Of a stretch of DNA of 64,000 nucleotides, positions 1 to 64,000 are shown one piece after another. How positions within the stretch are numbered: position 1 is the first letter of the stretch; each line of letters begins with the position of its first letter. The stretch is from a virus: positions 14,170-78,169 of the IMG/VR virus record IMGVR_UViG_3300049846_001316. One strand, given 5' to 3'. The notes under the pieces were generated by a model. That model searched no databases and was not told where the DNA came from. It saw only the letters and a list, made by a program, of their open reading frames with translations. The translations under genes and the position numbers were made by a program.

Positions 1-37
1 TCTTCTTCCAGGTGATGTACGAGCCGAAGGGTGTCGC

Positions 38-1939
38 CTAGGCGACTTCGTATCGTGTGATCTTCTTGGCGTCGAGCGTTTCCTCGATCGCTCCAACTGC
101 GATCAACGCCTTCATGGCTCGCATCATCAACTCGGCGTTGAACCGCTTCGGCAGGTTCTTGCGGATGTCGGAGCCGCTGGGGCTCCGCCCGTAGGTGGCC
201 TTGAAGCTCGCGATCGTCTCCTTGATCGAGTCGCAGCAGTCCTCGAACGGTCCGAACCCGATGCTCTGGTCGGTCACTTGATACGTGTGGATCAGGTACG
301 GGATGAGCTTCGCCGCCCGGTTGATGAGGTCCGCTTCGACGAGAGTCTGCTTCCGCTCGTTGATGGCGAGGATCAGCACGATCTTCTTGAACAGCAGGTC
401 GAGGCGCTCCATCACCGCCGAGTCCTCGTGGTCGAGGTTCGGGAAGATGTCGTGGTACACCACATCGGTGAACCGGTCGAGCGCATCGTCGTGGAGCTTC
501 ACGAGGCGGGGAGAGCACCACCCTCGCAACTGCGAGAGCCGCTCTGCTGCCAGTGTCGTGTCGGGTTCTTCCTTGGCGAGTACCACACGAGGCTTCTCGA
601 TCGCCTTGGCGAAGATCCACCGGTTCACGAATCCGGAGTCCACGTCGGTCCGGGTGAGCAGTTCACGGATGGCCTTCGGCTGTGTGGAGCTGATGACCTG
701 ACCGAAGTGATGATCGGCGCGAGCGATGCCATGCGTCCGGCTCCGCAAGCTCAAGGTGCTGTCGGAGTCGAACATGTTCATGATCGTGGACTTGAGGGTG
801 TTGCCCTGCCGAGAGGCCCGGACACTGAAGTCGGTGAACTCCCCGAACTTGATGAGCCCCCGCACCCCCGCGTAGCCGACGATGACTCCGGGGCTCATGT
901 CGTCGTGGACCGGCTTGCAGAAGGCGTCGATGAGAGCTTCACCCGATGCGGGGATCTCGGTGAGCATCGTGCCAGTGCTGTCGGGATCATCATGGTCGTA
1001 GGGGAGTGCGCTCTCGAGCAGACTCATCAGCCGACCGATCGCACGGGACTTCCTCGAGCCCGAGGAGCCGAGCAGGCAGACCATGAGATTCGCACGCACG
1101 CGTGGCGAGTCCATGAGCATGACGTTGTTCCCGGCGGCGGTGGCGACGGCCATCATGCCGAGCCACCACATGTACTCGTTGGGCTCGTCGCTGTCGGCGG
1201 CGAGCGTCATCCACTCGTGGAGGAAGGTGCCCTCCGGAACGATCTCCCGCCACGGGATCGACACCTTCATCGGGTCGTAGCCCGGTGCCACGGTCATGCT
1301 CCGGCCGAACGGACCGGAGATCACGACCGCATCCTCCTCGGCGGGTTCCGAGTCGGAGTCCTTGCTGGCGGTTGCCGGCGAGCTCGCCGGCTCCTCGTCG
1401 AGCTCCTCCTCGACTTCCGGGTCGGCATCGTCGGGGGTCACTGCGATCTTGGAACCACCGAGTGTGGTCCGGATGACCACTCCCAGGTCGCGTGCCATCT
1501 GCTCGCGCAGCTTCGGGAACTGACTCGCTTCCTTGTAGCCCGGCACGGGCATCCCGAACTTGTAGGCGGCGATGTCGTACTTGTCTCCGCCCTCCTGGCA
1601 GGTTCCGCAGAACCAAGTGCCCTTGTCGAGGTTGAGCCACGCACTCGGGTGCGAATCGCGGTGGTCCGGCTTCGGACACGACACCATGATCGACTCGCGC
1701 TTACCCTTGGGGTCGGGCTCGCTCTTTCCGCACCAACGCCGGTACGCCTCGAGAATGTTTACCCGGTCGATGATCGGGGTAAGGGCATCCTCGCGGGCCT
1801 CCGGCTCCGGGACGACCGGGATCAAGTCGTCGTCCCAGGTGGACTCCGGTTCGGGCGCAGACTCCTGCTTGGGGGCGGACTTCGCCGCCTCCATGCGTGC
1901 GCGGAGTTCTGCGTCGAGGTCGCTCACCCGAGCGTCCAC
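38..1939 (-). CDS. Zn-finger (CHC2/DnaG-ZBD-like) + DUF3987/YfjI-like P-loop protein; putative primase-associated helicase
   Basis: SCPKPDHRDSHPS...WFCGTCQEGGD zinc ribbon, acidic linker, then CLLGSSGSRKS Walker A, SGEAL and SGFVNRW motifs. Confidence 0.7.
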   Translation of the reverse strand: MDARVSDLDAELRARMEAAKSAPKQESAPEPESTWDDDLIPVVPEPEAREDALTPIIDRVNILEAYRRWCGKSEPDPKGKRESIMVSCPKPDHRDSHPSAWLNLDKGTWFCGTCQEGGDKYDIAAYKFGMPVPGYKEASQFPKLREQMARDLGVVIRTTLGGSKIAVTPDDADPEVEEELDEEPASSPATASKDSDSEPAEEDAVVISGPFGRSMTVAPGYDPMKVSIPWREIVPEGTFLHEWMTLAADSDEPNEYMWWLGMMAVATAAGNNVMLMDSPRVRANLMVCLLGSSGSRKSRAIGRLMSLLESALPYDHDDPDSTGTMLTEIPASGEALIDAFCKPVHDDMSPGVIVGYAGVRGLIKFGEFTDFSVRASRQGNTLKSTIMNMFDSDSTLSLRSRTHGIARADHHFGQVISSTQPKAIRELLTRTDVDSGFVNRWIFAKAIEKPRVVLAKEEPDTTLAAERLSQLRGWCSPRLVKLHDDALDRFTDVVYHDIFPNLDHEDSAVMERLDLLFKKIVLILAINERKQTLVEADLINRAAKLIPYLIHTYQVTDQSIGFGPFEDCCDSIKETIASFKATYGRSPSGSDIRKNLPKRFNAELMMRAMKALIAVGAIEETLDAKKITRYEVA

Positions 1940-2658
1940 GGGAGGTCCGAACCGGCCATGGCCGTCTCGGGGTCCTGCTCCGTGAACGTCGTGGGGGGCG
2001 GACTCGTCTTGATGAAGAAGGTCCGCTCACCGCTCTTGCGGTTGATCCCCAGCGGCAACCGCATGAGGTTGCCGAGATCCTTGCCTTCGAGGGACGCCTG
2101 CTTCGGGAACGTCTCGACCTCGACGGTCGGGAACGTCCCGGAAGGGTCCCGAAAGAAGTTCGTACCGCGACTGGGCTCCCAGCCGAAATGCTCCATCGTC
2201 GCTTGCGCCATGAACATCGCCACGTCCGCGCCGATGCCCTCCCCCGGTAGTGCGTACACGTGCAGCCCCTTGTTGCCTGAGTAGTGGACAGCGACAGGGA
2301 GGCTCGTGAGCTTGTGCAGTCGGACGGCGAACCCGGTCGCGAGAAGTTGAAGATGCATAGTGAGGCGATCCGACAGCTCGTGGTCGGTGCGCCAAATGTC
2401 CCGTGGGACGATCAGGTCGCCGTCGACCTCAACCTCGTGGTTCACGAGATCCAGGTCGAGGGCGATCACCCTCGTCTTCCCTTCGGGGGAAACGAGATAA
2501 TGCCCGAGCGACACCTTCCCGGAAAGATGATCCCGGATGTCGCTCATTGTCCAAGGTGTCCGGTCGGGACGGTACGAGCCGTCCGCATTCTGGACCGCCT
2601 TGACGTCACGGCGCTCGATGAAAGTCTTTCCGAGCAGGGCCGCAAGCTCCGTGGGCAT
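1924..2658 (-). CDS. Archaeo-eukaryotic primase catalytic domain (TOTE-primase-like)
   Basis: ALDLD (DxD), SGNKGLHVY and GNLMRLPLG AEP motifs; overlaps the downstream Zn-finger gene. Confidence 0.75.
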   Translation of the reverse strand: MPTELAALLGKTFIERRDVKAVQNADGSYRPDRTPWTMSDIRDHLSGKVSLGHYLVSPEGKTRVIALDLDLVNHEVEVDGDLIVPRDIWRTDHELSDRLTMHLQLLATGFAVRLHKLTSLPVAVHYSGNKGLHVYALPGEGIGADVAMFMAQATMEHFGWEPSRGTNFFRDPSGTFPTVEVETFPKQASLEGKDLGNLMRLPLGINRKSGERTFFIKTSPPPTTFTEQDPETAMAGSDLPWTLG

Positions 2659-2759
2659 CCTGCCTCCGTTCTGCTATGGCGTGGCTGGCCGAAGGGGGGG
2701 TGTGCGAGGGGGTCGCCAACATACACGCGTGTGATTCGCCGGTCCACCCTTGTGCGGGC

Positions 2760-2788
2760 TTGTCATTCGGCGCGCCGCGGCGTATGCT
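2760..2788 (+). promoter_or_regulatory. Sigma70/SigA-like promoter
   Basis: TTGTCA-17 nt-TATGCT in the divergent intergenic region ahead of the virion operon. Confidence 0.6.
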
Positions 2789-2848
2789 TGGACCTTAGCT
2801 GGACGCCGGTCGAGCTTCACGCTGCGGACCGGGCTTGCTATGGCCGAT

Positions 2849-2892
2849 CGGGAGCCGGGTCACCTGCGGGTGGCCCGGCTTCCGTGGTTCTT
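2849..2892 (+). terminator. Strong stem-loop in the late-operon leader (terminator/attenuator-like)
   Basis: GGGAGCCGGGTCACC-tgcg-GGTGGCCCGGCTTCC followed by gtggttctt. Confidence 0.45.
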
Positions 2893-2910
2893 GAGACATA
2901 CTCGACTCTC

Positions 2911-4320
2911 ATGGAGACGCAGGTATGGGCTCGAAACCCACTCAAGTGCGTACGCGAAGCATTCGAGGTCGGCATCACGAACTTGGTGTGGGATGCCTCG
3001 TTCTTGCTCGCCAAGGACATCTACCCCGACTCGTACATCCTCGATCAGTGCGGCGCCGGCGCGGACTACCTCAACCTCGTGGTCGGGGAGGAGTGGGCTT
3101 CGCTCTACCTCCCGATGATGCACGACAAGCAGAAGCCGAGTGCGACCTGGCCGGTCTGGACTCCGGACTCGCCGGGCGGGATGGACTACCTCGAGGAGCT
3201 GCTGGCGCACCCGGTCGCGCAGGATGAGGAACTCTGCGCATCACTTCCGGCAACGCAGCGCCCCAAGAAGGATCAACCCAACCTCGTGGTGATCGACCAC
3301 TTGCCGGACCTAGGTACAACACTCGGCCGGCGAGTGGTCTACCTCCTAAACGAAGTGCAGAAGGGGCACCCTCACGCCGCGCTGCACATCCACGGCAGCT
3401 ACTCCTGGCGCACGCTGTTCGGGCTCACGTTCCCCTCGGTCGACTTTGAGTTCTTCGAGGGTGCTCGCAAGGGAACCGTCTTCCTGCCCAACGGTCGAAT
3501 GCTCAAGGGTCTGAGCAAAGATCAGAGCGCAGCCAAGCGACACCAGAAGTGGGTCGAGCTCTGTGGCCACGAGATCAGCAGTCTCGCGATCCCTCGAGAG
3601 CGGTGCCTCTACCAGATGCGCGCCGCGCAGTGGGCGGCGAAGCACTACAAGGAGAACGTGAACTTCCGGGTGTCCGGGAAGGAAGACCCTGATCCCGATG
3701 ACCCCAACTCGCCCCCCTCGGATGGCCACGATGAGACAGCCAGTCGGCTCTCACGTGACCGTGCAGGTATGGTCGAGGGCGACAAGTTCCTCTGCGATGT
3801 ATGCTCCGTGCAGTCGACCTGCAAGTACTTTCGCTCCGGGGGGGTGTGTTCGATTCCTGACACTGAGCCGGCACGCCTAGCGAACTTGTTCCAGACCCGT
3901 GACGCCGACACGATCGTCACCGCTCTCGGAACCCTGCTATCTACTCACAGCAACCGGCTCGAGCGCGCCCTCGAGGAGGAGACGGCGCTCGGCGGCAACG
4001 ATGGCCCCCTCGACCCCGAAGTCACCAAGCTCATCAACTCCGTGTTCGACCGCGGCGTGGAGCTGGCCAAGCTCCTGAACCCGGAGCTACGGGCTCCCCG
4101 TGGGCGCCCGGTGACGGTCGGCGTGCAGGTCAACAACGGCAGCGCCGCAGGGGCGGTGGCCGGAGCCACTCCGCAGGCCGCAGTCGCGGCGGTCTATGCC
4201 GAACTCGAGGGTCGTGGGATCTCCCGCGACCAGATCACACCGGAGATGGTGGCGGGCCTGCTCACCCAGCGCGCTTCCGCGGTCGACGTCGCGGCGCTCC
4301 CCGGCGTGGTGGTCGAGTGA
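2911..4320 (+). CDS. Putative small terminase-position protein: degenerate TGT/DpdA-like barrel + Cys cluster + helical C-terminus
   Basis: ATG 2911 inside track ORF 2284-4320; LHIHG...FPSVDF...ARKGTV segment; CDVC-x4-C-x8-C; stop overlaps the TerL start (GTGA). Confidence 0.5.
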   Translation: METQVWARNPLKCVREAFEVGITNLVWDASFLLAKDIYPDSYILDQCGAGADYLNLVVGEEWASLYLPMMHDKQKPSATWPVWTPDSPGGMDYLEELLAHPVAQDEELCASLPATQRPKKDQPNLVVIDHLPDLGTTLGRRVVYLLNEVQKGHPHAALHIHGSYSWRTLFGLTFPSVDFEFFEGARKGTVFLPNGRMLKGLSKDQSAAKRHQKWVELCGHEISSLAIPRERCLYQMRAAQWAAKHYKENVNFRVSGKEDPDPDDPNSPPSDGHDETASRLSRDRAGMVEGDKFLCDVCSVQSTCKYFRSGGVCSIPDTEPARLANLFQTRDADTIVTALGTLLSTHSNRLERALEEETALGGNDGPLDPEVTKLINSVFDRGVELAKLLNPELRAPRGRPVTVGVQVNNGSAAGAVAGATPQAAVAAVYAELEGRGISRDQITPEMVAGLLTQRASAVDVAALPGVVVE

Positions 4321-6131
4321 CCTCCGTCGACCCGGCCAAGATTGCTGCCGAGGCGAAGTGGCTCAGTGAGCATCCCGACTTCCTTGAGCGACCGGCGACC
4401 ATCGAGGAGTTCCTCGGTCCCGACTACCTCAACATCCGGGAGCGGATGCGTGAGCGCATCGTCGATGAGCTCGTCACGATCATCGGTGACGAGGTGGACG
4501 GCGAGCGCATCACCAAGTACCCGCTGGCGATGATCACGGGCGGCATCGGCATCGGCAAGACCACTGTCGCATCGGTCGTGCTCCCGTACCTCGTGCACTG
4601 GTGCTTGTGCCTCAAGGACCCGCAGGGCTTCTTCGGGTTGCTGCCCGGTACCCGCATCGCGTTCATGCAGATGTCGACCTCCGAGGGTCAGGCCCTTGAA
4701 GTCGTGTTCGGTGACATCAAGGCTCGCATGGAGCATTCGCCGTGGTTCAAGAACCACCCCACCGACCCGAAGTTCAAGAACCAGATCCGGTTCCCGGACA
4801 AGGACATCTGGATCATCCCCGGTGACTCGGCCGAGACGACGTTCGAGGGGTACAACATCCTCGGCGGAATCCTCGACGAGGCCGACTCACACAAGGTCAC
4901 CGAGAACAAGGACTACGCCGACCAGGGCTACGACACGATCTCGAACCGCATCAGTTCCCGGTTCCAAGACCGCGGCTTCCTGCTCGTCATCGGGCAGATG
5001 AAGAGCGCCACTGGATTCGCTTCCCGCAAGTTCCGGGAGTTCAGCGGCCGGGACGACGCGCACGCCGTCCGCCTCACGATTTGGGAGGCGATGGGCAAGG
5101 ACTTCTACCGGGACAAGGTGACCGGCGAATACGAGACGTTCCACTACGACACCAAGCGGAAGCAGATCGTCCCGTCCGGCGTGGCTGGCCTACTCAGCAG
5201 CGAGAGCATCCTCGAGATCCCCAAGGTCTACGAGAAGGAGTTCGTCAACAACCCGGAGAAGGCGCTCAAGGACCTTGCCGGCGTCCCGCCCGTCGTGGGC
5301 GATCCGTTCATCAGCCTCGTGTTCAAGATCGAAGAGGCGATCGAGCGATGGGAGAAGTCTCACGACGGACTGCCCAACCCCTGCAACGAGAAGGGCGTGT
5401 TCGAGCGGTGGTTCACCGCCCGAGACAGCGTGCCGCGGGTTGCGCACCTCGACATCGCGTACTCCGCCGAGGGCGACGCGCTCGGGCTCGCGATGGGTCA
5501 CGTCAAGGGCGTGGTGGACATCGACGGCGAGATGAAGCCGTACATCGTCATCGACTTCGTGATGAGGCTCAAGGCCCCCGCCGGCGGCGAGATCTTCCTG
5601 GCCGACGTTCGGCACAAGATCTACGCCCTCAAGAACGACATGAAGTTCAAGCTCAAGAAGGTCACCATGGACGGCTTCCAGTCCACCGACACGGAGCAGC
5701 AGCTCCGCAAGCGTCGGTACGACACGGAGTACGTCTCGGTCGACAAGGACCTTCTGCCCTACTACGACCTGAGAGAGGCGATCTACGAGGATCGCATCGA
5801 GATCCCTCCCCTGTGGGTTAGTCTCCGGCCAGGTGAATCGGAGAAGGTCAACATCCCGGCCAAGGAACTCTCCGAGCTCGTGGACAACGGAAAGAAGATC
5901 GACCACCCTGAGGGAGGGTCAAAAGACGTAGCAGACTGCCTCGCTGGCATCACGTTCACGCTCATGGGTGACCGGTCCTATCGCCGCAAGGTGACACGCC
6001 TGGATGCCTACCGTCAGCAAGAGCGCGTGGCAGCGGCAGTCGGTGGAATCCAACACCCAGCACTCCGTGGCCCCGGAACCATGTCTGCTCCCGTGCCGCC
6101 GAGTCTGATCGACTGGAGAAACCAGAGTTGA
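4317..6131 (+). CDS. terL: Terminase large subunit
   Basis: GGIGIGKTT Walker A, GGILDEAD Walker B, AHLDIA...KIDHP..GSKDVAD nuclease domain. Confidence 0.92.
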   Translation: MTSVDPAKIAAEAKWLSEHPDFLERPATIEEFLGPDYLNIRERMRERIVDELVTIIGDEVDGERITKYPLAMITGGIGIGKTTVASVVLPYLVHWCLCLKDPQGFFGLLPGTRIAFMQMSTSEGQALEVVFGDIKARMEHSPWFKNHPTDPKFKNQIRFPDKDIWIIPGDSAETTFEGYNILGGILDEADSHKVTENKDYADQGYDTISNRISSRFQDRGFLLVIGQMKSATGFASRKFREFSGRDDAHAVRLTIWEAMGKDFYRDKVTGEYETFHYDTKRKQIVPSGVAGLLSSESILEIPKVYEKEFVNNPEKALKDLAGVPPVVGDPFISLVFKIEEAIERWEKSHDGLPNPCNEKGVFERWFTARDSVPRVAHLDIAYSAEGDALGLAMGHVKGVVDIDGEMKPYIVIDFVMRLKAPAGGEIFLADVRHKIYALKNDMKFKLKKVTMDGFQSTDTEQQLRKRRYDTEYVSVDKDLLPYYDLREAIYEDRIEIPPLWVSLRPGESEKVNIPAKELSELVDNGKKIDHPEGGSKDVADCLAGITFTLMGDRSYRRKVTRLDAYRQQERVAAAVGGIQHPALRGPGTMSAPVPPSLIDWRNQS

Positions 6132-7945
6132 ACGACGGCCTCGTCATCGCGGACCGATACGGCAGGGAACAGAGCAACTTCAAGCGAGGGAAGCAGCCCA
6201 AGCTCGGACCGGCGCACGGCTACTGGTCGGGCGAGCGGGTCCAGAGTGACATCAAGGCCCCGTTCGGGGGACTCGGAGCGATGCTCCAGTTCAACCTCGA
6301 CAGCCTCACGCTCTCGGACTACCGGCAGATGCGTGACCACTATCAGGTCAACGCCTCCATGACTCTGCTTACCTTCATGCTGCACCAGATGGACTGGTCG
6401 CTGGAGTGTGACAACAAGAAGATCAAGGAGGAGATGGAGGAGATGATGCGGGGCTTCTGGACCCGCATGATCCGAGCCCTCTCGCAGGCGTTCTGGGCAG
6501 GCTTCTCCCCGATGGTGCTCGAGTTCGACAACCACGAGCGCCTCGACAACCGCGTCACGATCTCGAAGTTCAAGGACCTCGTGCCCGAGCGCACGCGGGT
6601 CAACTGGAAGGAAGTCAAGGGCGCGCGCCCGCCGGGGGCCACGGGCATCAAGAACAAGTTCTACGTCTACGACGGGATCAAGCAGGACGGCCGGTGGGAG
6701 GTTCCGGTCGAGTACACGTTCTGGTACCCGCTCCTGATGGAGAACGGGAACTACTACGGCAAGAAGCTCCTGCGCCCGGCGTTCCCGTCCTGGTTCTTCA
6801 GCCAGCTCATGCACCTGTTCTCCAACCGCTACTTCGAGCGGTTCGGTGAGCCGGTCCCGATCGGTCGTGCGCCGTTCGAGGACGAGATCGAACTGGGCGA
6901 TGGCACCACCATCGACGGCCGCACGGCGATGGAGAACATCCTGACCCAACTGCGGAACCGCTCCGTGGTGGTCCTTCCCGACAACGCCAGTGGACCGGTT
7001 GGTCCGAGCGGGCGACGGGACTTCGACTACCAGATCGAGTACCTCGAATCGCAGATGCGCGGTGCGGACTTCGACCGCTACATCGAGCGCCTCGACGAGG
7101 AGATCTCCCTCGCGCTCATGACCCCGGTGATGCTCATGCGCACCACGAGTGGCGGCGGGGGCTACAACCAAGGCGTCCAGCACCTCCAGACCTACCTGTG
7201 GCTGCTGAACGCGTTGCAGGGCGACATCAAGGAGTACGTCGACCGCTACGTGCTCCGGCGCCTCAAGGACATCAACTACGGCCCCAAGGCCGCACCGGTC
7301 ACCCTCAAGCCGCGTGCCATGGGCCGGGAGAACGTCGAGACGGTCCGGGCAATCGTGCAGGAGCTCGTGCGCGGCGGCGCGGTCAAGCCCGATGTCTTCG
7401 AACTCGGGCAGGCGGTCGGCCTCAAGCTCGAGGAGCTCGGAGAGTTGCAGATCGTCGACCCGGTGAAGCTCGCGGAGATCGACGCCAAGAACCAGCAGGC
7501 GATGGCGGAGCAGAAGGCCAAGGAGGCTGCCGCGGCTGCTGCCGCCAACCCCAACGGTCCGGCCGACTCGCGGGTCGGTGGTCCGCCTCGGGACAAGCCC
7601 AAGCGGTCCGGCCCCCGTGGAGTGAACCAGCCCCGGCAGACCACCCGGAACATCGCCGCCCGCATCGCCCCACAGGTGACCAAGGCGTTCTCCTCCGATC
7701 GTTCGTGGGAGGACTCGCACCTGAGCCTCGGGTACCAGAAGGCCATGGTCGACGCGTACGTGGCCGAAGGCGCCGACCCGGACCGGGCTCGGGAGCTGGT
7801 CACCGGCATGTACGAGTCCGTCAACAAGTGGTGGGACGACGTGCGGTCGGTGCCCCGCCAGGAGTTCGAGGGGCCGGAGCAACTGGTGGAGATGGTGACC
7901 AACGTCCTCGACGGCAACATCGACGCCCATGTCGAGCCCAGCTGA
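6128..7945 (+). CDS. Portal protein (Mu gp29/DUF935-like) with C-terminal extension
   Basis: Position after TerL; YYGKKLLR..W....FERFGEP and IEYLE...F..YI..LDEEIS motifs. Confidence 0.85.
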   Translation: MNDGLVIADRYGREQSNFKRGKQPKLGPAHGYWSGERVQSDIKAPFGGLGAMLQFNLDSLTLSDYRQMRDHYQVNASMTLLTFMLHQMDWSLECDNKKIKEEMEEMMRGFWTRMIRALSQAFWAGFSPMVLEFDNHERLDNRVTISKFKDLVPERTRVNWKEVKGARPPGATGIKNKFYVYDGIKQDGRWEVPVEYTFWYPLLMENGNYYGKKLLRPAFPSWFFSQLMHLFSNRYFERFGEPVPIGRAPFEDEIELGDGTTIDGRTAMENILTQLRNRSVVVLPDNASGPVGPSGRRDFDYQIEYLESQMRGADFDRYIERLDEEISLALMTPVMLMRTTSGGGGYNQGVQHLQTYLWLLNALQGDIKEYVDRYVLRRLKDINYGPKAAPVTLKPRAMGRENVETVRAIVQELVRGGAVKPDVFELGQAVGLKLEELGELQIVDPVKLAEIDAKNQQAMAEQKAKEAAAAAAANPNGPADSRVGGPPRDKPKRSGPRGVNQPRQTTRNIAARIAPQVTKAFSSDRSWEDSHLSLGYQKAMVDAYVAEGADPDRARELVTGMYESVNKWWDDVRSVPRQEFEGPEQLVEMVTNVLDGNIDAHVEPS

Positions 7946-8189
7946 GATCCGCTGCTTCTGTTCGAGCAAGCCCTTGCTCGCGAAGACCGGCCGCGACTCG
8001 CGCGGCCGGACGTTCCTGCACGTCAAGGTCTTCAAGCAGCGCCGGCTCTACACCGAGATCATGGCGCTGTCGGGGGTCGTTCGGATCTGCTGCCGGGAGT
8101 GCTTCCGGTGGCACGAAGTGGTGATTCGGGACCCCCTCGAACGACGAGAAGTGCCCCAACCACAGGAGTTGGAGCACTCCCAAGCCTGA
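7929..8189 (+). CDS. Small zinc-ribbon protein (Com-like)
   Basis: IRCFC..KPLLA and ICCREC motifs, 86 aa, between portal and protease. Confidence 0.55.
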   Translation: MSSPAEIRCFCSSKPLLAKTGRDSRGRTFLHVKVFKQRRLYTEIMALSGVVRICCRECFRWHEVVIRDPLERREVPQPQELEHSQA

Positions 8190-8195
8190 GGGTGC

Positions 8196-8225
8196 TTGCA
8201 TCGGACCGACTTGGGTGTCTAACTT
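8196..8225 (+). promoter_or_regulatory. Possible promoter for a leaderless protease mRNA
   Basis: TTGCAT-18 nt-TAACTT, 8 nt before ATG 8234, which has no SD. Confidence 0.35.
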
Positions 8226-8233
8226 GTCGCCCG

Positions 8234-9304
8234 ATGGGCAAGACGACTGCGCAGCCGCAGATCCGCTACTTCGGCAAGGCTCCCGATGAACTCGACATCG
8301 AGCGCCGTCCGGACGGCACTGCCCTCGTGCGGGGATTCCGCATCTTCAAGGTCGGCTCCTTCGCGGACTCCAAGGGTCGTCGTTCGACCTGGACCGCGGC
8401 GCACCTGGCCGAGATGGTGTACAACTTCCGCCAGCTTCGTTCCTCGGGCATCTTCCCGGACGTTCCCGTCCGCGTCGATCACTCCGAGAGTGCGGACAAG
8501 GTGGTCGGCTACTTCGCGGACATGCGTGCGGACGATCAGTTCCTCTACGCGGACCTCGAGATCACCGAGCCCGACGCCGCCGACAAGATCGAGCGCAAGA
8601 CCTACCGAGGCCGCTCCGCCGAGATCGGCCTCTACGAGTCAAACGACGAGGAACTGTTCTGGCCCGTCACTCGGGGAGTCGCATTCGTCGACTTGCCCGC
8701 GGTGGAGGGCCTATACTCCAAGAACCGGGGCGAGATCCCGGACGTGATCGACGAGGAGATCCAAGTGCACACCTTCACCATCAACGGCCAGAAGACCGAC
8801 GACCCGGCTGTGGTCGAGGCGTACATCGCCACGGTCGAGGCCAAGCTCGCCGCTGCGCCCACCGAGACGGCGACGTTCCGGGTGAACGGTGCCGACGAGA
8901 GCGACTTCGCGAAGGTGCAGACGCACATCGCGGCTCTCGAGGCGGCTCGTGACGAGGCCGGCAAGCTGGCCCGCGCCGACTTCGTGAAGCAGATGATCGA
9001 CACGAAGAAGATCCCCGCCTCCGCCAAGGACGCGACGGAGAAGCTCGTCGACTCGCTGTCGGACGAGCAGTTCGCGGCCTACCGCGAGGCGACCGAGGCG
9101 ATGCCGCAGCACAACCTCTTCGCCATCCACGGCGCCGACCACCGGGGCGACGACAACCCGGACGGCTCCAACGACACGATCGAGCAGATCGACGTCGACC
9201 GTGGAGTCGTCGCCAACCACCGTCGCGCCGGGCTGTCCGACGAGAAGGTCAAGGAGACGCCCGCCTACAAGCGCCTCGCCGCCGCGGGCGAAGCGCCGTT
9301 CTAG
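8234..9304 (+). CDS. Capsid maturation protease/scaffold (Mu gpI-like)
   Basis: IFKVG.F, VRVDH, YRGRSAE, GVAFVDLPAVEGL; helical scaffold C-terminus. Confidence 0.8.
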   Translation: MGKTTAQPQIRYFGKAPDELDIERRPDGTALVRGFRIFKVGSFADSKGRRSTWTAAHLAEMVYNFRQLRSSGIFPDVPVRVDHSESADKVVGYFADMRADDQFLYADLEITEPDAADKIERKTYRGRSAEIGLYESNDEELFWPVTRGVAFVDLPAVEGLYSKNRGEIPDVIDEEIQVHTFTINGQKTDDPAVVEAYIATVEAKLAAAPTETATFRVNGADESDFAKVQTHIAALEAARDEAGKLARADFVKQMIDTKKIPASAKDATEKLVDSLSDEQFAAYREATEAMPQHNLFAIHGADHRGDDNPDGSNDTIEQIDVDRGVVANHRRAGLSDEKVKETPAYKRLAAAGEAPF

Positions 9305-9351
9305 AAGCCCGAACGAGTCCCAACCGGACCTGATCCCCAGGAGCACAGAAG

Positions 9352-9825
9352 ATGCCCACCCAGTCCCTCGGTCCGAACTACCGGACCCCGTTCGGCAAGA
9401 ACGTCTACCTCCGCTCGACCGACCCGAAGCCGCGCACGGAGTCGTACACCTGCGCGAAGTCCACGGTCCCGACCGTCACCATCGACGGCCACACGGACCA
9501 GAAGGTGCTCCAGCCCGGCACCGTGATGGCGAAGATCACGTCGGGCACGGACTCCGGCAAGGTCGGTCCGTACGACGACGCTGCGACGGACGGTCGCCAG
9601 ACCGAGACGAACATCGTCGGCATCAACGACACGTTCCTCCCGTGGCAGCTCATGGAGCGGGACGTGGAGATCGCGGTCGTGTACGACGCGGCCGTCATCA
9701 CCGACCGCTGCTACGAGCTCGCGAGCGGGGCGTTCACCGCCCTCACCACGGCTGCGGCGAAGTCGGCGCTCAAGAGCAACCCCGGCCTCAACATCACCCT
9801 GCACACCGCCTCGACCGAGGTCTGA
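9352..9825 (+). CDS. Head decoration protein
   Basis: LQPGTVMAKIT.....GKVGPYD..ATDG motif; upstream of the MCP; AGGAG SD. Confidence 0.75.
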   Translation: MPTQSLGPNYRTPFGKNVYLRSTDPKPRTESYTCAKSTVPTVTIDGHTDQKVLQPGTVMAKITSGTDSGKVGPYDDAATDGRQTETNIVGINDTFLPWQLMERDVEIAVVYDAAVITDRCYELASGAFTALTTAAAKSALKSNPGLNITLHTASTEV

Positions 9826-9868
9826 GCGGTTCCGTAACGGCTAGACCCACGAGGAGAAAGAGACTCAG

Positions 9869-10966
9869 ATGACCGCTCTGTCGCAGGACCGCCTGGTCCG
9901 CAAGGAAGTGGCCCTCGGCACGATCCGGGAGTTCGAGCTTCCGCAGAGCCACATCGGCCTGCGCGAGTTCGCGCCCTTCATGGACGTGCAGTCGGACGAC
10001 GTGATCTTCGAGTACATGCTCGGGCTCACGGACGGTCTGGCGCCCGCTCGGGCGGAGGACGCCGAGGCCGAGATGGCCCGCAAGGACGAGACGATGGGTG
10101 AGGGTCGCGCCTCGATCATCGACTGGTCCGTCAAGGACCACTACACGACCTCGGACGTGACCCGGTATCGGGAGTCGATCTACCTCAACGGGCAGCTCGG
10201 CAACTCGCTCCCGCTGTCGGTCACGAGCATCAAGGACGGGTTCGAGCAGGTGCTCGCTCGCGACACCCTCCTGCGGCGCCGCAAGCTCGACAACCGGCTC
10301 GAGTGGCTCATCCAGCAGGCGCTCTGGACCGGCGCGGTGTCGTACAACGACGGGAAGATCAAGTTCTCCGTCGACTACGGCCGGCCCTCGGCCCAGCAGA
10401 ACGCGTCGGTGACGACTCCGTTCGACGACACGGGCAGCGACCCGATCCAGGAGATGCTCGACGTACAGGAGTACATGTACGACGAGAAGTCCGTCACCAT
10501 CACGCGGGCCGTCTGCTCCCGCAAGGTGTTCCGGAACCTGATGAAGTCGAGCAAGTTCGCCAACGACCTCATCGGCTCCAACCCGCTCTACACCGTGGGC
10601 GGTTGGGGACCGGAGAAGGCGGCGATGATCGTCTCCGAGGTCACCGGCATCCAGTTCGAGATCTACGACTCGGTGTACCGCACGCGGGCGCTCGGGTCGG
10701 AGACGGTCACGAACACCCGGTTCTCGCCGGAGGACAAGATCCTGTTCCTGCCGTCGCAGTCGGACATCGACGCCATCGACGACATGATCGGGTTCGGCAA
10801 GACCCTGACCTCGCCGCACGTCGCCGGTGGCTGGACCCCCGGCTACTACGAGTGGGAGAAGGACCTCGGCCAGGACCCGTGGGGCTACGACGTCGGCAAC
10901 GGCATCAAGGCGTTCCCGATCTTCCCGCACCTCGACCTCACGTACGTCCTCAAGGTGCTCGCCTAG
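9869..10966 (+). CDS. Major capsid protein (lambda gpE-like family)
   Basis: 365 aa; RLEWLIQQALWTG, VDYG, DPI.., C-terminal DP..AFP; strong codon bias and SD. Confidence 0.85.
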   Translation: MTALSQDRLVRKEVALGTIREFELPQSHIGLREFAPFMDVQSDDVIFEYMLGLTDGLAPARAEDAEAEMARKDETMGEGRASIIDWSVKDHYTTSDVTRYRESIYLNGQLGNSLPLSVTSIKDGFEQVLARDTLLRRRKLDNRLEWLIQQALWTGAVSYNDGKIKFSVDYGRPSAQQNASVTTPFDDTGSDPIQEMLDVQEYMYDEKSVTITRAVCSRKVFRNLMKSSKFANDLIGSNPLYTVGGWGPEKAAMIVSEVTGIQFEIYDSVYRTRALGSETVTNTRFSPEDKILFLPSQSDIDAIDDMIGFGKTLTSPHVAGGWTPGYYEWEKDLGQDPWGYDVGNGIKAFPIFPHLDLTYVLKVLA

Positions 10967-10989
10967 GCCGCGAGCAACGACCCGTGGAA

Positions 10990-11021
10990 GAGGGGCGGTG
11001 GGCGTGCGCCTGCCGCCCCTC
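10990..11021 (+). terminator. Stem-loop after the capsid gene
   Basis: GAGGGGCGGTGGGCG/CGCCTGCCGCCCCTC inverted repeat. Confidence 0.6.
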
Positions 11022-11037
11022 TGCGCGCTAGGAGTGG

Positions 11038-11517
11038 ATGATGTCGGTGACGGTGTACTCGGAGGTCGAGGATCTGATGATCGCTGACCTCATGGTGCCC
11101 GATCCCGACATCAAGTTCCGCTACCTGATCAGCGCCGCACGGGAGATCAACGCCGTGGTTGGCGCCACCTACGTGGTGCCCCTCAACCTCGACGAGCTCG
11201 AGCCCAACTCGCTCGCGCTGATTCAGCTCCTCAGTACGAAGATCGCCTCGGCCCGACTCCTCATGTCGCTGGCCATCCCCGGCGAGGACAACCGGCCCAA
11301 CGCGTACGCCCGGTACCTGCTCCGCGAAGCCCAGGACCAACTCGAGCTGATCCAACTGAAGAAGATCCCGTTGGAGGGCGCGACCCTCCGGGACGACAAG
11401 ATCACGTACACCGGCCCCGGCGTGATCAACCGCGACGAGGAGTCCCCGCTTGAGGCGTTCGAGAACGCCTTCATGCGTGGCGGCACCCCGTGGACGTGGG
11501 CACCGGGGCCGCTCTGA
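11038..11517 (+). CDS. Head-tail adaptor (Mu gp36-like)
   Basis: Synteny; A.REIN..VG..YVVPL motif. Confidence 0.65.
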   Translation: MMSVTVYSEVEDLMIADLMVPDPDIKFRYLISAAREINAVVGATYVVPLNLDELEPNSLALIQLLSTKIASARLLMSLAIPGEDNRPNAYARYLLREAQDQLELIQLKKIPLEGATLRDDKITYTGPGVINRDEESPLEAFENAFMRGGTPWTWAPGPL

Positions 11518-12041
11518 TGGTCAGCGTCGAGATCAACGTCACGGGTTGGGAGCAGACGGAGGCATCACTCGAACGGGTGATGCTCGCCCTGAGTCCTCCG
11601 AGCCTCGCCGGGATGCTTGCCGGCCCGGTGGCCGAGTGGCACAACAAGAAGGTCGAGCAGCGGTTCGCTTCCGAGTCGGACCCCGCCGGGCGCGGCTGGA
11701 CCCCACTGGCCTGGAACACCCAGGAGTACCGCGAGAAGTCGGGTTACGGTCGGGAGCACCCCATCCTGATCAACACCGGATCGCTCTTCAACTGGCTCTC
11801 GTCCGGTGGCGATGTCGACACGCTCGGCGGAAGCGGCGCGCAGATCTCCTGGCCTCGCAACGGTGCGAGCGCCGAGGACATCGTGAAGTACGTGACGAAC
11901 CAGCGGGGGACCAAGAGCAACAACTTCGGATGGCCAGTGCCAGCCCGCCCGATGCTCGGGTTCGTTCCCGGCGACGTGCTTGAGGTCGCCGCACTCGTCC
12001 TCGAATGGTTCGAGTTCCAGTCAGGGCTGATCAATGGCTGA
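11517..12041 (+). CDS. Virion morphogenesis / tail completion protein (Mu gpG-like)
   Basis: RF..E.DP.G..W.PL, IL.NTG.L, VPARPMLG; TGATG overlap. Confidence 0.75.
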   Translation: MVSVEINVTGWEQTEASLERVMLALSPPSLAGMLAGPVAEWHNKKVEQRFASESDPAGRGWTPLAWNTQEYREKSGYGREHPILINTGSLFNWLSSGGDVDTLGGSGAQISWPRNGASAEDIVKYVTNQRGTKSNNFGWPVPARPMLGFVPGDVLEVAALVLEWFEFQSGLING

Positions 12042-12522
12042 CAGCTTCTTCCCCGCGAACGTGTGCGACCTCATCGTGGCCCAAGTCCCGACTTGGACCG
12101 CCTACCCTCTGGCCGACACCGGGTCACTCGCTGACCGGGTGATCGACCGCCCACTCCAGCCCAACGATGCGGACGGCGCCGTGGGCGTCTACGCCGGCGA
12201 GTGGACCCCCTCCGAGTACGAAATCGGAGGGTCCGAGCCCACCATGCAGCGGTACACGCTGCTCGTGGAGAACATGACGAAGGGGGCGAACACCCCGGAA
12301 GTTCGGGCAGTTCATTCCCGGAGGGCCAAGATCCTTCGGGCAATGCTGTACCGCGACGGAGATCTTCGTGTAGCTTTGGGCGAACTTGCAGAGGAGCTCG
12401 GTGGGGTCACCGAACGATTCGGCAGGTTCGGCGTGACAAGGCAACGGTTCTTCACGAGGGAAGTGTCGGGCACGTTCCTTCACCTAGCCCAGGCGGAAGT
12501 CTGGGTCGAAACCAACTCATAG
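12034..12522 (+). CDS. Putative tail terminator
   Basis: Synteny just before the tail tube; size. Confidence 0.5.
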   Translation: MADSFFPANVCDLIVAQVPTWTAYPLADTGSLADRVIDRPLQPNDADGAVGVYAGEWTPSEYEIGGSEPTMQRYTLLVENMTKGANTPEVRAVHSRRAKILRAMLYRDGDLRVALGELAEELGGVTERFGRFGVTRQRFFTREVSGTFLHLAQAEVWVETNS

Positions 12523-12534
12523 GAGCAGCGCAAG

Positions 12535-13545
12535 ATGGGATTCCAGAGTCAGGCCGGTCACGTCGGCATGAAGACCCAGGCCGCGAAGGGCACGTTCGAG
12601 GACGTGATCAACGGCCTGTTCTTCCGCACGAAGTCCGGCGCCATGGGTGGCTCCCGCGAGCTGCTCATCCCCGACCCGGAGATCGGCGGCGGTCGTGACG
12701 TGCCGGACGCGTACCTCGGTCCGATCGCCTTCAAGGGGTCGTACGACTTCTACGCCCGCATGGAGATGCTGTCGCTGCTCCTGTGGGGCGCCCTCGGCGT
12801 CAAGCAGGCGGCGACCTCGGGCGGGGTCACCACCCACACGATCACTCCGACCGACACGAGCCTCCCGTGGTTCTCGGTCGAGGAGCGCATCGGTGACGGC
12901 TACGAGGCGTTCAAGTACACCGACACGAAGGTGTCGAGCTTCCACCTGGAGGCGGAGGCCAACGGCTACCTGATGGGCACGGTCGAGCTCATCGCTCTCC
13001 AGCAGGAGTCGGTGGGCGCGAGCTTCACGCAGCTCGGTGACCGCGAGTACGACACGACCCCGATGGTCGTCGGCTCGAACATCATCGTCGAGTTCGGCGG
13101 CGTGGCGCTGCCGGCGAAGTCGTTCAGTCTCGACATCAACAACAACCTCGAGGACGACGACTTCCGCCTCGGCTCCTTCTTCCTGGGCGACCTCGTGGAG
13201 AAGCGCCGGGAGTTCACGCTCGGCGTGACCATCCGTCCGGAGGACGGCGACCTGTGGCGGCTCGCCACCTACGGTGACGCCAACGCCACCACGGCGCAGG
13301 GCACGATCGTCAAGGACGACGTGCACATCCTCTGCCAGACGTACGAGACGATCCCCGGTTCGTCTCCGGCCACCCTGTACGAACTGGACATCGCCGTCCC
13401 GACCGCTGCGATCGCGCCGTTCGAGGTCAACCCCTCGGGAGACGACGTGCTCCAGCACGACCTCGAGATCCGGTGCCTGCGTCCGGACCCGGCCATCGAC
13501 ATCGTGGAGTTCGCGGTCAAGAACGCCCTCACCGCGATCCCGTAG
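12535..13545 (+). CDS. Major tail (tube) protein
   Basis: THTITP...LP.FSVE, FSLDINNNL motifs; followed by chaperone and TMP. Confidence 0.85.
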   Translation: MGFQSQAGHVGMKTQAAKGTFEDVINGLFFRTKSGAMGGSRELLIPDPEIGGGRDVPDAYLGPIAFKGSYDFYARMEMLSLLLWGALGVKQAATSGGVTTHTITPTDTSLPWFSVEERIGDGYEAFKYTDTKVSSFHLEAEANGYLMGTVELIALQQESVGASFTQLGDREYDTTPMVVGSNIIVEFGGVALPAKSFSLDINNNLEDDDFRLGSFFLGDLVEKRREFTLGVTIRPEDGDLWRLATYGDANATTAQGTIVKDDVHILCQTYETIPGSSPATLYELDIAVPTAAIAPFEVNPSGDDVLQHDLEIRCLRPDPAIDIVEFAVKNALTAIP

Positions 13546-13553
13546 ATCAGCCC

Positions 13554-13595
13554 CTCGGGCGGCGGCGGCAACCCTGTCGGCTGCCGCCGCCCGAG
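13554..13595 (+). terminator. Stem-loop after the tail tube gene
   Basis: CTCGGGCGGCGGCGGC/GCTGCCGCCGCCCGAG. Confidence 0.6.
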
Positions 13596-13645
13596 CGTTC
13601 GTTCCACCCTGAAAAGTCAACCCAAGAGCACAGGAGGCTCACCAA

Positions 13646-14221
13646 ATGACAAGCACCGAAATCGAAGGCACCCCCGTCACCTCGGTTCCCGAGGGCGTCC
13701 CGCAGCCGGGAGTCATCCCCGGCCACACGGTCGACAACACCCCGCAGCCGGTCCAGGCCGACTACTTCGGCGTGGACGTCACCGAGAAGCACATGCTCCC
13801 GGACGGCATCTCGTACCTGCTGCTCCAGAAGCTCGACGAGGGCGCGCGCCGGCTCTACCTGAACAAGACCAACTCCGACGTCCTGCTCGAGCGCGCCAGC
13901 GGCAACGCCCGCATCAAGTCCGAGCGCGGTGAGGAGCGGCGCATCCTCTTCGAGGCCGCGATCGTCGGATGGAACCTCGCCCGCGAGGGTCGCCCGGTGC
14001 CGTTCTCGAACAACGGCCGGGGCTCGGAGCTGGGCAAGTTCCTCGATCACGCCGACCCGACCCTCATGGACGACGTGGAGAAGCACATTCGGCTCATGAA
14101 CCCGTGGCTGCTCACGGACATGACCGTCGAGGCGATCGACAAGGAGATCGCGAGTCTCGAGGAGATGCGCGCCAAGCTCGTGGAGCAGGAGGAGGGAAAC
14201 GGCTCTTCCGGCGACAAGTAA
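13646..14221 (+). CDS. Tail assembly chaperone (gpG-like)
   Basis: Between tube and TMP; IVGWNL motif; slippery site near the end. Confidence 0.8.
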   Translation: MTSTEIEGTPVTSVPEGVPQPGVIPGHTVDNTPQPVQADYFGVDVTEKHMLPDGISYLLLQKLDEGARRLYLNKTNSDVLLERASGNARIKSERGEERRILFEAAIVGWNLAREGRPVPFSNNGRGSELGKFLDHADPTLMDDVEKHIRLMNPWLLTDMTVEAIDKEIASLEEMRAKLVEQEEGNGSSGDK

Positions 14222-14493
14222 TCCAGTGGGTTCACGGGCAGGAGCCGGAGGGACCCATCACCGAGTCCCTCCGGCTCTTCGCCCTGTGCTCCAACATGAA
14301 GTGGCAACACCTGCCGTTGCCGGGCGGCTTGTACGATCAGGACCCTCAACTGCTTGAGAACTTTTCCTTCATCTTCGGCGAGATCGCCAAGAAGACGGCG
14401 GAGGAGGACGAAAAGCGGGAACGTGAAATGAAGAAGCAGCAGATGGCCTCGGGGAACACGACCCGGACCGGACGCAGATACTCAAGGACGTAG
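14194..14493 (+). CDS. Tail assembly chaperone frameshift extension (gpGT-like), -1 frameshift at G GGA AAC (14194-14200)
   Basis: Slippery heptamer in frame; the -1 frame stays open to 14493 with HLP..GGLYDQD. Confidence 0.8.
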   Translation, partial: GKRLFRRQVIQWVHGQEPEGPITESLRLFALCSNMKWQHLPLPGGLYDQDPQLLENFSFIFGEIAKKTAEEDEKREREMKKQQMASGNTTRTGRRYSRT

Positions 14494-14508
14494 AGGGGGT
14501 CGAGGCGC

Positions 14509-17500
14509 ATGAACGCAAGGATGAACGTCGTCCTGCGAGTCATGGCCTCGAACAAGCAGGAGATCGCTCAGATCGAGCAGGCTCTCCGCCGCGTCCAGAA
14601 CGTCCAGACGAGTGCCGCCCGGACGATGGCCGCAACGAGCTCCAAGCTCGGCGGCGCCGGGGCCTTCGGTGGGTTCTTCGCCGGCATCGAGCGGGGCTTC
14701 AACTCCCTGGAGAAGTTCGGCAAGAACCTCCAGTGGACTGGTCGACAGGTCGAGTTCCGGTTCACGCTCCCCCTCGTGGCTGCCGGGCTCGCCGCGACCA
14801 AGTTCGCTCTCGACAACGAGCGGGCGATGACCAACGTCCGCAAGGTCTACGGCGACCTGAACACCACCTCCGCCGAGACGGCCCGTGACATGAAGATCCT
14901 CAAGGGGATCTTTGAGTCGCTGTCGGAGATCTTCGGCGTTCAGCAGAAGGAAGTCATCGACATCGCCGCCGCCTGGGCTGCCGCCGGCGCGCAGGGTCCC
15001 GCACTCGCTCGAGCAACTCGAAACACCCTCGAGACGATGGTCCTCGGTGAGATGGACGCCACCGAAGCGACTCAGGCGCTGATCACGGTTCAGCAGCAGT
15101 ACGGGCTCTCCACCAAGGAAGTCCGTGGAGCCCTGGCTGCCCTGAACGTCGTGGAGAACGAGTCTGCGATCCGGTTGCAGGACCTCATCGAGGGCTTCGT
15201 CCGCGGTGGTGCGAGTGCCCGGTCCGCAGGCGTGGACGTCAAGCACATGGCGGGACTCCTCGCCGTCCTTGTCCCGGCCCTCGGTTCCGGCGCCACCGCC
15301 GGTAACGCCCTCAAGACGATCTTCTCCCGGCTGCTCGCTCCGACGAAGCAGAGCGCCGACGCGCTCGCGGAAATCGGCATCAACATCGACGAGGTGAGCT
15401 GGAACTCGAAGAACGGCGCGCAGCGCCTCGAGGAAGTCGCCGGCGCCTTCCAGAAGCTCACTCCGGCGCAGCGGGCGTGGGCGTCGGCGCAGATCGCCGG
15501 TCGGTTCCACGTCGCCCGCTTCGACCAGATCATGCGTGATGTGGTCAACACGCAGGGGGAGTACCAGAAGGCACTTCGGAACACCTCCGACGACACGAAG
15601 AACCTCGCGATCTACCAGCGTGAGCTCGGGATCGTCTTGTCGTCGCAGCCGAAGGCGTTCGACATCCTCAAGGTCCAGCTCCAGAACGCACTCGCCAAGA
15701 TCATGGTGCCGCTCATCCCGGCCATCCTGAACGTCGCGCACGCGTTCGTGAAGTTGGTGCAGGCGTTCACGAACCTCTCGCCACACACGCAGCAGTTGGT
15801 CATGGGCTTCCTCGCCCTGCTGGCCGTCACCGGTCCGCTGTTCGCCTACATCGGTACCACGCTGACTCTGATCGGTCGCCTCGGTGCCGGCTTCTCCTTC
15901 CTCGGTCGCATCATCTTCGTCGTTGCAGGCTGGCTGTTCGGGTTCGGCAAGACCGCCGAGACGGAGGCGGCAAAGATGGCCTCCGCCGTCACCGCCGCTG
16001 CCGGACAGATGGCCTCGGCTGCCGGTGGAGTCGGACAGACGTGGACCGTCGCGATGGGCACGGTGCAGTCCTCGATCGTGAGTGTGCTCAACCAGATCCT
16101 CGCGGCCGTTCAGGCAATGGCACTCGATCTGGAACGCATCATCGCTCAGATGAGTGCTTCGATGGTTCAGAGTACCCAAGCGGCGGGCTCGATGATCGTC
16201 GAAGACTGGGCGATGGTGGCAGCCGCGGTCACCAACATCATGGCGGGGCTTCCCGCCGAGTGGGGCACGGTCAACGCCATCATGGCGGGCCAGTCGGCCG
16301 CAGCCGCGGGCACCATGCTCGCTACGTTCTCGATGTCGGCCGCGGGCTACAAGCTCACGTTCAACATGATCCGGGCGAACCTCGAAGCACTCGCCCCCGC
16401 CGCCAAGGCCGCGTTCGCCGTCAACGCCGCAGGCGTGGTCGAGCTCGTTGCCGAGTCTGAGGCGGCGATGGCGGCGCTGCCGGTCGCGGCGAGTGCCTCG
16501 GTGGTCGAGACGCAGGCGGTCACCACCGGAGCGGTGGGTGCGATCGAAGCGTGGACCGCCGCGGTCGTCGGCCGGATCAACATGATCTTCTCCGGCATCC
16601 CGATCTTCTTCTCGATGGTGTGGAACCGGGTCCTCGCGTTCTTCGAGACGCTCATGGCGCCGTTCGCTGCCGCCGGGAGCGCGATCGGTGGCGCCATCAC
16701 GTCGGCGTTCGCCACGGCATCCGAGTTCGCCGCCCTCGTGTGGGGGCGCGTCCTCACCTTCATCGAGACGCTTGCCGGCCCCTTCGCTCGTCTTGGGCAG
16801 ATCCTTGGCGCCGCGATCACTTCGGCGTTCCAGATCGCCTCGGCGGTCGCCTCGGGCGTGTGGGGCCTGATCCTCACCGCCATCGCCGCCCTCCAGCCCG
16901 CCTTCTCCGCGGTCGGTGGTGCCCTCGGTGCAGGCATGGCGGCGGCGTTCGACGCGGCGGTCGTCGTGTTCTCCAACCCGGTCACCCTCATCGCCGCCGC
17001 CGTGGCCGCAGTCGCCGTGCTCGCGATCGTGTTCCGCAAGCAGCTCGCTCAGGCGTTCTCGTGGATTCCGGGCTTCTTCCACAACGTGTGGTCCGCACTG
17101 CCGAAGTCGGTGCAGGGTGCGATCCAGGCGGTCATCAACATTCTCGAGCGGGGCATGGAGATCGTCTACGACCTCCTCTCCTACCTGAACCCGTTCGCTC
17201 ACCACTCGCCGTCGATCGTCGAGCAGGTCATTGCCGGTGTCGACCTGATCGCTCGCAAGTACGCGAGTCTGAGCGGCATCGGCAACGACCTGCGTGGCGC
17301 CATCAGTGCGCTCAAGGAGTTCAACGACGCCGCCGCGATGCAGGGCCTCGACTCCAAGACGATCGAGCTCAAGCAGAACCGCACCACCGTCTCGGAGAAC
17401 GCTCCGCAGATGTTGCCGGACTTCGACAAGCTCGCGGCAGTCCTGCCGGGGCTGCGAGCCGATCTCGCTCGGGTCAACGCCGAGTTCCAGGCGCAGGGCT

Positions 17501-20500
17501 CCATCGTGGCCGCACTCGAACAGGATCTCGCTCGGGTCAACGCCGAGTACGAGCAGGCCAACGCAGTGCTCGGGCAACTCGAGAAGACAGCCTCCGCTGC
17601 CCGGACTGCCCTCGACGATGCCCAGGCCGCGCTCGAAGCCACCGCCAACACTCCCATCAAGGGCATGAAGGCGATGGACGACCAGATCTTCGCCGTCACC
17701 ATGCAGCAGAAGAAGCTCCGGCTCGAAATGCTGAAGATGGAGGAGGCCGGGCAGGCGATCTCCAACACGCAGGATCGACTCGCTGCGCTCAACGGCGAGC
17801 TCGAGATGCTCAACGGCAAGAAGATCGACCTCCAGATGGCGGGCGCCGGCTCGGACGTACTCGGTCCGCTCAACGACCGGATGCGCGAGCTCGAGAATCA
17901 GCGGGGCACGCTCGAGACGACCACCAACGCCTACGAGAAGCTCCAGAAGCAGCTCGATGACCTCCAGCGGCGTGCGGAGATGCTCGACCTGGAGAAGGCG
18001 CTCAAGTTCGACCCGCTCACCAAGCAGATCGAGGACTTCACCAACAAGGCGAAGGAACTGCCGTTCGAGACGATCATGGCCAACCTCCGCAAGGAGCAGG
18101 CCGAGGTCGACCGCCTCAAGAAGGTGTGGGAGGACGCGCAGAACGCCGTCGACCGGCAGCAGCAGGTGGTGGACGCACTCAAGGAGCGTCGCGACGCCGT
18201 ACAGGCGACCTACGACGCCGAGAAGGAGAAGCTCGACCAGCTCGGGGCTGCGTACGACGCCCTGGAGCAGCAGATCAACGACATCACGAGTGCGCTCTCC
18301 GGGATGGCGTCGGCGGCACAGCAGGCCGCGCAGGCGGCGAAGGAAGCAGGCGGCGGTGGCGGCGGGATGCCCGGAGGCGGCGGCTCGTTCGACATCCCCG
18401 GCGGCAAGGGAGTCAAGCTCGGCAAGGAGGGCGGCAACCTCCAGTCCATCGCGGACAAGTGGGCCAAGGAAGCGTCGAAGGCGTTCGGGGACTTCAACCC
18501 GCTCAAGGACTTGCAGCAGGGCCTCAAGGACGCGTGGCAGAGCATCGTCGACTGGTTCTCCGACGCTTGGGACTCGATCGTCGGCGTGTTCAGCGGCAAG
18601 AGCCTCAACCTCGACTGGGCCGAGATGTTCCGTCCGATCACGGACTTCCTCAAGTCCATCGGCATCGACGTGTCCGCGGTCAGCCGCACCATCGGCAGCG
18701 AACTGTCGAAGTGGGGCGACATGTTCTCGAGCCTCGGGGACACGTTCGGCAACGTGCTCTCCGACCTCAAGCCGATCTTCGACATCATCCTCGGTGCCAT
18801 CAAGTTGTTCCTGATCAACTGCCGGGTCCTGTGGGAAGCAACCTGGCCGGTGTTCAAGAACACGGTCGTCGTCGTGTGGAACCTGATCCTCGGCGTCATC
18901 CAGCACGCGCTCCAGATGATCCGTGGCGTCATCGAGGTCTTCGACGGCCTGCTCTCGGCCGACTGGCACAAGGTGTGGGACGGCATCTCCGACATCGTTG
19001 GCGGCGCGTTCAACCTCGTGGTCGACATCGTGAAGGGCACGCTCGGACTTGCCTACGGGATCATCAAGGGGATCATCGAAGGCATCATCAACGTCTTCAA
19101 GTACCTGTACGACATCCTCGTCGGGCACTCGATCATCCCGGATCTCGTCAACGCGATCATCGACTGGTTCTACAAGCTCGCTGCCCCGGTCGAGGCGGCG
19201 TGGAACCTCGTCAGCGACATCATCACCGGCGCGGTCGAGTGGTTCACGGGTGCGGTCGAGACGGGCGTCAGCGCCGTGGTCGGCTTCATGACTTCGCTGC
19301 CGGGCAAGATCATCAGCGCGCTGGCGGGCTTCGGCTCCCTGCTCCTCGGCCTCGGCAAGGATCTTCTCGACGGGCTCCTGAACGGCATTCGCAACGGATG
19401 GACGACCGTCTCCGGCTGGCTCGGCACGATCAACCAGCTCATCATGAACGCGGTCGGCAACGTGGGTGACGCACTCGTTTCGATCGGCCGCGACCTGATC
19501 CAGGGCTTCCTCAACGGCCTCAAGTCGATGTGGGGCTCCGTCAAGGACTGGGTGAGCTCGCACTTCGAGGATCTGCTCGGCACCATCGGTGACGTGCTCG
19601 GGATCGGCTCGCCGTCGAAGAAGACCTACGAGATGGGCAACTGGCTCATGGAGGGCCTGACCAACGGAGCGAACGACGGCTACCGCCGCTCGGGTCAGCG
19701 GTTCCGTGTGCTCGGCTCCGAAGTCATGAACCAGTTCAACGCAGGGATGCAGAGCGGCGCGCCGGTCGTCGACAAGACGTGGAACACCTTCGTGAACGGG
19801 ATGCAGGTTCCCGAGGGTTGGGCCAGTGTCAACTCGAAGAAGTACAAGGACGGCGTGAAGGAGATGACCGATGGCATGACGCAGGCCATGAACTCGGCCT
19901 TCCCCGAGATCAACAACCTGTTCTCAAGCATCGGTGCAGACGCCGACCTCGAGGGGCTGAAGAAGACTCTCCAGGATGCGACCACCAACGTCGGTACGTT
20001 CCAGGCGGACCTGAGTCAGATCATCACCAACGGCAACCCGATGCTCGCCCAGCAGATCGCGGCGCTCGGCCCCGAGGCCGGGGCACAGCTCGCGGCCCAA
20101 CTCGTGAGCCAGGGGCCGGACGTTCAGAAGTCGTGGGAGACGATGATCGTCACCTACAACACGGCGATCGAGAAGGCCAAGGCGGACATCCGGGCAGCCG
20201 GTCCGGCGTTCGGCTTCCTGACTTCGGCGTGGGCGACGGCGGCGAACACGCAGTTCGGCACCACGATCGACTTCGCCGGGATCACCAAGGGCGAAGTGGA
20301 CGCTGCTGCCATCGCCGTGGCGGCGAACCCGCACGTCGAGCAGGAGGCGTTCAAGAAGGGCGGCGCAGTCAAGGACGCCTACAAGAGTGCGCTCACCATG
20401 ACCGGCGTGACGCAGGAGCAGATCGCCGGCGCCCAGGCGATCATGCTGGCCGACTCCACTCTGCCTGAGGGTGCGCGCACGCTGTCCGGGAGTGCGGCCG

Positions 20501-21540
20501 ACAAGTTCCAGCAGGCGCTGATCTTGGCGGGTGCGACCCAGACCGAAGTGTCGACGGCGGCGCTCCTGTTCACGCAGGACACGAGCATCGAGACGGCTGC
20601 CGGCGGGGCCAGTCTCCGGACCAGCCTCAAGTTCCTCGAGAACCTCGGAATCGACGGTGCCACCAAGTCGAAGATCAACGCGGCTGCCGAGGAGATCAAG
20701 AACGACCCGACGCTTCCGCACGCCGGTCTGATCAAGGGTGGCGAAGTCACCGACGAGTACCGGAACGGCCTGCTCTGGAACGGGGTCAACGAGGACCAAC
20801 TGACCCTCGCTCGGGCTATCTTTGAACACGACAACAGCCTCCCGGCGTCCGCTCGGGTCCTTTCCGGCTCGGCCACCGATCGGTACAACGAGGCGCTGAA
20901 TCTGGCGGGCGTGACGACCCTCCAGATGATCGGCGCGGCCGGGGCGATCACGAACAGCAACCTTCCCGGAGAGGCGGACACCAAGGGCCACGACACCGGG
21001 TGGGCGTTCGGCACCGGCTTCGGCCGCGGCATCGACGACTCGGCCTACATCCCGATCATCGCTGCGCAGGCGGTGGCTGACCGTGCGATCCAGGCCGCGA
21101 AGGACAAGGCCGGGATCGAGTCGCCGTCGAAGGTCATGCGCGAGGTCGGCAAGTACATGAGCCTCGGTCTGGCGCAGGGCATCACCCGCACCACGCCGGA
21201 GGCGGAGCGTGCGGCTCGGGCGCTGGCGAACACGATCACGACCACGCTCAAGGACGGGCTCAAGTCGAAGATCGTTCCGAACGTGCAGGTCGACCGCGTG
21301 CAGGTTCCGAAGCTGCCGACCACCTACCGGGACGTCGCGAAGATCCCGGCCACGATCACGCCGATCGACTCTGCCGTGTCGGGCAAGAAGCGGAACGCCG
21401 CCGGCATGGCCACCTCGAGCGGAGGCTCGGGTGGTCCGACCATCATCGAGAACCACTTCCACGGCGATCTCGTGTTCCCCGAGGTCAAGGACGGCGACGA
21501 CGCCGAAGCGTTCATCAAGCACCTCGAAAGGATCTCGTAG
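14509..21540 (+). CDS. Tape measure protein (2343 aa, TP901-type N-terminal domain)
   Basis: AGNALKTIFSRL motif, Ala-rich and coiled-coil segments, Trp/Phe-periodic repeats, two GIxSPSK motifs. Confidence 0.93.
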   Translation: MNARMNVVLRVMASNKQEIAQIEQALRRVQNVQTSAARTMAATSSKLGGAGAFGGFFAGIERGFNSLEKFGKNLQWTGRQVEFRFTLPLVAAGLAATKFALDNERAMTNVRKVYGDLNTTSAETARDMKILKGIFESLSEIFGVQQKEVIDIAAAWAAAGAQGPALARATRNTLETMVLGEMDATEATQALITVQQQYGLSTKEVRGALAALNVVENESAIRLQDLIEGFVRGGASARSAGVDVKHMAGLLAVLVPALGSGATAGNALKTIFSRLLAPTKQSADALAEIGINIDEVSWNSKNGAQRLEEVAGAFQKLTPAQRAWASAQIAGRFHVARFDQIMRDVVNTQGEYQKALRNTSDDTKNLAIYQRELGIVLSSQPKAFDILKVQLQNALAKIMVPLIPAILNVAHAFVKLVQAFTNLSPHTQQLVMGFLALLAVTGPLFAYIGTTLTLIGRLGAGFSFLGRIIFVVAGWLFGFGKTAETEAAKMASAVTAAAGQMASAAGGVGQTWTVAMGTVQSSIVSVLNQILAAVQAMALDLERIIAQMSASMVQSTQAAGSMIVEDWAMVAAAVTNIMAGLPAEWGTVNAIMAGQSAAAAGTMLATFSMSAAGYKLTFNMIRANLEALAPAAKAAFAVNAAGVVELVAESEAAMAALPVAASASVVETQAVTTGAVGAIEAWTAAVVGRINMIFSGIPIFFSMVWNRVLAFFETLMAPFAAAGSAIGGAITSAFATASEFAALVWGRVLTFIETLAGPFARLGQILGAAITSAFQIASAVASGVWGLILTAIAALQPAFSAVGGALGAGMAAAFDAAVVVFSNPVTLIAAAVAAVAVLAIVFRKQLAQAFSWIPGFFHNVWSALPKSVQGAIQAVINILERGMEIVYDLLSYLNPFAHHSPSIVEQVIAGVDLIARKYASLSGIGNDLRGAISALKEFNDAAAMQGLDSKTIELKQNRTTVSENAPQMLPDFDKLAAVLPGLRADLARVNAEFQAQGSIVAALEQDLARVNAEYEQANAVLGQLEKTASAARTALDDAQAALEATANTPIKGMKAMDDQIFAVTMQQKKLRLEMLKMEEAGQAISNTQDRLAALNGELEMLNGKKIDLQMAGAGSDVLGPLNDRMRELENQRGTLETTTNAYEKLQKQLDDLQRRAEMLDLEKALKFDPLTKQIEDFTNKAKELPFETIMANLRKEQAEVDRLKKVWEDAQNAVDRQQQVVDALKERRDAVQATYDAEKEKLDQLGAAYDALEQQINDITSALSGMASAAQQAAQAAKEAGGGGGGMPGGGGSFDIPGGKGVKLGKEGGNLQSIADKWAKEASKAFGDFNPLKDLQQGLKDAWQSIVDWFSDAWDSIVGVFSGKSLNLDWAEMFRPITDFLKSIGIDVSAVSRTIGSELSKWGDMFSSLGDTFGNVLSDLKPIFDIILGAIKLFLINCRVLWEATWPVFKNTVVVVWNLILGVIQHALQMIRGVIEVFDGLLSADWHKVWDGISDIVGGAFNLVVDIVKGTLGLAYGIIKGIIEGIINVFKYLYDILVGHSIIPDLVNAIIDWFYKLAAPVEAAWNLVSDIITGAVEWFTGAVETGVSAVVGFMTSLPGKIISALAGFGSLLLGLGKDLLDGLLNGIRNGWTTVSGWLGTINQLIMNAVGNVGDALVSIGRDLIQGFLNGLKSMWGSVKDWVSSHFEDLLGTIGDVLGIGSPSKKTYEMGNWLMEGLTNGANDGYRRSGQRFRVLGSEVMNQFNAGMQSGAPVVDKTWNTFVNGMQVPEGWASVNSKKYKDGVKEMTDGMTQAMNSAFPEINNLFSSIGADADLEGLKKTLQDATTNVGTFQADLSQIITNGNPMLAQQIAALGPEAGAQLAAQLVSQGPDVQKSWETMIVTYNTAIEKAKADIRAAGPAFGFLTSAWATAANTQFGTTIDFAGITKGEVDAAAIAVAANPHVEQEAFKKGGAVKDAYKSALTMTGVTQEQIAGAQAIMLADSTLPEGARTLSGSAADKFQQALILAGATQTEVSTAALLFTQDTSIETAAGGASLRTSLKFLENLGIDGATKSKINAAAEEIKNDPTLPHAGLIKGGEVTDEYRNGLLWNGVNEDQLTLARAIFEHDNSLPASARVLSGSATDRYNEALNLAGVTTLQMIGAAGAITNSNLPGEADTKGHDTGWAFGTGFGRGIDDSAYIPIIAAQAVADRAIQAAKDKAGIESPSKVMREVGKYMSLGLAQGITRTTPEAERAARALANTITTTLKDGLKSKIVPNVQVDRVQVPKLPTTYRDVAKIPATITPIDSAVSGKKRNAAGMATSSGGSGGPTIIENHFHGDLVFPEVKDGDDAEAFIKHLERIS

Positions 21541-21543
21541 GTC

Positions 21544-24384
21544 ATGGCGATCCGCACCGGCCGGTATGGCATCAACTACACGCAGGCATCCGGTGCTCTC
21601 ACGGATGTCGACGTCAACCCGGCCGACTCGAACATGCAGATCGCGCTCGGCATGGACGGCGCGCTCGGCTACAAGGGTGCCGCACCGACGATCACGACGA
21701 CCGGCATCGCCAGCTTCGCTGCGCTCGCTCGCAAGATCCAGATTGTCGACTGGGGTTCAGGTGCCGGGTACATCCTCTACGCCGATGGAGTCGTCAAGGG
21801 CATCAACGGCAAGAGCAACCCGTCCGGGACCCCGCTCACGATGGCGGCGAGCGAGGTCTGCGTCGACTTCGCGATGGACCCCACCGGGAACGGACAGGGT
21901 TACGTCCTGACCAACCGCGGCCGAGTGCGTGCCATCGGCGGCATCGCCGCTCCGACGATCCCCGACTTCGGGCTCACCCCGTACATCGGTCGAGCCATCT
22001 GGGTCAACTGGGCGGGCGGAGCTCCGTACCGGTACGTCGTGCTCGACGGCTTCGGTGCGCTGCACTTCTCGAACCCCGGCGGGCAGAAGGGCGCGACGTT
22101 CTACTCGTCGTACTGGGGTCCGGGCTCCAAGGCCGGTGGCACGAACGGGTGGGACATCGCCCGCGACGTGATCGTCTCCGACGTGGCGGGCTACTGGGAG
22201 GGCTACGTTCTCGACGGCTACGGCGGGCTGAGTCCGTTCTGGACGAGCGGCGAAGGCAAGCCGCCGAGCATCTCGACCGCAGGCGCGTACGTGACCTCGG
22301 ACATCTTCCGGGTTGTACGTGAGACGTTCGACTTCAGTCGGGTCCTCGTCGCCACCAGCGATGCTCGCTACTGGGACTACGACCGGGGCTCACCGGTCTA
22401 CGAGATCACAAGCGTCACCGCTCCGACCGGAGTCCAGACCACGCGTCGCCCCACGGTCACCTGGAAGCCCGCACTCGTCGCGGGAACCGCGTCCCCTCCC
22501 GATACCGTGTTCTTCCGCGTGTTCGTGGACACCGTGTACAACGCGGGCCAGTTCGATCCGAACGACGCGCTCAACGCGCAGTACGACAGCGGTCCGCTCT
22601 CCAAGACGCAGACACTCGGCGCCAACGCGTCGATGCAGTTGCCGGTCGACATCCCGAACGGCACGTGGAAGGTGTACGTCGCCGTCGCCAAGAGGAACAC
22701 GGACGGCACCTACGAGTCGTCCGACTGGGTGGCATCACCTGAATGGTCGATTGCGGGGACGCTGCCGGTGCCGACCAACGTGACTCCCGCCGCGGGTGCG
22801 CTCGTGAACACCGACCTGCCGGGACTCGGCATGACGCTCACCGCGGACCCGCTCGGCTCGTCGGTCGCCGGACAGTGGCAGATCGCACAGGACGCTGCCT
22901 TCACGGCGGGCCTCAAGGAGATCTCGGACCAGCTCGGGGACTTCAAGAAGAGCGGCCTCACCACGGAGCCAATCCCGCTTCCGCTCGCCCTGTCGCAGGG
23001 CACGTGGTTCATCCGCGGTCGAGAGGTCAATCTGCTGCTCGACTCGTCCGAATGGACGACCCCGCAGAGCTTTGTCGTCTCGCACCCGCCGACGACGAAC
23101 GGTCACTCGCCCTCGGGCGGACAGGCGATCCCGTACGAAGCCGGCGGGAACGTCTCGTTCCACTGGACGTTCTCGGACTCGAGTCCGGTCGACTACCAGA
23201 CGGCGTACCAGATCGAGGTGCTCGAGAACGACACCAACAACTTCGTCGCGACCTCCGGCATCGTGGACAGCACGGTCGGAGTGGGCACGGTGGTGATCCC
23301 GCCGACCGCGGCGAACATCGAGCTCAAGTGGCGCGTCCGGGTCTTCGACAGCGACAACGTGTTCGGTGACTTCTCCGACTGGAACGTGTTCAAGGTCGTC
23401 GAGTCTGCGAACCTCACGATCACGAGCCCGAGCGGTGGAGTCGACAACCCGCAGCCGACGATCACCTGGACGTACTCCGCCAGCGGACGCGTGCAGGTCG
23501 CCTTCCGGGTGGTGATCACCCGAGCGAACGACGGCGTGGTCGTGTTCGACTCCACGCAGCTCGCCGGGTCCTCGTCGAGCTACCAACTCCCGGACCCGAT
23601 CCTCGACAACAACACGCTCTACACGCTCTCGGTGACGGTCTACGACAACGGTGGACTTGCGTCGACTCAGATTGAGCAGTTCACGACTGCGTGGATTCCG
23701 CCGACGCCGGGCGGCAGCGTGACCTTCGACTCTTCGCACTACGAAGAGGAGGGGTACCTGATCATCAACTGGGACGACGCGGCGACCGATGGTGACTTCC
23801 GGGCGTGGCGGATCTACCGGGGCAACGCCGTGCAGGTGTACTCCGGCACGTCCGTGCTCGTGGATGAGATCGACAACGGTCCCTTCAACGACTACTCGGC
23901 GCCGGCGAACGATGAGGTGTTCTACGCGGTCGTGCAGGTCGCGAGTCGCTTCGGGGTTGACGTCGAGTCGGACAAGGTGTTCTACAACGTCACCCTCTCC
24001 GGGACGCACTACTGGCTCGTGTCGAACGAGCTTCCGAGTCTGTCGCTCCGACTGGCTCACGTCGTGTCGGACTCGTTCACCAACGAGCTCGAGCGCGAGA
24101 GCTACGTCATCAAGGGCCGGGGTCGCAAGGTCGACCAGGGAGTCCGGCTCGGCAAGAACGGAACCCTCACGTGCGAGTTCAACGACATCCTCGATGGACC
24201 CACGGCGCGCCAGCAGCGGCAGAAGCTCGAGCTGCTCCAAGAGCAAGCGACCGACATCTACTTGCGCAACCCGTTTGGCGATGTGTGGAAGGTGTCTCCC
24301 ACTAACATCCAGGTCGAGCGCGTCGCGGGTGTGGGCGTCAAAGAGTACGCCAAGGTCACGATTCCGTACGAAGAGGTGGTCTGA
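21544..24384 (+). CDS. Tail tip protein: N-terminal propeller-type repeats + FN3/Ig-like domains + probable distal-tail C-terminus
   Basis: Repeats GYILYADG/GYVLTNRG/YVVLDGFG/GYVLDGYG, GWDIARD, QTAYQIEV, YLRNPFG; first gene after TMP. Confidence 0.65.
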   Translation: MAIRTGRYGINYTQASGALTDVDVNPADSNMQIALGMDGALGYKGAAPTITTTGIASFAALARKIQIVDWGSGAGYILYADGVVKGINGKSNPSGTPLTMAASEVCVDFAMDPTGNGQGYVLTNRGRVRAIGGIAAPTIPDFGLTPYIGRAIWVNWAGGAPYRYVVLDGFGALHFSNPGGQKGATFYSSYWGPGSKAGGTNGWDIARDVIVSDVAGYWEGYVLDGYGGLSPFWTSGEGKPPSISTAGAYVTSDIFRVVRETFDFSRVLVATSDARYWDYDRGSPVYEITSVTAPTGVQTTRRPTVTWKPALVAGTASPPDTVFFRVFVDTVYNAGQFDPNDALNAQYDSGPLSKTQTLGANASMQLPVDIPNGTWKVYVAVAKRNTDGTYESSDWVASPEWSIAGTLPVPTNVTPAAGALVNTDLPGLGMTLTADPLGSSVAGQWQIAQDAAFTAGLKEISDQLGDFKKSGLTTEPIPLPLALSQGTWFIRGREVNLLLDSSEWTTPQSFVVSHPPTTNGHSPSGGQAIPYEAGGNVSFHWTFSDSSPVDYQTAYQIEVLENDTNNFVATSGIVDSTVGVGTVVIPPTAANIELKWRVRVFDSDNVFGDFSDWNVFKVVESANLTITSPSGGVDNPQPTITWTYSASGRVQVAFRVVITRANDGVVVFDSTQLAGSSSSYQLPDPILDNNTLYTLSVTVYDNGGLASTQIEQFTTAWIPPTPGGSVTFDSSHYEEEGYLIINWDDAATDGDFRAWRIYRGNAVQVYSGTSVLVDEIDNGPFNDYSAPANDEVFYAVVQVASRFGVDVESDKVFYNVTLSGTHYWLVSNELPSLSLRLAHVVSDSFTNELERESYVIKGRGRKVDQGVRLGKNGTLTCEFNDILDGPTARQQRQKLELLQEQATDIYLRNPFGDVWKVSPTNIQVERVAGVGVKEYAKVTIPYEEVV

Positions 24385-24387
24385 GCA

Positions 24388-24978
24388 ATGACATTCTGGG
24401 GCGACTTCGAGCTCGAGTCCTTCCCGGTGAGCGGTGATCTTGATGGCCTCACACTCGAGGAGGCATTCCACCGCAGCCTCCACACCAACATCGGTGAGTT
24501 CCTCACTGAGATGCAGTTCGCCCTGATGGTGCCGCGTTCGTGGACGCCGGTGCTGCACACGGACGGATCTCCGGACTTCCAGCGCGGCACGGGCGGCGGT
24601 GGAGTGCGAGGCCAGTCCTGGGGGATCTACTTCCAGATGGGCAAGTGGGTGTGGGGACAGGGCACCATCCGTCTCGGAGACACGGGATGGAACAAGGGCA
24701 ACGGCAACTACTACATGACGCTGCCGGTGCCGGGAGTGATGCCGCCCACGGAGATGCCCCGCATCGGAGAAGCCACCATCGGGTCCGGTGCGAACTTCAA
24801 GCACTACAACTGGGGCCTGCACATGGGCCGAGTGAACGCTCCTGACGAGACGCAATACTGCTGCTTCACCCCGGACGACGGGGTGTTCATGTGGGCGACG
24901 GGCGGGCTCTACATCCCGGACTTCACTTCCGCGGGCGGCGACATCCACACTCGCTTCGGGCCGTACCTGGCGGCGTAG
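24388..24978 (+). CDS. Minor tail protein
   Basis: SWTPVL..., GNGNYYMTLPV fibre-tip-like motifs. Confidence 0.5.
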   Translation: MTFWGDFELESFPVSGDLDGLTLEEAFHRSLHTNIGEFLTEMQFALMVPRSWTPVLHTDGSPDFQRGTGGGGVRGQSWGIYFQMGKWVWGQGTIRLGDTGWNKGNGNYYMTLPVPGVMPPTEMPRIGEATIGSGANFKHYNWGLHMGRVNAPDETQYCCFTPDDGVFMWATGGLYIPDFTSAGGDIHTRFGPYLAA

Positions 24979-24981
24979 CCC

Positions 24982-27492
24982 ATGGCCACCGACTTCGATG
25001 CCCCCATCGACTTCGACGCCGCTGTCGACTTCGATGGTGGCGGCGGGTCCACCCCCGGCGGTCCCTCCGAGCTGACCCCTGCGCAGTTCCGGGCAGCAGC
25101 AGCGGAGGCGATCAACGCTGCGGTCACCACGGTCCTGTTCCGAGTCGACATCTACGAGCGTGACGCCACGACGATCTGGATGCGGGACGCGCCCCTCATC
25201 GGCGGCAACATCAACATCTCGAACAGCCGGGACGAGCGCCGCACTCTCGACCTCAAGCTCGACAACTACGACGGGCGCCTCAAGCACTACCCCGGAGGCT
25301 TCTGGTACGACAAGGTGATCAAGCCCTACCGCGGCGTCCGCACGCCCGTGGGCGACTACCTGTTGCAGCAGGGCGAGTTCATCCTCGACTCGATCAGCCG
25401 CGACGACTTCCCGAACCACGTCACGCTTGCCGGCCGGGACTACACCGCGCACCTTCTGTCGAGTCAGTTCGAGCGGCCAGTGTCGTTCGCGCAGGGCCAG
25501 TCGCTCGACCAGATCGTCCGGGCCATCGCTCTCAATGCGGGCATCCGCAAGCTCAACATCCCGCCGACGAACGTGCTCGCCTACAAGGTGTTCTTCTTCG
25601 ACGCCGGGACGACGCGGTGGGAGGCCATCAAGCAGATCACCGAGCCCCACGGGTATCAGGTGTTCTTCGACCGCTACGGGTACCTGACGATGGCTCCGTT
25701 CCCGGACCCGGCCACGGGTGCCGAGGAGTGGACGTTCCGCGGCTACGCGTCCGCCAGCGGCGACCCAAACCTCGCGAGCTACTCCAAGGCGGTGTCCACC
25801 GCACGCCTGCGCAACCACCTGATCGTGAAGGGCGACTCCTCGACGAACGGCAACGTGTTCATCGAGCTCAAGGTCCCGGAGTCGAGCCCTATCGCCATCA
25901 GCAAGATCGGTGACCGCATCGAGGTCTACCAGTCCGGCTTTTTCAAGGACAACGCCGAGGCGCTCGCGTTCGGCAACAAGTACCTGCCGACGCTCGCCAT
26001 GGAGGACTACGAGATCCAGACCGAGAGCCCGGTGATCCCGTGGCTCGACGCCAACGTGATCGTGCGCTTCGAGGACCCGGACCCGGACCCGATCGACCCG
26101 GCTCGGTTCTTGCTCACCGACATCGACATCCCCATGGAGCTCGGAGTCATGCGCGCCACGTCGAAGCGCATCACTCTGATCAAGGACTACCGGGACAACA
26201 CCAACGTCGGCACCCGGATCGCTGTCCCGAACCTCAGTGGCAAGACTCTGACTGAGGCCAACGCGGCGCTGCTCGCCTCGGGCCTGCGCTCGACTGTCTC
26301 GTACGTGGTGAGCACCGCGGCGAACGTGGGCAAGGTGCTGGGGCAGAACCCCGGTCCGGGCGAGCTGGTCATGCGGGACTCGTCGGTGTCGCTGACGGTC
26401 GGCAAGACCGGCACGGCCGCACAGGTGAAGCTCGGGGAGTACGCCGGCGCGAGCTACTGGCCGTCCGACGCGAACATCTCGCAGAACAAGGCGCTCGGGG
26501 CGAAGTGGTGCCGGTTCGGTCCCGAGTGGCAGTGGTACGACACGGACGGCAACTTCGACGACACTGAGATCCGGGACGGTCTGGCTCGCCTGCACGCTGC
26601 CGGCCAGCGGGCGATCATCGTCGCGTTCGGACTTCCCGACTACGTGCACCCCGGAGCAAGCTCACTCCCGCACCCAAACCACGTGCTCCCGGCCACCGAC
26701 GCCGAGTGCCTCCTCTACGTCGGATGGCTCGTCAAGGTCGCAAAGTTGATGGACCCGGCAAAAGATATTCTCGAAATCTGGAATGAGCCCAACATTCAAG
26801 ATTTCAACAACATCTCGGGCACCGACATCAACGACATTCTCAACGCGGCGAAGTATTGGGGACGTTCGGTCGCGTGGGCAGCCCAGGCGATTGCCGGCGA
26901 GGTTCCCGGACTCCGAGTCATCGCGGGCTCCGTTGCGTCTCGATCGAACTACTACGACACCGGTGGCGAATACGAGTGGTCGATGCCCCGGTTCATGCGG
27001 CACGCGGTCGAGCAGAACCCGGAGCTGATCACCCTCGCGAACTCCGGCGCTCTGTGGGGCTTCGGATCTCACCCGTACTGCCGTGACGCCTCCACCAACA
27101 ATGGCGACCCGCGTGCAGAAGTCGGATGGAACGGGCACGTGCAGAACCAGGAGACGTGGAGCTACCTCAAGTCGGTCGGCGTGGTGAACCCTCGCATGAT
27201 CGCGACCGAGTGGGGTGAGGCGTCGTACAACCTCGGTGACGGGGCGTGGTCGGAGGCGTGGCAGCAGTCCCACTTCCTGCTCGAGAAGGACGTCATGGGC
27301 TTCCGTCGGGCGCTCGGGCACTACCACTACCCGTTCATGACGTTCAACAACCAGGACTGGAAGTCCTACGCCGAGAACGGCTTCATGGACGCCTACATGG
27401 GCATGTACAAGCTCGACGGGAGTGCCAAGCCGAAGAAGAACGACTACGTTGCGTGGCTCGCTACCAACGTCGATCAGGTGGACTACCTGTGA
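24982..27492 (+). CDS. Baseplate hub/Tal-like protein fused to a PASTA domain and a clan GH-A (GH5/GH39-like) glycoside hydrolase
   Basis: Hub motifs (RRTLDL, FFDRYG); PASTA VPNLSGKTLTEA..L...GL...GKVLGQNP..G (~26218-26403); EIWNEP and IATEWG catalytic glutamates. Confidence 0.75.
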   Translation: MATDFDAPIDFDAAVDFDGGGGSTPGGPSELTPAQFRAAAAEAINAAVTTVLFRVDIYERDATTIWMRDAPLIGGNINISNSRDERRTLDLKLDNYDGRLKHYPGGFWYDKVIKPYRGVRTPVGDYLLQQGEFILDSISRDDFPNHVTLAGRDYTAHLLSSQFERPVSFAQGQSLDQIVRAIALNAGIRKLNIPPTNVLAYKVFFFDAGTTRWEAIKQITEPHGYQVFFDRYGYLTMAPFPDPATGAEEWTFRGYASASGDPNLASYSKAVSTARLRNHLIVKGDSSTNGNVFIELKVPESSPIAISKIGDRIEVYQSGFFKDNAEALAFGNKYLPTLAMEDYEIQTESPVIPWLDANVIVRFEDPDPDPIDPARFLLTDIDIPMELGVMRATSKRITLIKDYRDNTNVGTRIAVPNLSGKTLTEANAALLASGLRSTVSYVVSTAANVGKVLGQNPGPGELVMRDSSVSLTVGKTGTAAQVKLGEYAGASYWPSDANISQNKALGAKWCRFGPEWQWYDTDGNFDDTEIRDGLARLHAAGQRAIIVAFGLPDYVHPGASSLPHPNHVLPATDAECLLYVGWLVKVAKLMDPAKDILEIWNEPNIQDFNNISGTDINDILNAAKYWGRSVAWAAQAIAGEVPGLRVIAGSVASRSNYYDTGGEYEWSMPRFMRHAVEQNPELITLANSGALWGFGSHPYCRDASTNNGDPRAEVGWNGHVQNQETWSYLKSVGVVNPRMIATEWGEASYNLGDGAWSEAWQQSHFLLEKDVMGFRRALGHYHYPFMTFNNQDWKSYAENGFMDAYMGMYKLDGSAKPKKNDYVAWLATNVDQVDYL

Positions 27493-29294
27493 GCGGAACG
27501 AAGACGTGGACTGACCCCGCAATCGCGGCACGACTCCGTGATGTGGTCAAGCGGATCGCCAGAGAGGAAGTCCGGGCGCTGGTGCCTCGGCCGGTCCACG
27601 GGCAGATCAGCGCGATCGACCTCATCAACGAGGTGGCGGTGGTCGACCTCGCGGACGGCTCGCAGATCGAGGTGGGTGTCCCCGCAGACACGACTCTGAC
27701 GGTCGGTGTGACCGTTCGGGTGTCCGGAACCCCCGGTGACCGCTACATCGAGGGCGCGGGCTTCGTGGGCTCTTACACGGGGCCTCCGGGCAACCCTCAC
27801 GGCTCAGGGTGGGACCCGACCGAAGTGGTGCCGCATTCGATGCGGTTCCGGATCGCGACCACCAACCTGCTGGGACCGTCGACCGCCGACGAGCTGGCCG
27901 TCGCGCACTTGATCTTGAACGGCACCGAGGATGCTGCCTTCATCAACTACGTCCTCGCACTCGGGATGTTCGACAACCCGATCGACACCATCTGGCTCGA
28001 CATGGGCTCCGGCTTCTACCGCTTCAAGTCGCCCATCGACATCCCCGGTGGCGGCGCGCTGATCGTGAAGGCTGCGATGCCCACCCACCAGTTCGAGGGC
28101 TCCGGCCACACGACTCTGTGGGTGGGTCAGGGCTTCCCGGACGGTGAACCGATCTTCCGTACGGACGGACCGAGCACGAACCTGAACGTCGATGGCGTCA
28201 ACATCACCGTCGAGCCCGGTTCCCCCCTGCTCGACGCCAAGGAGTACGAGCTCACCAACTGCAACCTCGTGACACTCGACGACGTGAGCGCGGGGCAGGG
28301 CGGGGTGTGCAAGCGCATCTGGAAGCCGGACTACACCACGGGTCAGTCCATCTTCATCGCTCGACGGAGCTTCCTGCGAGGCGACTCCACACTGGCGCTG
28401 ATCCGAGCCGGGTACGGGACCGACGCCACCGCTTCGATGGCGGACAAGGTGCTGGTGCAGGACTCCACCGTCGCCAACGAAAGCGGACCGGCCGTCCGTA
28501 TCGCCTGCGAGAACTTCGACATCAGCCGAAGCGTCGTCAAGTCGGTCGGTGCCGCTGCCGTTGACATCGACATCCCTGCCTCCAGTTCGGCTCCGTCCTC
28601 GTACGTGCGGGGACTCAGCCGCAACCTGATCGAGACACACCCGACCACGGAGGGGTCGATCACGCCGACCGCAGCTCCGTTCGTGGTGCTCAACAACGCT
28701 CGCGGTGTTCTCGTGAAGGACAACCTCGGCGTCTTCGTCAACTACGACTCCGGGACCGCGGCGCACTACCCCACGGACGGCAACCTCGTCGTCTTGTCCG
28801 GGCACAGCGTCGGCAATGACTTCACCGGGAACTCGTGGACGAGCCTCTCCGGCGACGACTGGTCGACCTCCGGCAACGGCACCTACGCCCCCGGCAAGAT
28901 CAGCGTTGGCCCCGCGTGCTCCGGGAACCGGTTCAGCGACTCTCACCAACTGCTCATCGACGAGGGGCAGAACAACGAGTACCCGATCGAATCGTACGTG
29001 TTCTCGAAGTCCGGGACGTTCGATCCTGGTCCCACCGGTCGCTTCCTCATCCGCAAGCGCGGGTACTTGTACGAAGCGGTCGGCACACTCACCGAAGCCG
29101 GAACCGCCGACACGCAGATCGACGTGATCCACGAGAACTTCACCATCGGGACGCTGATCATTCCCGCCGGCGACCTCGAGGCAGTTCTTGCACTCGATCT
29201 CACGCAGGTCAACGTGGGTGACAGTCTCTACATCGACGTCGTGTCCGTCAACACGGGTGACCGCGACCTCGTGGTCGGAGTACGCTCCCGCTGA
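27489..29294 (+). CDS. Tail spike, probable right-handed beta-helix
   Basis: GTG 27489 overlaps the upstream stop; N-terminal OB-like part, G.YRFKSPI.I motif, Asn/Ser-rich beta repeats. Confidence 0.55.
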   Translation: MSGTKTWTDPAIAARLRDVVKRIAREEVRALVPRPVHGQISAIDLINEVAVVDLADGSQIEVGVPADTTLTVGVTVRVSGTPGDRYIEGAGFVGSYTGPPGNPHGSGWDPTEVVPHSMRFRIATTNLLGPSTADELAVAHLILNGTEDAAFINYVLALGMFDNPIDTIWLDMGSGFYRFKSPIDIPGGGALIVKAAMPTHQFEGSGHTTLWVGQGFPDGEPIFRTDGPSTNLNVDGVNITVEPGSPLLDAKEYELTNCNLVTLDDVSAGQGGVCKRIWKPDYTTGQSIFIARRSFLRGDSTLALIRAGYGTDATASMADKVLVQDSTVANESGPAVRIACENFDISRSVVKSVGAAAVDIDIPASSSAPSSYVRGLSRNLIETHPTTEGSITPTAAPFVVLNNARGVLVKDNLGVFVNYDSGTAAHYPTDGNLVVLSGHSVGNDFTGNSWTSLSGDDWSTSGNGTYAPGKISVGPACSGNRFSDSHQLLIDEGQNNEYPIESYVFSKSGTFDPGPTGRFLIRKRGYLYEAVGTLTEAGTADTQIDVIHENFTIGTLIIPAGDLEAVLALDLTQVNVGDSLYIDVVSVNTGDRDLVVGVRSR

Positions 29295-32200
29295 TGGGCG
29301 AGATCTTCGTAGTCCCCACGTCGATCAACGACCCGACTGACCCGACCGGCCTCGGCATGGTCGCAGGCAACGGCGGATGGATCTTCGGTGGCGAGCCGAA
29401 GTACTTCCCCGGCCACGCGAACTACGTGGTGTCGGAAGTGCCGCTGCCCGACGACACCGCCAACAACACCCGAGTCGGCTCGTACACCACGAAGCCGGTG
29501 GGTGGCTCGGCGCTCACGTGGACGTTCAACTACGGAGTCCTGAACCTTCCCTCGAGCGCGCCGCCGACTCTGCTCACGCCGACCATCGTGGTCACCTGGG
29601 ACTTCGGCGACGGCAGCCCCCCCGAGACGGGCCTCTCGGTCACGCACACGTTTCCGGAGGACAACTACTACATCGTCACGATGTACGTGGAGCACGTCGG
29701 CAAGGCGGACTCCAACCCGCGCCTCGCGTCGAAGCCGACCCACATGATCTTCAAGTCGGCTATCACCTACGCCATCACCGCGGACACCGGCATCACTGTG
29801 CTCGATCAGTCGTTCACGAAGATGGTGCTCCCGAACATCTCGGACGCATTCCTCTGGTGGTTCTGTTACGGCTGGGACCCGGCGAACCCGCTCGTCCAGC
29901 ACAACATCGACGGCTTCATCAGCTCGCGCTCGGGGGTGAGCCCGTCCGACCGGAACACGGTTCGACTCCGAGGGCCGGGGTACTTCTACGCATTCGAGTA
30001 CGCCCTCCGGTGGGGGTTGGCGGGTCCGTACGCGTTCACCGACGAGTACGGAAACACGATCTCCGGCATGACCGTCACGAACGGCACCACCGTGGCACCC
30101 GACTGGGTGGAACCGTTCTGCGTGAAGAACCTTGACTTCGATTTCTACGGGTCGATGGTGGTGCAACAGGACAGCCGGATCAAAGGCGCTCCCCGCATCC
30201 CTCTGCGCGGCCAGTTCACCCGGTTCGGGAATCTGATCGACCAGATCGACCTCAAGACTCGTACAGGTGATGCGGCGATCCTTCTTCCTGCCTGGGTGGA
30301 TCGAAAGCTCTCGGCCACCATCGCGGACCGGCCGATCATCGGCAGCACCGGCACACCGATCAAGGGCGACTTCACCAAGGGCGACCGCATCGTTCGGAAC
30401 GTCGACACGCCGCTGCGCGCAGGCTGGGTGAACACCCTCATCGCCGTCGCTTCGGCGTTCGGACTTCCGGACGGCACCTACGTCTCCGAGATCGGACCCA
30501 ACGTCGGCCTCGGACTCGGCTCGAGCGACATCCGCCTGAGTCAGGCATACCAGGGTGTCACGACGACTCAGTTGACGGCGATGATCGCTCGACTCCCGTA
30601 CCAGGACGATCTCACCAAGCGCAACAACACCGTTCTGATCCACAACAACTTCACGACGCCGGAGTCTTACGCCCGCAACAACATCACGCTGGTCAGCACT
30701 CCGGGCAGCAACGTCCTCACCAACGTGAGTGAGCCGGTCCACGACGGCTGGCTTGAGCTCGACATCGCCGGCGGCGGACTTGGTGGTCTGAGCACCACGA
30801 CGACACTCGCCTGCTCGGACGTGCAGACTTCGCTCCCCTCGACCATCACGGCGGCGGGCGGTGACTTCAGCAACGCCGGCATCCCGAGTGCCGGCCGCAT
30901 CAAGATCGCGACGACCTACCTCGATCAGAACGGCAACACGCAGAAGTCGTTCGCCATCATCGCCTACACCGGCAAGTCGACCTCACCGAAGCAGTTCACC
31001 GGCTGCACGCTCGTGTGGGGGCGGGGTGCGTTCGTCTCCGGCGCGGCGCTCGACTTCATCGTGCACATCCTCGAGATCGACGCATCGAACCCGGCGAACC
31101 AGAAGCTCACGGTCAGCAGCCTCCCGGTGGCGACGACGACCGCGAGTCGCAACGCCACGATCCCGTGGACCGCGTTCGCCACCGATCAGCTCCTGATCGA
31201 GCGGCCGATCAACGGACTCGACCCGATCACCACCAAGACGTTCGTCATGGGCGGCTCTCGCATCACCGACGTGGACGCAGCGACCCGGCTCGCTACCGTC
31301 GCCCCCGACGACGACTACATGACCGTCTCCGGAACGTGGCAGTTGGCGGTCGGCACGTCGACGTGGATCACCGACATCTCAGTTCCGGTGGACTCGAACT
31401 GGCTCGGCAAGACCGTGACCAACCCCAACGGTGGAGTCACGGCGAACACCGTCGTGCTTGAGGTCGACACGGTGCTGAACCGCATCCGAGTCCAGAAGCA
31501 GCCGAACACGAACGTGGTCGTCAAGAACTTCCGCATCGGATTTTCGTACGGCTCGTTCCTCAGTGCGGTCACCCGGTGGGGCGGCGCGACCAGCCCTGCG
31601 ATTCGAGAGCGGTTCCAACTGCCGGGCACCGCGGTGATCTCTTCCGCAACGGTCGGAGCGGTCAGCGACGCTACCAAGCAGATCACATTGAAGTCGCCCA
31701 AGGTGGCTGCGCTCACGTCACCGTTCCGGTACGCGGGCTTCACCATGCAGGTCACCGCAGGCTCCCGCAAAGTGAAAGTGCTGTCGCTGGCGGACAGCCG
31801 GCCCCAGGGCGCCATGACCTCGAAGTGGATTGGACTTCGACTTGAATGCATCACAGCAGGGCTGATCCCCGCCTCCCCAACTGACACCCGCGTAGTGGCG
31901 GTGGGTCCCGATGTCGGGCTCGGGCTCGCCACGGACGAGTTTCTGATCGACAATGACCCCCTAGCGGCCGGGACCTCGCAGGGGTACGTACGTGTCGACT
32001 TGAAGCAAGCGGTCGACGTGATCCTCGACGCGGCCTTCGTGCAGAAGGTCGGCGGCGTGCAGTTGCTCACGTTGTCCTCGCCGGGAACCGCACCGCCCGC
32101 GCTCGGGTACGACCCGTCCACCGGGCGCTACGACTACGACTACGCGGGCAAGAAGCTGCTCGGAATGAAGGCCACGGCGAACATCGCTTCGGGCGACCCG

Positions 32201-34633
32201 ACCGTCCGCAAGACCCTCACCACGTGGCGCACCCGCATCGGGGCCAACGTCAACGCCACCTTCCCCATCAGCGCATCATGGGCGGGCAAGTACATCACCG
32301 ACCCGGCCGGGAAGCTCGCCCCCCTCACCAAGATTGTCTCGGTCAACGTGAGCGCCGGAACGGTGCTGCTCGACCGCGAGCCGCTCGTCAGCGGCGTCAT
32401 TGGATCGTTGAGCATCTTCGGGCAGCCGGGGACCCTCACCACCGAATACTGCGACTTCTACGACAGCCTCAGTGGGATCGCCGGTCCGAACCCGGACGCT
32501 GGTGGCCTCATGGGTGACAACATCAACTTCACCGACGCCACCTACCTCGACTGGGACTCCTGGCACGGCGTCGACTTCGGAGCCTGCAAGAACATCACGC
32601 TTCGGAACATGTCGCTCTGGTACCTGTGGGGAGACTTCTTCTTCTTCAAGCCGTACGACCCCTACGGTCAGTCGCAGCACCAGAGCATGAAGGGTTCGCA
32701 GGCGCAGCCGGACACCATCAACATCCATCAGGTGTACGGCCGCGGGTGCGGCCGTCACGCGTTTACGTGGCAGGCCGGAGTCCGCCTCGACGTGGACAGC
32801 GGCGACTACTCCGGCATCGCGCACTGGTTCATCGACAACGAGCCACTCCAGAACGCTCGGATGCTCAAGTGCCGCTGGGCGAACTGCGCGGCCGGTGGTT
32901 CCGGGAGCCCGTACCACTACCTCTCGAAGGGTCCCGGCTCGGTCGTCAACGGCGACGTGCCCCGGCTCATCACTGGAGTCCAGATCACGCAGGGTTCGCC
33001 CATCGCCAAGATCGTCACCGGCGAAGGAACCGGTTGGGAGAAGGATCTCAACGGCACGTTCATCTACGGCAACTGGTTCGACGGTTCGTACCAGGGCTGC
33101 CAGCTCTCGCTTCCGAGCGACACCGGACTCGCCAACTGGACGTACCTGTTGCAGTGGCGCAACTTCGATGAGATCGAGATGTCGCAGAACGCTGACTGGG
33201 GGGCCGCACCGGGGACCACCAAGACCGTCTCCATGCTCATGAAGGGCACCGGTCAGATCCACGATCTGATGTTCGAGTACAACCGGCTCACCCAGGGTCA
33301 GTTCATCATCGACATCGACTCGCAGACGACCAAGCCGACGCAGACTTCATTCTCGAGGATCAACTTCCGGGTCACCGCGACCGCCGGCACTCCGTACGTG
33401 CAGATCACGAGCATGGACGCACGAGCGGACGGCACGAGCTACGAGCCTGATTCGACTTGGATCAATCAGGTGTTCCGTCCCTCGGTCGCCAACTACTTCC
33501 CGTCGCAGCCTGCTCCGAAGATCCTGGAGATCGGTCCGAGCCTCACGGACCCGAACCTGCCGACCAAGTTCCACATGAAGCTCGACCGCAACACGCTCAA
33601 GAGTGTGACCGGGATGTTGTGCTCGATCGCCCCGCTGTTGGAGTGGCACCGCGGGTTCACGTTCCAGTACAACTGCCAAAGTGCGACGGGCTCCTACGAC
33701 GGCGACACCGGAGCTCCCGGCCTGCCGCTGCTGCGCCTCGGGCGGGGGTGGACTGATGTACTTGTACGTGGGAACATCATCCCGTTCGTCGAGCGCACCG
33801 ACCCGGCGACTCGGAGCTACCTGCTCGGCTGGCTGAACAACTCTCGTCAGGCACGGATGTTCACCCGCGACGGCGCGCCGCCCAACCTGCCGGCCGGAAC
33901 TTCGTGGCAGGAGTACGACAACTACCTGCCGGGCGCGGCCGACAACGACCTCACGCCGAGCGGCACGATCACCGCCGCAATCACGTTCGATCAGAACCCG
34001 CACTCGAACCTGACTCCGGTCACCTACACCGTGACGCTCACCAGCTCCACCGGCGACCCGGTGGACGGGTATGTCTCGATCCTCGAAACGACGAACGCCT
34101 CGGACACCACACCGCCCGTGCTCAACAACGCTGGACAGGTCAAGTTGGTCGGCGGCGTGGCGACGTTCACGACGGCCGCACCGAAGCCTGACGGCACGTA
34201 CTACGTCAGAGTCCGCTACAACGGCGGCTGCTCCCCGCAGGATCAGCGGTACCAGTCGCCCACTGCAACGACCCTCACCGTGGGCACGGTGGCGACCAAA
34301 GAGGACACGATCACGACGGCGACGGCGAGCCCCAACCCGCCGATCGACGGCCAGCCCGCGAGCGTCGGCGCGACGGTCACCGGGATCACGAGTCAGCCCA
34401 CGGGTACCGTGCGCCTGAGCGGAACCGCGGTCGGGACTCCGGTCGACCTTGTGCTCGTCGGCGGACAGGTGTCACTCAACCGGACCTTCGACCCAGGCAC
34501 ATACACACTGCTCGCGGAGTACCTGGGGGACAATCTCCACAACCCGAGCTCGAGCACCATCACGTTCACCGTGGAGGAAGTGATCGTCGTGCAGAACGGC
34601 GAGGAGTGGACTGCCGGCAGGGTCGGGTCTTGA
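29294..34633 (+). CDS. Large tail fibre/adhesin (PKD domain, beta-rich repeats, beta-helix segments, C-terminal Ig-like domains)
   Basis: TWDFGDG PKD motif; two C-terminal Big-like domains (PTGTV.L...GTYTL.AEY.GD); Thr/Val/Gly rich. Confidence 0.7.
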   Translation: MGEIFVVPTSINDPTDPTGLGMVAGNGGWIFGGEPKYFPGHANYVVSEVPLPDDTANNTRVGSYTTKPVGGSALTWTFNYGVLNLPSSAPPTLLTPTIVVTWDFGDGSPPETGLSVTHTFPEDNYYIVTMYVEHVGKADSNPRLASKPTHMIFKSAITYAITADTGITVLDQSFTKMVLPNISDAFLWWFCYGWDPANPLVQHNIDGFISSRSGVSPSDRNTVRLRGPGYFYAFEYALRWGLAGPYAFTDEYGNTISGMTVTNGTTVAPDWVEPFCVKNLDFDFYGSMVVQQDSRIKGAPRIPLRGQFTRFGNLIDQIDLKTRTGDAAILLPAWVDRKLSATIADRPIIGSTGTPIKGDFTKGDRIVRNVDTPLRAGWVNTLIAVASAFGLPDGTYVSEIGPNVGLGLGSSDIRLSQAYQGVTTTQLTAMIARLPYQDDLTKRNNTVLIHNNFTTPESYARNNITLVSTPGSNVLTNVSEPVHDGWLELDIAGGGLGGLSTTTTLACSDVQTSLPSTITAAGGDFSNAGIPSAGRIKIATTYLDQNGNTQKSFAIIAYTGKSTSPKQFTGCTLVWGRGAFVSGAALDFIVHILEIDASNPANQKLTVSSLPVATTTASRNATIPWTAFATDQLLIERPINGLDPITTKTFVMGGSRITDVDAATRLATVAPDDDYMTVSGTWQLAVGTSTWITDISVPVDSNWLGKTVTNPNGGVTANTVVLEVDTVLNRIRVQKQPNTNVVVKNFRIGFSYGSFLSAVTRWGGATSPAIRERFQLPGTAVISSATVGAVSDATKQITLKSPKVAALTSPFRYAGFTMQVTAGSRKVKVLSLADSRPQGAMTSKWIGLRLECITAGLIPASPTDTRVVAVGPDVGLGLATDEFLIDNDPLAAGTSQGYVRVDLKQAVDVILDAAFVQKVGGVQLLTLSSPGTAPPALGYDPSTGRYDYDYAGKKLLGMKATANIASGDPTVRKTLTTWRTRIGANVNATFPISASWAGKYITDPAGKLAPLTKIVSVNVSAGTVLLDREPLVSGVIGSLSIFGQPGTLTTEYCDFYDSLSGIAGPNPDAGGLMGDNINFTDATYLDWDSWHGVDFGACKNITLRNMSLWYLWGDFFFFKPYDPYGQSQHQSMKGSQAQPDTINIHQVYGRGCGRHAFTWQAGVRLDVDSGDYSGIAHWFIDNEPLQNARMLKCRWANCAAGGSGSPYHYLSKGPGSVVNGDVPRLITGVQITQGSPIAKIVTGEGTGWEKDLNGTFIYGNWFDGSYQGCQLSLPSDTGLANWTYLLQWRNFDEIEMSQNADWGAAPGTTKTVSMLMKGTGQIHDLMFEYNRLTQGQFIIDIDSQTTKPTQTSFSRINFRVTATAGTPYVQITSMDARADGTSYEPDSTWINQVFRPSVANYFPSQPAPKILEIGPSLTDPNLPTKFHMKLDRNTLKSVTGMLCSIAPLLEWHRGFTFQYNCQSATGSYDGDTGAPGLPLLRLGRGWTDVLVRGNIIPFVERTDPATRSYLLGWLNNSRQARMFTRDGAPPNLPAGTSWQEYDNYLPGAADNDLTPSGTITAAITFDQNPHSNLTPVTYTVTLTSSTGDPVDGYVSILETTNASDTTPPVLNNAGQVKLVGGVATFTTAAPKPDGTYYVRVRYNGGCSPQDQRYQSPTATTLTVGTVATKEDTITTATASPNPPIDGQPASVGATVTGITSQPTGTVRLSGTAVGTPVDLVLVGGQVSLNRTFDPGTYTLLAEYLGDNLHNPSSSTITFTVEEVIVVQNGEEWTAGRVGS

Positions 34634-34746
34634 TGATCCCTCAGATTGGAGAACACGTAGGTAGGATGTTTCCGTTTCCGGGTACACCCTCACTCGTGAC
34701 CGAACCCCGAAGGGAAGCGCGCAAAGTGGGCTGCATCACTGCGGCA

Positions 34747-35358
34747 ATGAAGGACGAGCCGATGCCGAGAGAATCGCACCACTTGGAGCGAGCTCAACGA
34801 GCATTGAAGTGGTCGATCGTCTTCGCCGCCGTGGCCATGCTGTTCCTGCTCGGCGCCTTCGTGCAGCACAACTACTTGGAGCCTGGGCCATGGGACCCGC
34901 TCGGTGACTACCCCATGCAAGTGGTGATGAACGATCAGCGGGTGATCGACCCCGGCGAGACGGTCTGGATTCGTGCGGTCAAGTGCGTCGACAGCTCGAA
35001 GCCGGTTGTGGTCGAGGGCCACTCCCAGTGGCAGTCAGTCCTCCCTCCCGGCACCATCGTTCCGAACGGCAACGGCACCGCGACTCGCTATCCTGCAGGT
35101 GTGCGCGCACCGAAGCTCCACGGCATCAACCAGCCGCAGCCGGACAAGAACGGCTGCACGACGTACGAGTACGAGAACGTGCTGCCGGACATCGTGTTCG
35201 ACCGGGCAGCCGAGGTGTGCAAAGCCACTGGGCACTCGAGCCTGTGGAGGCTCACGGGGGCGGAGACGCCGGTGCGCGATGGCGAAGAAGGTGTGACGCG
35301 GGCATGGGAGTCGCAGGCGTTTCGCATCGGATGTCTTGGGGACACAGGGGGACAGTGA
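34747..35358 (+). CDS. Membrane-anchored protein with Cys-containing extracellular domain
   Basis: One N-terminal TM segment (WSIVFAAVAMLFLLGAFV); start uncertain. Confidence 0.55.
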   Translation: MKDEPMPRESHHLERAQRALKWSIVFAAVAMLFLLGAFVQHNYLEPGPWDPLGDYPMQVVMNDQRVIDPGETVWIRAVKCVDSSKPVVVEGHSQWQSVLPPGTIVPNGNGTATRYPAGVRAPKLHGINQPQPDKNGCTTYEYENVLPDIVFDRAAEVCKATGHSSLWRLTGAETPVRDGEEGVTRAWESQAFRIGCLGDTGGQ

Positions 35359-35361
35359 GGC

Positions 35362-35601
35362 GTGCAGCAAATCCCACGCAGTCAGCGGCGGCAGTCGCTG
35401 CCGGACGCGCTCCGACTTCAGCTCGCCGAAGATGATCTGGACGACATGGAATCCAACATGGAGAAGCTCATCGCTTCGGTCGACCACCAGATCGACGAGT
35501 TCCGCGCCGCCGCCGCCAAGAACACCGCGGTGCTCGTCGGCATCCTCGTGTCCGTAGCGACGGCGGCGATCCTGCTGGCCATCAACCTCGTCACGCAGTA
35601 G
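35362..35601 (+). CDS. Small coiled-coil + C-terminal TM protein (holin-like candidate)
   Basis: 79 aa; last gene of the late operon; hydrophobic C-terminus. Confidence 0.45.
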   Translation: MQQIPRSQRRQSLPDALRLQLAEDDLDDMESNMEKLIASVDHQIDEFRAAAAKNTAVLVGILVSVATAAILLAINLVTQ

Positions 35602-35621
35602 ACCTCGTTCTCTGAGGCCCC

Positions 35622-36737
35622 TCAGGCGCTCTGAGCGGCCAGATCGGTGTAGGCGTCGATCCAGTCGCTCCAACGCTGCCTCACGTCAAGCTGGGCCACG
35701 GAGACGAGCCCTTCGGCGCCGATCCGCTCCCGCTCCGCGGGGTCCGCGAGGCGCTCTAGGTGCTTTGTCCAATCTGCCGGTTTCCGAGCGAGCAGCCCGA
35801 GGCCATGCTCCCGGTGGAGCCATTCGTACTCCGGGGTGGCCTGCGCCACGAACGGGATGCCCGAGGCGGCGTACTCCATCCCCTTGATCGAGCTCTTGGC
35901 CAGGTTGAAGGGCGAGTTCGACAGCGGCACGAGTCCGATGTTGATGCCCTCGAACAACTCGGGGTACCGCTCGATGCCGCACATGGGCTTTGTGAAGACC
36001 CGCGCGCCACCCGGCAGCTTCATCGCCGCCTCGATCGAAGTGGCGGTCGGCCGGGGGTCGTGCCCTCCGTGGTAGAGACGTGCTCTCGGGTGACGAGCCA
36101 AGAACTGCTTCACCGCCCACCCGATCGTTTCGAGATCTCCGGACCGGAATCCAGTTGCTCCGACCCAGCCCAAGTGCGGCTCGCCGGCGAGCGGCTGTGG
36201 TGTCCACCGCTCCAAGTCGATGGCGTTGCGCACCACCGCGATCGGCTTGTCCGGGAACTTCTGCTGGTACCGCTCCTTCAAGTACGGAGTGCTCACTGTG
36301 ATGGCGCTTGAGGCAGCGATGTTGCGCTGATAGAACTCCCGATTCGATCTCGGGTTGTGGTGCGGGTGAGTCGCTTTCCAGGCGTAGTTCCGCGGGTCGA
36401 GTCCGGGATACCAGTCGTCGATGTCTTGGATGACGATTTGCCCGTACGCTCGAGCGCGGAGGAGCCCCTTGACTCCATCTTCCATCCATCGTTGGATGAC
36501 GATGACGTCGAACCCGTCGAACTCGTTGCCTTCCCAGTCAACGAGCACGAGTTCACCACTCGGCCGCTGGTTCACCGCACCGAACTGCCGGGTGTAGATC
36601 CCGTTCAACCGAAGTTGCCGGGACGGGAGTCCGATGCGGTACCAGCCGGCTCCGCCCAGGGTGGGGTGGCCTTCTGCGTCTCGCGTGTTGGAGTAGTCGA
36701 CGGTCGCGAAGCCGATCTTCACCGCACGAATCTCCAA
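35622..36737 (-). CDS. Glycosyltransferase, GT-B (GT4-like)
   Basis: GWYR..LP, DIDD, ITVST..L, GWVG, IGLVPL...FN.AKS.IK.MEYAA.GIP. Confidence 0.85.
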   Translation of the reverse strand: MEIRAVKIGFATVDYSNTRDAEGHPTLGGAGWYRIGLPSRQLRLNGIYTRQFGAVNQRPSGELVLVDWEGNEFDGFDVIVIQRWMEDGVKGLLRARAYGQIVIQDIDDWYPGLDPRNYAWKATHPHHNPRSNREFYQRNIAASSAITVSTPYLKERYQQKFPDKPIAVVRNAIDLERWTPQPLAGEPHLGWVGATGFRSGDLETIGWAVKQFLARHPRARLYHGGHDPRPTATSIEAAMKLPGGARVFTKPMCGIERYPELFEGINIGLVPLSNSPFNLAKSSIKGMEYAASGIPFVAQATPEYEWLHREHGLGLLARKPADWTKHLERLADPAERERIGAEGLVSVAQLDVRQRWSDWIDAYTDLAAQSA

Positions 36738-36840
36738 ACGACGAAGATCACAAGGCCGACCGCGGCGTACACGCCGAGTGAGATCATGCAGCCGTTGTAC
36801 AAGCCGCGCGCCTCACGGAGAGGGTCCTTGAGTTCGTCCA

Positions 36841-37011
36841 TCAGTACGTATGGATCTTCACGAACTTGCCGCCCATGTGCGAGCTGCCGTCCTGACAGAG
36901 GCGGACTTCACGGATCTCGCGCATCGCGGTCGGGGAGACTCCCACCATGACCTGCGCGCCGTCGTGCTCGTTGATGTCCATGAGCGCCTGGATCAACTCG
37001 TCGATGTTCAC
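36841..37011 (-). CDS. Hypothetical protein
   Basis: GTG start coupled to the upstream stop; 56 aa. Confidence 0.45.
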   Translation of the reverse strand: MNIDELIQALMDINEHDGAQVMVGVSPTAMREIREVRLCQDGSSHMGGKFVKIHTY

Positions 37012-37721
37012 CGCTTCATTCCCCCATACTTCTTGTTGAATCGAACAAGGTCGTCGTACTTGGTCTGGTGGAGCTCTGGTACCTGTTGGGCAGAGTATTC
37101 GCCCATGTGGTCGACCGGAAGTCCGGTCACGATGGCGGGCTTGGCGCCGGCGATCTCGAGTTGACGCACGAGGTCGTCGTCTCCGCACCACCACTCGAAC
37201 TGCGGGTCCACGAAGGGCACTCCGCGCGTGGTGTGCCACTCCGCGGCGAACATGAAGGCCCAGCCGCAGATCCCGTGGTTGCGGTAGGTCCCGCGCACGA
37301 GATCAGGCCCGTGGTGCACCGAGTGCGCCGACAGCGGAAGTCGGTAGTCCGGGCACACGATCCCGCGATCCGGGTCAGCTCGCAGCTCCTCTGCCAGAGG
37401 AGCGAGGAACTCCTGAGTCGGAATCGTGATGTCGTCGTTGAGGAACGCGAGATTGATCTCCTCGTCCGGGTACGACTCCAGCAGCATCGACCAGGCGAAG
37501 TTCCACATCCCGTAGAGGTCGTGATGTAGGTGCGCCGGAGGATGCCAGACTTCGAGCTTCGGGTCGCGCTCGTCCTCGGGCAGCCAATGGCGGAGGCGCT
37601 GATCGTCGGTGTCATCGAGAACGATGACGAGATCGTGCTCGTCCAGATAGCGCAGGTCCACGAGGAGTTGGCGGAACGTGTCCGGGACGAACCGAGTCGG
37701 GATGGCAGCGATTGTTTTCAC
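37008..37721 (-). CDS. Glycosyltransferase, GT-A (GT2-like)
   Basis: AIPT, VLDD, WN, FLNDD, GWAF, WWCGDDDL motifs. Confidence 0.8.
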   Translation of the reverse strand: MKTIAAIPTRFVPDTFRQLLVDLRYLDEHDLVIVLDDTDDQRLRHWLPEDERDPKLEVWHPPAHLHHDLYGMWNFAWSMLLESYPDEEINLAFLNDDITIPTQEFLAPLAEELRADPDRGIVCPDYRLPLSAHSVHHGPDLVRGTYRNHGICGWAFMFAAEWHTTRGVPFVDPQFEWWCGDDDLVRQLEIAGAKPAIVTGLPVDHMGEYSAQQVPELHQTKYDDLVRFNKKYGGMKR

Positions 37722-38176
37722 TCTTCATCCTCCCCAAACTCGGTGCCGCACCAGTCGCAGCGGTCGTGGGTCCACGAGTGGTTGCAGTGGTGGCCGCACG
37801 GACGCTTGCTCTCCGGGCACTCGTTGAGTGGGTACGTCTCGTGCGTCGGGTCTTCGGTGCAGGTGTCGCAGGACTCGGAGTCATCGCTCACCTCGTCGAT
37901 CTGGGCCGGCACCTCGTCGACCTCGGGTTCCTCCTCGATCCGAGTGCGCGAGTTCCGGTGCTCGAAGCCGTCCTCCTTCGCAGAGTTGACGATCTGCTTG
38001 GCAACGACTTCGATTGCTTCCCGGTCGGACGGGTTGAGCACGAGTCCACCCGCCATGCGGCGGGCGAGCTCGATGCTCGGAACGTGGCCCTGCGCGGCGC
38101 ACTCGCAGATGTCCGATCCGCACGAGTGGTGATTCAGCGACCCGCAGTGGCCGCAGATGTACAGGTTCTTCTTCAC
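37718..38176 (-). CDS. Cys/His-rich hypothetical protein (multiple Zn-binding motifs)
   Basis: CGHC, CECA, CDTC, CGHHCNH, CDWC. Confidence 0.5.
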   Translation of the reverse strand: MKKNLYICGHCGSLNHHSCGSDICECAAQGHVPSIELARRMAGGLVLNPSDREAIEVVAKQIVNSAKEDGFEHRNSRTRIEEEPEVDEVPAQIDEVSDDSESCDTCTEDPTHETYPLNECPESKRPCGHHCNHSWTHDRCDWCGTEFGEDEE

Positions 38177-38445
38177 GCTTCCTCGCACTCCCCTTCCAGG
38201 TTCTCCTCGTCCTCGCAGGTGCAGATGCTCTGGTTGTGAGTCAAGCACCACTGGAACGGGTAGGCCATCTTCTTCTCGGGTTCGGGGAGCACGCGCAGGC
38301 GCATGATCTCGACGGGATTCTCCTCGTCGGTCAGCATGTCCTCGATGTCACCCCAGTCGTTCTCGCCGTAGCAGGCGAAGAACGTGTACTCACCGATGTC
38401 CTCGCCATCGGCGCGCATGACGATGTGGCTCGGGATCTTCCTCAT
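38173..38445 (-). CDS. Hypothetical protein
   Basis: ATG coupled to the upstream stop; acidic, C-terminal C-x2-H-x4-C-x-C. Confidence 0.45.
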   Translation of the reverse strand: MRKIPSHIVMRADGEDIGEYTFFACYGENDWGDIEDMLTDEENPVEIMRLRVLPEPEKKMAYPFQWCLTHNQSICTCEDEENLEGECEEA

Positions 38446-39218
38446 CGGTAGTACGTCCTGTCCGCGTCGCGCTCCTCGACTCCGACGAGGGGCTCGACGT
38501 GGGTGCCCACGACGTCGTGCCGCACCCACGTCTGGCCGAATCCGAACTCCTGCGCGTCGGCCTGGAAGCACGGATCGTCGGTCGAGCCGGACTGCAAGTC
38601 CCAACGCCACCGCATCTTCCGGAACACGTCTCGACGCACCATCATGAACCCGGCGGTCGTCCAGTGCTCCTGGAGATCCATGTCCCGGTACTCCGGGTTC
38701 GGGACCTTCGGCCCGGAGTGCGCGTAGTTCGGCACGTGCCCGCAGACGATCCCGTGGTCGACCTCGAGGAGTCGGTTCACCGAGTCGGCCGGCACGCTGG
38801 TGTCGGTGTCGATGAACAGGATGTGCGAGATGCTGAAGTCCGACTGCGCGTACTCGTGGGCGAGGTTGCGTCCGGCGCAGATGCGGTGCAGCCGACTCCG
38901 GCCGTCGAACTCCTGGATCAGATCATCGACCCGGAACTGCCACGTCACCACGTCCCACGCGGGGTCGGCCGCAGCCTTGACCTCGCACAGACGATCTTCG
39001 AGCGCGTCGTACGGCTCCATGCCGCGGCCGTCGACCTCGGCGGCGAGGAAGTGGGTCAGGCGGATGCCCGCGTCCTCGGCACGCATCAGGCGTTCCTCGG
39101 CGCGGTCGAGCCACGCCAGCTCACCGACGCCGTTGCACTTCCACGGCGCGCACGTGGTCGCAACGAGCACGTGCGGTGTCTCAGGCGGTGGCGTTCGTAC
39201 GATGTCCACGAGGGTCAT
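38442..39218 (-). CDS. Glycosyltransferase, GT-A-like
   Basis: GRN, HILFIDTD (DxD), GFMMVRRDVF, DDPCF, WV..DV...H. Confidence 0.75.
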   Translation of the reverse strand: MTLVDIVRTPPPETPHVLVATTCAPWKCNGVGELAWLDRAEERLMRAEDAGIRLTHFLAAEVDGRGMEPYDALEDRLCEVKAAADPAWDVVTWQFRVDDLIQEFDGRSRLHRICAGRNLAHEYAQSDFSISHILFIDTDTSVPADSVNRLLEVDHGIVCGHVPNYAHSGPKVPNPEYRDMDLQEHWTTAGFMMVRRDVFRKMRWRWDLQSGSTDDPCFQADAQEFGFGQTWVRHDVVGTHVEPLVGVEERDADRTYYR

Positions 39219-39229
39219 GAGGGTCCTTC

Positions 39230-39841
39230 CTAGGTCCAGAGATTGAACTCGGGGTTGGCTTGGTTTCTATCGAGCCACCGGAGCAGCTTGGGGAGATTCG
39301 TGTCGGGGCCGAAGCCAAGGTAGGTGCCGTCCGCGGTCGCGCACCCCAGCGAGTCGGCGTACTTGAGGCGGCTGAACGAGTTGACCCGGCCCATGTGGAC
39401 CGGCATCCCCCGCCGCACGCCCTCGGTGATCAGTGCCCGAGCATCGGGACTGAGCTTCCATTCGGTCGAGCCGCCAATGAAGAGGGTGTGCGCCTCGTCC
39501 CACGGGATCGACTCGATGGTGGCACCGTCTTGCAGAACGATCGCGCGTGGCCACGCGTGGAGGTAGTCGCACCAGTCCCGCCACGACGCGAGTGTCGCTT
39601 CCCAGTCGTACAGGACGTCAGGGACAGCCACGAAGAGACAGCCCGCCATGAACGGGCGATACGCCTCGAGAGCAGAAAGATACGCGTCCTCGTCGAAGCC
39701 CGCGTACGCACCGTTGTCGAGTCCCCACTTCCACCCGTGGCGGACCTTGTTACGGGTCGCAGGGGTGACGAACGCACCGAGTGTGCCTTCGGTGATGAGG
39801 CCCTTGACCACATCGTTATGCGGAGTCACGAGGTACAGCAC
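39230..39841 (-). CDS. DpdA-like / TGT-fold deazapurine DNA transglycosylase
   Basis: WGLDNGAY, VAVPDV, VLQDG, LFIGGS, VHMGRVN, ADGT; coupled to QueF-like and VUT genes. Confidence 0.65.
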   Translation of the reverse strand: MLYLVTPHNDVVKGLITEGTLGAFVTPATRNKVRHGWKWGLDNGAYAGFDEDAYLSALEAYRPFMAGCLFVAVPDVLYDWEATLASWRDWCDYLHAWPRAIVLQDGATIESIPWDEAHTLFIGGSTEWKLSPDARALITEGVRRGMPVHMGRVNSFSRLKYADSLGCATADGTYLGFGPDTNLPKLLRWLDRNQANPEFNLWT

Positions 39842-40094
39842 ACTCGATCCCCATGCCGGCGGTTGACCACTCGGTCGTGATGTCCGCGTGCGGGTAGTAG
39901 TTGTGGAGCTCGGCGGTGAGTCGCTCGTGGGTGATCCTGCGAGCAGCAAACTCGTCGAGGTGGGTGCGGAGATCATGGAACTCAATCTCTCCGTCGTCCG
40001 GGTTGTACGTGAGGGTGACCGTGCCGTAGTCCGTCTCGTCTCGGAAGGGGCACAGGTGAACGATGGGTGCGGTCACACGGACTTGCAGGTTCAT
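39816..40094 (-). CDS. QueF-like T-fold protein (QueF-L type)
   Basis: LCP....DYGTV and THE motifs in 92 aa; the NADPH-binding ExKSxKxY motif is degenerate (EFHDLRTH). Confidence 0.65.
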   Translation of the reverse strand: MNLQVRVTAPIVHLCPFRDETDYGTVTLTYNPDDGEIEFHDLRTHLDEFAARRITHERLTAELHNYYPHADITTEWSTAGMGIECAVPRDSA

Positions 40095-40630
40095 GCGACT
40101 GCCCGCCGGCGAAGTCGGAACGGAGCGATGACGATGAGCGCCGGGAGGATCATGAGGGTCTTGAGCCAGAACTGGCCCCACAGAAAGTCGAGCGAGTGGA
40201 AGGCGAGCCAGAGGAACACCACCGAGTCGACCAGGCTCCCGACCGTGTTCGAGAGCACCACGCCCCACGTCCACTTGCCTCGCTCCGCGAGCGGCGTGTA
40301 CACCGCCCAGTCGAGTCCTTCCCCGAGCAGGAACGCGCACCCCGACGCCCACGCCAGAGACGGGGCAACGAGGTAGGACAGCGCGGCGCCGACCACGATG
40401 GCAGCGGCGATCTTCCACTTGCCGAGGGCGAGCTGGGCGCCGTCCCGCAGACTGAACGACAGACCGACGAACAGGACCCCACTCGGGGCCGTCCACGGGC
40501 CGATCGTGACGGTGTGCGGACCGCCGGGGAACGGCACGGTGCCCCAGTGCTGGATGGCGTAGTTGGCGAGGAAGATGCACCCGATGAATCCGGCGAGGCA
40601 GATCCACCCGAGCTTGCGGTTGAGGGTCAT
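40091..40630 (-). CDS. VUT family (YhhQ-like) preQ0/preQ1 transporter
   Basis: Multi-TM; LAN, G..F.LRD, SN.VG..VDS.VFL.LAF signature. Confidence 0.8.
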   Translation of the reverse strand: MTLNRKLGWICLAGFIGCIFLANYAIQHWGTVPFPGGPHTVTIGPWTAPSGVLFVGLSFSLRDGAQLALGKWKIAAAIVVGAALSYLVAPSLAWASGCAFLLGEGLDWAVYTPLAERGKWTWGVVLSNTVGSLVDSVVFLWLAFHSLDFLWGQFWLKTLMILPALIVIAPFRLRRRAVA

Positions 40631-40637
40631 GGTTCTC

Positions 40638-41219
40638 CTATTGCTTCCAGGCGAGGGCCTGCACGTCCCCGCGGTGAAGTGTGTTGATCTCGTGACGAGC
40701 GAAGTTGTAGAGGAGCGTGTCCTCGAGTGCCTTGGGGTCGACGTTGGCGTAGTACTCCACTCCGTGCGGAACGAACGTCTCTGATCCCCGTGGGCCGGGG
40801 TCATCCGTGAGGAACTTGTCCGTGTACTCCTCGGGCTCCATGTTGTGCCCGTCCACGGCTGAGTGCGGAGCCCGCGGGTCGCACGCCGCGGTCATGATCG
40901 CGATGCCGTCGACCTTGAGGAACTTCGCCATGTTGGCGACGATGTTGCGCCACTCGGGAGTGTGCTCGAAGACCTCGAGGCACAGCACCACGTCGAACGT
41001 GAGATCGCGCGCCGTCGTCCAAGTGGCAGCGTTGCCCACGTGGTCGACTCCGGGACCGGGCACGATGTCGACGCCCATGTACTCGGCGTCGGGGAACAGA
41101 TCCCGGACACCGCCGTTGATGTCGAGGGAACCGAACTCGAGCACGCTGAGTCCCTTCCACGACTTGAGGTTGCACCGCTTCACAGCGGCCTCCACGAACC
41201 ATCGACACTCCGCGTGCAT
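40638..41219 (-). CDS. Class I SAM-dependent methyltransferase
   Basis: VLEFGS.DING, Y.GVD...GPGVD, FDVVLC.EVFEH. Confidence 0.85.
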   Translation of the reverse strand: MHAECRWFVEAAVKRCNLKSWKGLSVLEFGSLDINGGVRDLFPDAEYMGVDIVPGPGVDHVGNAATWTTARDLTFDVVLCLEVFEHTPEWRNIVANMAKFLKVDGIAIMTAACDPRAPHSAVDGHNMEPEEYTDKFLTDDPGPRGSETFVPHGVEYYANVDPKALEDTLLYNFARHEINTLHRGDVQALAWKQ

Positions 41220-42367
41220 CAGGACTCCTTCTCGAGCTTGGTGATTGGCTTCACCTTGAGGGTTGGGTTCCCGAACCCCTGCCGGATGGAGGCACGGAGT
41301 TCGTTCTTCTGATCGAGCGACAGTTCGTCGCCCTTGAGCAAGTCGTCGATGTCGCCCAGGTTCAGCTTGCCGTAACGCGACATGATCTCAGGGCCGACGA
41401 TCTCCGAGACGGTGAGCGGGTCGACGTTGCGACGGGAAGAGGCGGTTACCGTGATCCGGTTCGACTCGCCCTCGAGTTCCATCAGCCCTTCCTCCTCCAT
41501 CACCTTGAGGAGGTGGGTGCGGATCTCGTCGGCCGCAGTCTCGGCAGCCTTCTTCACGTACTCCAGTTCGGAGAGGCGGTCCGCCATCTGCTCCGGCGGC
41601 AGCGACAGGACGCCGCCCATGTTCTCCACCATGCGGACCGAGCGGCACACGTGGTTGCGGACGCAGTACCGGCAGTTCGGGCCGAGCTTCTCTTCCTTGC
41701 CGTCCGAGGCGAGGATGCGGTCGAGCGTGCGCTTGAGATAGCTCCACGTCTCCAGCAGTTCGTCGCGGGTGTAACTGATCGAGATGGGCTCCCACCGCAG
41801 CAGATCGAACGTGATCCAGATGCGGGGCGCGTCCGGGTACAGGATCGCTGCCGCGAGTCCGTACATGCGCGCCTGGATGCGATGCTTGAGATCGCCGGGC
41901 TGCATCGGCGCCATGTACGTCTTGTAGTCGACGACCTCGATGTTGCCGTTGTCGAGTCGGTCGCACCGGTCGAAGATGTAGTTGAACGGGACCTCAAGCC
42001 CGGACGTGCTCTTGACCGGGAAGCTCAACTTCTGCTCGGCCGCGAGGACCGTGCGGCCCTCCCAGTCCTGTCGGACGTACCACTTCTTCAGGAGGTCGAC
42101 GCCCTCCTGCCGGCGTCCGTCGTGGGAGAAGAGCTTGTCGTACTCCTCGTGCCAGAACCCCTCCATCACCGAGAACGGAGTCTGGGGGTCAGTCTTGTAG
42201 AGCTCACCGACGACCCAACGCTCGAGCACGGAGTGGCATCCGGTGCCGAAGTTGGCGGCTTCGCCGGAGTCTCGGGGGGGCCGGTCACCGATGTACTTGG
42301 CGGCGTATCCGGCGGGGCAATCCTCGAAGTCTTGGATCGCGGTCGCGGAGAGAGAACGTGGCTTCAA
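41219..42367 (-). CDS. PD-(D/E)XK (RecB/Cas4-like) exonuclease
   Basis: LSAT...CP, G..CH..LE, DR.D, VVDYKT, Q...Y, C.YC....C. Confidence 0.85.
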   Translation of the reverse strand: MKPRSLSATAIQDFEDCPAGYAAKYIGDRPPRDSGEAANFGTGCHSVLERWVVGELYKTDPQTPFSVMEGFWHEEYDKLFSHDGRRQEGVDLLKKWYVRQDWEGRTVLAAEQKLSFPVKSTSGLEVPFNYIFDRCDRLDNGNIEVVDYKTYMAPMQPGDLKHRIQARMYGLAAAILYPDAPRIWITFDLLRWEPISISYTRDELLETWSYLKRTLDRILASDGKEEKLGPNCRYCVRNHVCRSVRMVENMGGVLSLPPEQMADRLSELEYVKKAAETAADEIRTHLLKVMEEEGLMELEGESNRITVTASSRRNVDPLTVSEIVGPEIMSRYGKLNLGDIDDLLKGDELSLDQKNELRASIRQGFGNPTLKVKPITKLEKES

Positions 42368-42491
42368 GAGGAGGGTTCCTTCCTGGGAGTAGAAGGTGCT
42401 GCGAGAGGGTGAAGAGAACCCCGGTCGGGCGGCTCGCTCGGGGCTGGGGGCCTGCGAGCTGGAGTAGGAGCTACCCGACCGGGGGACTGGG

Positions 42492-42638
42492 TTACTTGGT
42501 CGGGGTCTGGTTCCCGGTCCGTGCGGACTGCTGCATCCGGGGCGTGCTGCCCTTGCTGCTCACGCGCTTCGGGACCATCTTCCCGCCCTGCGCCATGTTC
42601 TTGCGGATCGGGCCTCCGCCCTTCCCCTTCATCGCCAT
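42492..42638 (-). CDS. Small basic protein (48 aa)
   Basis: MAMKGKGGGPIRK...; GGAG SD upstream; no acidic residues. Confidence 0.45.
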   Translation of the reverse strand: MAMKGKGGGPIRKNMAQGGKMVPKRVSSKGSTPRMQQSARTGNQTPTK

Positions 42639-42639
42639 C

Positions 42640-43371
42640 TCATGCTCCGTTTTCCGTGAAGAAGGTTGGGCGTGCCAACCGGGACCGTGCTGCATCAGCG
42701 TAGCCGGAATCGACCTCGATGCCAATGCCTCTTCGACCCAAGTTCATCGCCGCGACGACGGTGGAACCGGACCCGGCGAAGGGGTCCACGACCACTTCGC
42801 CCCGCTCTGTGCTCATCTCCACGAGGCGCTCGATCAGGGCGACCGGCTTCTCGGTGGGATGGATGTGCTGCTTGCTCCCGAGCTTGTCGACGTGGATGAT
42901 GGCGGAGCGGCGGTATGGGACTTCGCGGCGCCCCTTCTTGAAATACATGATCAGCTCGTGGCCGCAGCCCCAGTTGCCGTCGAGGTCGCCCATGCCGGGG
43001 ATGCCCTTGTCCCACACCAACAGCATCTTGTACAAGAAGCCGTAGTCTTGCATCAGGGGGACGAGGGCCGACTCCCACTCGTGGAGGCAGTCCCATTTGG
43101 TGAAGACGTAGAGGTCGCACTGCTCCCGAGTCTTCGGCAGGAGCAGTTGCATGGCCTCCCCGAACAGCGCCAGGGCGCCGGCCATGTCGCCGTCGTTCTC
43201 GATCTCCTTCACGAACCGCTTGCCCTGCGGAGTCGTGGCTCGGAAGCTCTTGAACGCCACGCCGTAGGGCGGGTCCGTGATGATGCACGGAATGTTGTCA
43301 GGGAGGGTCGGGATCAGATCCCGGCAATCCCCGTTGAGGATCTCTGAGCGACCCACGTTGACGCGCTTCAC
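42640..43371 (-). CDS. DNA amino-methyltransferase (N6-A/N4-C, beta class)
   Basis: TDPPYG, HPTEKP, VDPFAGSGS. Confidence 0.92.
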   Translation of the reverse strand: MKRVNVGRSEILNGDCRDLIPTLPDNIPCIITDPPYGVAFKSFRATTPQGKRFVKEIENDGDMAGALALFGEAMQLLLPKTREQCDLYVFTKWDCLHEWESALVPLMQDYGFLYKMLLVWDKGIPGMGDLDGNWGCGHELIMYFKKGRREVPYRRSAIIHVDKLGSKQHIHPTEKPVALIERLVEMSTERGEVVVDPFAGSGSTVVAAMNLGRRGIGIEVDSGYADAARSRLARPTFFTENGA

Positions 43372-43553
43372 GCCCACGCCCACTCGATCCCCTTCCAGAT
43401 GATGCCGCCGATCAGCACCGCCAGCAGGATCGCGAGCAGCGCGATGACGACCATCGTGGAGTTGACGGCGATCTTCATTGCCGTGGACATCGGCTTCTTC
43501 GGCTCGGGGACGACCATCTCGTACGTCTCCCGGTCGAATGGGTTATCGGACAT
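43368..43553 (-). CDS. Small membrane protein
   Basis: Single long hydrophobic helix. Confidence 0.55.
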   Translation of the reverse strand: MSDNPFDRETYEMVVPEPKKPMSTAMKIAVNSTMVVIALLAILLAVLIGGIIWKGIEWAWA

Positions 43554-44043
43554 GACTCACCACCTTCGATTCCTCGGTTCCGGTCACCGCGATCGGGTGG
43601 CTCGACACCAACGACTCGATGAAGTCGCTGACGCGGATTCCGATGGCGGGAACCGTCTCCTGGTCCTGTTGCACGATCGTCGAAGTGATCCTGCGGACCT
43701 GGCTGTCGTTCTTGAACAGGATGCCCTGACAGGCGTCCTCGAGTGCCTTCTGCATGTTGGTCGCATCGGCAGCCTGCTTCACCACTCGCCGGGTCTTGCC
43801 CTGATACGAGTCACGCAGGCGCCAGAAGAAGAACTGCACGTCCACCGCCCCGGTGAACATCCGGAAGTCCTCGCCCTTGAGGATGAGCTCCAACTCAGCC
43901 TTGACGGCCTGCTGGTACATGTCGAGTTCCGCATCCTTGAATGCGGTGGGGTAGGGCTTGCCCTTCGCTCGACCGATGCCGAGTGAGGGTGCCTTCCACG
44001 GGACCGGGTTGATGCCGGCGAGATACAGCTCGATGACGGGCAC
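43543..44043 (-). CDS. rusA: RusA-like Holliday junction resolvase
   Basis: D..N..KAL.D...G....NDSQV. Confidence 0.85.
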   Translation of the reverse strand: MPVIELYLAGINPVPWKAPSLGIGRAKGKPYPTAFKDAELDMYQQAVKAELELILKGEDFRMFTGAVDVQFFFWRLRDSYQGKTRRVVKQAADATNMQKALEDACQGILFKNDSQVRRITSTIVQQDQETVPAIGIRVSDFIESLVSSHPIAVTGTEESKVVSHVR

Positions 44044-44148
44044 TGGGACTCCTTGAGGGTAGAGGGTTCTCGACGGTCGGCCCCGGCCTCCCGGCCGACC
44101 CCACTATGAGTAGTGGAAGTGCGAACCGGAGCCGACCGTCGAGAGGCT

Positions 44149-44697
44149 TTATCCGTAGGCGCGACAGCCCCATCCGGACAGACCGTACTTGGCATACACC
44201 CGCTCCGCAACGATGATCTGCTGCTCACGAGTGGCGTGACCGGCGAAGTCAGCGAACTCGCGTCCGCCGAAGCCGTTCCACGTGGTGTTGGCGAAGCCGA
44301 GCCCACCGCTGAAAGTGCGCCCGACCATCCCCCAGTCTCCACCCGTCTCGCAGCGAGCGATGCCGTCCCAGTTCACGCCGCCGGAACGACGCGGAGTTGG
44401 AGTGCTCTGTGCTCGAGCCGCTCGAGCTCGCTCCTGGGCGGCTCGAGCCGCTTGCACTTCGACTTCGTGCTGCTTCTGAGCGGCGAGCCACAACTGGCGG
44501 TTGTGCTCGTCGATCTCGTGGGTGCGAGCGATGACCGCCGCCTGCACGATGGGGGACTTGCTCATCCCCTCCATCGAGACGGTCGGCTGGTTCATCGTCA
44601 CCGGGGCCTCGGCTGACGCATCGGTCGCAACGACGGAACCCACGGCTCCGACGACCGAGACGACAGCGAGGAACGCAACGCCCATGATTCGAGTCAC
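44149..44697 (-). CDS. Secreted resuscitation-promoting factor (Rpf)-like lytic transglycosylase
   Basis: Signal peptide, coiled linker, WDGIARCETGGDW...GGLGF...TW...ATREQQI.VAE....G..GW. Confidence 0.88.
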   Translation of the reverse strand: MTRIMGVAFLAVVSVVGAVGSVVATDASAEAPVTMNQPTVSMEGMSKSPIVQAAVIARTHEIDEHNRQLWLAAQKQHEVEVQAARAAQERARAARAQSTPTPRRSGGVNWDGIARCETGGDWGMVGRTFSGGLGFANTTWNGFGGREFADFAGHATREQQIIVAERVYAKYGLSGWGCRAYG

Positions 44698-45008
44698 TTC
44701 TTCTTGCCTTCGTTCGGGGACAGGTCCTCGACCAGCTGCTTGAGCGAGTCGGCCGACCCCGTTGCGATGCAACGGAGTCCTTCCTTCGGGACGACGCTCC
44801 TGACGCAGAGCATCGCCCGAAGACCTCGGGTCGTTCCGACGCTGGCGACCACGAACTCGTGGTTGTGGTTGCCCTGCTTCTCGACGGCCTCCATGATCAT
44901 CTTGGCGTCCGCCACGTCGTCGCAGAACGCGATCACGTCGTGGTTGAACGTGTCGAAGCAGGCGATGTACGCCTTCCGGCCGCGACGAATGAGTGTGTAG
45001 TCGGTCAT
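44694..45008 (-). CDS. Hypothetical protein
   Basis: ORF coupled to the Rpf gene. Confidence 0.5.
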   Translation of the reverse strand: MTDYTLIRRGRKAYIACFDTFNHDVIAFCDDVADAKMIMEAVEKQGNHNHEFVVASVGTTRGLRAMLCVRSVVPKEGLRCIATGSADSLKQLVEDLSPNEGKKK

Positions 45009-45039
45009 GCTGGTATTACCCCCAACTGGTTTGAGAAGT

Positions 45040-45243
45040 TTACGCCGTCAGAGAGACGACGTTGCGTATCTGCTTGCCTTTGCATCCCGGACAGGGCGAT
45101 ACGCTGAAGATTGTCCGGGGCACGGTCTGATCGTCCCAATACTTCCGATCAGCCTCGCGCTTGGAGTTGTCACGACGTTCTTCCCACGCCGCCGGCGCAT
45201 CGCACTCGTGGCCGCAGTCGAACGTGACAACCCACTCGTTCAC
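45040..45243 (-). CDS. Small Zn-ribbon hypothetical protein
   Basis: FDCGH...CPGC; GTG start overlaps the clamp stop. Confidence 0.45.
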   Translation of the reverse strand: MNEWVVTFDCGHECDAPAAWEERRDNSKREADRKYWDDQTVPRTIFSVSPCPGCKGKQIRNVVSLTA

Positions 45244-46346
45244 TTCGTGTCCACCACCGGCATGATGGTGCACTCGTAGCCGGTGCCGTCCGACACCTTG
45301 AACTGCTTGTCGGACGTGGGACCGAACTCGAACAACGTCTCGGTGCCGGGCTCGATCACCTGGAGTGCACCGATCAGCGACTGCGGGGCGACCGCGGCGT
45401 CGAACGCCTCGGTCGGTCCGTCGCTCACGGAGAACGTCAACTCGGACTCCCCGATCTCGGGCAGCGTGAGCTTGACCTTGAGCTCCGTCTTGGTGATCCG
45501 GAGATACGCCTTCGGGTACCGCTCGTTGCGGGCGACCACCAGCAGGGAGCTGATTCCCTGCGCGACCTCCTGCGGATCGAGCAGGCACGAACCGCCGAAG
45601 TCCTTCTGCACCACGGCACGGAGGTTCGGGTACGGGTGCTCGTAGATCGACGTGGAAGTCTGCGTGTCCTTGTCGAGCGTGAGCAGCAGCCGGTCGTTCT
45701 TGACCCCGAGCTTCACGTCGTGCGATTCCGCGACGAGGGCACCGAGCGCGGCCATCGGGACCGTGATCGGCTTCGCCACGGGGACCTCACACGGCACGAA
45801 TGCGGCCTTGTAGCCGTCACACCCGTAGAGGAACTCTCCGTCGATGTGGACGCCCGTGAGGGGCGCACGCTGCGCCTCGGTGGCCACCGCCCACGCCACC
45901 CGCCGGAACCGCTCCGACAGGTGCTCCACCGCGGCGAGCCCGCGGGTGCTGTACCGGTCGGTCAGCACGAAGGGGTAGTCGTCGTGCAGGATCGGACGGA
46001 TCTTCGAGTGCGACCGGCCGTGCTTGAAGTGGATGTACCCGTCCTTCTGCTTGGTGATCTTGACGGTCTGTCCGGCGCCGGTCGCGTAGTTGTTCGTGAT
46101 GCCGGCGAGCAAGAACGCCGGCAGGCGCCAAAACTCCGCCTCGGAGTCGTCGCTGACCTCGGCCTCGACCTGCTGGCTGAACGCCGACTCGAGGTCGGTG
46201 GCGAGCAGCCGCAGTCCGACACCCGGCAGGACTTCGATGATCAGTCCCTGCGCGCGGTCGAACGCGTTCCCCTTGACGGGGCACACTCGAGCTGCACGCT
46301 GCACGGCATCCACGAAGGTGCCTGCTTCAACGGTGAGGGTGGTCAT
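45240..46346 (-). CDS. DNA polymerase sliding clamp (beta/DnaN-like)
   Basis: ~368 aa; ATDLE, DDYP, LTGVH, DGYK, YPN, C-terminal IMPV. Confidence 0.85.
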   Translation of the reverse strand: MTTLTVEAGTFVDAVQRAARVCPVKGNAFDRAQGLIIEVLPGVGLRLLATDLESAFSQQVEAEVSDDSEAEFWRLPAFLLAGITNNYATGAGQTVKITKQKDGYIHFKHGRSHSKIRPILHDDYPFVLTDRYSTRGLAAVEHLSERFRRVAWAVATEAQRAPLTGVHIDGEFLYGCDGYKAAFVPCEVPVAKPITVPMAALGALVAESHDVKLGVKNDRLLLTLDKDTQTSTSIYEHPYPNLRAVVQKDFGGSCLLDPQEVAQGISSLLVVARNERYPKAYLRITKTELKVKLTLPEIGESELTFSVSDGPTEAFDAAVAPQSLIGALQVIEPGTETLFEFGPTSDKQFKVSDGTGYECTIMPVVDTK

Positions 46347-46885
46347 GCCTGGAAGATCTCCTCCATGTAGTGCTGCGCTTCCGCGAGCGTTGCCCGGATG
46401 TCGTCGATGGCGCGGTGAGTCTTCTTGCCGCGCGGCTGCCACGCCGGGATGTCCGGGCGCCACCGGGGCAGCAGTTCCTTGATCGTGGAGATGTCGATGT
46501 TGCGGTAGTGCAACGCCTCGGTCGTCAGCGGCATGTGGCGCTCCATGAAGCCGCGGTCGAAGTGAACCGACGAGCCCCCGAGCGGGAGCTTGACCGCACC
46601 GCACGTGTGGTGCAGGAAGTTGGCCACCGTGTCGTCCACCGACTCGATGTCCGGTGCGTTGTCGTGCTGGGCGCGGAGCACCGCGTCGAACAGGCCCGAG
46701 TTCTGATGCATGAGGAGTACGTCGTCCTTCATGCGGGTGACCCAGTGGTTGTCCCGCGGAGCCACGACCGTGGCGAGTTGGTCGATGAGCTCGAGTCGGT
46801 CACCGGTCACGATGAACGCGACCTCGAGGATCTCGTCCTCGTAGGCGTCGAGCCCGGTTGTCTCGATGTCGCACCAGACGATCAC
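46343..46885 (-). CDS. orn: Oligoribonuclease (Orn-like DEDDh exonuclease)
   Basis: WCDIETTGLD, MH..SGL, G.SVHFDR.F, HYR.IDIST, HRA.DDI. Confidence 0.85.
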   Translation of the reverse strand: MIVWCDIETTGLDAYEDEILEVAFIVTGDRLELIDQLATVVAPRDNHWVTRMKDDVLLMHQNSGLFDAVLRAQHDNAPDIESVDDTVANFLHHTCGAVKLPLGGSSVHFDRGFMERHMPLTTEALHYRNIDISTIKELLPRWRPDIPAWQPRGKKTHRAIDDIRATLAEAQHYMEEIFQA

Positions 46886-47058
46886 GCGTCCTCCCCCACG
46901 GTGATGTGGACCGTGCCCATGAAGGTGTCCACGTCGAGTTCGTAGTAGCGGTCGTCGTCGGCCTCGATGTTCGAGACGGCAACGCACACTTCCAGGTCGT
47001 TGGAGTATCCGGCGAGGATCTCCTTGAGCTGACCAACGGTCATTGAGGGTTCTTCTCC

Positions 47059-47250
47059 TTATCCGAACTTGCGGTTGCCGAGGTCGACGACCGCGGACTT
47101 CGGGACCCGCCAGCGGTTCCCGATCTTGATGGCGGTGAGCTTGCCCTCCTTGATCCACGTCCGGATGGTCGAGGGCTTCATGGAGAAGAGTTCCGCGACC
47201 TCCTCCGGCGAATACATCTTCTCCGGCTCGGCGTCCGGTGCGGTGGTCAT
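47059..47250 (-). CDS. Excisionase-like helix-turn-helix DNA-binding protein
   Basis: YSPEEVAE......TIRTWIKEGKL.A.KIG..WRV. Confidence 0.85.
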   Translation of the reverse strand: MTTAPDAEPEKMYSPEEVAELFSMKPSTIRTWIKEGKLTAIKIGNRWRVPKSAVVDLGNRKFG

Positions 47251-47341
47251 CGGTCCTCCTTCTTCTTGTGTCGGGCACAGGTGTGCCGCAGGATCGGGTT
47301 CACGCTGACCGTGCACCCGCAGACGAGTCGATAGAACGCCT

Positions 47342-48781
47342 TCACGATTCCTCCCCTCGCAGGGCCTTGTATACGGCCCGCTTCCAGTCGGACTCCTCGA
47401 TCACGGCGTCCTTCATTTCGAGCTTCTTCTTGATGATCTGCCGGACTCGGTATTCGACCGTGCCCTTGCAGAGGAACCGGTAGTACTCCACGCTCTCGCC
47501 CTCGGCGCCGATGCGGTGGATACGGTCCTCGGCCTGCTGGTTCATCATCGGGGACCACAACTCGTCCACGAAGAACGCCACCGAAGCGGCGGTCATGTTC
47601 AGGCCGGCAGCCGCGACTTGCAACATGCAGACGATCGGCTTCGGGTCCGGGTCGTCAGACCACTCCCTGACCACGCTCGCGCGGTCCGCGCTGTTCACGT
47701 CTCCATGCAGCACGGGGATGCCCCCGATGCCAGCGACGTTGAGCCGTTGTACGAGTGCATACAGCACGTCCCGGAACTGGGTGAAGATGACGACCTTGCG
47801 GCCGGTGTTGTACAGCTCCATGGTCCGCGCGACCACTTCGTCGAGCTTCTCGGACGAGTCCTCGTAGCCGGGGATCGTCGCGGTGGTGCCGCATATCTGC
47901 TTGAGCTTGAGAGCTTTGACCAGGCTGTTCTCGAGCTCCATGGGCTCGGGCTCGCCCGGCAAGTCGATCTGGAGCTCGGACTCAGCCTGGGCGTAGAGCC
48001 GTTCCTGCAACTCGGAGAGGCCGACCACGATGTCGATGTGACGCTTCTCGGGCAGGTCGAGCACGTCCTCTTTCCGCCGGCGGATCATCACCGACGCCAC
48101 TTCGGCACGTAGCTCGCTCTCGTTCTTGATGCCGACGACCTGCTTGTCCTTGAAGCCACCGAACATCGCGTACCGGTTCATGAACCGGAAGTAGTTGTTC
48201 CAGCGCCGCGGGTTGATGCGGTGGAGTTGCCCCCACAGGTCGCCCACGTTGTTCAGCATCGGAGTCCCGGTCACGAGCAGGAACCGGTCAGCCACGAGCT
48301 TGTGGGTGGCCTTGGTCCGCACGGACTTGTACCCCTTGATGTAATGGGACTCGTCGAGGATGACGATGCCGAAGCCCATGGTGTTGAGCCGGTCGACGTA
48401 CTTGGGCAGGAGTTCGTAGTTGATGATGGTCACGTCGAACACGAACTCGCCGTCAAGGAGTTGGGCTTCACGCTTCTTGGGCGTGCCGTCCACCACGACG
48501 TAGGAGAAGTTCGTGTGCTTGGCGATTTCTTCGGCCCAGTTGCCCTTGAGCGTGGCGGGGCAGACGATCAGCAACTTCTTGGCCCGACCCATTTCGAAGT
48601 CGATGCCGGCGAGGGTCAGCGCCTCGAGGGACTTGCCGAGGCCCATGTCGTCAGCGAGGAGCCACGAGTCTCGGGTCTTGGCCATCTGGCGGATGGCTTC
48701 GAGTTGGTGGGGGTAGTAGGTGATCGTGTCCTTGATCTTGCTCAGTGATCCTCGACCATGCGGTGCAGCCATGCGTGCCAT
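47342..48781 (-). CDS. SNF2-family helicase
   Basis: LADDMGLGKS, LDESH, TGTP, GLNMT.A, QAEDRIHRIG. Confidence 0.92.
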   Translation of the reverse strand: MARMAAPHGRGSLSKIKDTITYYPHQLEAIRQMAKTRDSWLLADDMGLGKSLEALTLAGIDFEMGRAKKLLIVCPATLKGNWAEEIAKHTNFSYVVVDGTPKKREAQLLDGEFVFDVTIINYELLPKYVDRLNTMGFGIVILDESHYIKGYKSVRTKATHKLVADRFLLVTGTPMLNNVGDLWGQLHRINPRRWNNYFRFMNRYAMFGGFKDKQVVGIKNESELRAEVASVMIRRRKEDVLDLPEKRHIDIVVGLSELQERLYAQAESELQIDLPGEPEPMELENSLVKALKLKQICGTTATIPGYEDSSEKLDEVVARTMELYNTGRKVVIFTQFRDVLYALVQRLNVAGIGGIPVLHGDVNSADRASVVREWSDDPDPKPIVCMLQVAAAGLNMTAASVAFFVDELWSPMMNQQAEDRIHRIGAEGESVEYYRFLCKGTVEYRVRQIIKKKLEMKDAVIEESDWKRAVYKALRGEES

Positions 48782-49203
48782 GCCTCCTTCACTCGCTCGA
48801 GGTACGTGGGTGACGCGAGTCGGAGTTCCTGATCTCCGGCGCCCGGCTGGCTCTCCCGAATCTCATCCTGGGGGATCTGGAGATCACGACTCTGACTCGG
48901 GATGGTGTGGCCGATCAGCGCCTCGTTCGGGAGCGCGCCTGCGTGGTCCTCGCCACAGTCGAGACACCACCCGAACCGCAGGTGGTTCGCCGTGCGAAGG
49001 GTGGTCTGGAAGTTCATGAGCACCGCGATCCCGCCGTTGCCGATCGCGTGCAAGAGCAGCTCCACGTTGCGCGCGGTGTGGTCATCCGTGGTGGTGAGCC
49101 ACTCGCGCAGGTGTCCGCTGTCGATGGTGTTCCGGACAGTCGCCGCAGCATTCGCCTCAAGGGCGGCGCGGATCGGCTCCGGGAGATCTTCGGGATTCAT
49201 CAT
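48742..49203 (-). CDS. Hypothetical protein
   Basis: ATG 49203; CLDCGEDH motif. Confidence 0.5.
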   Translation of the reverse strand: MMNPEDLPEPIRAALEANAAATVRNTIDSGHLREWLTTTDDHTARNVELLLHAIGNGGIAVLMNFQTTLRTANHLRFGWCLDCGEDHAGALPNEALIGHTIPSQSRDLQIPQDEIRESQPGAGDQELRLASPTYLERVKEAWHAWLHRMVEDH

Positions 49204-49316
49204 GTACACAGTGGCCCCTAGAAGAGAAGAAGCCCGGTCGCGGGGCTCGAACGAGTGCGTATGCCAGCGAAGCACCACTCGTCCGAGCCCCGCGCCGGGG
49301 GCCTCACGGACGACGA

Positions 49317-50141
49317 CTAGAAGGGAACCTCGTCGTCGTCGCCCGAGTCCGTCGAGCCCGTCGCCGCCGGAGTCGCGGGCTCCTCGGGAGCCTGGTCGTT
49401 GGCGGGCGGGGTGTGCAGGAAGTCGCGGATCTGCCGGTACTGGGCGACGTACTCGCCCCACTCGGCCTCGGCCGTGTCCCCCGTGCGCACGAACGCCGGG
49501 ACCGCGTACTCCACCGAGCCACGCTTCTGCGCGGTGAGGGTGATCGTCGTGGTCGCGGTGAACGCGGGCTGCTTCGCCCGCATGAACCCGGAGAAGTACG
49601 CGTTCACCGGACGGATGCTCGACCGCTGGAGGGTGAGCAACGCCGGGGCGAGCGAGTCCGTACCGGGCACGGGCGCGAGGATGATGAGGGTCTTCTGGTC
49701 GGCGCACCACGGGGACTCCTTCCCCGGCATGGTGCCCCACTCCTTGAGCTTGCAGTCGGCGCACGAGATGCGCGGCACCTCGTCGTCGAAGTCGGACGCC
49801 GCGAGCCCCGCCTGCTTCCACGGGAAGGTCTTGTTGTTGGCGTACCCGATCTTGCCGTCGACCGACTTGCACAGGGGCGCGCTGCCCTGCTCGTCCGGGT
49901 CCCACAGGACTCGCTGCTCGACGTAGCCGAGGATCACGACGTCCTCCAGCTTGTCGAGCATGGCGCCGGACAGGCTGTCCTTGAACTTCGCCTCGGCCAT
50001 GACGATGGAGTAACGCGGAAGCACCACGTCGTCGGCACTGAAGTCCTCGAGGCCGATGAGGCCGTCGCGCTCCGGGTCGTACGCGGCGACTCCGCCACCG
50101 CTGCTTGCTGGCACCACTGCGGTGCCCTCTTCGTCGCTCAT
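49317..50141 (-). CDS. Putative single-stranded DNA-binding protein
   Basis: Acidic C-terminal DDDEVPF; Cys motifs; replication context. Confidence 0.6.
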   Translation of the reverse strand: MSDEEGTAVVPASSGGGVAAYDPERDGLIGLEDFSADDVVLPRYSIVMAEAKFKDSLSGAMLDKLEDVVILGYVEQRVLWDPDEQGSAPLCKSVDGKIGYANNKTFPWKQAGLAASDFDDEVPRISCADCKLKEWGTMPGKESPWCADQKTLIILAPVPGTDSLAPALLTLQRSSIRPVNAYFSGFMRAKQPAFTATTTITLTAQKRGSVEYAVPAFVRTGDTAEAEWGEYVAQYRQIRDFLHTPPANDQAPEEPATPAATGSTDSGDDDEVPF

Positions 50142-50190
50142 TGCGTGTTGTCCTCTCGTGGGTTGTTGGATTGTGGATTGGAGGGTTTCT

Positions 50191-50634
50191 CTAGCGAGCG
50201 GGTGAGCGCATCGCGTAGAACGTGAGCAGGCCGGCGAGTTCGTTCATCCGGGCTGCCTTGACGGTGAGGTCGATCTTGAGGATGTCGCACGCGCCTTCGA
50301 GTAGCTCGACATCGGCGCGGAGCTGCTGGACCTTCTGCTCCTGATCGTGGATGTTCGGGTCGGCCGCGAGCACCGTCTTGACGTAGCGGTCCGCTCCCGC
50401 CTGCGAGAGCTTCGGACCGTGCTCGGATTCGGTCGTCCAGTAGATGTCGATGGCGTTGGCGGTCGTCTCCGCGACCATGTGGTCGAGGTAGTCCACCGCG
50501 GCGCGCAGATGGTTCCGCTTGCCCGCAAGCTCGTCGCGCTGCTGTTCGTAGCGCGCGAGAGCGTCCTCCGCTGAATCCCACGGGACGTGGACGCCAAGGG
50601 TGTTCTCTGCGTACGTGACGGGGTTACCGGCCAT
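50191..50634 (-). CDS. Coiled-coil protein (possible recombination mediator)
   Basis: All-helical heptad pattern, upstream of the SSB. Confidence 0.45.
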   Translation of the reverse strand: MAGNPVTYAENTLGVHVPWDSAEDALARYEQQRDELAGKRNHLRAAVDYLDHMVAETTANAIDIYWTTESEHGPKLSQAGADRYVKTVLAADPNIHDQEQKVQQLRADVELLEGACDILKIDLTVKAARMNELAGLLTFYAMRSPAR

Positions 50635-50694
50635 GAAGAAAAACCTCGCTGAACTGATGGCAACTGCACCCTACAACGGGGGTGCGACACTGCG

Positions 50695-51132
50695 CTACTG
50701 GGCTGAACTATCGGGGGTTTCGGGCTGCCACTCGTCGGCAAGTGCGTTCGCCTGCTCGGCCATACGAGCCGACTCCTGACGCCGGCGCTCGAGCCACTCC
50801 AGGTACGCGTCGTCGCGCTCCTGGGTCGTCTCCGATTTCACTCGGATGCGCTGACGATAGGTACGGAATCCGTTGTACTTCATCCACCGGAGCAGCTCCG
50901 TCTCGGACACCCGCCAGTCGCGGCGGTCGCTGTCCGAGGGTGCGATGTTCTTGGCGCGGAGCTTGTCGGTCGGTTGGCCTCCGAGACTGATGCCCTCGTA
51001 GAACACGTAGCTCTTGCGGAAGTTGTCGACGTCACGGAACCCGAGGATTCCTGCGATCTGGTCGATCGTGTACAGGAAGATCGTTTCCGGGAGCTCGAAC
51101 TCGTTGGTCCGCATTCGCTTCCGGGCTGGCAT
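50695..51132 (-). CDS. Helix-turn-helix DNA-binding protein
   Basis: LYTIDQIA.IL...WRV.E.EL.RW, excisionase-like. Confidence 0.6.
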   Translation of the reverse strand: MPARKRMRTNEFELPETIFLYTIDQIAGILGFRDVDNFRKSYVFYEGISLGGQPTDKLRAKNIAPSDSDRRDWRVSETELLRWMKYNGFRTYRQRIRVKSETTQERDDAYLEWLERRRQESARMAEQANALADEWQPETPDSSAQ

Positions 51133-51405
51133 CAGAGCTGACTCCCTGTGTCGTGCCGGCTCTCAGCGGACGGATGACTGGATGCACTTGGGCTTGGAGG
51201 AATCCGCACCCTTCCAGCAGGGGTGGTCCTCACTCGGGGAACCGGCCAAGACTTTCTAACCGCGGCCGCGGCGCTTGGCGGGGTGTCCCATGCTTCATCC
51301 GTCCGCTCAGAGTCGGCTCTCAGCGAGCCAGACGAACGCCTAGAGGAACCAGCAACCCCCGACGCTACGTCTGACTCGCTGGGAGCCGACGCTCCCAGCA
51401 GGCCC

Positions 51406-51888
51406 CTACTTCTTGGCCTTGGCCTTGCGCTCGTTGGCCTTGGCCTTGAGAGGGTGGTAGCCCTCCTTCTGACCGGCCGCGGAGATGGCCTTGACGGCGA
51501 GCGGCTTCGCGTGCGTGGTGATGAAGCCGATCTCCTGCATGTCCTTGACGACGTTCGTGACCGCACCCGCGGAGGGCGCCGCGTCGAGCTTGTCGCTCTT
51601 CTGGATCTCGAGAGCGATCCGGTGCGGGGTGAGCGTCTTGCCCTCGTCGAGCTTGACCTTGCCCGCCACGAACCGCTCGATGACCTCGAGAACGTCGGTG
51701 GCCAGACCACCGCGACCGCGCCGCGGCTCCGAGCTCGACTTGCGGGTGGACTTCGCCGGCTTCGCCGGGGCCTTCTTCGCCGGCGCCTTCTTGGCGGTGG
51801 ACTTCGCGGGCTTGCGGGTCTTGGTGCCCGCGGCCTTCTTGGGGGCCTTGCGCACGCGCTTGGCAGGGGTGGTGGTGGTGTCGCTCAT
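51406..51888 (-). CDS. Histone-like (PAKK-repeat) + winged-helix protein
   Basis: K/A/P-rich N-terminus with repeated PAK(K); LTPHRIA...PSAGAV..V...G. Confidence 0.65.
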   Translation of the reverse strand: MSDTTTTPAKRVRKAPKKAAGTKTRKPAKSTAKKAPAKKAPAKPAKSTRKSSSEPRRGRGGLATDVLEVIERFVAGKVKLDEGKTLTPHRIALEIQKSDKLDAAPSAGAVTNVVKDMQEIGFITTHAKPLAVKAISAAGQKEGYHPLKAKANERKAKAKK

Positions 51889-51950
51889 GGTGAGGGTTCT
51901 CCTGTTCGGACCGGGCCGGGATTTCGGAACCGGTGGTTGGGGTGAAGAGC

Positions 51951-51980
51951 ACGGTACGTCTCTACCGTACCCAGTGTCAA
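51951..51980 (-). promoter_or_regulatory. SigA-like promoter with overlapping palindrome
   Basis: TTGACA-18 nt-TACCGT on the minus strand; ACGGTA-N6-TACCGT inverted repeat overlaps the -10. Confidence 0.6.
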
Positions 51981-52012
51981 GCCATTCCATGCTAACGACA
52001 AAGAGCGGCTCT

Positions 52013-52309
52013 TTATACGGCGGGAATGTCGTAGAGCTTCATGTGCCCCATGGCCACCGCACGGGCGTCCGCCCGCGAGATTCCGGTGACCATCTTGTAC
52101 ACCTCGCTCAACTCGTAGTGCCGGATCTCGACCTGGCCGTACACGTTGAAGCTCTCAATCTTTAGGGAGCCGCAACGGTCGCAGCGGGATTCCTGAGTCT
52201 GACTCAGCATGGACCGGCGCTTCACGAGTGGAACGATGTCGTCCCACCGGTGCATCATGCCGCGGCACTTGATCGCCTGCTCGAGGCTGAAGTCGTGCTC
52301 TGAGCTCAT
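52013..52309 (-). CDS. Hypothetical Zn-binding protein
   Basis: CR...H.W...C.RCG. Confidence 0.55.
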   Translation of the reverse strand: MSSEHDFSLEQAIKCRGMMHRWDDIVPLVKRRSMLSQTQESRCDRCGSLKIESFNVYGQVEIRHYELSEVYKMVTGISRADARAVAMGHMKLYDIPAV

Positions 52310-52533
52310 TCTCCGTCCTCCTGCTTTCGGCGGATCATCCAGATGTCTGCGCACACCGAGTACAGGTGCCGGAACGCAACGCCGGCGCACTCGACTGCCC
52401 GCCAACGGTGCGCGGTGCCTTCTCCGTAGCCCTGGTAGTCCTTGAGCGCATCGTTGAGCGCCCGGACTCGATCGCAGAGTTCCTTGGCTTCCGCTTCCAG
52501 CTCTTCGAGGGTGGTGAGGGTTGGTGTGGTCAT
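52306..52533 (-). CDS. Hypothetical protein
   Basis: ATG 52533 just after the recombinase; coupled to the next gene. Confidence 0.45.
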   Translation of the reverse strand: MTTPTLTTLEELEAEAKELCDRVRALNDALKDYQGYGEGTAHRWRAVECAGVAFRHLYSVCADIWMIRRKQEDGE

Positions 52534-52537
52534 GTCT

Positions 52538-53401
52538 TCATACCGCCTTGTTGGCCGCAGCCCGAAGTCCCGCCGTGGTGATTCCCACGTACGTCTCGGT
52601 CTGCGAGATGCTCGCGTGGCCGAGCAACTCCTGAACCGCACGGATGTCGTGCGTCTTCGCGTACACCTCGGTGGCGAACGTCGCCCTGAGGTCGTGGCTG
52701 GTGACGTGGCGCTCGACACCGGCCCGGACTCCCAGCTCCGTGATCAGGTCACGGGCAGTCCGGTTCTTGATGCCGACGAGCGGCGCGTCCATGCGGACCC
52801 ACGCGTCCGCACCGATGGCGCGGTCGAGGATCTTCGCCGCCACGTCGCTCACGGGCACGGTGCGCTCACGGGCGCCCTTCCCGAGGACCCATAGCGTCCG
52901 ATCGGCCGCGTTGTAGTGCGCAGGCGTGACGGCGACGGCCTCGCCCACACGGAGCCCACAGAGCCCGCAGAGGGCGACAAGAGCACGGTGCCGCGGATTG
53001 CCCGCCACCGCGACCATGGTGAGCACGTCACCGATCCCGCCCGGTAGCGGGTGAGGGATCGCTCTTCCCGGTGTCGGACCGTTGTACGCGGTGAGCATCG
53101 GGTAGGTCGGGTCGAGGTACTTCCACACGGTGCGGAACGAACCCAGTCGGCGCAGCACGGTCTTGGGCTTCCACTGGGTGCGCATCTCGTTGAGGTACGC
53201 CGCCACGATCGGTTCCATCGCCCGAGCGTCCCGAAGTTCGAGTTCGTCTGGTGCTGGAGCTCCAGCCGGCAGGCTCGAAATCCAGTCTCGGAGTCCTCGC
53301 AGGTCGCCGTCGTAGGCGCGGAGTGTCGTCTCGGGAGCACCGAGCATGGCGCGGTGCTCACAGAACTCGTCGATCATCTCGTCGAACTCGGTGATGTTCA
53401 T
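52538..53401 (-). CDS. Tyrosine recombinase (integrase/XerC-like)
   Basis: GLRVGE, GKG, HDLR.TFAT, LLGH...T..Y catalytic residues. Confidence 0.92.
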   Translation of the reverse strand: MNITEFDEMIDEFCEHRAMLGAPETTLRAYDGDLRGLRDWISSLPAGAPAPDELELRDARAMEPIVAAYLNEMRTQWKPKTVLRRLGSFRTVWKYLDPTYPMLTAYNGPTPGRAIPHPLPGGIGDVLTMVAVAGNPRHRALVALCGLCGLRVGEAVAVTPAHYNAADRTLWVLGKGARERTVPVSDVAAKILDRAIGADAWVRMDAPLVGIKNRTARDLITELGVRAGVERHVTSHDLRATFATEVYAKTHDIRAVQELLGHASISQTETYVGITTAGLRAAANKAV

Positions 53402-53555
53402 TCGTCGTCCTTCCCGAACAGGATCAGACCGAGTGTGATCACGATGGCGGCGGTGGAGTACCAACGCCACGTGTTGTGCTGGTGTGGTGCGAGCACGTCG
53501 GTGAGCAAGTCACAGACGCAGATCGCAGCCGTGACGATGGCAGCGGCGATGTACT

Positions 53556-53828
53556 TCACGACGCACCGCCCGCAGGCTCGGAGTGCTGGTTGCCCGGCGA
53601 GTCTCGGTGGGCGGTCCGGTTGTAATCCGGGTGCTCGCCCATGCAGCTCTCGCAGAGCCAGTCGGTTGTACGCGAGCGCATGACCTTTCCGTTCATGCCG
53701 AGTTGCACGAACTGGACGCGCCGCACGAACAACTTCGCTCGTGGGAACTGCTGCTTGCACTTGTCGCACGACAGGTCATATTGCCGGCGAGACTTCTGCT
53801 TGATGGGCTTGTATGGCGGGAAGCTCAT
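53556..53828 (-). CDS. Small Zn-finger protein
   Basis: CDKC...LCESC. Confidence 0.5.
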   Translation of the reverse strand: MSFPPYKPIKQKSRRQYDLSCDKCKQQFPRAKLFVRRVQFVQLGMNGKVMRSRTTDWLCESCMGEHPDYNRTAHRDSPGNQHSEPAGGAS

Positions 53829-53829
53829 T

Positions 53830-54516
53830 TCAACTCCAGGCGTTCTTGATTTTGGGAACGAGGGACGTGTTGGCACTGATCCAAGTGCAGTAGGCGCACT
53901 CGGCTCCGACCCAACGTGAGTATTCGTCAAGCACCAGCTCTCGCTTGTCCGGCTTGACGTCTTTGAAGTCCCGGAACCGGGCCTTATTGGGGGATTCGAC
54001 TCCCTGGTGATGCAGCCTCCACGCCTTGTAATCGACGCTGGAGTGATAAGCCGATTCACACGGGTGGTCTTCGTAGTCGTGGTTGCCGACGAAGTTGAGC
54101 CACAACTGACGTATGGCCCACCGCGCCTCACGAGGAGTGATCGCCCCAATGATCGTGTCTCCACCAGGGTCCTGCCAGTAGACCTGGATCAACTCGTGCT
54201 CCCAGATCAACTGCACCGTGATGCACACGAGTGAGTTGATGGCGACATCGAGATCCCAGGCCCCGCCGTGCTGCTCGAGCAAGTCCTGCTGCATGAGCTT
54301 GTAGTCCCACGGCATCGGGTCTTGCCGGAGCTTCATCGTCTCGAGCAAGTGCACGCACGGCTGCGCGTGGTTGCCACCGCACGGCTCCTCGACAACGACT
54401 CCACCCCGGTTCGGGCCGGTTTCGTCGGCAACGCACTTGAGCTCGATCCCCTCGGGGGAGTTGTCGAACCGCAGATAGTTCGGATTCCTGAGAGGTGGCA
54501 TTTGTACATCAGCCAT
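53830..54516 (-). CDS. Hypothetical protein with Cys/His motifs
   Basis: 228-aa ORF; PC.H, C...H, CAYC. Confidence 0.55.
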   Translation of the reverse strand: MADVQMPPLRNPNYLRFDNSPEGIELKCVADETGPNRGGVVVEEPCGGNHAQPCVHLLETMKLRQDPMPWDYKLMQQDLLEQHGGAWDLDVAINSLVCITVQLIWEHELIQVYWQDPGGDTIIGAITPREARWAIRQLWLNFVGNHDYEDHPCESAYHSSVDYKAWRLHHQGVESPNKARFRDFKDVKPDKRELVLDEYSRWVGAECAYCTWISANTSLVPKIKNAWS

Positions 54517-54664
54517 CGGACTTCTCCTCCGGCTTCGGCTTCGGCATGACGCGGGACGCGCGCTTCTTCGGGCACGTACACGGCGAAGTCATGCAGAACA
54601 TGCAGATTTCTTTGGGGTTCTTCTTCTTGACCATTATCTTCTCCGATGGTGCTGGTTATATGAG

Positions 54665-54711
54665 TGGGCCGGGTGGGAATCGAACCCACCTATTGCAAGT
54701 CCTGCCGGCCC
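54665..54711 (-). ncRNA. tRNA-like mini-element (acceptor stem + T-arm, no D or anticodon arms)
   Basis: GGGCCGG-15 nt-GTGGG TTCGATT CCCAC-CCGGCCC-A. Confidence 0.55.
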
Positions 54712-54971
54712 GGTTGCCTAGGCGTTGTCGTCGAAGTGACGCCAACCCCACCCGGTGACATCTCGATCACGACCAAGGAAGATGACCACCTCGGCCTTGA
54801 GTCCGTCGATGTACAGGAGCACTCGGGTGGTGCCCTCGTACTGCCCGTCGATGACGCGATCGTTGACGCACCCGGCGTCGTACTCGTGCCGCATGGCGGA
54901 CATGCCGCTCGCGGATTCGTACAGCTCCGGTGGAACGTCTTCGATCGAGCCCGTTGTCCACCCGTGGTCGG

Positions 54972-55400
54972 TCACGACTTCCGGTCCCGTGCGGCGATGA
55001 TCCGGAGCCACCGTGCCGCGGTGCGGATCGTCCCGTCTCGACCGCCCACGTGAGCGTCGAGGTGCTCCGCGATCGCCTCGGTGAGGGCGGCGCGCCCTTG
55101 CGCCGACAGGCGGCGCAGGATCACGTCTCCAGCGCCCACGGGCGGCTCGTCGGGCTCGGTGGCCGTCAGGTCGAGCAAGACCACCGGCTCGGGCTCGGGC
55201 AGTACCTCGGGCACCTCGGTGCGCATGGCCTCGCGGATGCGGGCCGCACTTCCCTCGAGGGAGTCCGCGATGGCGTCGAGTGGTGCCTGCTCCGACTGCG
55301 GCGGCGGGTAGCTCCCTCCGTTGACTGATGGCATCTGAAGTCCTTCCACGATCACCGGCCCGCGTGCGAGCACGAAGTCGGCATCGGTTTCGTAGTTCAC
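54972..55400 (-). CDS. Hypothetical protein
   Basis: 142-aa ORF after a hairpin and leader motif. Confidence 0.5.
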   Translation of the reverse strand: MNYETDADFVLARGPVIVEGLQMPSVNGGSYPPPQSEQAPLDAIADSLEGSAARIREAMRTEVPEVLPEPEPVVLLDLTATEPDEPPVGAGDVILRRLSAQGRAALTEAIAEHLDAHVGGRDGTIRTAARWLRIIAARDRKS

Positions 55401-55884
55401 GATCGGGCCTTTCCCGAAGTCGTTGGTTGTATGGGACGAGTCCCGCTGGCGGCTCCGACGTTGAGGGGGAGAAGAAGACCCTCGCAGCCGAAGCCGCCGG
55501 CGGGACTCGCCGGCACGCCAGGGAGAACTCTGTTACCGTGCCGATGGGAACCGGAGCACGAGAGTCCAGGGGCAGGCGAGCCGACGAACCACGCTCACTT
55601 CATGCAGCCTCCTCATTCTTCTCGTTATACGAGAGGCAGTCGCACAGGTCGCACTCGGGCCAGTCGTCGTGATCCGACGACAGGTGCCCGCACGTGCACT
55701 TGTGCTCGACGTGGCGTGCGTACTCAGACATCGAGCCGCACCTCCAGGAGAGCTGCGCAGCCGGAGCAGTACAGCATCTCGTCGTGGTAGTCACCGAAGC
55801 CGATGTCGACTCGGTGCTTGGACCGGGCGCCGCACCAGGGGCATGGCGCGAGCCACTCGCGCCATGCCGCCCGGATCTTGCGGA

Positions 55885-58407
55885 TCACCGGACACCCCTC
55901 AGGATGCGGGACTCAAGCGCCTGCACCACCTTGGGGACGTCCTCGACGCCGTGGACTTCCACCGTGTCGAGGCCGTGCTGCACCGGGGAATCCGTCTCGA
56001 CGCCGACACCCATCAAGTCGATGCCACGGCGGCGGCACGTCTGGATCTCGTCGGTGAGGATTGCCAGTTCCTCGTCGAAGTTCTCCAGCGGCATGTCTCC
56101 ATCCGTGTAGTACAGGATGAGCTTGCGGTCGGCCTTGGAGCTCTCCGCCACCTTGCGGTAGTACTCGAGCGTGTGACCGTCGATGTTGGCCGCGGTCGGA
56201 CGCAACGACCAGAGGCGGGCTCGAGCCGAGTCGTCCCAACGCTGATCCGCCGACTTGACGATGCCGATGTCGAGGGTGAGCAGGTAGTCCTGACCCGGAA
56301 GTCCCTGCACGCACCGACCCTCGTCGTCGCACAAGATGTTGGCCGTGTGCGCGTAGACGGCGAAGTCGATGCCCATGCGGTGCAGCAAGTCCGCCTGCGC
56401 CGACGCCACCTTCTTGATGACCTCAAGACGCTGCATGGGCTCACTGCCGCCGGTCCGGTATCCGGTGGAACCGGAGACGTCGAGGCCGATCACCACGAAG
56501 TAGTTGTGCTGATCGGGCCGACGCGTCTTCTGGAACACCCGGAAGTCGTTGGCGGGGATGCGGCGGGCGAGTGCCTTGCCGTCGACCTTGCCACGCTTCA
56601 AGTTGCGGACCGGGCGGGACTGCTGGTTGGCAGTGAAGACCCGACGCATGGCAGCGAGTGCCGGCGCCATGACCGACTCCGGCGGCGCCTCGGCGGTACG
56701 GTCGATGCCGTAGCGCCACGGCGAGTGGTGGTCGTCCTCGCCGGGTTCTCCGGTGAACGTGCTGACGCTCACGACGTTGACACTCGGCTTGTCGAAGTGC
56801 GTGCCCTGGAGGATGGCCAAGTCCATGGCAGCGTCCTCGGCCTCTTGGTCGACGTTCGCCTTGGAGTTGTCGCTGATGACGGCGGTTTTACGAGACGTGG
56901 CACCGTCCGTGTCGTCGCCGGCATCTTCGTCGTCCTCGGCGTCCTCGGCAGACTCCTCGTCGCCCGGCTTGTACGTACCGGGGTTCTTCTGGAGCGTGTC
57001 GTGGCGGCTGATGCGCTCGAGAGCTTCCCGGACCTCGGCAGGAGTTCCCTGCTGTCCGAACTCGCCGGCACCGTCCCGTGTGGGAGCGTTGCCGTCTTCG
57101 CCCTCGCCGTCCTCGCCGTCACCGTCCGCGTCACCGTTGCCGGACTCCGAGCTGGCGTCGTCGCCCGCGTCGTCCGCGTCGTCGTCGCCCTCACCGTTGG
57201 CGCCCTCTTCGGTGCCCTCGGTGTCGTCGTCGCCCTCGCCCTCGGTGTCGGTCGAGTCGCCCTCTTCGGGCTCGTCGCCCTCGCCCTCGGTGGGCTCGTC
57301 GCCCTCGTCGCCGCCCTCGGTGGGCTCGTCGTCGGCGCTGGAGTCGTGCTCGTCGTCGTCGGCCTCGCCGCCGTCTTCGTGCTGATCCGCGTCGTCGTCG
57401 TTCTCGGGCTCGTCGTCGTTGACTTCCACCCAATCGCCGTCCTCGGCGTCCTCACTGTCGTCCTCGTCGCGCCGGGTGCAGAACCCGAGACGCACGAGGT
57501 CGTCCATGAAGTCGACCGCGGAGCGGAACGTGTCCGCCACCGTCACGACGCCGGCGAAGTCTTCGATGTGGCGCTGAACGATCGGGTCGTCCAAGAGCCG
57601 GGTCGAGATCTCCGGGTCGAACCACTCACGTGGGTTGTACCCGAACGTGGCCAGGTGGAGAGCGGCCATCGCCTGAGCGTTGAGAGGCTGCTCATCCCAC
57701 CCGTGGCGAGTCCCGTCGAAGTCGAGGATACCCTCCTCGAAGATCTTGTGGAACTGCACGTGGAAGAGCAGCTTGAGTCCGGGCTGCGCATCCTGGAGAG
57801 CCAGGTTCACCCGGCTGTCCTCGAGTGCGTTGAGCAGCATCGGGAAGTAGGGCGAGATGATGCTCCCGGCCTCGATCAGAGTCTTCGGCTTGAGCACGTC
57901 GAAGGTCTTCACGAGGTTGGCCGAACGCTGCGATCCCGTGCGCGCCGAGTGCTCACGCATGGTCACCGCGAGGATCTCGGTCAGCATGTCCTGCGCGAGC
58001 TCTTCAAACGAGCCCAACGCAATGTGACCGATCTCGTGGCTGATCGTGGCGTTCACGTCGTCCCACAGGTTGCACGCCGGGCACTTCTGCTGCTGGGTGA
58101 TCGGGTCACGCTTGCCGCAGAGTCGGCGGTTGTGGTCGATGCTCTCAGCGTCTGCCAGTTCGGCGGGCGGGCGCATGTAGATGTCTTTGCCGTCCGTGCA
58201 CGGGGTGCCGGGGTGGGCGAAGATGCGCGCCTGAGGGTTGCCGGTGAGTCCACGCACCATGGGAAGGTACGAGTTCACCTGACGGCGGAACACGGAGAAT
58301 GCAACACGTGCGCGCTGCATGATCTCCTCGTCGTCGGGCAAAGCCTTGAGAGCTGCGCCCACGTCCACGCCGGGCGGACCCGTTGTGGACTTCGTGTCAG
58401 TGGCCAT
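55885..58407 (-). CDS. VWA-domain protein with N-terminal HExxH metallopeptidase-like domain and long acidic linker (CobT-like)
   Basis: SHEIGH, NALEDSRV, D/E/G-rich linker, LDVSGS MIDAS, YYTDG. Confidence 0.85.
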   Translation of the reverse strand: MATDTKSTTGPPGVDVGAALKALPDDEEIMQRARVAFSVFRRQVNSYLPMVRGLTGNPQARIFAHPGTPCTDGKDIYMRPPAELADAESIDHNRRLCGKRDPITQQQKCPACNLWDDVNATISHEIGHIALGSFEELAQDMLTEILAVTMREHSARTGSQRSANLVKTFDVLKPKTLIEAGSIISPYFPMLLNALEDSRVNLALQDAQPGLKLLFHVQFHKIFEEGILDFDGTRHGWDEQPLNAQAMAALHLATFGYNPREWFDPEISTRLLDDPIVQRHIEDFAGVVTVADTFRSAVDFMDDLVRLGFCTRRDEDDSEDAEDGDWVEVNDDEPENDDDADQHEDGGEADDDEHDSSADDEPTEGGDEGDEPTEGEGDEPEEGDSTDTEGEGDDDTEGTEEGANGEGDDDADDAGDDASSESGNGDADGDGEDGEGEDGNAPTRDGAGEFGQQGTPAEVREALERISRHDTLQKNPGTYKPGDEESAEDAEDDEDAGDDTDGATSRKTAVISDNSKANVDQEAEDAAMDLAILQGTHFDKPSVNVVSVSTFTGEPGEDDHHSPWRYGIDRTAEAPPESVMAPALAAMRRVFTANQQSRPVRNLKRGKVDGKALARRIPANDFRVFQKTRRPDQHNYFVVIGLDVSGSTGYRTGGSEPMQRLEVIKKVASAQADLLHRMGIDFAVYAHTANILCDDEGRCVQGLPGQDYLLTLDIGIVKSADQRWDDSARARLWSLRPTAANIDGHTLEYYRKVAESSKADRKLILYYTDGDMPLENFDEELAILTDEIQTCRRRGIDLMGVGVETDSPVQHGLDTVEVHGVEDVPKVVQALESRILRGVR

Positions 58408-58498
58408 GGTTCTTCTCCTGTTTGCTGGTTCGGCTCACAGTCAACCGCTCCCGTGCGTTATACGAGAAGCGGTTGAGTGGGAGCCGAGCTCCCACTTG

Positions 58499-58711
58499 TT
58501 ACGGGTAGATGGTCACGTCCGAGAACGGGCCGATCGGCTTGCCCTCGAAGTGCACCCACCAGTGCATGTCTTCGTCGACGATGGCGATGATCTCGCCGTT
58601 CGACGTGTCGCGCAGCGATCCGTACGTGAGTTGCACATCGTCGCTGGTCACCAGGTCGATCTCGAGCTCGTCGAGATCCATCGCCTCGGAGCGGAACGCG
58701 TGGAGTCTCAT
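58499..58711 (-). CDS. Hypothetical protein
   Basis: ATGA-coupled to the AAA gene. Confidence 0.45.
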   Translation of the reverse strand: MRLHAFRSEAMDLDELEIDLVTSDDVQLTYGSLRDTSNGEIIAIVDEDMHWWVHFEGKPIGPFSDVTIYP

Positions 58712-60330
58712 GCGTGCCTCCGAACGATGTCGAGAATCGTCTGGCGGGTCTGCGGCTCGAGACGATCCCCGACGGCACGGTTGTAGGACTTCTCCGGGTT
58801 GAACCACTTCAAGTTCGTGGCCACCGCGATCTGCGGCCGGATGCCCCACGAGATCGGCAGACCCGAGGCGATCTGGAGACGAATCTCCTCGGCAATCCGC
58901 ATCACCATGTCGAGTTGGTGCTTGGGGATGTCGTACCCGTCGATCTCGCACCGCTGGGTGATGATGAGGCGCTCGACTTCCGGCTCCGGAAGGTCAATCC
59001 ACATCATCTGGAGTCGGTTGCCGGCGGCGTCACTCATGTCGTTGGTCCCGATGTACTTCGGGTCCCACGCCGGGTTCATCGTCAGCCCGAAGAACGTGTA
59101 GAGGCCACGCGCCCGCCGCTCTCCCTCGTGCTGGTCGATGACCAACTGCTTCGAGTTGTCCGTGAGCGGCCGGAGGAGTTGGTCAACCTCGTCACGCCCG
59201 CAGTTCCACTCGTCGATGCAGAGGACGCCCGTGCGGCCCCACCTCTTCGTGAGGCGACCGTCGATCCAGCCCATCTCCGGGCCGTTGTCGGTGGCCTTCA
59301 AGTCGGGCCGACCCACGAGGTCCTCGACGTCGGTCTTGTCGGTGATGTTGATGCGGTCGAACGGGACTTGCATCTCGTACGCGCGCCACCGCAGGCCCTC
59401 GGTCTTGCCGACACCGGCGTGCCCGACCAGACACGGGGTCTGGTCGAGTTCCATCCAGGTGACCGTCAAGTCGTACCCGATCCCCGTGGTGTCCACGTAG
59501 GACTCGGGGTGCTCGTCGTCGCCCTTGCGAGGGATCTTCTCGTAGTCCTCGCCGACGAACGACTCGGGGTCGAACACCGGGTGGTACGTGTCCGGACCGT
59601 AGCCCTCGGGGTCCGACATCTTGCGCCACGCCTTGATGCCGTACTCGATGTCGTCCGGCGTCAGCTCTCGGTCGGTGATGTAGAGGTCCGGGTCGTAGTC
59701 ACTCCCGGCGAGCCACATCTGTGCCGGCGAGATTTCCGACACCCGAGCCGCCTCTTCGAGGAGCTTGGTCATCGGGATCTCGAGCGACGAGTTGAACGAC
59801 TGGTCGTCCACGGTGGCGGTCAAGTTGGGGATCGCCCACCCGCGCTCACGGTGGCACTCCTTGGCGTAGTCGGCAAGCCTCGAGTCGACCAGGAGGTTGC
59901 CCGACACGGCGCACGCGCCGGTGACCAACTTCGTCCGCCCTTGGGGCGTTGTACCGCCGGGCACGAAGTGCACGCACTTCATGCACGTGGCCACGGAGTC
60001 GGACTGGCCGGTCCGGACCATGAAGTCGGTCTGCGGTTCGTACACGGGCACCTTGGGGACTCGCGGCGGGTCGATGTCCGGACGCGCGTCTCCGTGGTGC
60101 TCGCAGCGCGAGCCCCGAAGAGCCATGTAGTGCTGCTGGCGCACGTCTCCGCCGAAGGCGGGCACACCAAGCAGGTGGAAGTAGCGGTAGCACATCGGAA
60201 CACCGATGTCTCGACCGAGCAGCACCGCCGTCTCGTGCGGCGGGCAGTAGCTCGGGCAGTCTGCGCAAGACTTGTCGAGGACGGCCTCGTCCTCGGTCGA
60301 GTCCGCGCCTGCCTTGGGTGGCATAGGCAT
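58708..60330 (-). CDS. MoxR/CobS-like AAA+ ATPase with Cys-rich N-terminus
   Basis: GHAGVGKT, DLVG, W.DG, CIDE, TMNP; N-terminal CxxC repeats. Confidence 0.85.
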   Translation of the reverse strand: MPMPPKAGADSTEDEAVLDKSCADCPSYCPPHETAVLLGRDIGVPMCYRYFHLLGVPAFGGDVRQQHYMALRGSRCEHHGDARPDIDPPRVPKVPVYEPQTDFMVRTGQSDSVATCMKCVHFVPGGTTPQGRTKLVTGACAVSGNLLVDSRLADYAKECHRERGWAIPNLTATVDDQSFNSSLEIPMTKLLEEAARVSEISPAQMWLAGSDYDPDLYITDRELTPDDIEYGIKAWRKMSDPEGYGPDTYHPVFDPESFVGEDYEKIPRKGDDEHPESYVDTTGIGYDLTVTWMELDQTPCLVGHAGVGKTEGLRWRAYEMQVPFDRINITDKTDVEDLVGRPDLKATDNGPEMGWIDGRLTKRWGRTGVLCIDEWNCGRDEVDQLLRPLTDNSKQLVIDQHEGERRARGLYTFFGLTMNPAWDPKYIGTNDMSDAAGNRLQMMWIDLPEPEVERLIITQRCEIDGYDIPKHQLDMVMRIAEEIRLQIASGLPISWGIRPQIAVATNLKWFNPEKSYNRAVGDRLEPQTRQTILDIVRRHA

Positions 60331-60412
60331 GAGGGTTCTTCTCCTGATTGCTGGTTGACTTCGCTATGGCAGGCGATTCTCCGAGAGGGCGCGTGCGCCC
60401 TCCGGCGGATAC

Positions 60413-60446
60413 ATTGTACCATGAAACTTCTGTTTTGCAACAGGTT
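60413..60446 (-). promoter_or_regulatory. SigA-like promoter (extended -10) with imperfect palindrome over the -35
   Basis: TTGCAA-16 nt-TACAAT, TG preceding the -10; GAAAC..TGTT/AACA..GTTTC; AT-rich island. Confidence 0.6.
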
Positions 60447-60545
60447 TCTTTGAGGCGACTATCGCCGGGTCACCTCGTGCACTCCACCAGCCGCCCAGGT
60501 TGTACGGGGAGCTGGTGGAGTGACCGTGGTGGCTCGAGGACTCGC

Positions 60546-61112
60546 TCAGTTGAGCGTGATACCCAAGTCGTTGATCGACCACGTGTGGACGTTGGCGCAC
60601 TCGAGCTCGACGTCGTAGGTGCCCATGTTCTCCTCGTGGTCGGGCTCGCCCACAAGTGAGATGGTCAGGGTGTCACGGTCGAGTGTCCACTCGTCCCACC
60701 CGGTGAGCGCGAGCGAAGTGACGTTGATGCGGACCGGCTCGCCGGCGCACTCGGGACACGTGTCGTACCGAGCGAGCTCGGACTCGAGCGTCGGGCGATC
60801 CGTCTCCGAGTCGTCGCGGGCGCTGGTGCCGGCCGCCTCGGCCGTCTCCGAGTCGATCTCGCGGTCGACATCCCGCCAGATCAAGTCATCGTCCATCGCG
60901 GACGATGGGCGGTCGGGCAGCTCTTCCCACCCACCGTCGAGCAGCAGGAAGAGGTGGTCGCCCATGACGTCGGCCGCACGCAAGTCCATGCCGAACGCGC
61001 AGCCGCGGAAGTAGAGCACCGCCTCGGCGGGCTCTAGGTTCAAGTCACCTTCCCAGGTGAAGTCCTCGCGTTCGGACGCACCGTCCACGTCGAGAGCGTA
61101 CTTGTACCGCAT
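60546..61112 (-). CDS. Acidic hypothetical protein with Zn-ribbon
   Basis: CPEC...C...H. Confidence 0.5.
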   Translation of the reverse strand: MRYKYALDVDGASEREDFTWEGDLNLEPAEAVLYFRGCAFGMDLRAADVMGDHLFLLLDGGWEELPDRPSSAMDDDLIWRDVDREIDSETAEAAGTSARDDSETDRPTLESELARYDTCPECAGEPVRINVTSLALTGWDEWTLDRDTLTISLVGEPDHEENMGTYDVELECANVHTWSINDLGITLN

Positions 61113-61957
61113 CAGTCGATCCCTTCGATCTTGTACCCGTGACGGGTGAGGACTTGCGCGATGTCGTCGAGCGTGTCGGACGACCACTCCTTGCCACTCA
61201 TGATGGACAAGATGTCGACCACCGTGGCACTGGCACTTGCCGGCGTCGAGTTGCACGCCTTGACCGCGGCCTTGAAGTTGGCCACCGGGTCGGTCGCCTC
61301 GCACTCGTGGTCGTCCTCTTCGCTGCCGCACCAGGAGCACGGGTAGTCACCCAAGTCGGCGTTGGCGATCGCCGTGTCGCAGACTTGCTCGACGATGCTG
61401 ATGTACGAGTACAGCTCGTCGAGCGCCTCGATCGGGACCGAGACGGTGCCCGCGTCCGGCGTGGACTTGGGGTGCACCACGACGTCCTCGACGCCCTCTT
61501 GCTCCCACAGGTAGTCCACGAGAGCACGCTCGACGGCGCCCATGTCTTCACCAGGAGCCCGGTTGTACGTGACCGTGAAGTTGAGGTCCGTGGGGCTCAG
61601 GCTGGCTCGAGTGCGGTAGCACGCCTCGTGGTAGGCGTACTTCTCCTCGTCGTTCATGATGACGAAGTTGTCGTCGAGCGGCCGGCCGCACTCCCAGCAG
61701 TCCACGGCGTCGCCGTTCTCCTGCTCCGCGCGGTAGGACCACCCGGACGGTGACTCGATGACCCCGGCGGCATCCATGGCCCCGAGGAGACACTCCTCAA
61801 GATCCACCGGGTTGCCGTCGAGATCGACCCACCCGCCGTCACGCTCGGTGTAGTCAGAGTCACGTGCCCACTCCTCGAGCGAGTTGTACCCACCGGCCCG
61901 GAGGAAGCCGTTCTTCCGGTCGGTCATCATCTGGTCGAGTGTTGCTTCCTGTTCCAT
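61112..61957 (-). CDS. Acidic multidomain hypothetical protein
   Basis: CWEC...H..C and CSWC motifs; leader motif upstream. Confidence 0.55.
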   Translation of the reverse strand: MEQEATLDQMMTDRKNGFLRAGGYNSLEEWARDSDYTERDGGWVDLDGNPVDLEECLLGAMDAAGVIESPSGWSYRAEQENGDAVDCWECGRPLDDNFVIMNDEEKYAYHEACYRTRASLSPTDLNFTVTYNRAPGEDMGAVERALVDYLWEQEGVEDVVVHPKSTPDAGTVSVPIEALDELYSYISIVEQVCDTAIANADLGDYPCSWCGSEEDDHECEATDPVANFKAAVKACNSTPASASATVVDILSIMSGKEWSSDTLDDIAQVLTRHGYKIEGID

Positions 61958-62307
61958 GGCGTTTTCTCACTTTCTACTGGTTGGTAACGCCAAAGAGCCC
62001 ACCGCGCACGGTTGTACGCGGTGGGCTCGAGTCGCCACCAGCCGGCCTAACTCGGTGCCCCGTAGTTCGTGAGCGCCGAGTAGGCGACCAGGAGGGTGAG
62101 TGCGATGCACAGCACCCACAGTGGCAGGTTGTCTTTGGTGATCCTCACAGGTTCTTCTCCTTGATGCTGGACAGGATGACTCGGGCTTGGGCGACGCCAC
62201 GGCGCCCGGCGCGCCGCTCGGCACGGTTCGGACCGTAGTGGCGCACGAGAACGGGACCGCGGCGCCCGTGCCAGACCGCGGGCTCGGCGACGAACAGTTG
62301 GAGCTGA

Positions 62308-62646
62308 CTAGTGCTCACGTCCGGCGCTCCCGTAGTCGCAGTCGGCCTCTTCGTCGTCGGCGCAGATCTCGATGTCCTGCCGGTGGATGGGGCAGTACTC
62401 GTACATCTCGAGAAGCGCCTTGCGCTCCCACGGCTCGAGACTGCGCACGAACGTGACCGCGCAGACTTCGTAGTCGGTCGGCTCGCCGCCGGCCCACTCC
62501 TCCCGGTCCACGTTGTCGAACACTTCGAGCATGTCCAGACACTTGTCTTCGGCGTCGGCGCGGTCGGCCAGGGCGTCCCACGCGCTCGAGATTTCACCGT
62601 ACCGGCGAGCTCTGTCTTCAAAGCTCATGATCGGGTGATCGGTCAT
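62308..62646 (-). CDS. Hypothetical early protein
   Basis: Conserved leader GGAGAGTGCAATG; CPIH....IC motif. Confidence 0.6.
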   Translation of the reverse strand: MTDHPIMSFEDRARRYGEISSAWDALADRADAEDKCLDMLEVFDNVDREEWAGGEPTDYEVCAVTFVRSLEPWERKALLEMYEYCPIHRQDIEICADDEEADCDYGSAGREH

Positions 62647-62743
62647 TGCACTCTCCCTTGCTGGTTGGTTGTACGAAGTCATTTCGCAGAGCCCACCGAC
62701 TTGCCGGCGCCGGTGGGCTCGCCGCTACGACTTGATACGCGTC

Positions 62744-63031
62744 CTAGAGCTCGCTCTCGTCACGGGTCGAGTCGGTGCCGCGTCCACAGTGGTCGCAGAT
62801 CTCGGCCTCGGGCTCGTCCATGTTGGACTCGTTGTCGCGTCCAGCGATCTTCCAGTCGGGCTCGGCGTCGGGGTCGGAGCACAACTCGAGGTTGTCCTGT
62901 ACGCACTCGGCGCACAGGGTGCCACCGTCCTCGGTGTAGAACCAGACTCGGTAGCCACCGGGCCACGCGAACTTGGCGACGGTGCCGTCCGCTTCCATCG
63001 GGATTACGAGTGGGATGTCTTGCATGTTCAT
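62744..63031 (-). CDS. Hypothetical early Zn-finger protein
   Basis: Conserved leader; AWPGGY, LCAEC, CDHC. Confidence 0.65.
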   Translation of the reverse strand: MNMQDIPLVIPMEADGTVAKFAWPGGYRVWFYTEDGGTLCAECVQDNLELCSDPDAEPDWKIAGRDNESNMDEPEAEICDHCGRGTDSTRDESEL

Positions 63032-63062
63032 TGCACTCTCCTGTGCTGGTTGGTTGTACAAG

Positions 63063-63332
63063 TCAGATGGCCGCGTGGCCACGCCGACTCTGGAACGGGG
63101 CCGGGTCGTCGCACTCCAGGTGCATCACCGTGGCGACTTTGTACACGCCGGGGATGCTCGTCTGCCGGAGCATCACGAGTCGGGTTGTACCGGGGCGGTT
63201 GCCGTACTTGACTTCGAACGCCACGGCGATGGTCTTTCCGTCGCGGCTCGGTTGTACCGCCGGCGGAAGTTCAGTCGACAGTTGGCGCAACTCGTGCGCC
63301 TCGCCGCTGATCCTCAAGTCAGACAGTTGCAT
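63063..63332 (-). CDS. Hypothetical early protein
   Basis: Conserved leader GGAGAGTGCAAATG. Confidence 0.55.
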   Translation of the reverse strand: MQLSDLRISGEAHELRQLSTELPPAVQPSRDGKTIAVAFEVKYGNRPGTTRLVMLRQTSIPGVYKVATVMHLECDDPAPFQSRRGHAAI

Positions 63333-63459
63333 TTGCACTCTCCTTGGTTCGCTGGTTGTACGCGACTTGCCGGCCCCACCAGGGCGGGGCTCGAGGACTT
63401 GGAGCTCGGCACCGCCGGCGCTACTAGTGCGCTCGGTCGCCCGCCCGTCGCCCTGGCCA

Positions 63460-64000
63460 AGTCCGACTTGCTCGGGCTCGGGCGTGCCGGCAACTCCGGC
63501 GCCCGCCCCGGTGGGCTCGGTGGGCTCGGGCGCACGCTCGGCGCGCCGGTTGCAGGGAGCTGTCTCGGCGCCCTTAGTGCGGTTGTACGCGATGGGCACT
63601 TGTACGCGCGCCCGGTTATACGTGCGCACGTGCGCGCGCGAGGCGGCGCCGCCCTCGGTGGGCGAAGTCGGATCGCGGTCCGAAGCTCCAGCCGTTTTCG
63701 GTGCGGCGCCCTCGGCGCCACTAGTCCCACCGGGCTCGGGCTCGTCGCCCGTGCGCACGGCGGCGCCCTCGGGCTCGGGCTCGGGCTCGGCGCCCGTGCG
63801 GATCGGCGCGAGCTTGCGCCCGTGAGCGGGCACGGCGGCGCCGCCCTCGGGCTCGGGCTCGTCGCCCGTAGCCTCGGCGGATCGGGCGCTACGTGCGCCC
63901 GTGGCGCCCTCGGCGCCGATCGCCGCACCGTCGCAACCGGGCGCGAGCTTGCGCCCGTGAGCGGGCACCGTGGCGGCGCCCTCGGGCTCGGTGACCACGG
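63460..64000. repeat. GC-rich mosaic direct-repeat region (truncated by the window edge)
   Basis: Exact 29-nt repeat at 63805-63833 and 63940-63968; (GGGCTC)n runs; recurrent GGCGCCCTCGG. Confidence 0.8.

Follow-up and report, generated by a model that had tools for sequence, protein, structure and literature searches.

Introduction

DpdA phages such as Escherichia phage CAjan, Enterobacteria phage 9g and Mycobacterium phage Rosebush encode a DpdA of the tRNA-guanine transglycosylase (TGT) superfamily next to deazaguanine-pathway genes, with a presumed anti-restriction role, and the CAjan cluster also includes a phage-encoded YhhQ (PMC6884629, PMC7544227), which is dispensable in CAjan because this phage makes its own preQ0. 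In the DpdA-only phages (group 3 of Hutinet et al., 2019; Pantoea phage MED16, PMC8306585) DpdA occurs without synthesis genes and a host or external precursor is needed; YhhQ-mediated uptake was already proposed for these phages by Hutinet et al. (2019), in whose survey YhhQ was uncorrelated with any phage group (PMC6884629). Eight deazaguanine derivatives of DNA are known, a glycosylated form not being among them, and the phage QueFs studied to date are all NADPH-type reductases (PMC10516641).

The locus described here lies in a 64,000-nucleotide window (positions 14,170 to 78,169 of IMG/VR record IMGVR_UViG_3300049846_001316) of a high-GC genome of 78,169 bp, 100% complete according to CheckV, which encodes a tyrosine integrase and belongs to a temperate, uncultured phage. 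As in the DpdA phages, a TGT-superfamily gene adjoins deazaguanine-pathway genes; unlike them, and like the DpdA-only phages, this phage lacks FolE, QueD, QueE and QueC. Its transglycosylase is also much shorter, with 203 residues compared with about 290 in canonical phage DpdA and 413 in bacterial DpdA. We consider it reasonably probable that two independent modules are interleaved at this locus, a mobile deazaguanine salvage cassette and a glycan-building module with a non-DNA acceptor. This view is based on gene identities, folds, homology and independent distribution, from which we infer the substrates, the reaction order and the glycan acceptor.

The gene run

The minus-strand run comprises, in order, a RecB-like exonuclease, a class-I SAM methyltransferase (MTase), YhhQ/Vut_1, a QueF-family protein, mini-DpdA, a GT-A glycosyltransferase, two Cys-rich ORFs, a second GT-A, a small ORF and a GT-B (Table 1). 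The ORFs of the initial annotation all exist at or near the coordinates that it gave. Throughout the 35622-41219 run adjacent ORFs overlap or are separated by at most about 100 nt, and genes so co-oriented and translationally packed are therefore taken to be co-expressed.

Table 1. Features of the minus-strand run, in order of coordinates.
Feature	Length	Coordinates	Strand	Remark
GT-B (GT4-like) glycosyltransferase	371 aa	35622..36737	-	Last gene of the leftward operon
Small ORF	~69 aa, start uncertain	36841..37050	-	No family assigned
GT-A2, second GT-A-type glycosyltransferase	237 aa	37008..37721	-	phrog_22332
Cys-rich ORF	Up to 177 aa, start uncertain	37718..38251	-	No family assigned
Small Cys-rich ORF	89 aa	38173..38442	-	No family assigned
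GT-A1, GT-A-fold glycosyltransferase	258 aa	38442..39218	-	AF2 fold and DxD
Mini-DpdA, TGT-superfamily TIM barrel	203 aa	39230..39841	-	Presumed guanine/7-deazaguanine exchange enzyme
QueF/QueF-L-family T-fold protein	92 aa	39816..40094	-	Without canonical NADPH motif
YhhQ/Vut_1-family queuosine-precursor transporter	179 aa	40091..40630	-	First gene of the salvage cassette
Class-I SAM methyltransferase	193 aa	40638..41219	-	Belongs to the glycan module

The failure to recognise folE, queD, queE or queC in the window, recorded in the initial annotation, extends to the complete 78-kb genome, in which these genes and a canonical TGT are absent and the QueC, PTPS, GTP cyclohydrolase I, radical-SAM and TGT families gave zero Pfam matches. 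The smaller Cys-rich ORF has no match in Pfam, PHROG or NCBIfam and no homologue in the fetched loci; the larger shows one weak DUF6788 match (22 bits, below GA), does not match DUF3109 (the DpdM family) and likewise has no homologue in those loci. Family searches with the small ORF between GT-A2 and GT-B returned no match.

The probable salvage cassette

The transporter matches Pfam Vut_1 (2.3e-8; 35 bits, above the GA of 27.2), phrog_4899 (1.2e-32) and, under the family cut-off, the NCBIfam queuosine precursor transporter TIGR00697 (4.8e-7), and contains about five hydrophobic segments.

The adjacent protein scores below threshold against Pfam QueF (23 bits; GA 27.3) and far under the cut-off against TIGR03139 (29 bits), but keeps the catalytic Cys, Asp and His-Glu, which are invariant in family alignment A3 (C15, D22, H56 and E57). 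Its identification as QueF-like in the initial annotation holds at the family level: the best PDB match of the family profile is the archaeosine synthase QueF-L of Pyrobaculum calidifontis (PDB 5jyx; E 2.1e-7, over the full length), compared with 2.6e-5 to 4.5e-3 for NADPH-dependent QueF structures. By these profile scores, which are modest (33.9 versus 27.2 bits), the family appears closer to QueF-L than to NADPH-dependent QueF. It shares with 5jyx the T-fold, the Cys/Asp/His-Glu set, a length of 92-110 residues and a Cys near the N-terminus; it differs from QueF-L and QueF in its motif ELHSLRxY (EFHDLRTH in the window copy), which is midway towards the NADPH motif of QueF, and in that its activity is a predicted one.

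Mini-DpdA is one of 3030 related proteins (E ≤ 1e-5), each about 200 residues long, none of which, to our knowledge, is known to modify DNA. Profile comparison identifies it as a homologue of canonical actinophage DpdA (hhalign 96.4%, E 1.2e-9, pairing DNG/DSG, PDV/LDV, GG and H); it also matches phrog_15826 (5e-52) and is 40-43% identical by tblastn to SEA-PHAGES proteins named 'DpdA-like tRNA-guanine transglycosylase'. The AF2 model is a confident TIM barrel (pLDDT 93.8) and, in a VIA-align search of 48,161 chains, Cap10 (9ntn_B, Z 14.1), arcTGT and bTGT occupy ranks 1-3 (Z 14.1-13.9), DpdA 7ui4 scoring 12.7; unrelated TIM barrels are nearly level in these structure searches (pyruvate kinase Z 13.7 versus TGT Z 14), and the protein has no Pfam match, TGT included. 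The TGT/DpdA assignment of the initial annotation is upheld by the fold, the TGT-family top matches and the phage DpdA alignment taken together.

Cap10 attaches deazaguanine to protein rather than DNA in type IV CBASS, with Cap9 as its QueC-family partner, while tRNA TGTs depend on a Zn subdomain and, in many cases, on RNA-binding parts of the PUA type. As Cap10 is the best structural match, the tRNA TGTs score equally and the additional domains seen in bacterial DpdA are missing from the mini-DpdA family, the enzyme could act on protein in the manner of Cap10, or on tRNA to retune host or phage translation. We regard such a target as distinctly unlikely: the profile homology points to phage DpdA, a DNA-acting enzyme, Cap9 is absent from this genome, and the 203-residue barrel has three Cys only and neither the Zn subdomain nor the PUA-type parts of tRNA TGTs. 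The gene also has neighbours in DNA metabolism, namely the RecB-like exonuclease, a DNA MTase and RusA.

The surroundings of mini-DpdA were compared in 83 loci, each spanning the gene ±10 kb; the nearest relatives of either module, at 50-62% identity on Logan, NCBI and ENA contigs, lie outside the loci compared here. The gene directly upstream is YhhQ in 55 and QueC/D/E in eight, with both in none (Fisher p = 8e-5), a pattern of either making or importing the precursor that sets this family apart from the DpdA-only phages; a QueF-like gene lies between YhhQ and mini-DpdA in eight of the loci. With FolE, QueD, QueE and QueC all absent the phage is salvage-only, and YhhQ, the QueF-family protein and mini-DpdA probably form a salvage kit that imports a queuosine precursor and inserts a deazaguanine into phage DNA; the earlier proposal that the phage scavenges the precursor through its own transporter thus gains support.

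Whether such a kit would modify much DNA in nature must be weighed against DpdA-only mycobacteriophage Orion, the DNA of which lacks deazaguanine (PMC6884629), and against several phages with only 0.01-0.1% modification (PMC6884629; PMC10516641). A scarce precursor or vestigial genes, as in some DpdA-only phages, could likewise leave this phage with little or no modification, which seems rather improbable: the three cassette ORFs are intact and keep the family-invariant residues, the transporter answers the very precursor shortage that explained the Orion result, and the retention of the YhhQ/mini-DpdA pairing in so many loci indicates selection.

The putative glycan module

The MTase matches Pfam Methyltransf_11 and Methyltransf_23 above GA, Methyltransf_12, and phrog_32762 (2.7e-26). 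GT-A1 has no Pfam match, but its AF2 model (pLDDT 94.5) is clearly of the GT-A type, and its DxD (D137/D139) is invariant. The best Foldseek matches are COLGALT1 (E 4.5e-11) and the GT domain of LH3, and there is further resemblance to the wall-teichoic-acid enzymes TarP and RmlT, while a TET-associated DNA glycosyltransferase reaches only rank 34 in BFVD; as modelled, GT-A1 is nearest in fold to protein/collagen glycosyltransferases, not to TarP/JGT-like DNA glycosyltransferases. The single family match of GT-A2 is to the C-terminal part of phrog_22332 (glycosyltransferase, 1.6e-7), a 408-residue MTase-GT fusion family, with weak tblastn similarity to LittleE gp17 and Gordonia Sixama gp91. 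GT-B matches Pfam Glyco_trans_1_2 (31.6 bits; GA 25) and phrog_7162 (glycosyltransferase, 3.9e-28), and shares about 31% identity with gp165 of Arthrobacter phage Atuin.

These genes keep their own company elsewhere. The MTase lies directly upstream of GT-A1 in four loci (L175-L178), contiguously with GT-A2 in L175, L176 and L178 and as MTase-GT-A1 in L177; in four Burkholderiales-like contigs (L175, L176, L178 and L180) GT-A1 and a GT-A2 homologue form one continuous reading frame, and the fused protein is found with the MTase in bacterial chromosomal contexts. GT-A1 and GT-A2 also co-occur in L090-L092, L094 and L095, and GT-B homologues accompany GT-A1 in L093, L094 and L171; in L176 a 1021-residue protein with the Pfam domain of GT-B precedes MTase-GT-A1-GT-A2. 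All four genes are present in L094, with the MTase between GT-A1 and GT-A2, on a 51-kb record with direct terminal repeats that is probably a complete phage genome (CheckV 67%). Since the MTase abuts GT-A1 in these loci and is GT-fused in cluster J mycobacteriophages, it is a gene of the GT module. It is not a DpdM-type preQ1 methylase.

DpdA, YhhQ and QueF are absent from about 20 GT-module loci, and mini-DpdA from all ten whole records among them. Conversely, the window's GT-B, GT-A1, GT-A2, MTase and Cys-rich ORFs have no homologue in the 83 DpdA loci (±10 kb), the 25 commonest Pfam families among 147 ORFs that follow mini-DpdA downstream include no GT family, and a real GT-A1 occurs in none of 48 whole DpdA records (none of the 20 complete ones), two of which give weak partial GT-A matches (13-23 bits). 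Homology and distribution thus identify MTase-GT-A1-GT-A2, with or without GT-B, as a separate, independently travelling glycan module. In the window, the boundary between the MTase and GT-A1 is precisely where the salvage cassette is found, as if one mobile module had been inserted into another; its arrival there would give the locus the look of a single pathway.

The initial annotation had proposed that the MTase and three glycosyltransferases may elaborate the inserted base into a methylated or oligo-glycosylated deazaguanine. Such enzymes could act before or after insertion, for instance by N-glycosylation of the preQ1 amine or by reaction of a QueF-L thioimide with an amino-sugar to give an amidine. 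The interleaved, co-oriented, tightly packed genes of one operon, the open chemistry of a QueF-like protein without the NADPH motif and the existence of phage GT-A/GT-B enzymes that glycosylate DNA bases (bioRxiv 10.1101/2023.12.21.572611) are compatible with this pathway, which we nevertheless judge very improbable. The two modules co-occur in no sampled genome but this one, MTase and GT-A1 stay adjacent and GT-A1 stays fused to GT-A2 where DpdA is absent, the closest folds of GT-A1 are protein and collagen glycosyltransferases, the MTase is unrelated to DUF3109/DpdM, and none of preQ0, preQ1 and G+ has a hydroxyl that could serve as a handle. A sugar-decorated deazaguanine is accordingly unlikely in this phage, because the GT/MTase genes travel separately, and the alternative also raised in that annotation, that they are only neighbours of the cassette, is the better reading.

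Known glycosylated mycobacteriophage virion proteins have Ser/Thr-rich C-terminal tails, which the capsid and tail-tube proteins of this phage lack. Together with the integrase, the bacterial chromosomal contexts of the fused genes and the fold match of GT-A1 to RmlT and the prophage-encoded TarP, this lends some credit to lysogenic conversion, in which the prophage would glycosylate a host cell-wall polymer and block superinfection instead of decorating the virion. We hold this to be the less probable, if credible, role: the module is at the distal end of a long leftward replication/early operon, away from the immunity/integrase region, and related modules lie within or beside virion genes, between capsid and connector genes in LittleE (gp15-21), among collagen-like fibre and capsid genes in L094 and directly before the terminase in L093.

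Proposed mechanism

In the preferred two-module reading, YhhQ would import preQ0 or preQ1 during infection or lysogeny and mini-DpdA, a stripped-down TGT barrel, would replace guanine by the deazaguanine in phage DNA, likely for protection against restriction. The QueF-L-like protein may convert the nitrile, with a leaning towards the amidine (dG+, archaeosine) formed on DNA-bound preQ0 and reduction to preQ1 as the main alternative. Separately, the MTase, GT-A1, GT-A2 and GT-B, accompanied by the Cys-rich ORFs, would build a methylated oligosaccharide on an acceptor other than DNA, for which a component of the virion or the cell envelope is the likeliest candidate.

Comparison with known systems

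Phage DNA glycosylation systems (T4 alpha/beta-GT; C5-MT with 5mYOX/TET and GT, bioRxiv 10.1101/2023.12.21.572611; glycosylated 5-hydroxycytosine, PMC13326640) resemble this locus in that GT-A/GT-B genes adjoin DNA-modification genes. They differ in their chemistry: no Tet/JBP dioxygenase or thymidylate-synthase-type hydroxymethylase homologue was found in this genome, and so there is no pyrimidine hydroxyl handle for DNA glycosylation. DpdM offers a parallel in tying methylation to a deazaguanine cluster and in being Cys-rich (CxxxCxxCC), as are two ORFs nearby; however, the MTase, unrelated to DUF3109, has the Rossmann fold of class-I SAM enzymes, and the Cys-rich ORFs, which do not match DUF3109, do not accompany the DpdA cassette in other loci.

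The combination of several glycosyltransferases with a methyltransferase is shared with actinobacteriophage virion glycosylation sets (Che8/Rita of cluster F1, PMC11256854 citing Freeman et al., 2023; LittleE gp15-21 of cluster J), although the present module ends an early/replication operon in a phage without Ser/Thr-rich extensions on its capsid and tail tube. LittleE proteins are matched only weakly (E 1e-4 to 1e-7) and the glycan is a predicted one; the MTase and GT-A2 nevertheless match the two halves of the gp17-type MTase-GT fusion (phrog_22332).

Genome setting and gene order

The 78,169 bp IMG/VR record, of which the window covers bases 14170-78169, has a GC content of 64% and is rated 100% complete by CheckV. 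Its virion genes are read rightwards and its leftward arm is fully co-oriented, carrying an AEP primase/DUF3987 protein, a CobT-like VWA and AAA pair, a tyrosine integrase, an SNF2 helicase and a clamp, as well as an Rpf-like transglycosylase, RusA, an N6/N4 DNA methylase and a RecB-type exonuclease. The 7-deazaguanine cassette, consisting of a YhhQ/Vut_1 transporter, a small QueF-like protein and a short DpdA-like protein (mini-DpdA), and the surrounding genes for a class-I SAM methyltransferase (MTase) and the glycosyltransferases GT-A1, GT-A2 and GT-B lie at the distal end of this leftward operon, converging on the tail genes. The order of the run, established by GC3-guided ORF calling and family searches, agrees with that of the initial annotation; adjacent genes overlap or are separated by gaps of at most ~100 nt, and a scan of the run found no promoter-like or terminator-like signal exceeding the shuffled background. 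In a megablast search, none of 50,697 phage records matched the region.

Features of the gene run, of the rest of the phage genome and of loci with fused glycosyltransferases. Positions are those of the window except where an L-number is given (L181, this phage in whole-genome coordinates; L175, L176, L178 and L180, fetched comparison loci)
Feature	Position	Strand	Remarks
C5-cytosine DNA methylase	L181:4312-5712	+	PF00145, 2.6e-31
Collagen-repeat protein, 439 aa	L181:10935-12254	+	Just outside the window
TerS, TerL, portal, protease, decoration protein, major capsid protein, tail tube, chaperone, 2343-aa tape measure, large tail proteins	up to 34633	+	
469-aa protein	2911-4320	+	phrog_6902
Leftward arm	35622 to ~63082	-	All genes co-oriented
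GT-B	35622-36737	-	Last of the run
GT-A2	37008-37721	-	Followed by one small ORF
GT-A1	38442-39218	-	Followed by two Cys-rich ORFs
Mini-DpdA, 203 aa	39230-39841	-	
QueF-family protein, 92 aa	39816-40094	-	Below gathering score; catalytic residues present
YhhQ/Vut_1	40091-40630	-	Above Pfam gathering score
Class-I SAM MTase	40638-41219	-	
RecB-type exonuclease	41219-42367	-	
N6/N4 DNA methylase	42640-43383	-	PF01555, 1e-28
Rpf-type transglycosylase-like protein	44149-44772	-	PF06737, 8e-19
Tyrosine integrase	52538-53470	-	Phage_integrase, 9.5e-26
Candidate attP core, 47 nt	54665-54711		~1.2 kb from integrase
CobS/CobT-like pair	55885-58407 and 58708-60330	-	
GT-A1/GT-A2 fusions, single ORFs of 432-476 codons	L175:8833-10233, L176:10001-11428, L178:748-2169, L180:12-1307		

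Several other genes of the phage deserve mention. The early region contains a CobS/CobT-like pair in which an 840-aa CobT-type VWA protein adjoins a 540-aa AAA_5 (MoxR/dynein-like) ATPase, and a protein with a stand-alone Rpf-type transglycosylase-like domain is encoded among the replication genes. The tyrosine integrase indicates that the phage is temperate, and a nearby 47-nt segment could be the attP core, corresponding to the 3' end of a host tRNA gene; this candidate might reveal the host. A TGT-like barrel in the position of the small terminase subunit was considered and ruled out: over its full length the 469-aa protein aligns with phrog_6902 ('terminase small subunit', 1.8e-54), with no Pfam TGT signal in the genome and no tblastn match with DpdA queries, and it appears from this homology to be a member of an ordinary large TerS family.

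A minimal DpdA

The mini-DpdA family comprises at least 3030 proteins of ~200 aa without a Pfam domain, the actinophage members of which (Sonali gp81, Aoka gp40 and Majeke gp54) have been named 'DpdA-like tRNA-guanine transglycosylase' by SEA-PHAGES. The closest homologues of the window protein are 51-57% identical to it. Its AlphaFold model (AF2, 44 homologues; pLDDT 93.8) is a compact beta/alpha barrel that ends at residue 195 of 203. When compared with 48,161 chains using VIA-align, the model is closest to structures of the TGT superfamily, which occupy ranks 1-3 (Cap10, Z 14.1; arcTGT 1iq8, Z 14.0; bTGT 3unt, Z 13.9), with QTRT2 (Z 13.0) and bacterial DpdA 7ui4 (Z 12.7) also scoring and unrelated TIM barrels following the TGTs closely at Z 13-13.7. 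A Foldseek search of the PDB is by itself ambiguous, placing thiazole synthase/BexX ahead of TGT at E ~1e-4, and neither phmmer nor a profile hmmsearch against PDB sequences found a TGT match. The Pfam TGT model (PF01702) has no match in mini-DpdA at E<=0.01 or genome-wide at E<=1; canonical actinophage DpdA relatives are likewise devoid of a precomputed Pfam domain. The C-terminal zinc subdomain (CxCxxC...H) is absent, the protein containing three cysteines (C68, C90 and C167) and no CxCxxC motif.

The kinship with TGT is visible only by structure and by profile-profile comparison. The profile-profile comparison is the decisive one. Aligned with hhalign, 44 mini-DpdA sequences match 33 canonical actinophage DpdA sequences of ~290 aa (the Sonali gp87 family) with a probability of 96.4% (E 1.2e-9, 129 columns), raised by the profile from only 60% against Sonali gp87 as a single sequence. 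DNG, PDV, GG and H, all invariant in the mini-DpdA family, align with DSG, LDV, GG and H, which are invariant in DpdA, D42-N43-G pairing with D37-S38-G39 and P74-D75 with L72-D73. The catalytic aspartates of TGT considered in this comparison were the Asp102-type residue of 'DSGG' and the Asp280-type nucleophile. A further invariant residue, D171, is located in a GxxxxD-G-T motif similar to the TGT 'GIDMFD', with the end of the hhalign alignment offset by three residues, and may correspond to the nucleophile Asp280 (Z. mobilis numbering). The TGT fold expected by the initial annotation is thus indicated by the profile-profile match together with the TGT-type barrel, and on these comparisons the 203-aa protein is a minimal DpdA, predicted to act as a deazaguanine exchange enzyme.

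Arthrobacter phage Sonali (L001/L050, genes 81 and 87-91) encodes a mini-DpdA (gp81) as well as a canonical DpdA, whose gene lies at a distance of 3 kb and precedes those for QueC, QueD, QueE and FolE. The two types of transglycosylase can therefore coexist, and their substrates or sequence targets may differ.

Import or synthesis of the precursor

The transporter gene encodes a divergent, shortened member of its family (179 aa) with approximately five hydrophobic segments, which exceeds the Vut_1 gathering threshold (35 bits versus 27.2) and falls under the NCBIfam equivalog cut-offs (TIGR00697, 29.8 versus 50.95 bits; PRK11212, 26.3 versus 252). Its association with mini-DpdA was assessed in 83 loci, 80 from IMG/VR together with those of Sonali, Majeke and Aoka. 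The gene immediately upstream of mini-DpdA encodes YhhQ in 55 of the 83 and QueC, QueE or QueD in eight, the two never occurring in the same locus (0/83; Fisher p=8e-5), and a QueF-like gene is found between YhhQ and mini-DpdA in another count of 8/83. Such an alternation between importing and making the precursor is the best evidence available that YhhQ supplies the substrate. In the present phage, QueC, QueD/PTPS, FolE, radical-SAM/QueE and canonical TGT were not found in the window or in the entire genome, either with Pfam models or by tblastn with Sonali proteins, which extends to the whole genome the earlier remark that the window has no folE, queD, queE or queC.

Uptake was proposed for phages with DpdA only by Hutinet et al. 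(2019), who found YhhQ to be uncorrelated with any phage group (PMC6884629), and a phage-borne YhhQ is known from CAjan, which synthesizes preQ0 itself and for that reason can do without the transporter (PMC7544227). The genomic context of mini-DpdA supports a deazaguanine role and precursor salvage, and the proposal that this phage scavenges the precursor through its own transporter gains support from the YhhQ linkage, the mutual exclusivity with QueC/D/E and the lack of synthesis genes in the genome. With the mini-DpdA family, the salvage-only route to deazaguanine DNA, which has long been suggested, can be put directly to the test.

A QueF-like protein resembling QueF-L

In an alignment of eight members of the small QueF-like family, Cys15, Asp22 and His56-Glu57 are invariant and line up with Cys55 and His96-Glu97 of B. 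subtilis QueF. At the position of the QueF NADPH-binding motif, E(S/L)K(S/A)hK(L/Y)(Y/F/W) (PMC10516641), the family consensus is ELHSLRxY and the window protein has EFHDLRTH, both lysines being replaced, by histidine and arginine. The window protein also scores below the trusted cut-offs for PF14489 (23 versus 27.3 bits) and TIGR03139 (29.2 versus 86.9). The best PDB match of the family profile is the archaeosine synthase QueF-L (5jyx, E 2.1e-7), aligned end to end (profile 8-102 with residues 4-98 of 109) and ranking ahead of all NADPH-dependent QueFs, bimodular (E 2.6e-5) as well as unimodular (E 4.5e-3). The window protein displays the traits of QueF-L, namely a single small T-fold, a cysteine near the N-terminus and the absence of the NADPH motif.

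According to Cui et al. (2023), no phage QueF aligned with QueF-L; taken with the profile result, this suggests that the small family, nearer to archaeal QueF-L than to NADPH QueF and unseen in phages by earlier surveys, may be the first of QueF-L type in phages. We lean towards dG+ as the product of this step, QueF-L being an amidinotransferase that turns nucleic-acid-bound preQ0 into G+; the main alternative is reduction to preQ1, the activity of NADPH-dependent QueF.

The glycosyltransferases and methyltransferase

GT-A1 has only 48 relatives among 5.8 billion proteins, the closest of which are 50-62% identical and lie on contigs of up to 74 kb. Its model (pLDDT 94.5) shows a GT-A fold with an invariant DxD motif (D137/D139) and gives at least 500 GT-A matches in the PDB at E<=1e-3; the nearest solved structures are those of human collagen galactosyltransferase COLGALT1 (the best, 4.5e-11) and the LH3 GT domain, with TarP and RmlT lower. 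Among viral models, a TET-associated DNA glycosyltransferase ranks only 34th. GT-B matches Glyco_trans_1_2 (31.6 bits versus a gathering threshold of 25), with Glyco_transf_4 and Glyco_trans_1_4 under their cut-offs.

Single-sequence scans of IMG/VR returned nothing for GT-A1 and only three loci for GT-A2, so that an alignment-based scan was needed. Generic partial GT-A matches of 25-30% made up most of its 80 loci (L096-L169) and were left out; the ~20 true GT-A1/GT-A2 loci were kept and every window protein was run against them using tblastn. Three loci (L175, L176 and L178) have MTase, GT-A1 and GT-A2 side by side, and the short L177 has MTase next to GT-A1; L094 contains GT-B, GT-A1, MTase and GT-A2. 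GT-A1 occurs with GT-A2 in L090-L092, L095 and L180, and with GT-B in L093 and L171. In L175, L176, L178 and L180, high-GC (72-74%) Burkholderiales-like chromosomal DNA, including a Rubrivivax MAG, GT-A1 and GT-A2 are fused into a single ORF with the MTase directly upstream, preceded in L176 by a 1021-aa Glyco_trans_1_2 protein. The module of L171 is accompanied by two sugar-nucleotide epimerase/dehydratases. The window MTase and GT-A2 match the two halves of phrog_22332, an MTase-GT fusion of cluster J mycobacteriophages, and show weak homology to the LittleE gp17 family. Judging from these neighbourhoods and fusions, the MTase and glycosyltransferases are a module of their own.

A role of the MTase as a DNA or preQ1 methylase was rejected because it travels with the glycosyltransferases. 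DpdM, the preQ1 methylase that is known, is a metalloprotein of the DUF3109 family with a CxxxCxxCC motif (PMC10516641), whereas the window MTase matches only the class-I, Rossmann-type Methyltransf_11/12/23 families. The Cys-rich ORFs were also ruled out as DpdM-like, with no DUF3109 match at E<=0.01.

Two modules, probably nested

No mini-DpdA, YhhQ or QueF-like gene was detected by tblastn in the glycosyltransferase loci, and the mini-DpdA profile found nothing in ten whole records bearing the module (0/10), among them a genome of 51 kb bounded by direct terminal repeats, a record of 148 kb rated 92% complete and a 5.2-Mb MAG. Conversely, homologues of the window GT-B, GT-A1, GT-A2, MTase and Cys-rich ORFs are absent within 10 kb of mini-DpdA in all 83 loci, and the GT-A1 profile matches none of 20 complete DpdA-bearing records; among 48 DpdA records it gives two matches, both partial (13-23 bits) and ~18 kb away. 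Aoka, Majeke and ReqiPine5 are examples of phages with the cassette but not these glycosyltransferases, and phages of the L094 type show the reverse. The top 25 Pfam families of the 147 ORFs just downstream of mini-DpdA include DNA methylases, portals and primases, and no glycosyltransferase.

The cassette of the window is placed precisely between MTase and GT-A1, at a junction that is closed in the other loci, and this arrangement would be explained most simply if one mobile module had inserted into another. The initial annotation suggested that the MTase and glycosyltransferases may elaborate the inserted base; their homologues occur independently of dpdA, and a new hypermodification based on them is not supported by gene co-occurrence. 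The idea that a deazaguanine is hypermodified with sugar is probably an artefact, which arises from the mosaicism of phages and, here, from two nested mobile modules. The evidence for nesting is unusually clean, combining an exact junction, fusion proteins elsewhere and zero co-occurrence, and cautions against guilt by adjacency in phage genomes.

DNA as an acceptor

Neither a thymidylate synthase-type hydroxymethylase (PF00303) nor a TET/JBP dioxygenase (PF12851) was matched in the complete genome at E<=1. The genome thus lacks the known routes by which a pyrimidine becomes open to glycosylation, and glycosylation of a DNA pyrimidine by the module was rejected. PreQ0, preQ1 and G+ have no hydroxyl group. 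Eight deazaguanines are known in DNA, and no glycosylated one is among them (PMC10516641). Given the missing pyrimidine route, the lack of a hydroxyl group and of a glycosylated precedent, and an MTase unlike DpdM, it is very unlikely that the insertion is functional, with the QueF-L-like enzyme or a glycosyltransferase joining the 7-substituent of the deazaguanine in the DNA to a (methylated) sugar. If this were true, it would be the first glycosylated 7-deazaguanine in DNA, built wholly from a salvaged precursor.

The genome also encodes a C5-cytosine and an N6/N4 DNA methylase. Alongside the cassette, these suggest that the phage may combine as many as three types of modification in its DNA.

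Other acceptors and comparison with known systems

The MTase-GT-A1-GT-A2(-GT-B) module represents an uncharacterized glycan pathway common to phages and Burkholderiales chromosomes, the acceptor of which is worth finding. Glycosylation of the virion is an attractive possibility, by analogy and from gene position in relatives: the module of L093 lies directly ahead of HNH-terminase-portal, that of L094 lies among collagen-like fibre genes and a capsid gene, and LittleE has a comparable cluster. In glycosylating phages, the capsid or tail-tube subunit reportedly bears a Ser/Thr-rich C-terminal extension, as a 2023 study by Freeman et al. is said to describe. Against a virion acceptor of this kind, serine and threonine account for a fraction of only 0.08 of the last 60 residues of the major capsid protein and 0.07 of those of the tail-tube protein, neither having an S/T-rich tail. 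Lysogenic conversion of a wall polymer by the module is a fair alternative, with which the presence of an integrase is consistent.

One further protein of the phage, of 439 aa, contains four blocks of GXY repeats (Pfam Collagen, 1e-16) and matches tail-fibre PHROGs. By analogy, this collagen-repeat protein and the likeness of GT-A1 to collagen glycosyltransferases may point to fibre glycosylation. Statistically the link is weak, GXY-repeat genes being only slightly enriched around glycosyltransferase loci (3/20 against 2/80, p=0.05; p=0.17 after removal of a duplicate). With respect to Che8/LittleE-type systems, the gene setting differs: the LittleE glycosyltransferase cluster (gp15-21) is embedded in virion genes, between those for the capsid and the head-tail connector, whereas the module in the window ends the early operon.
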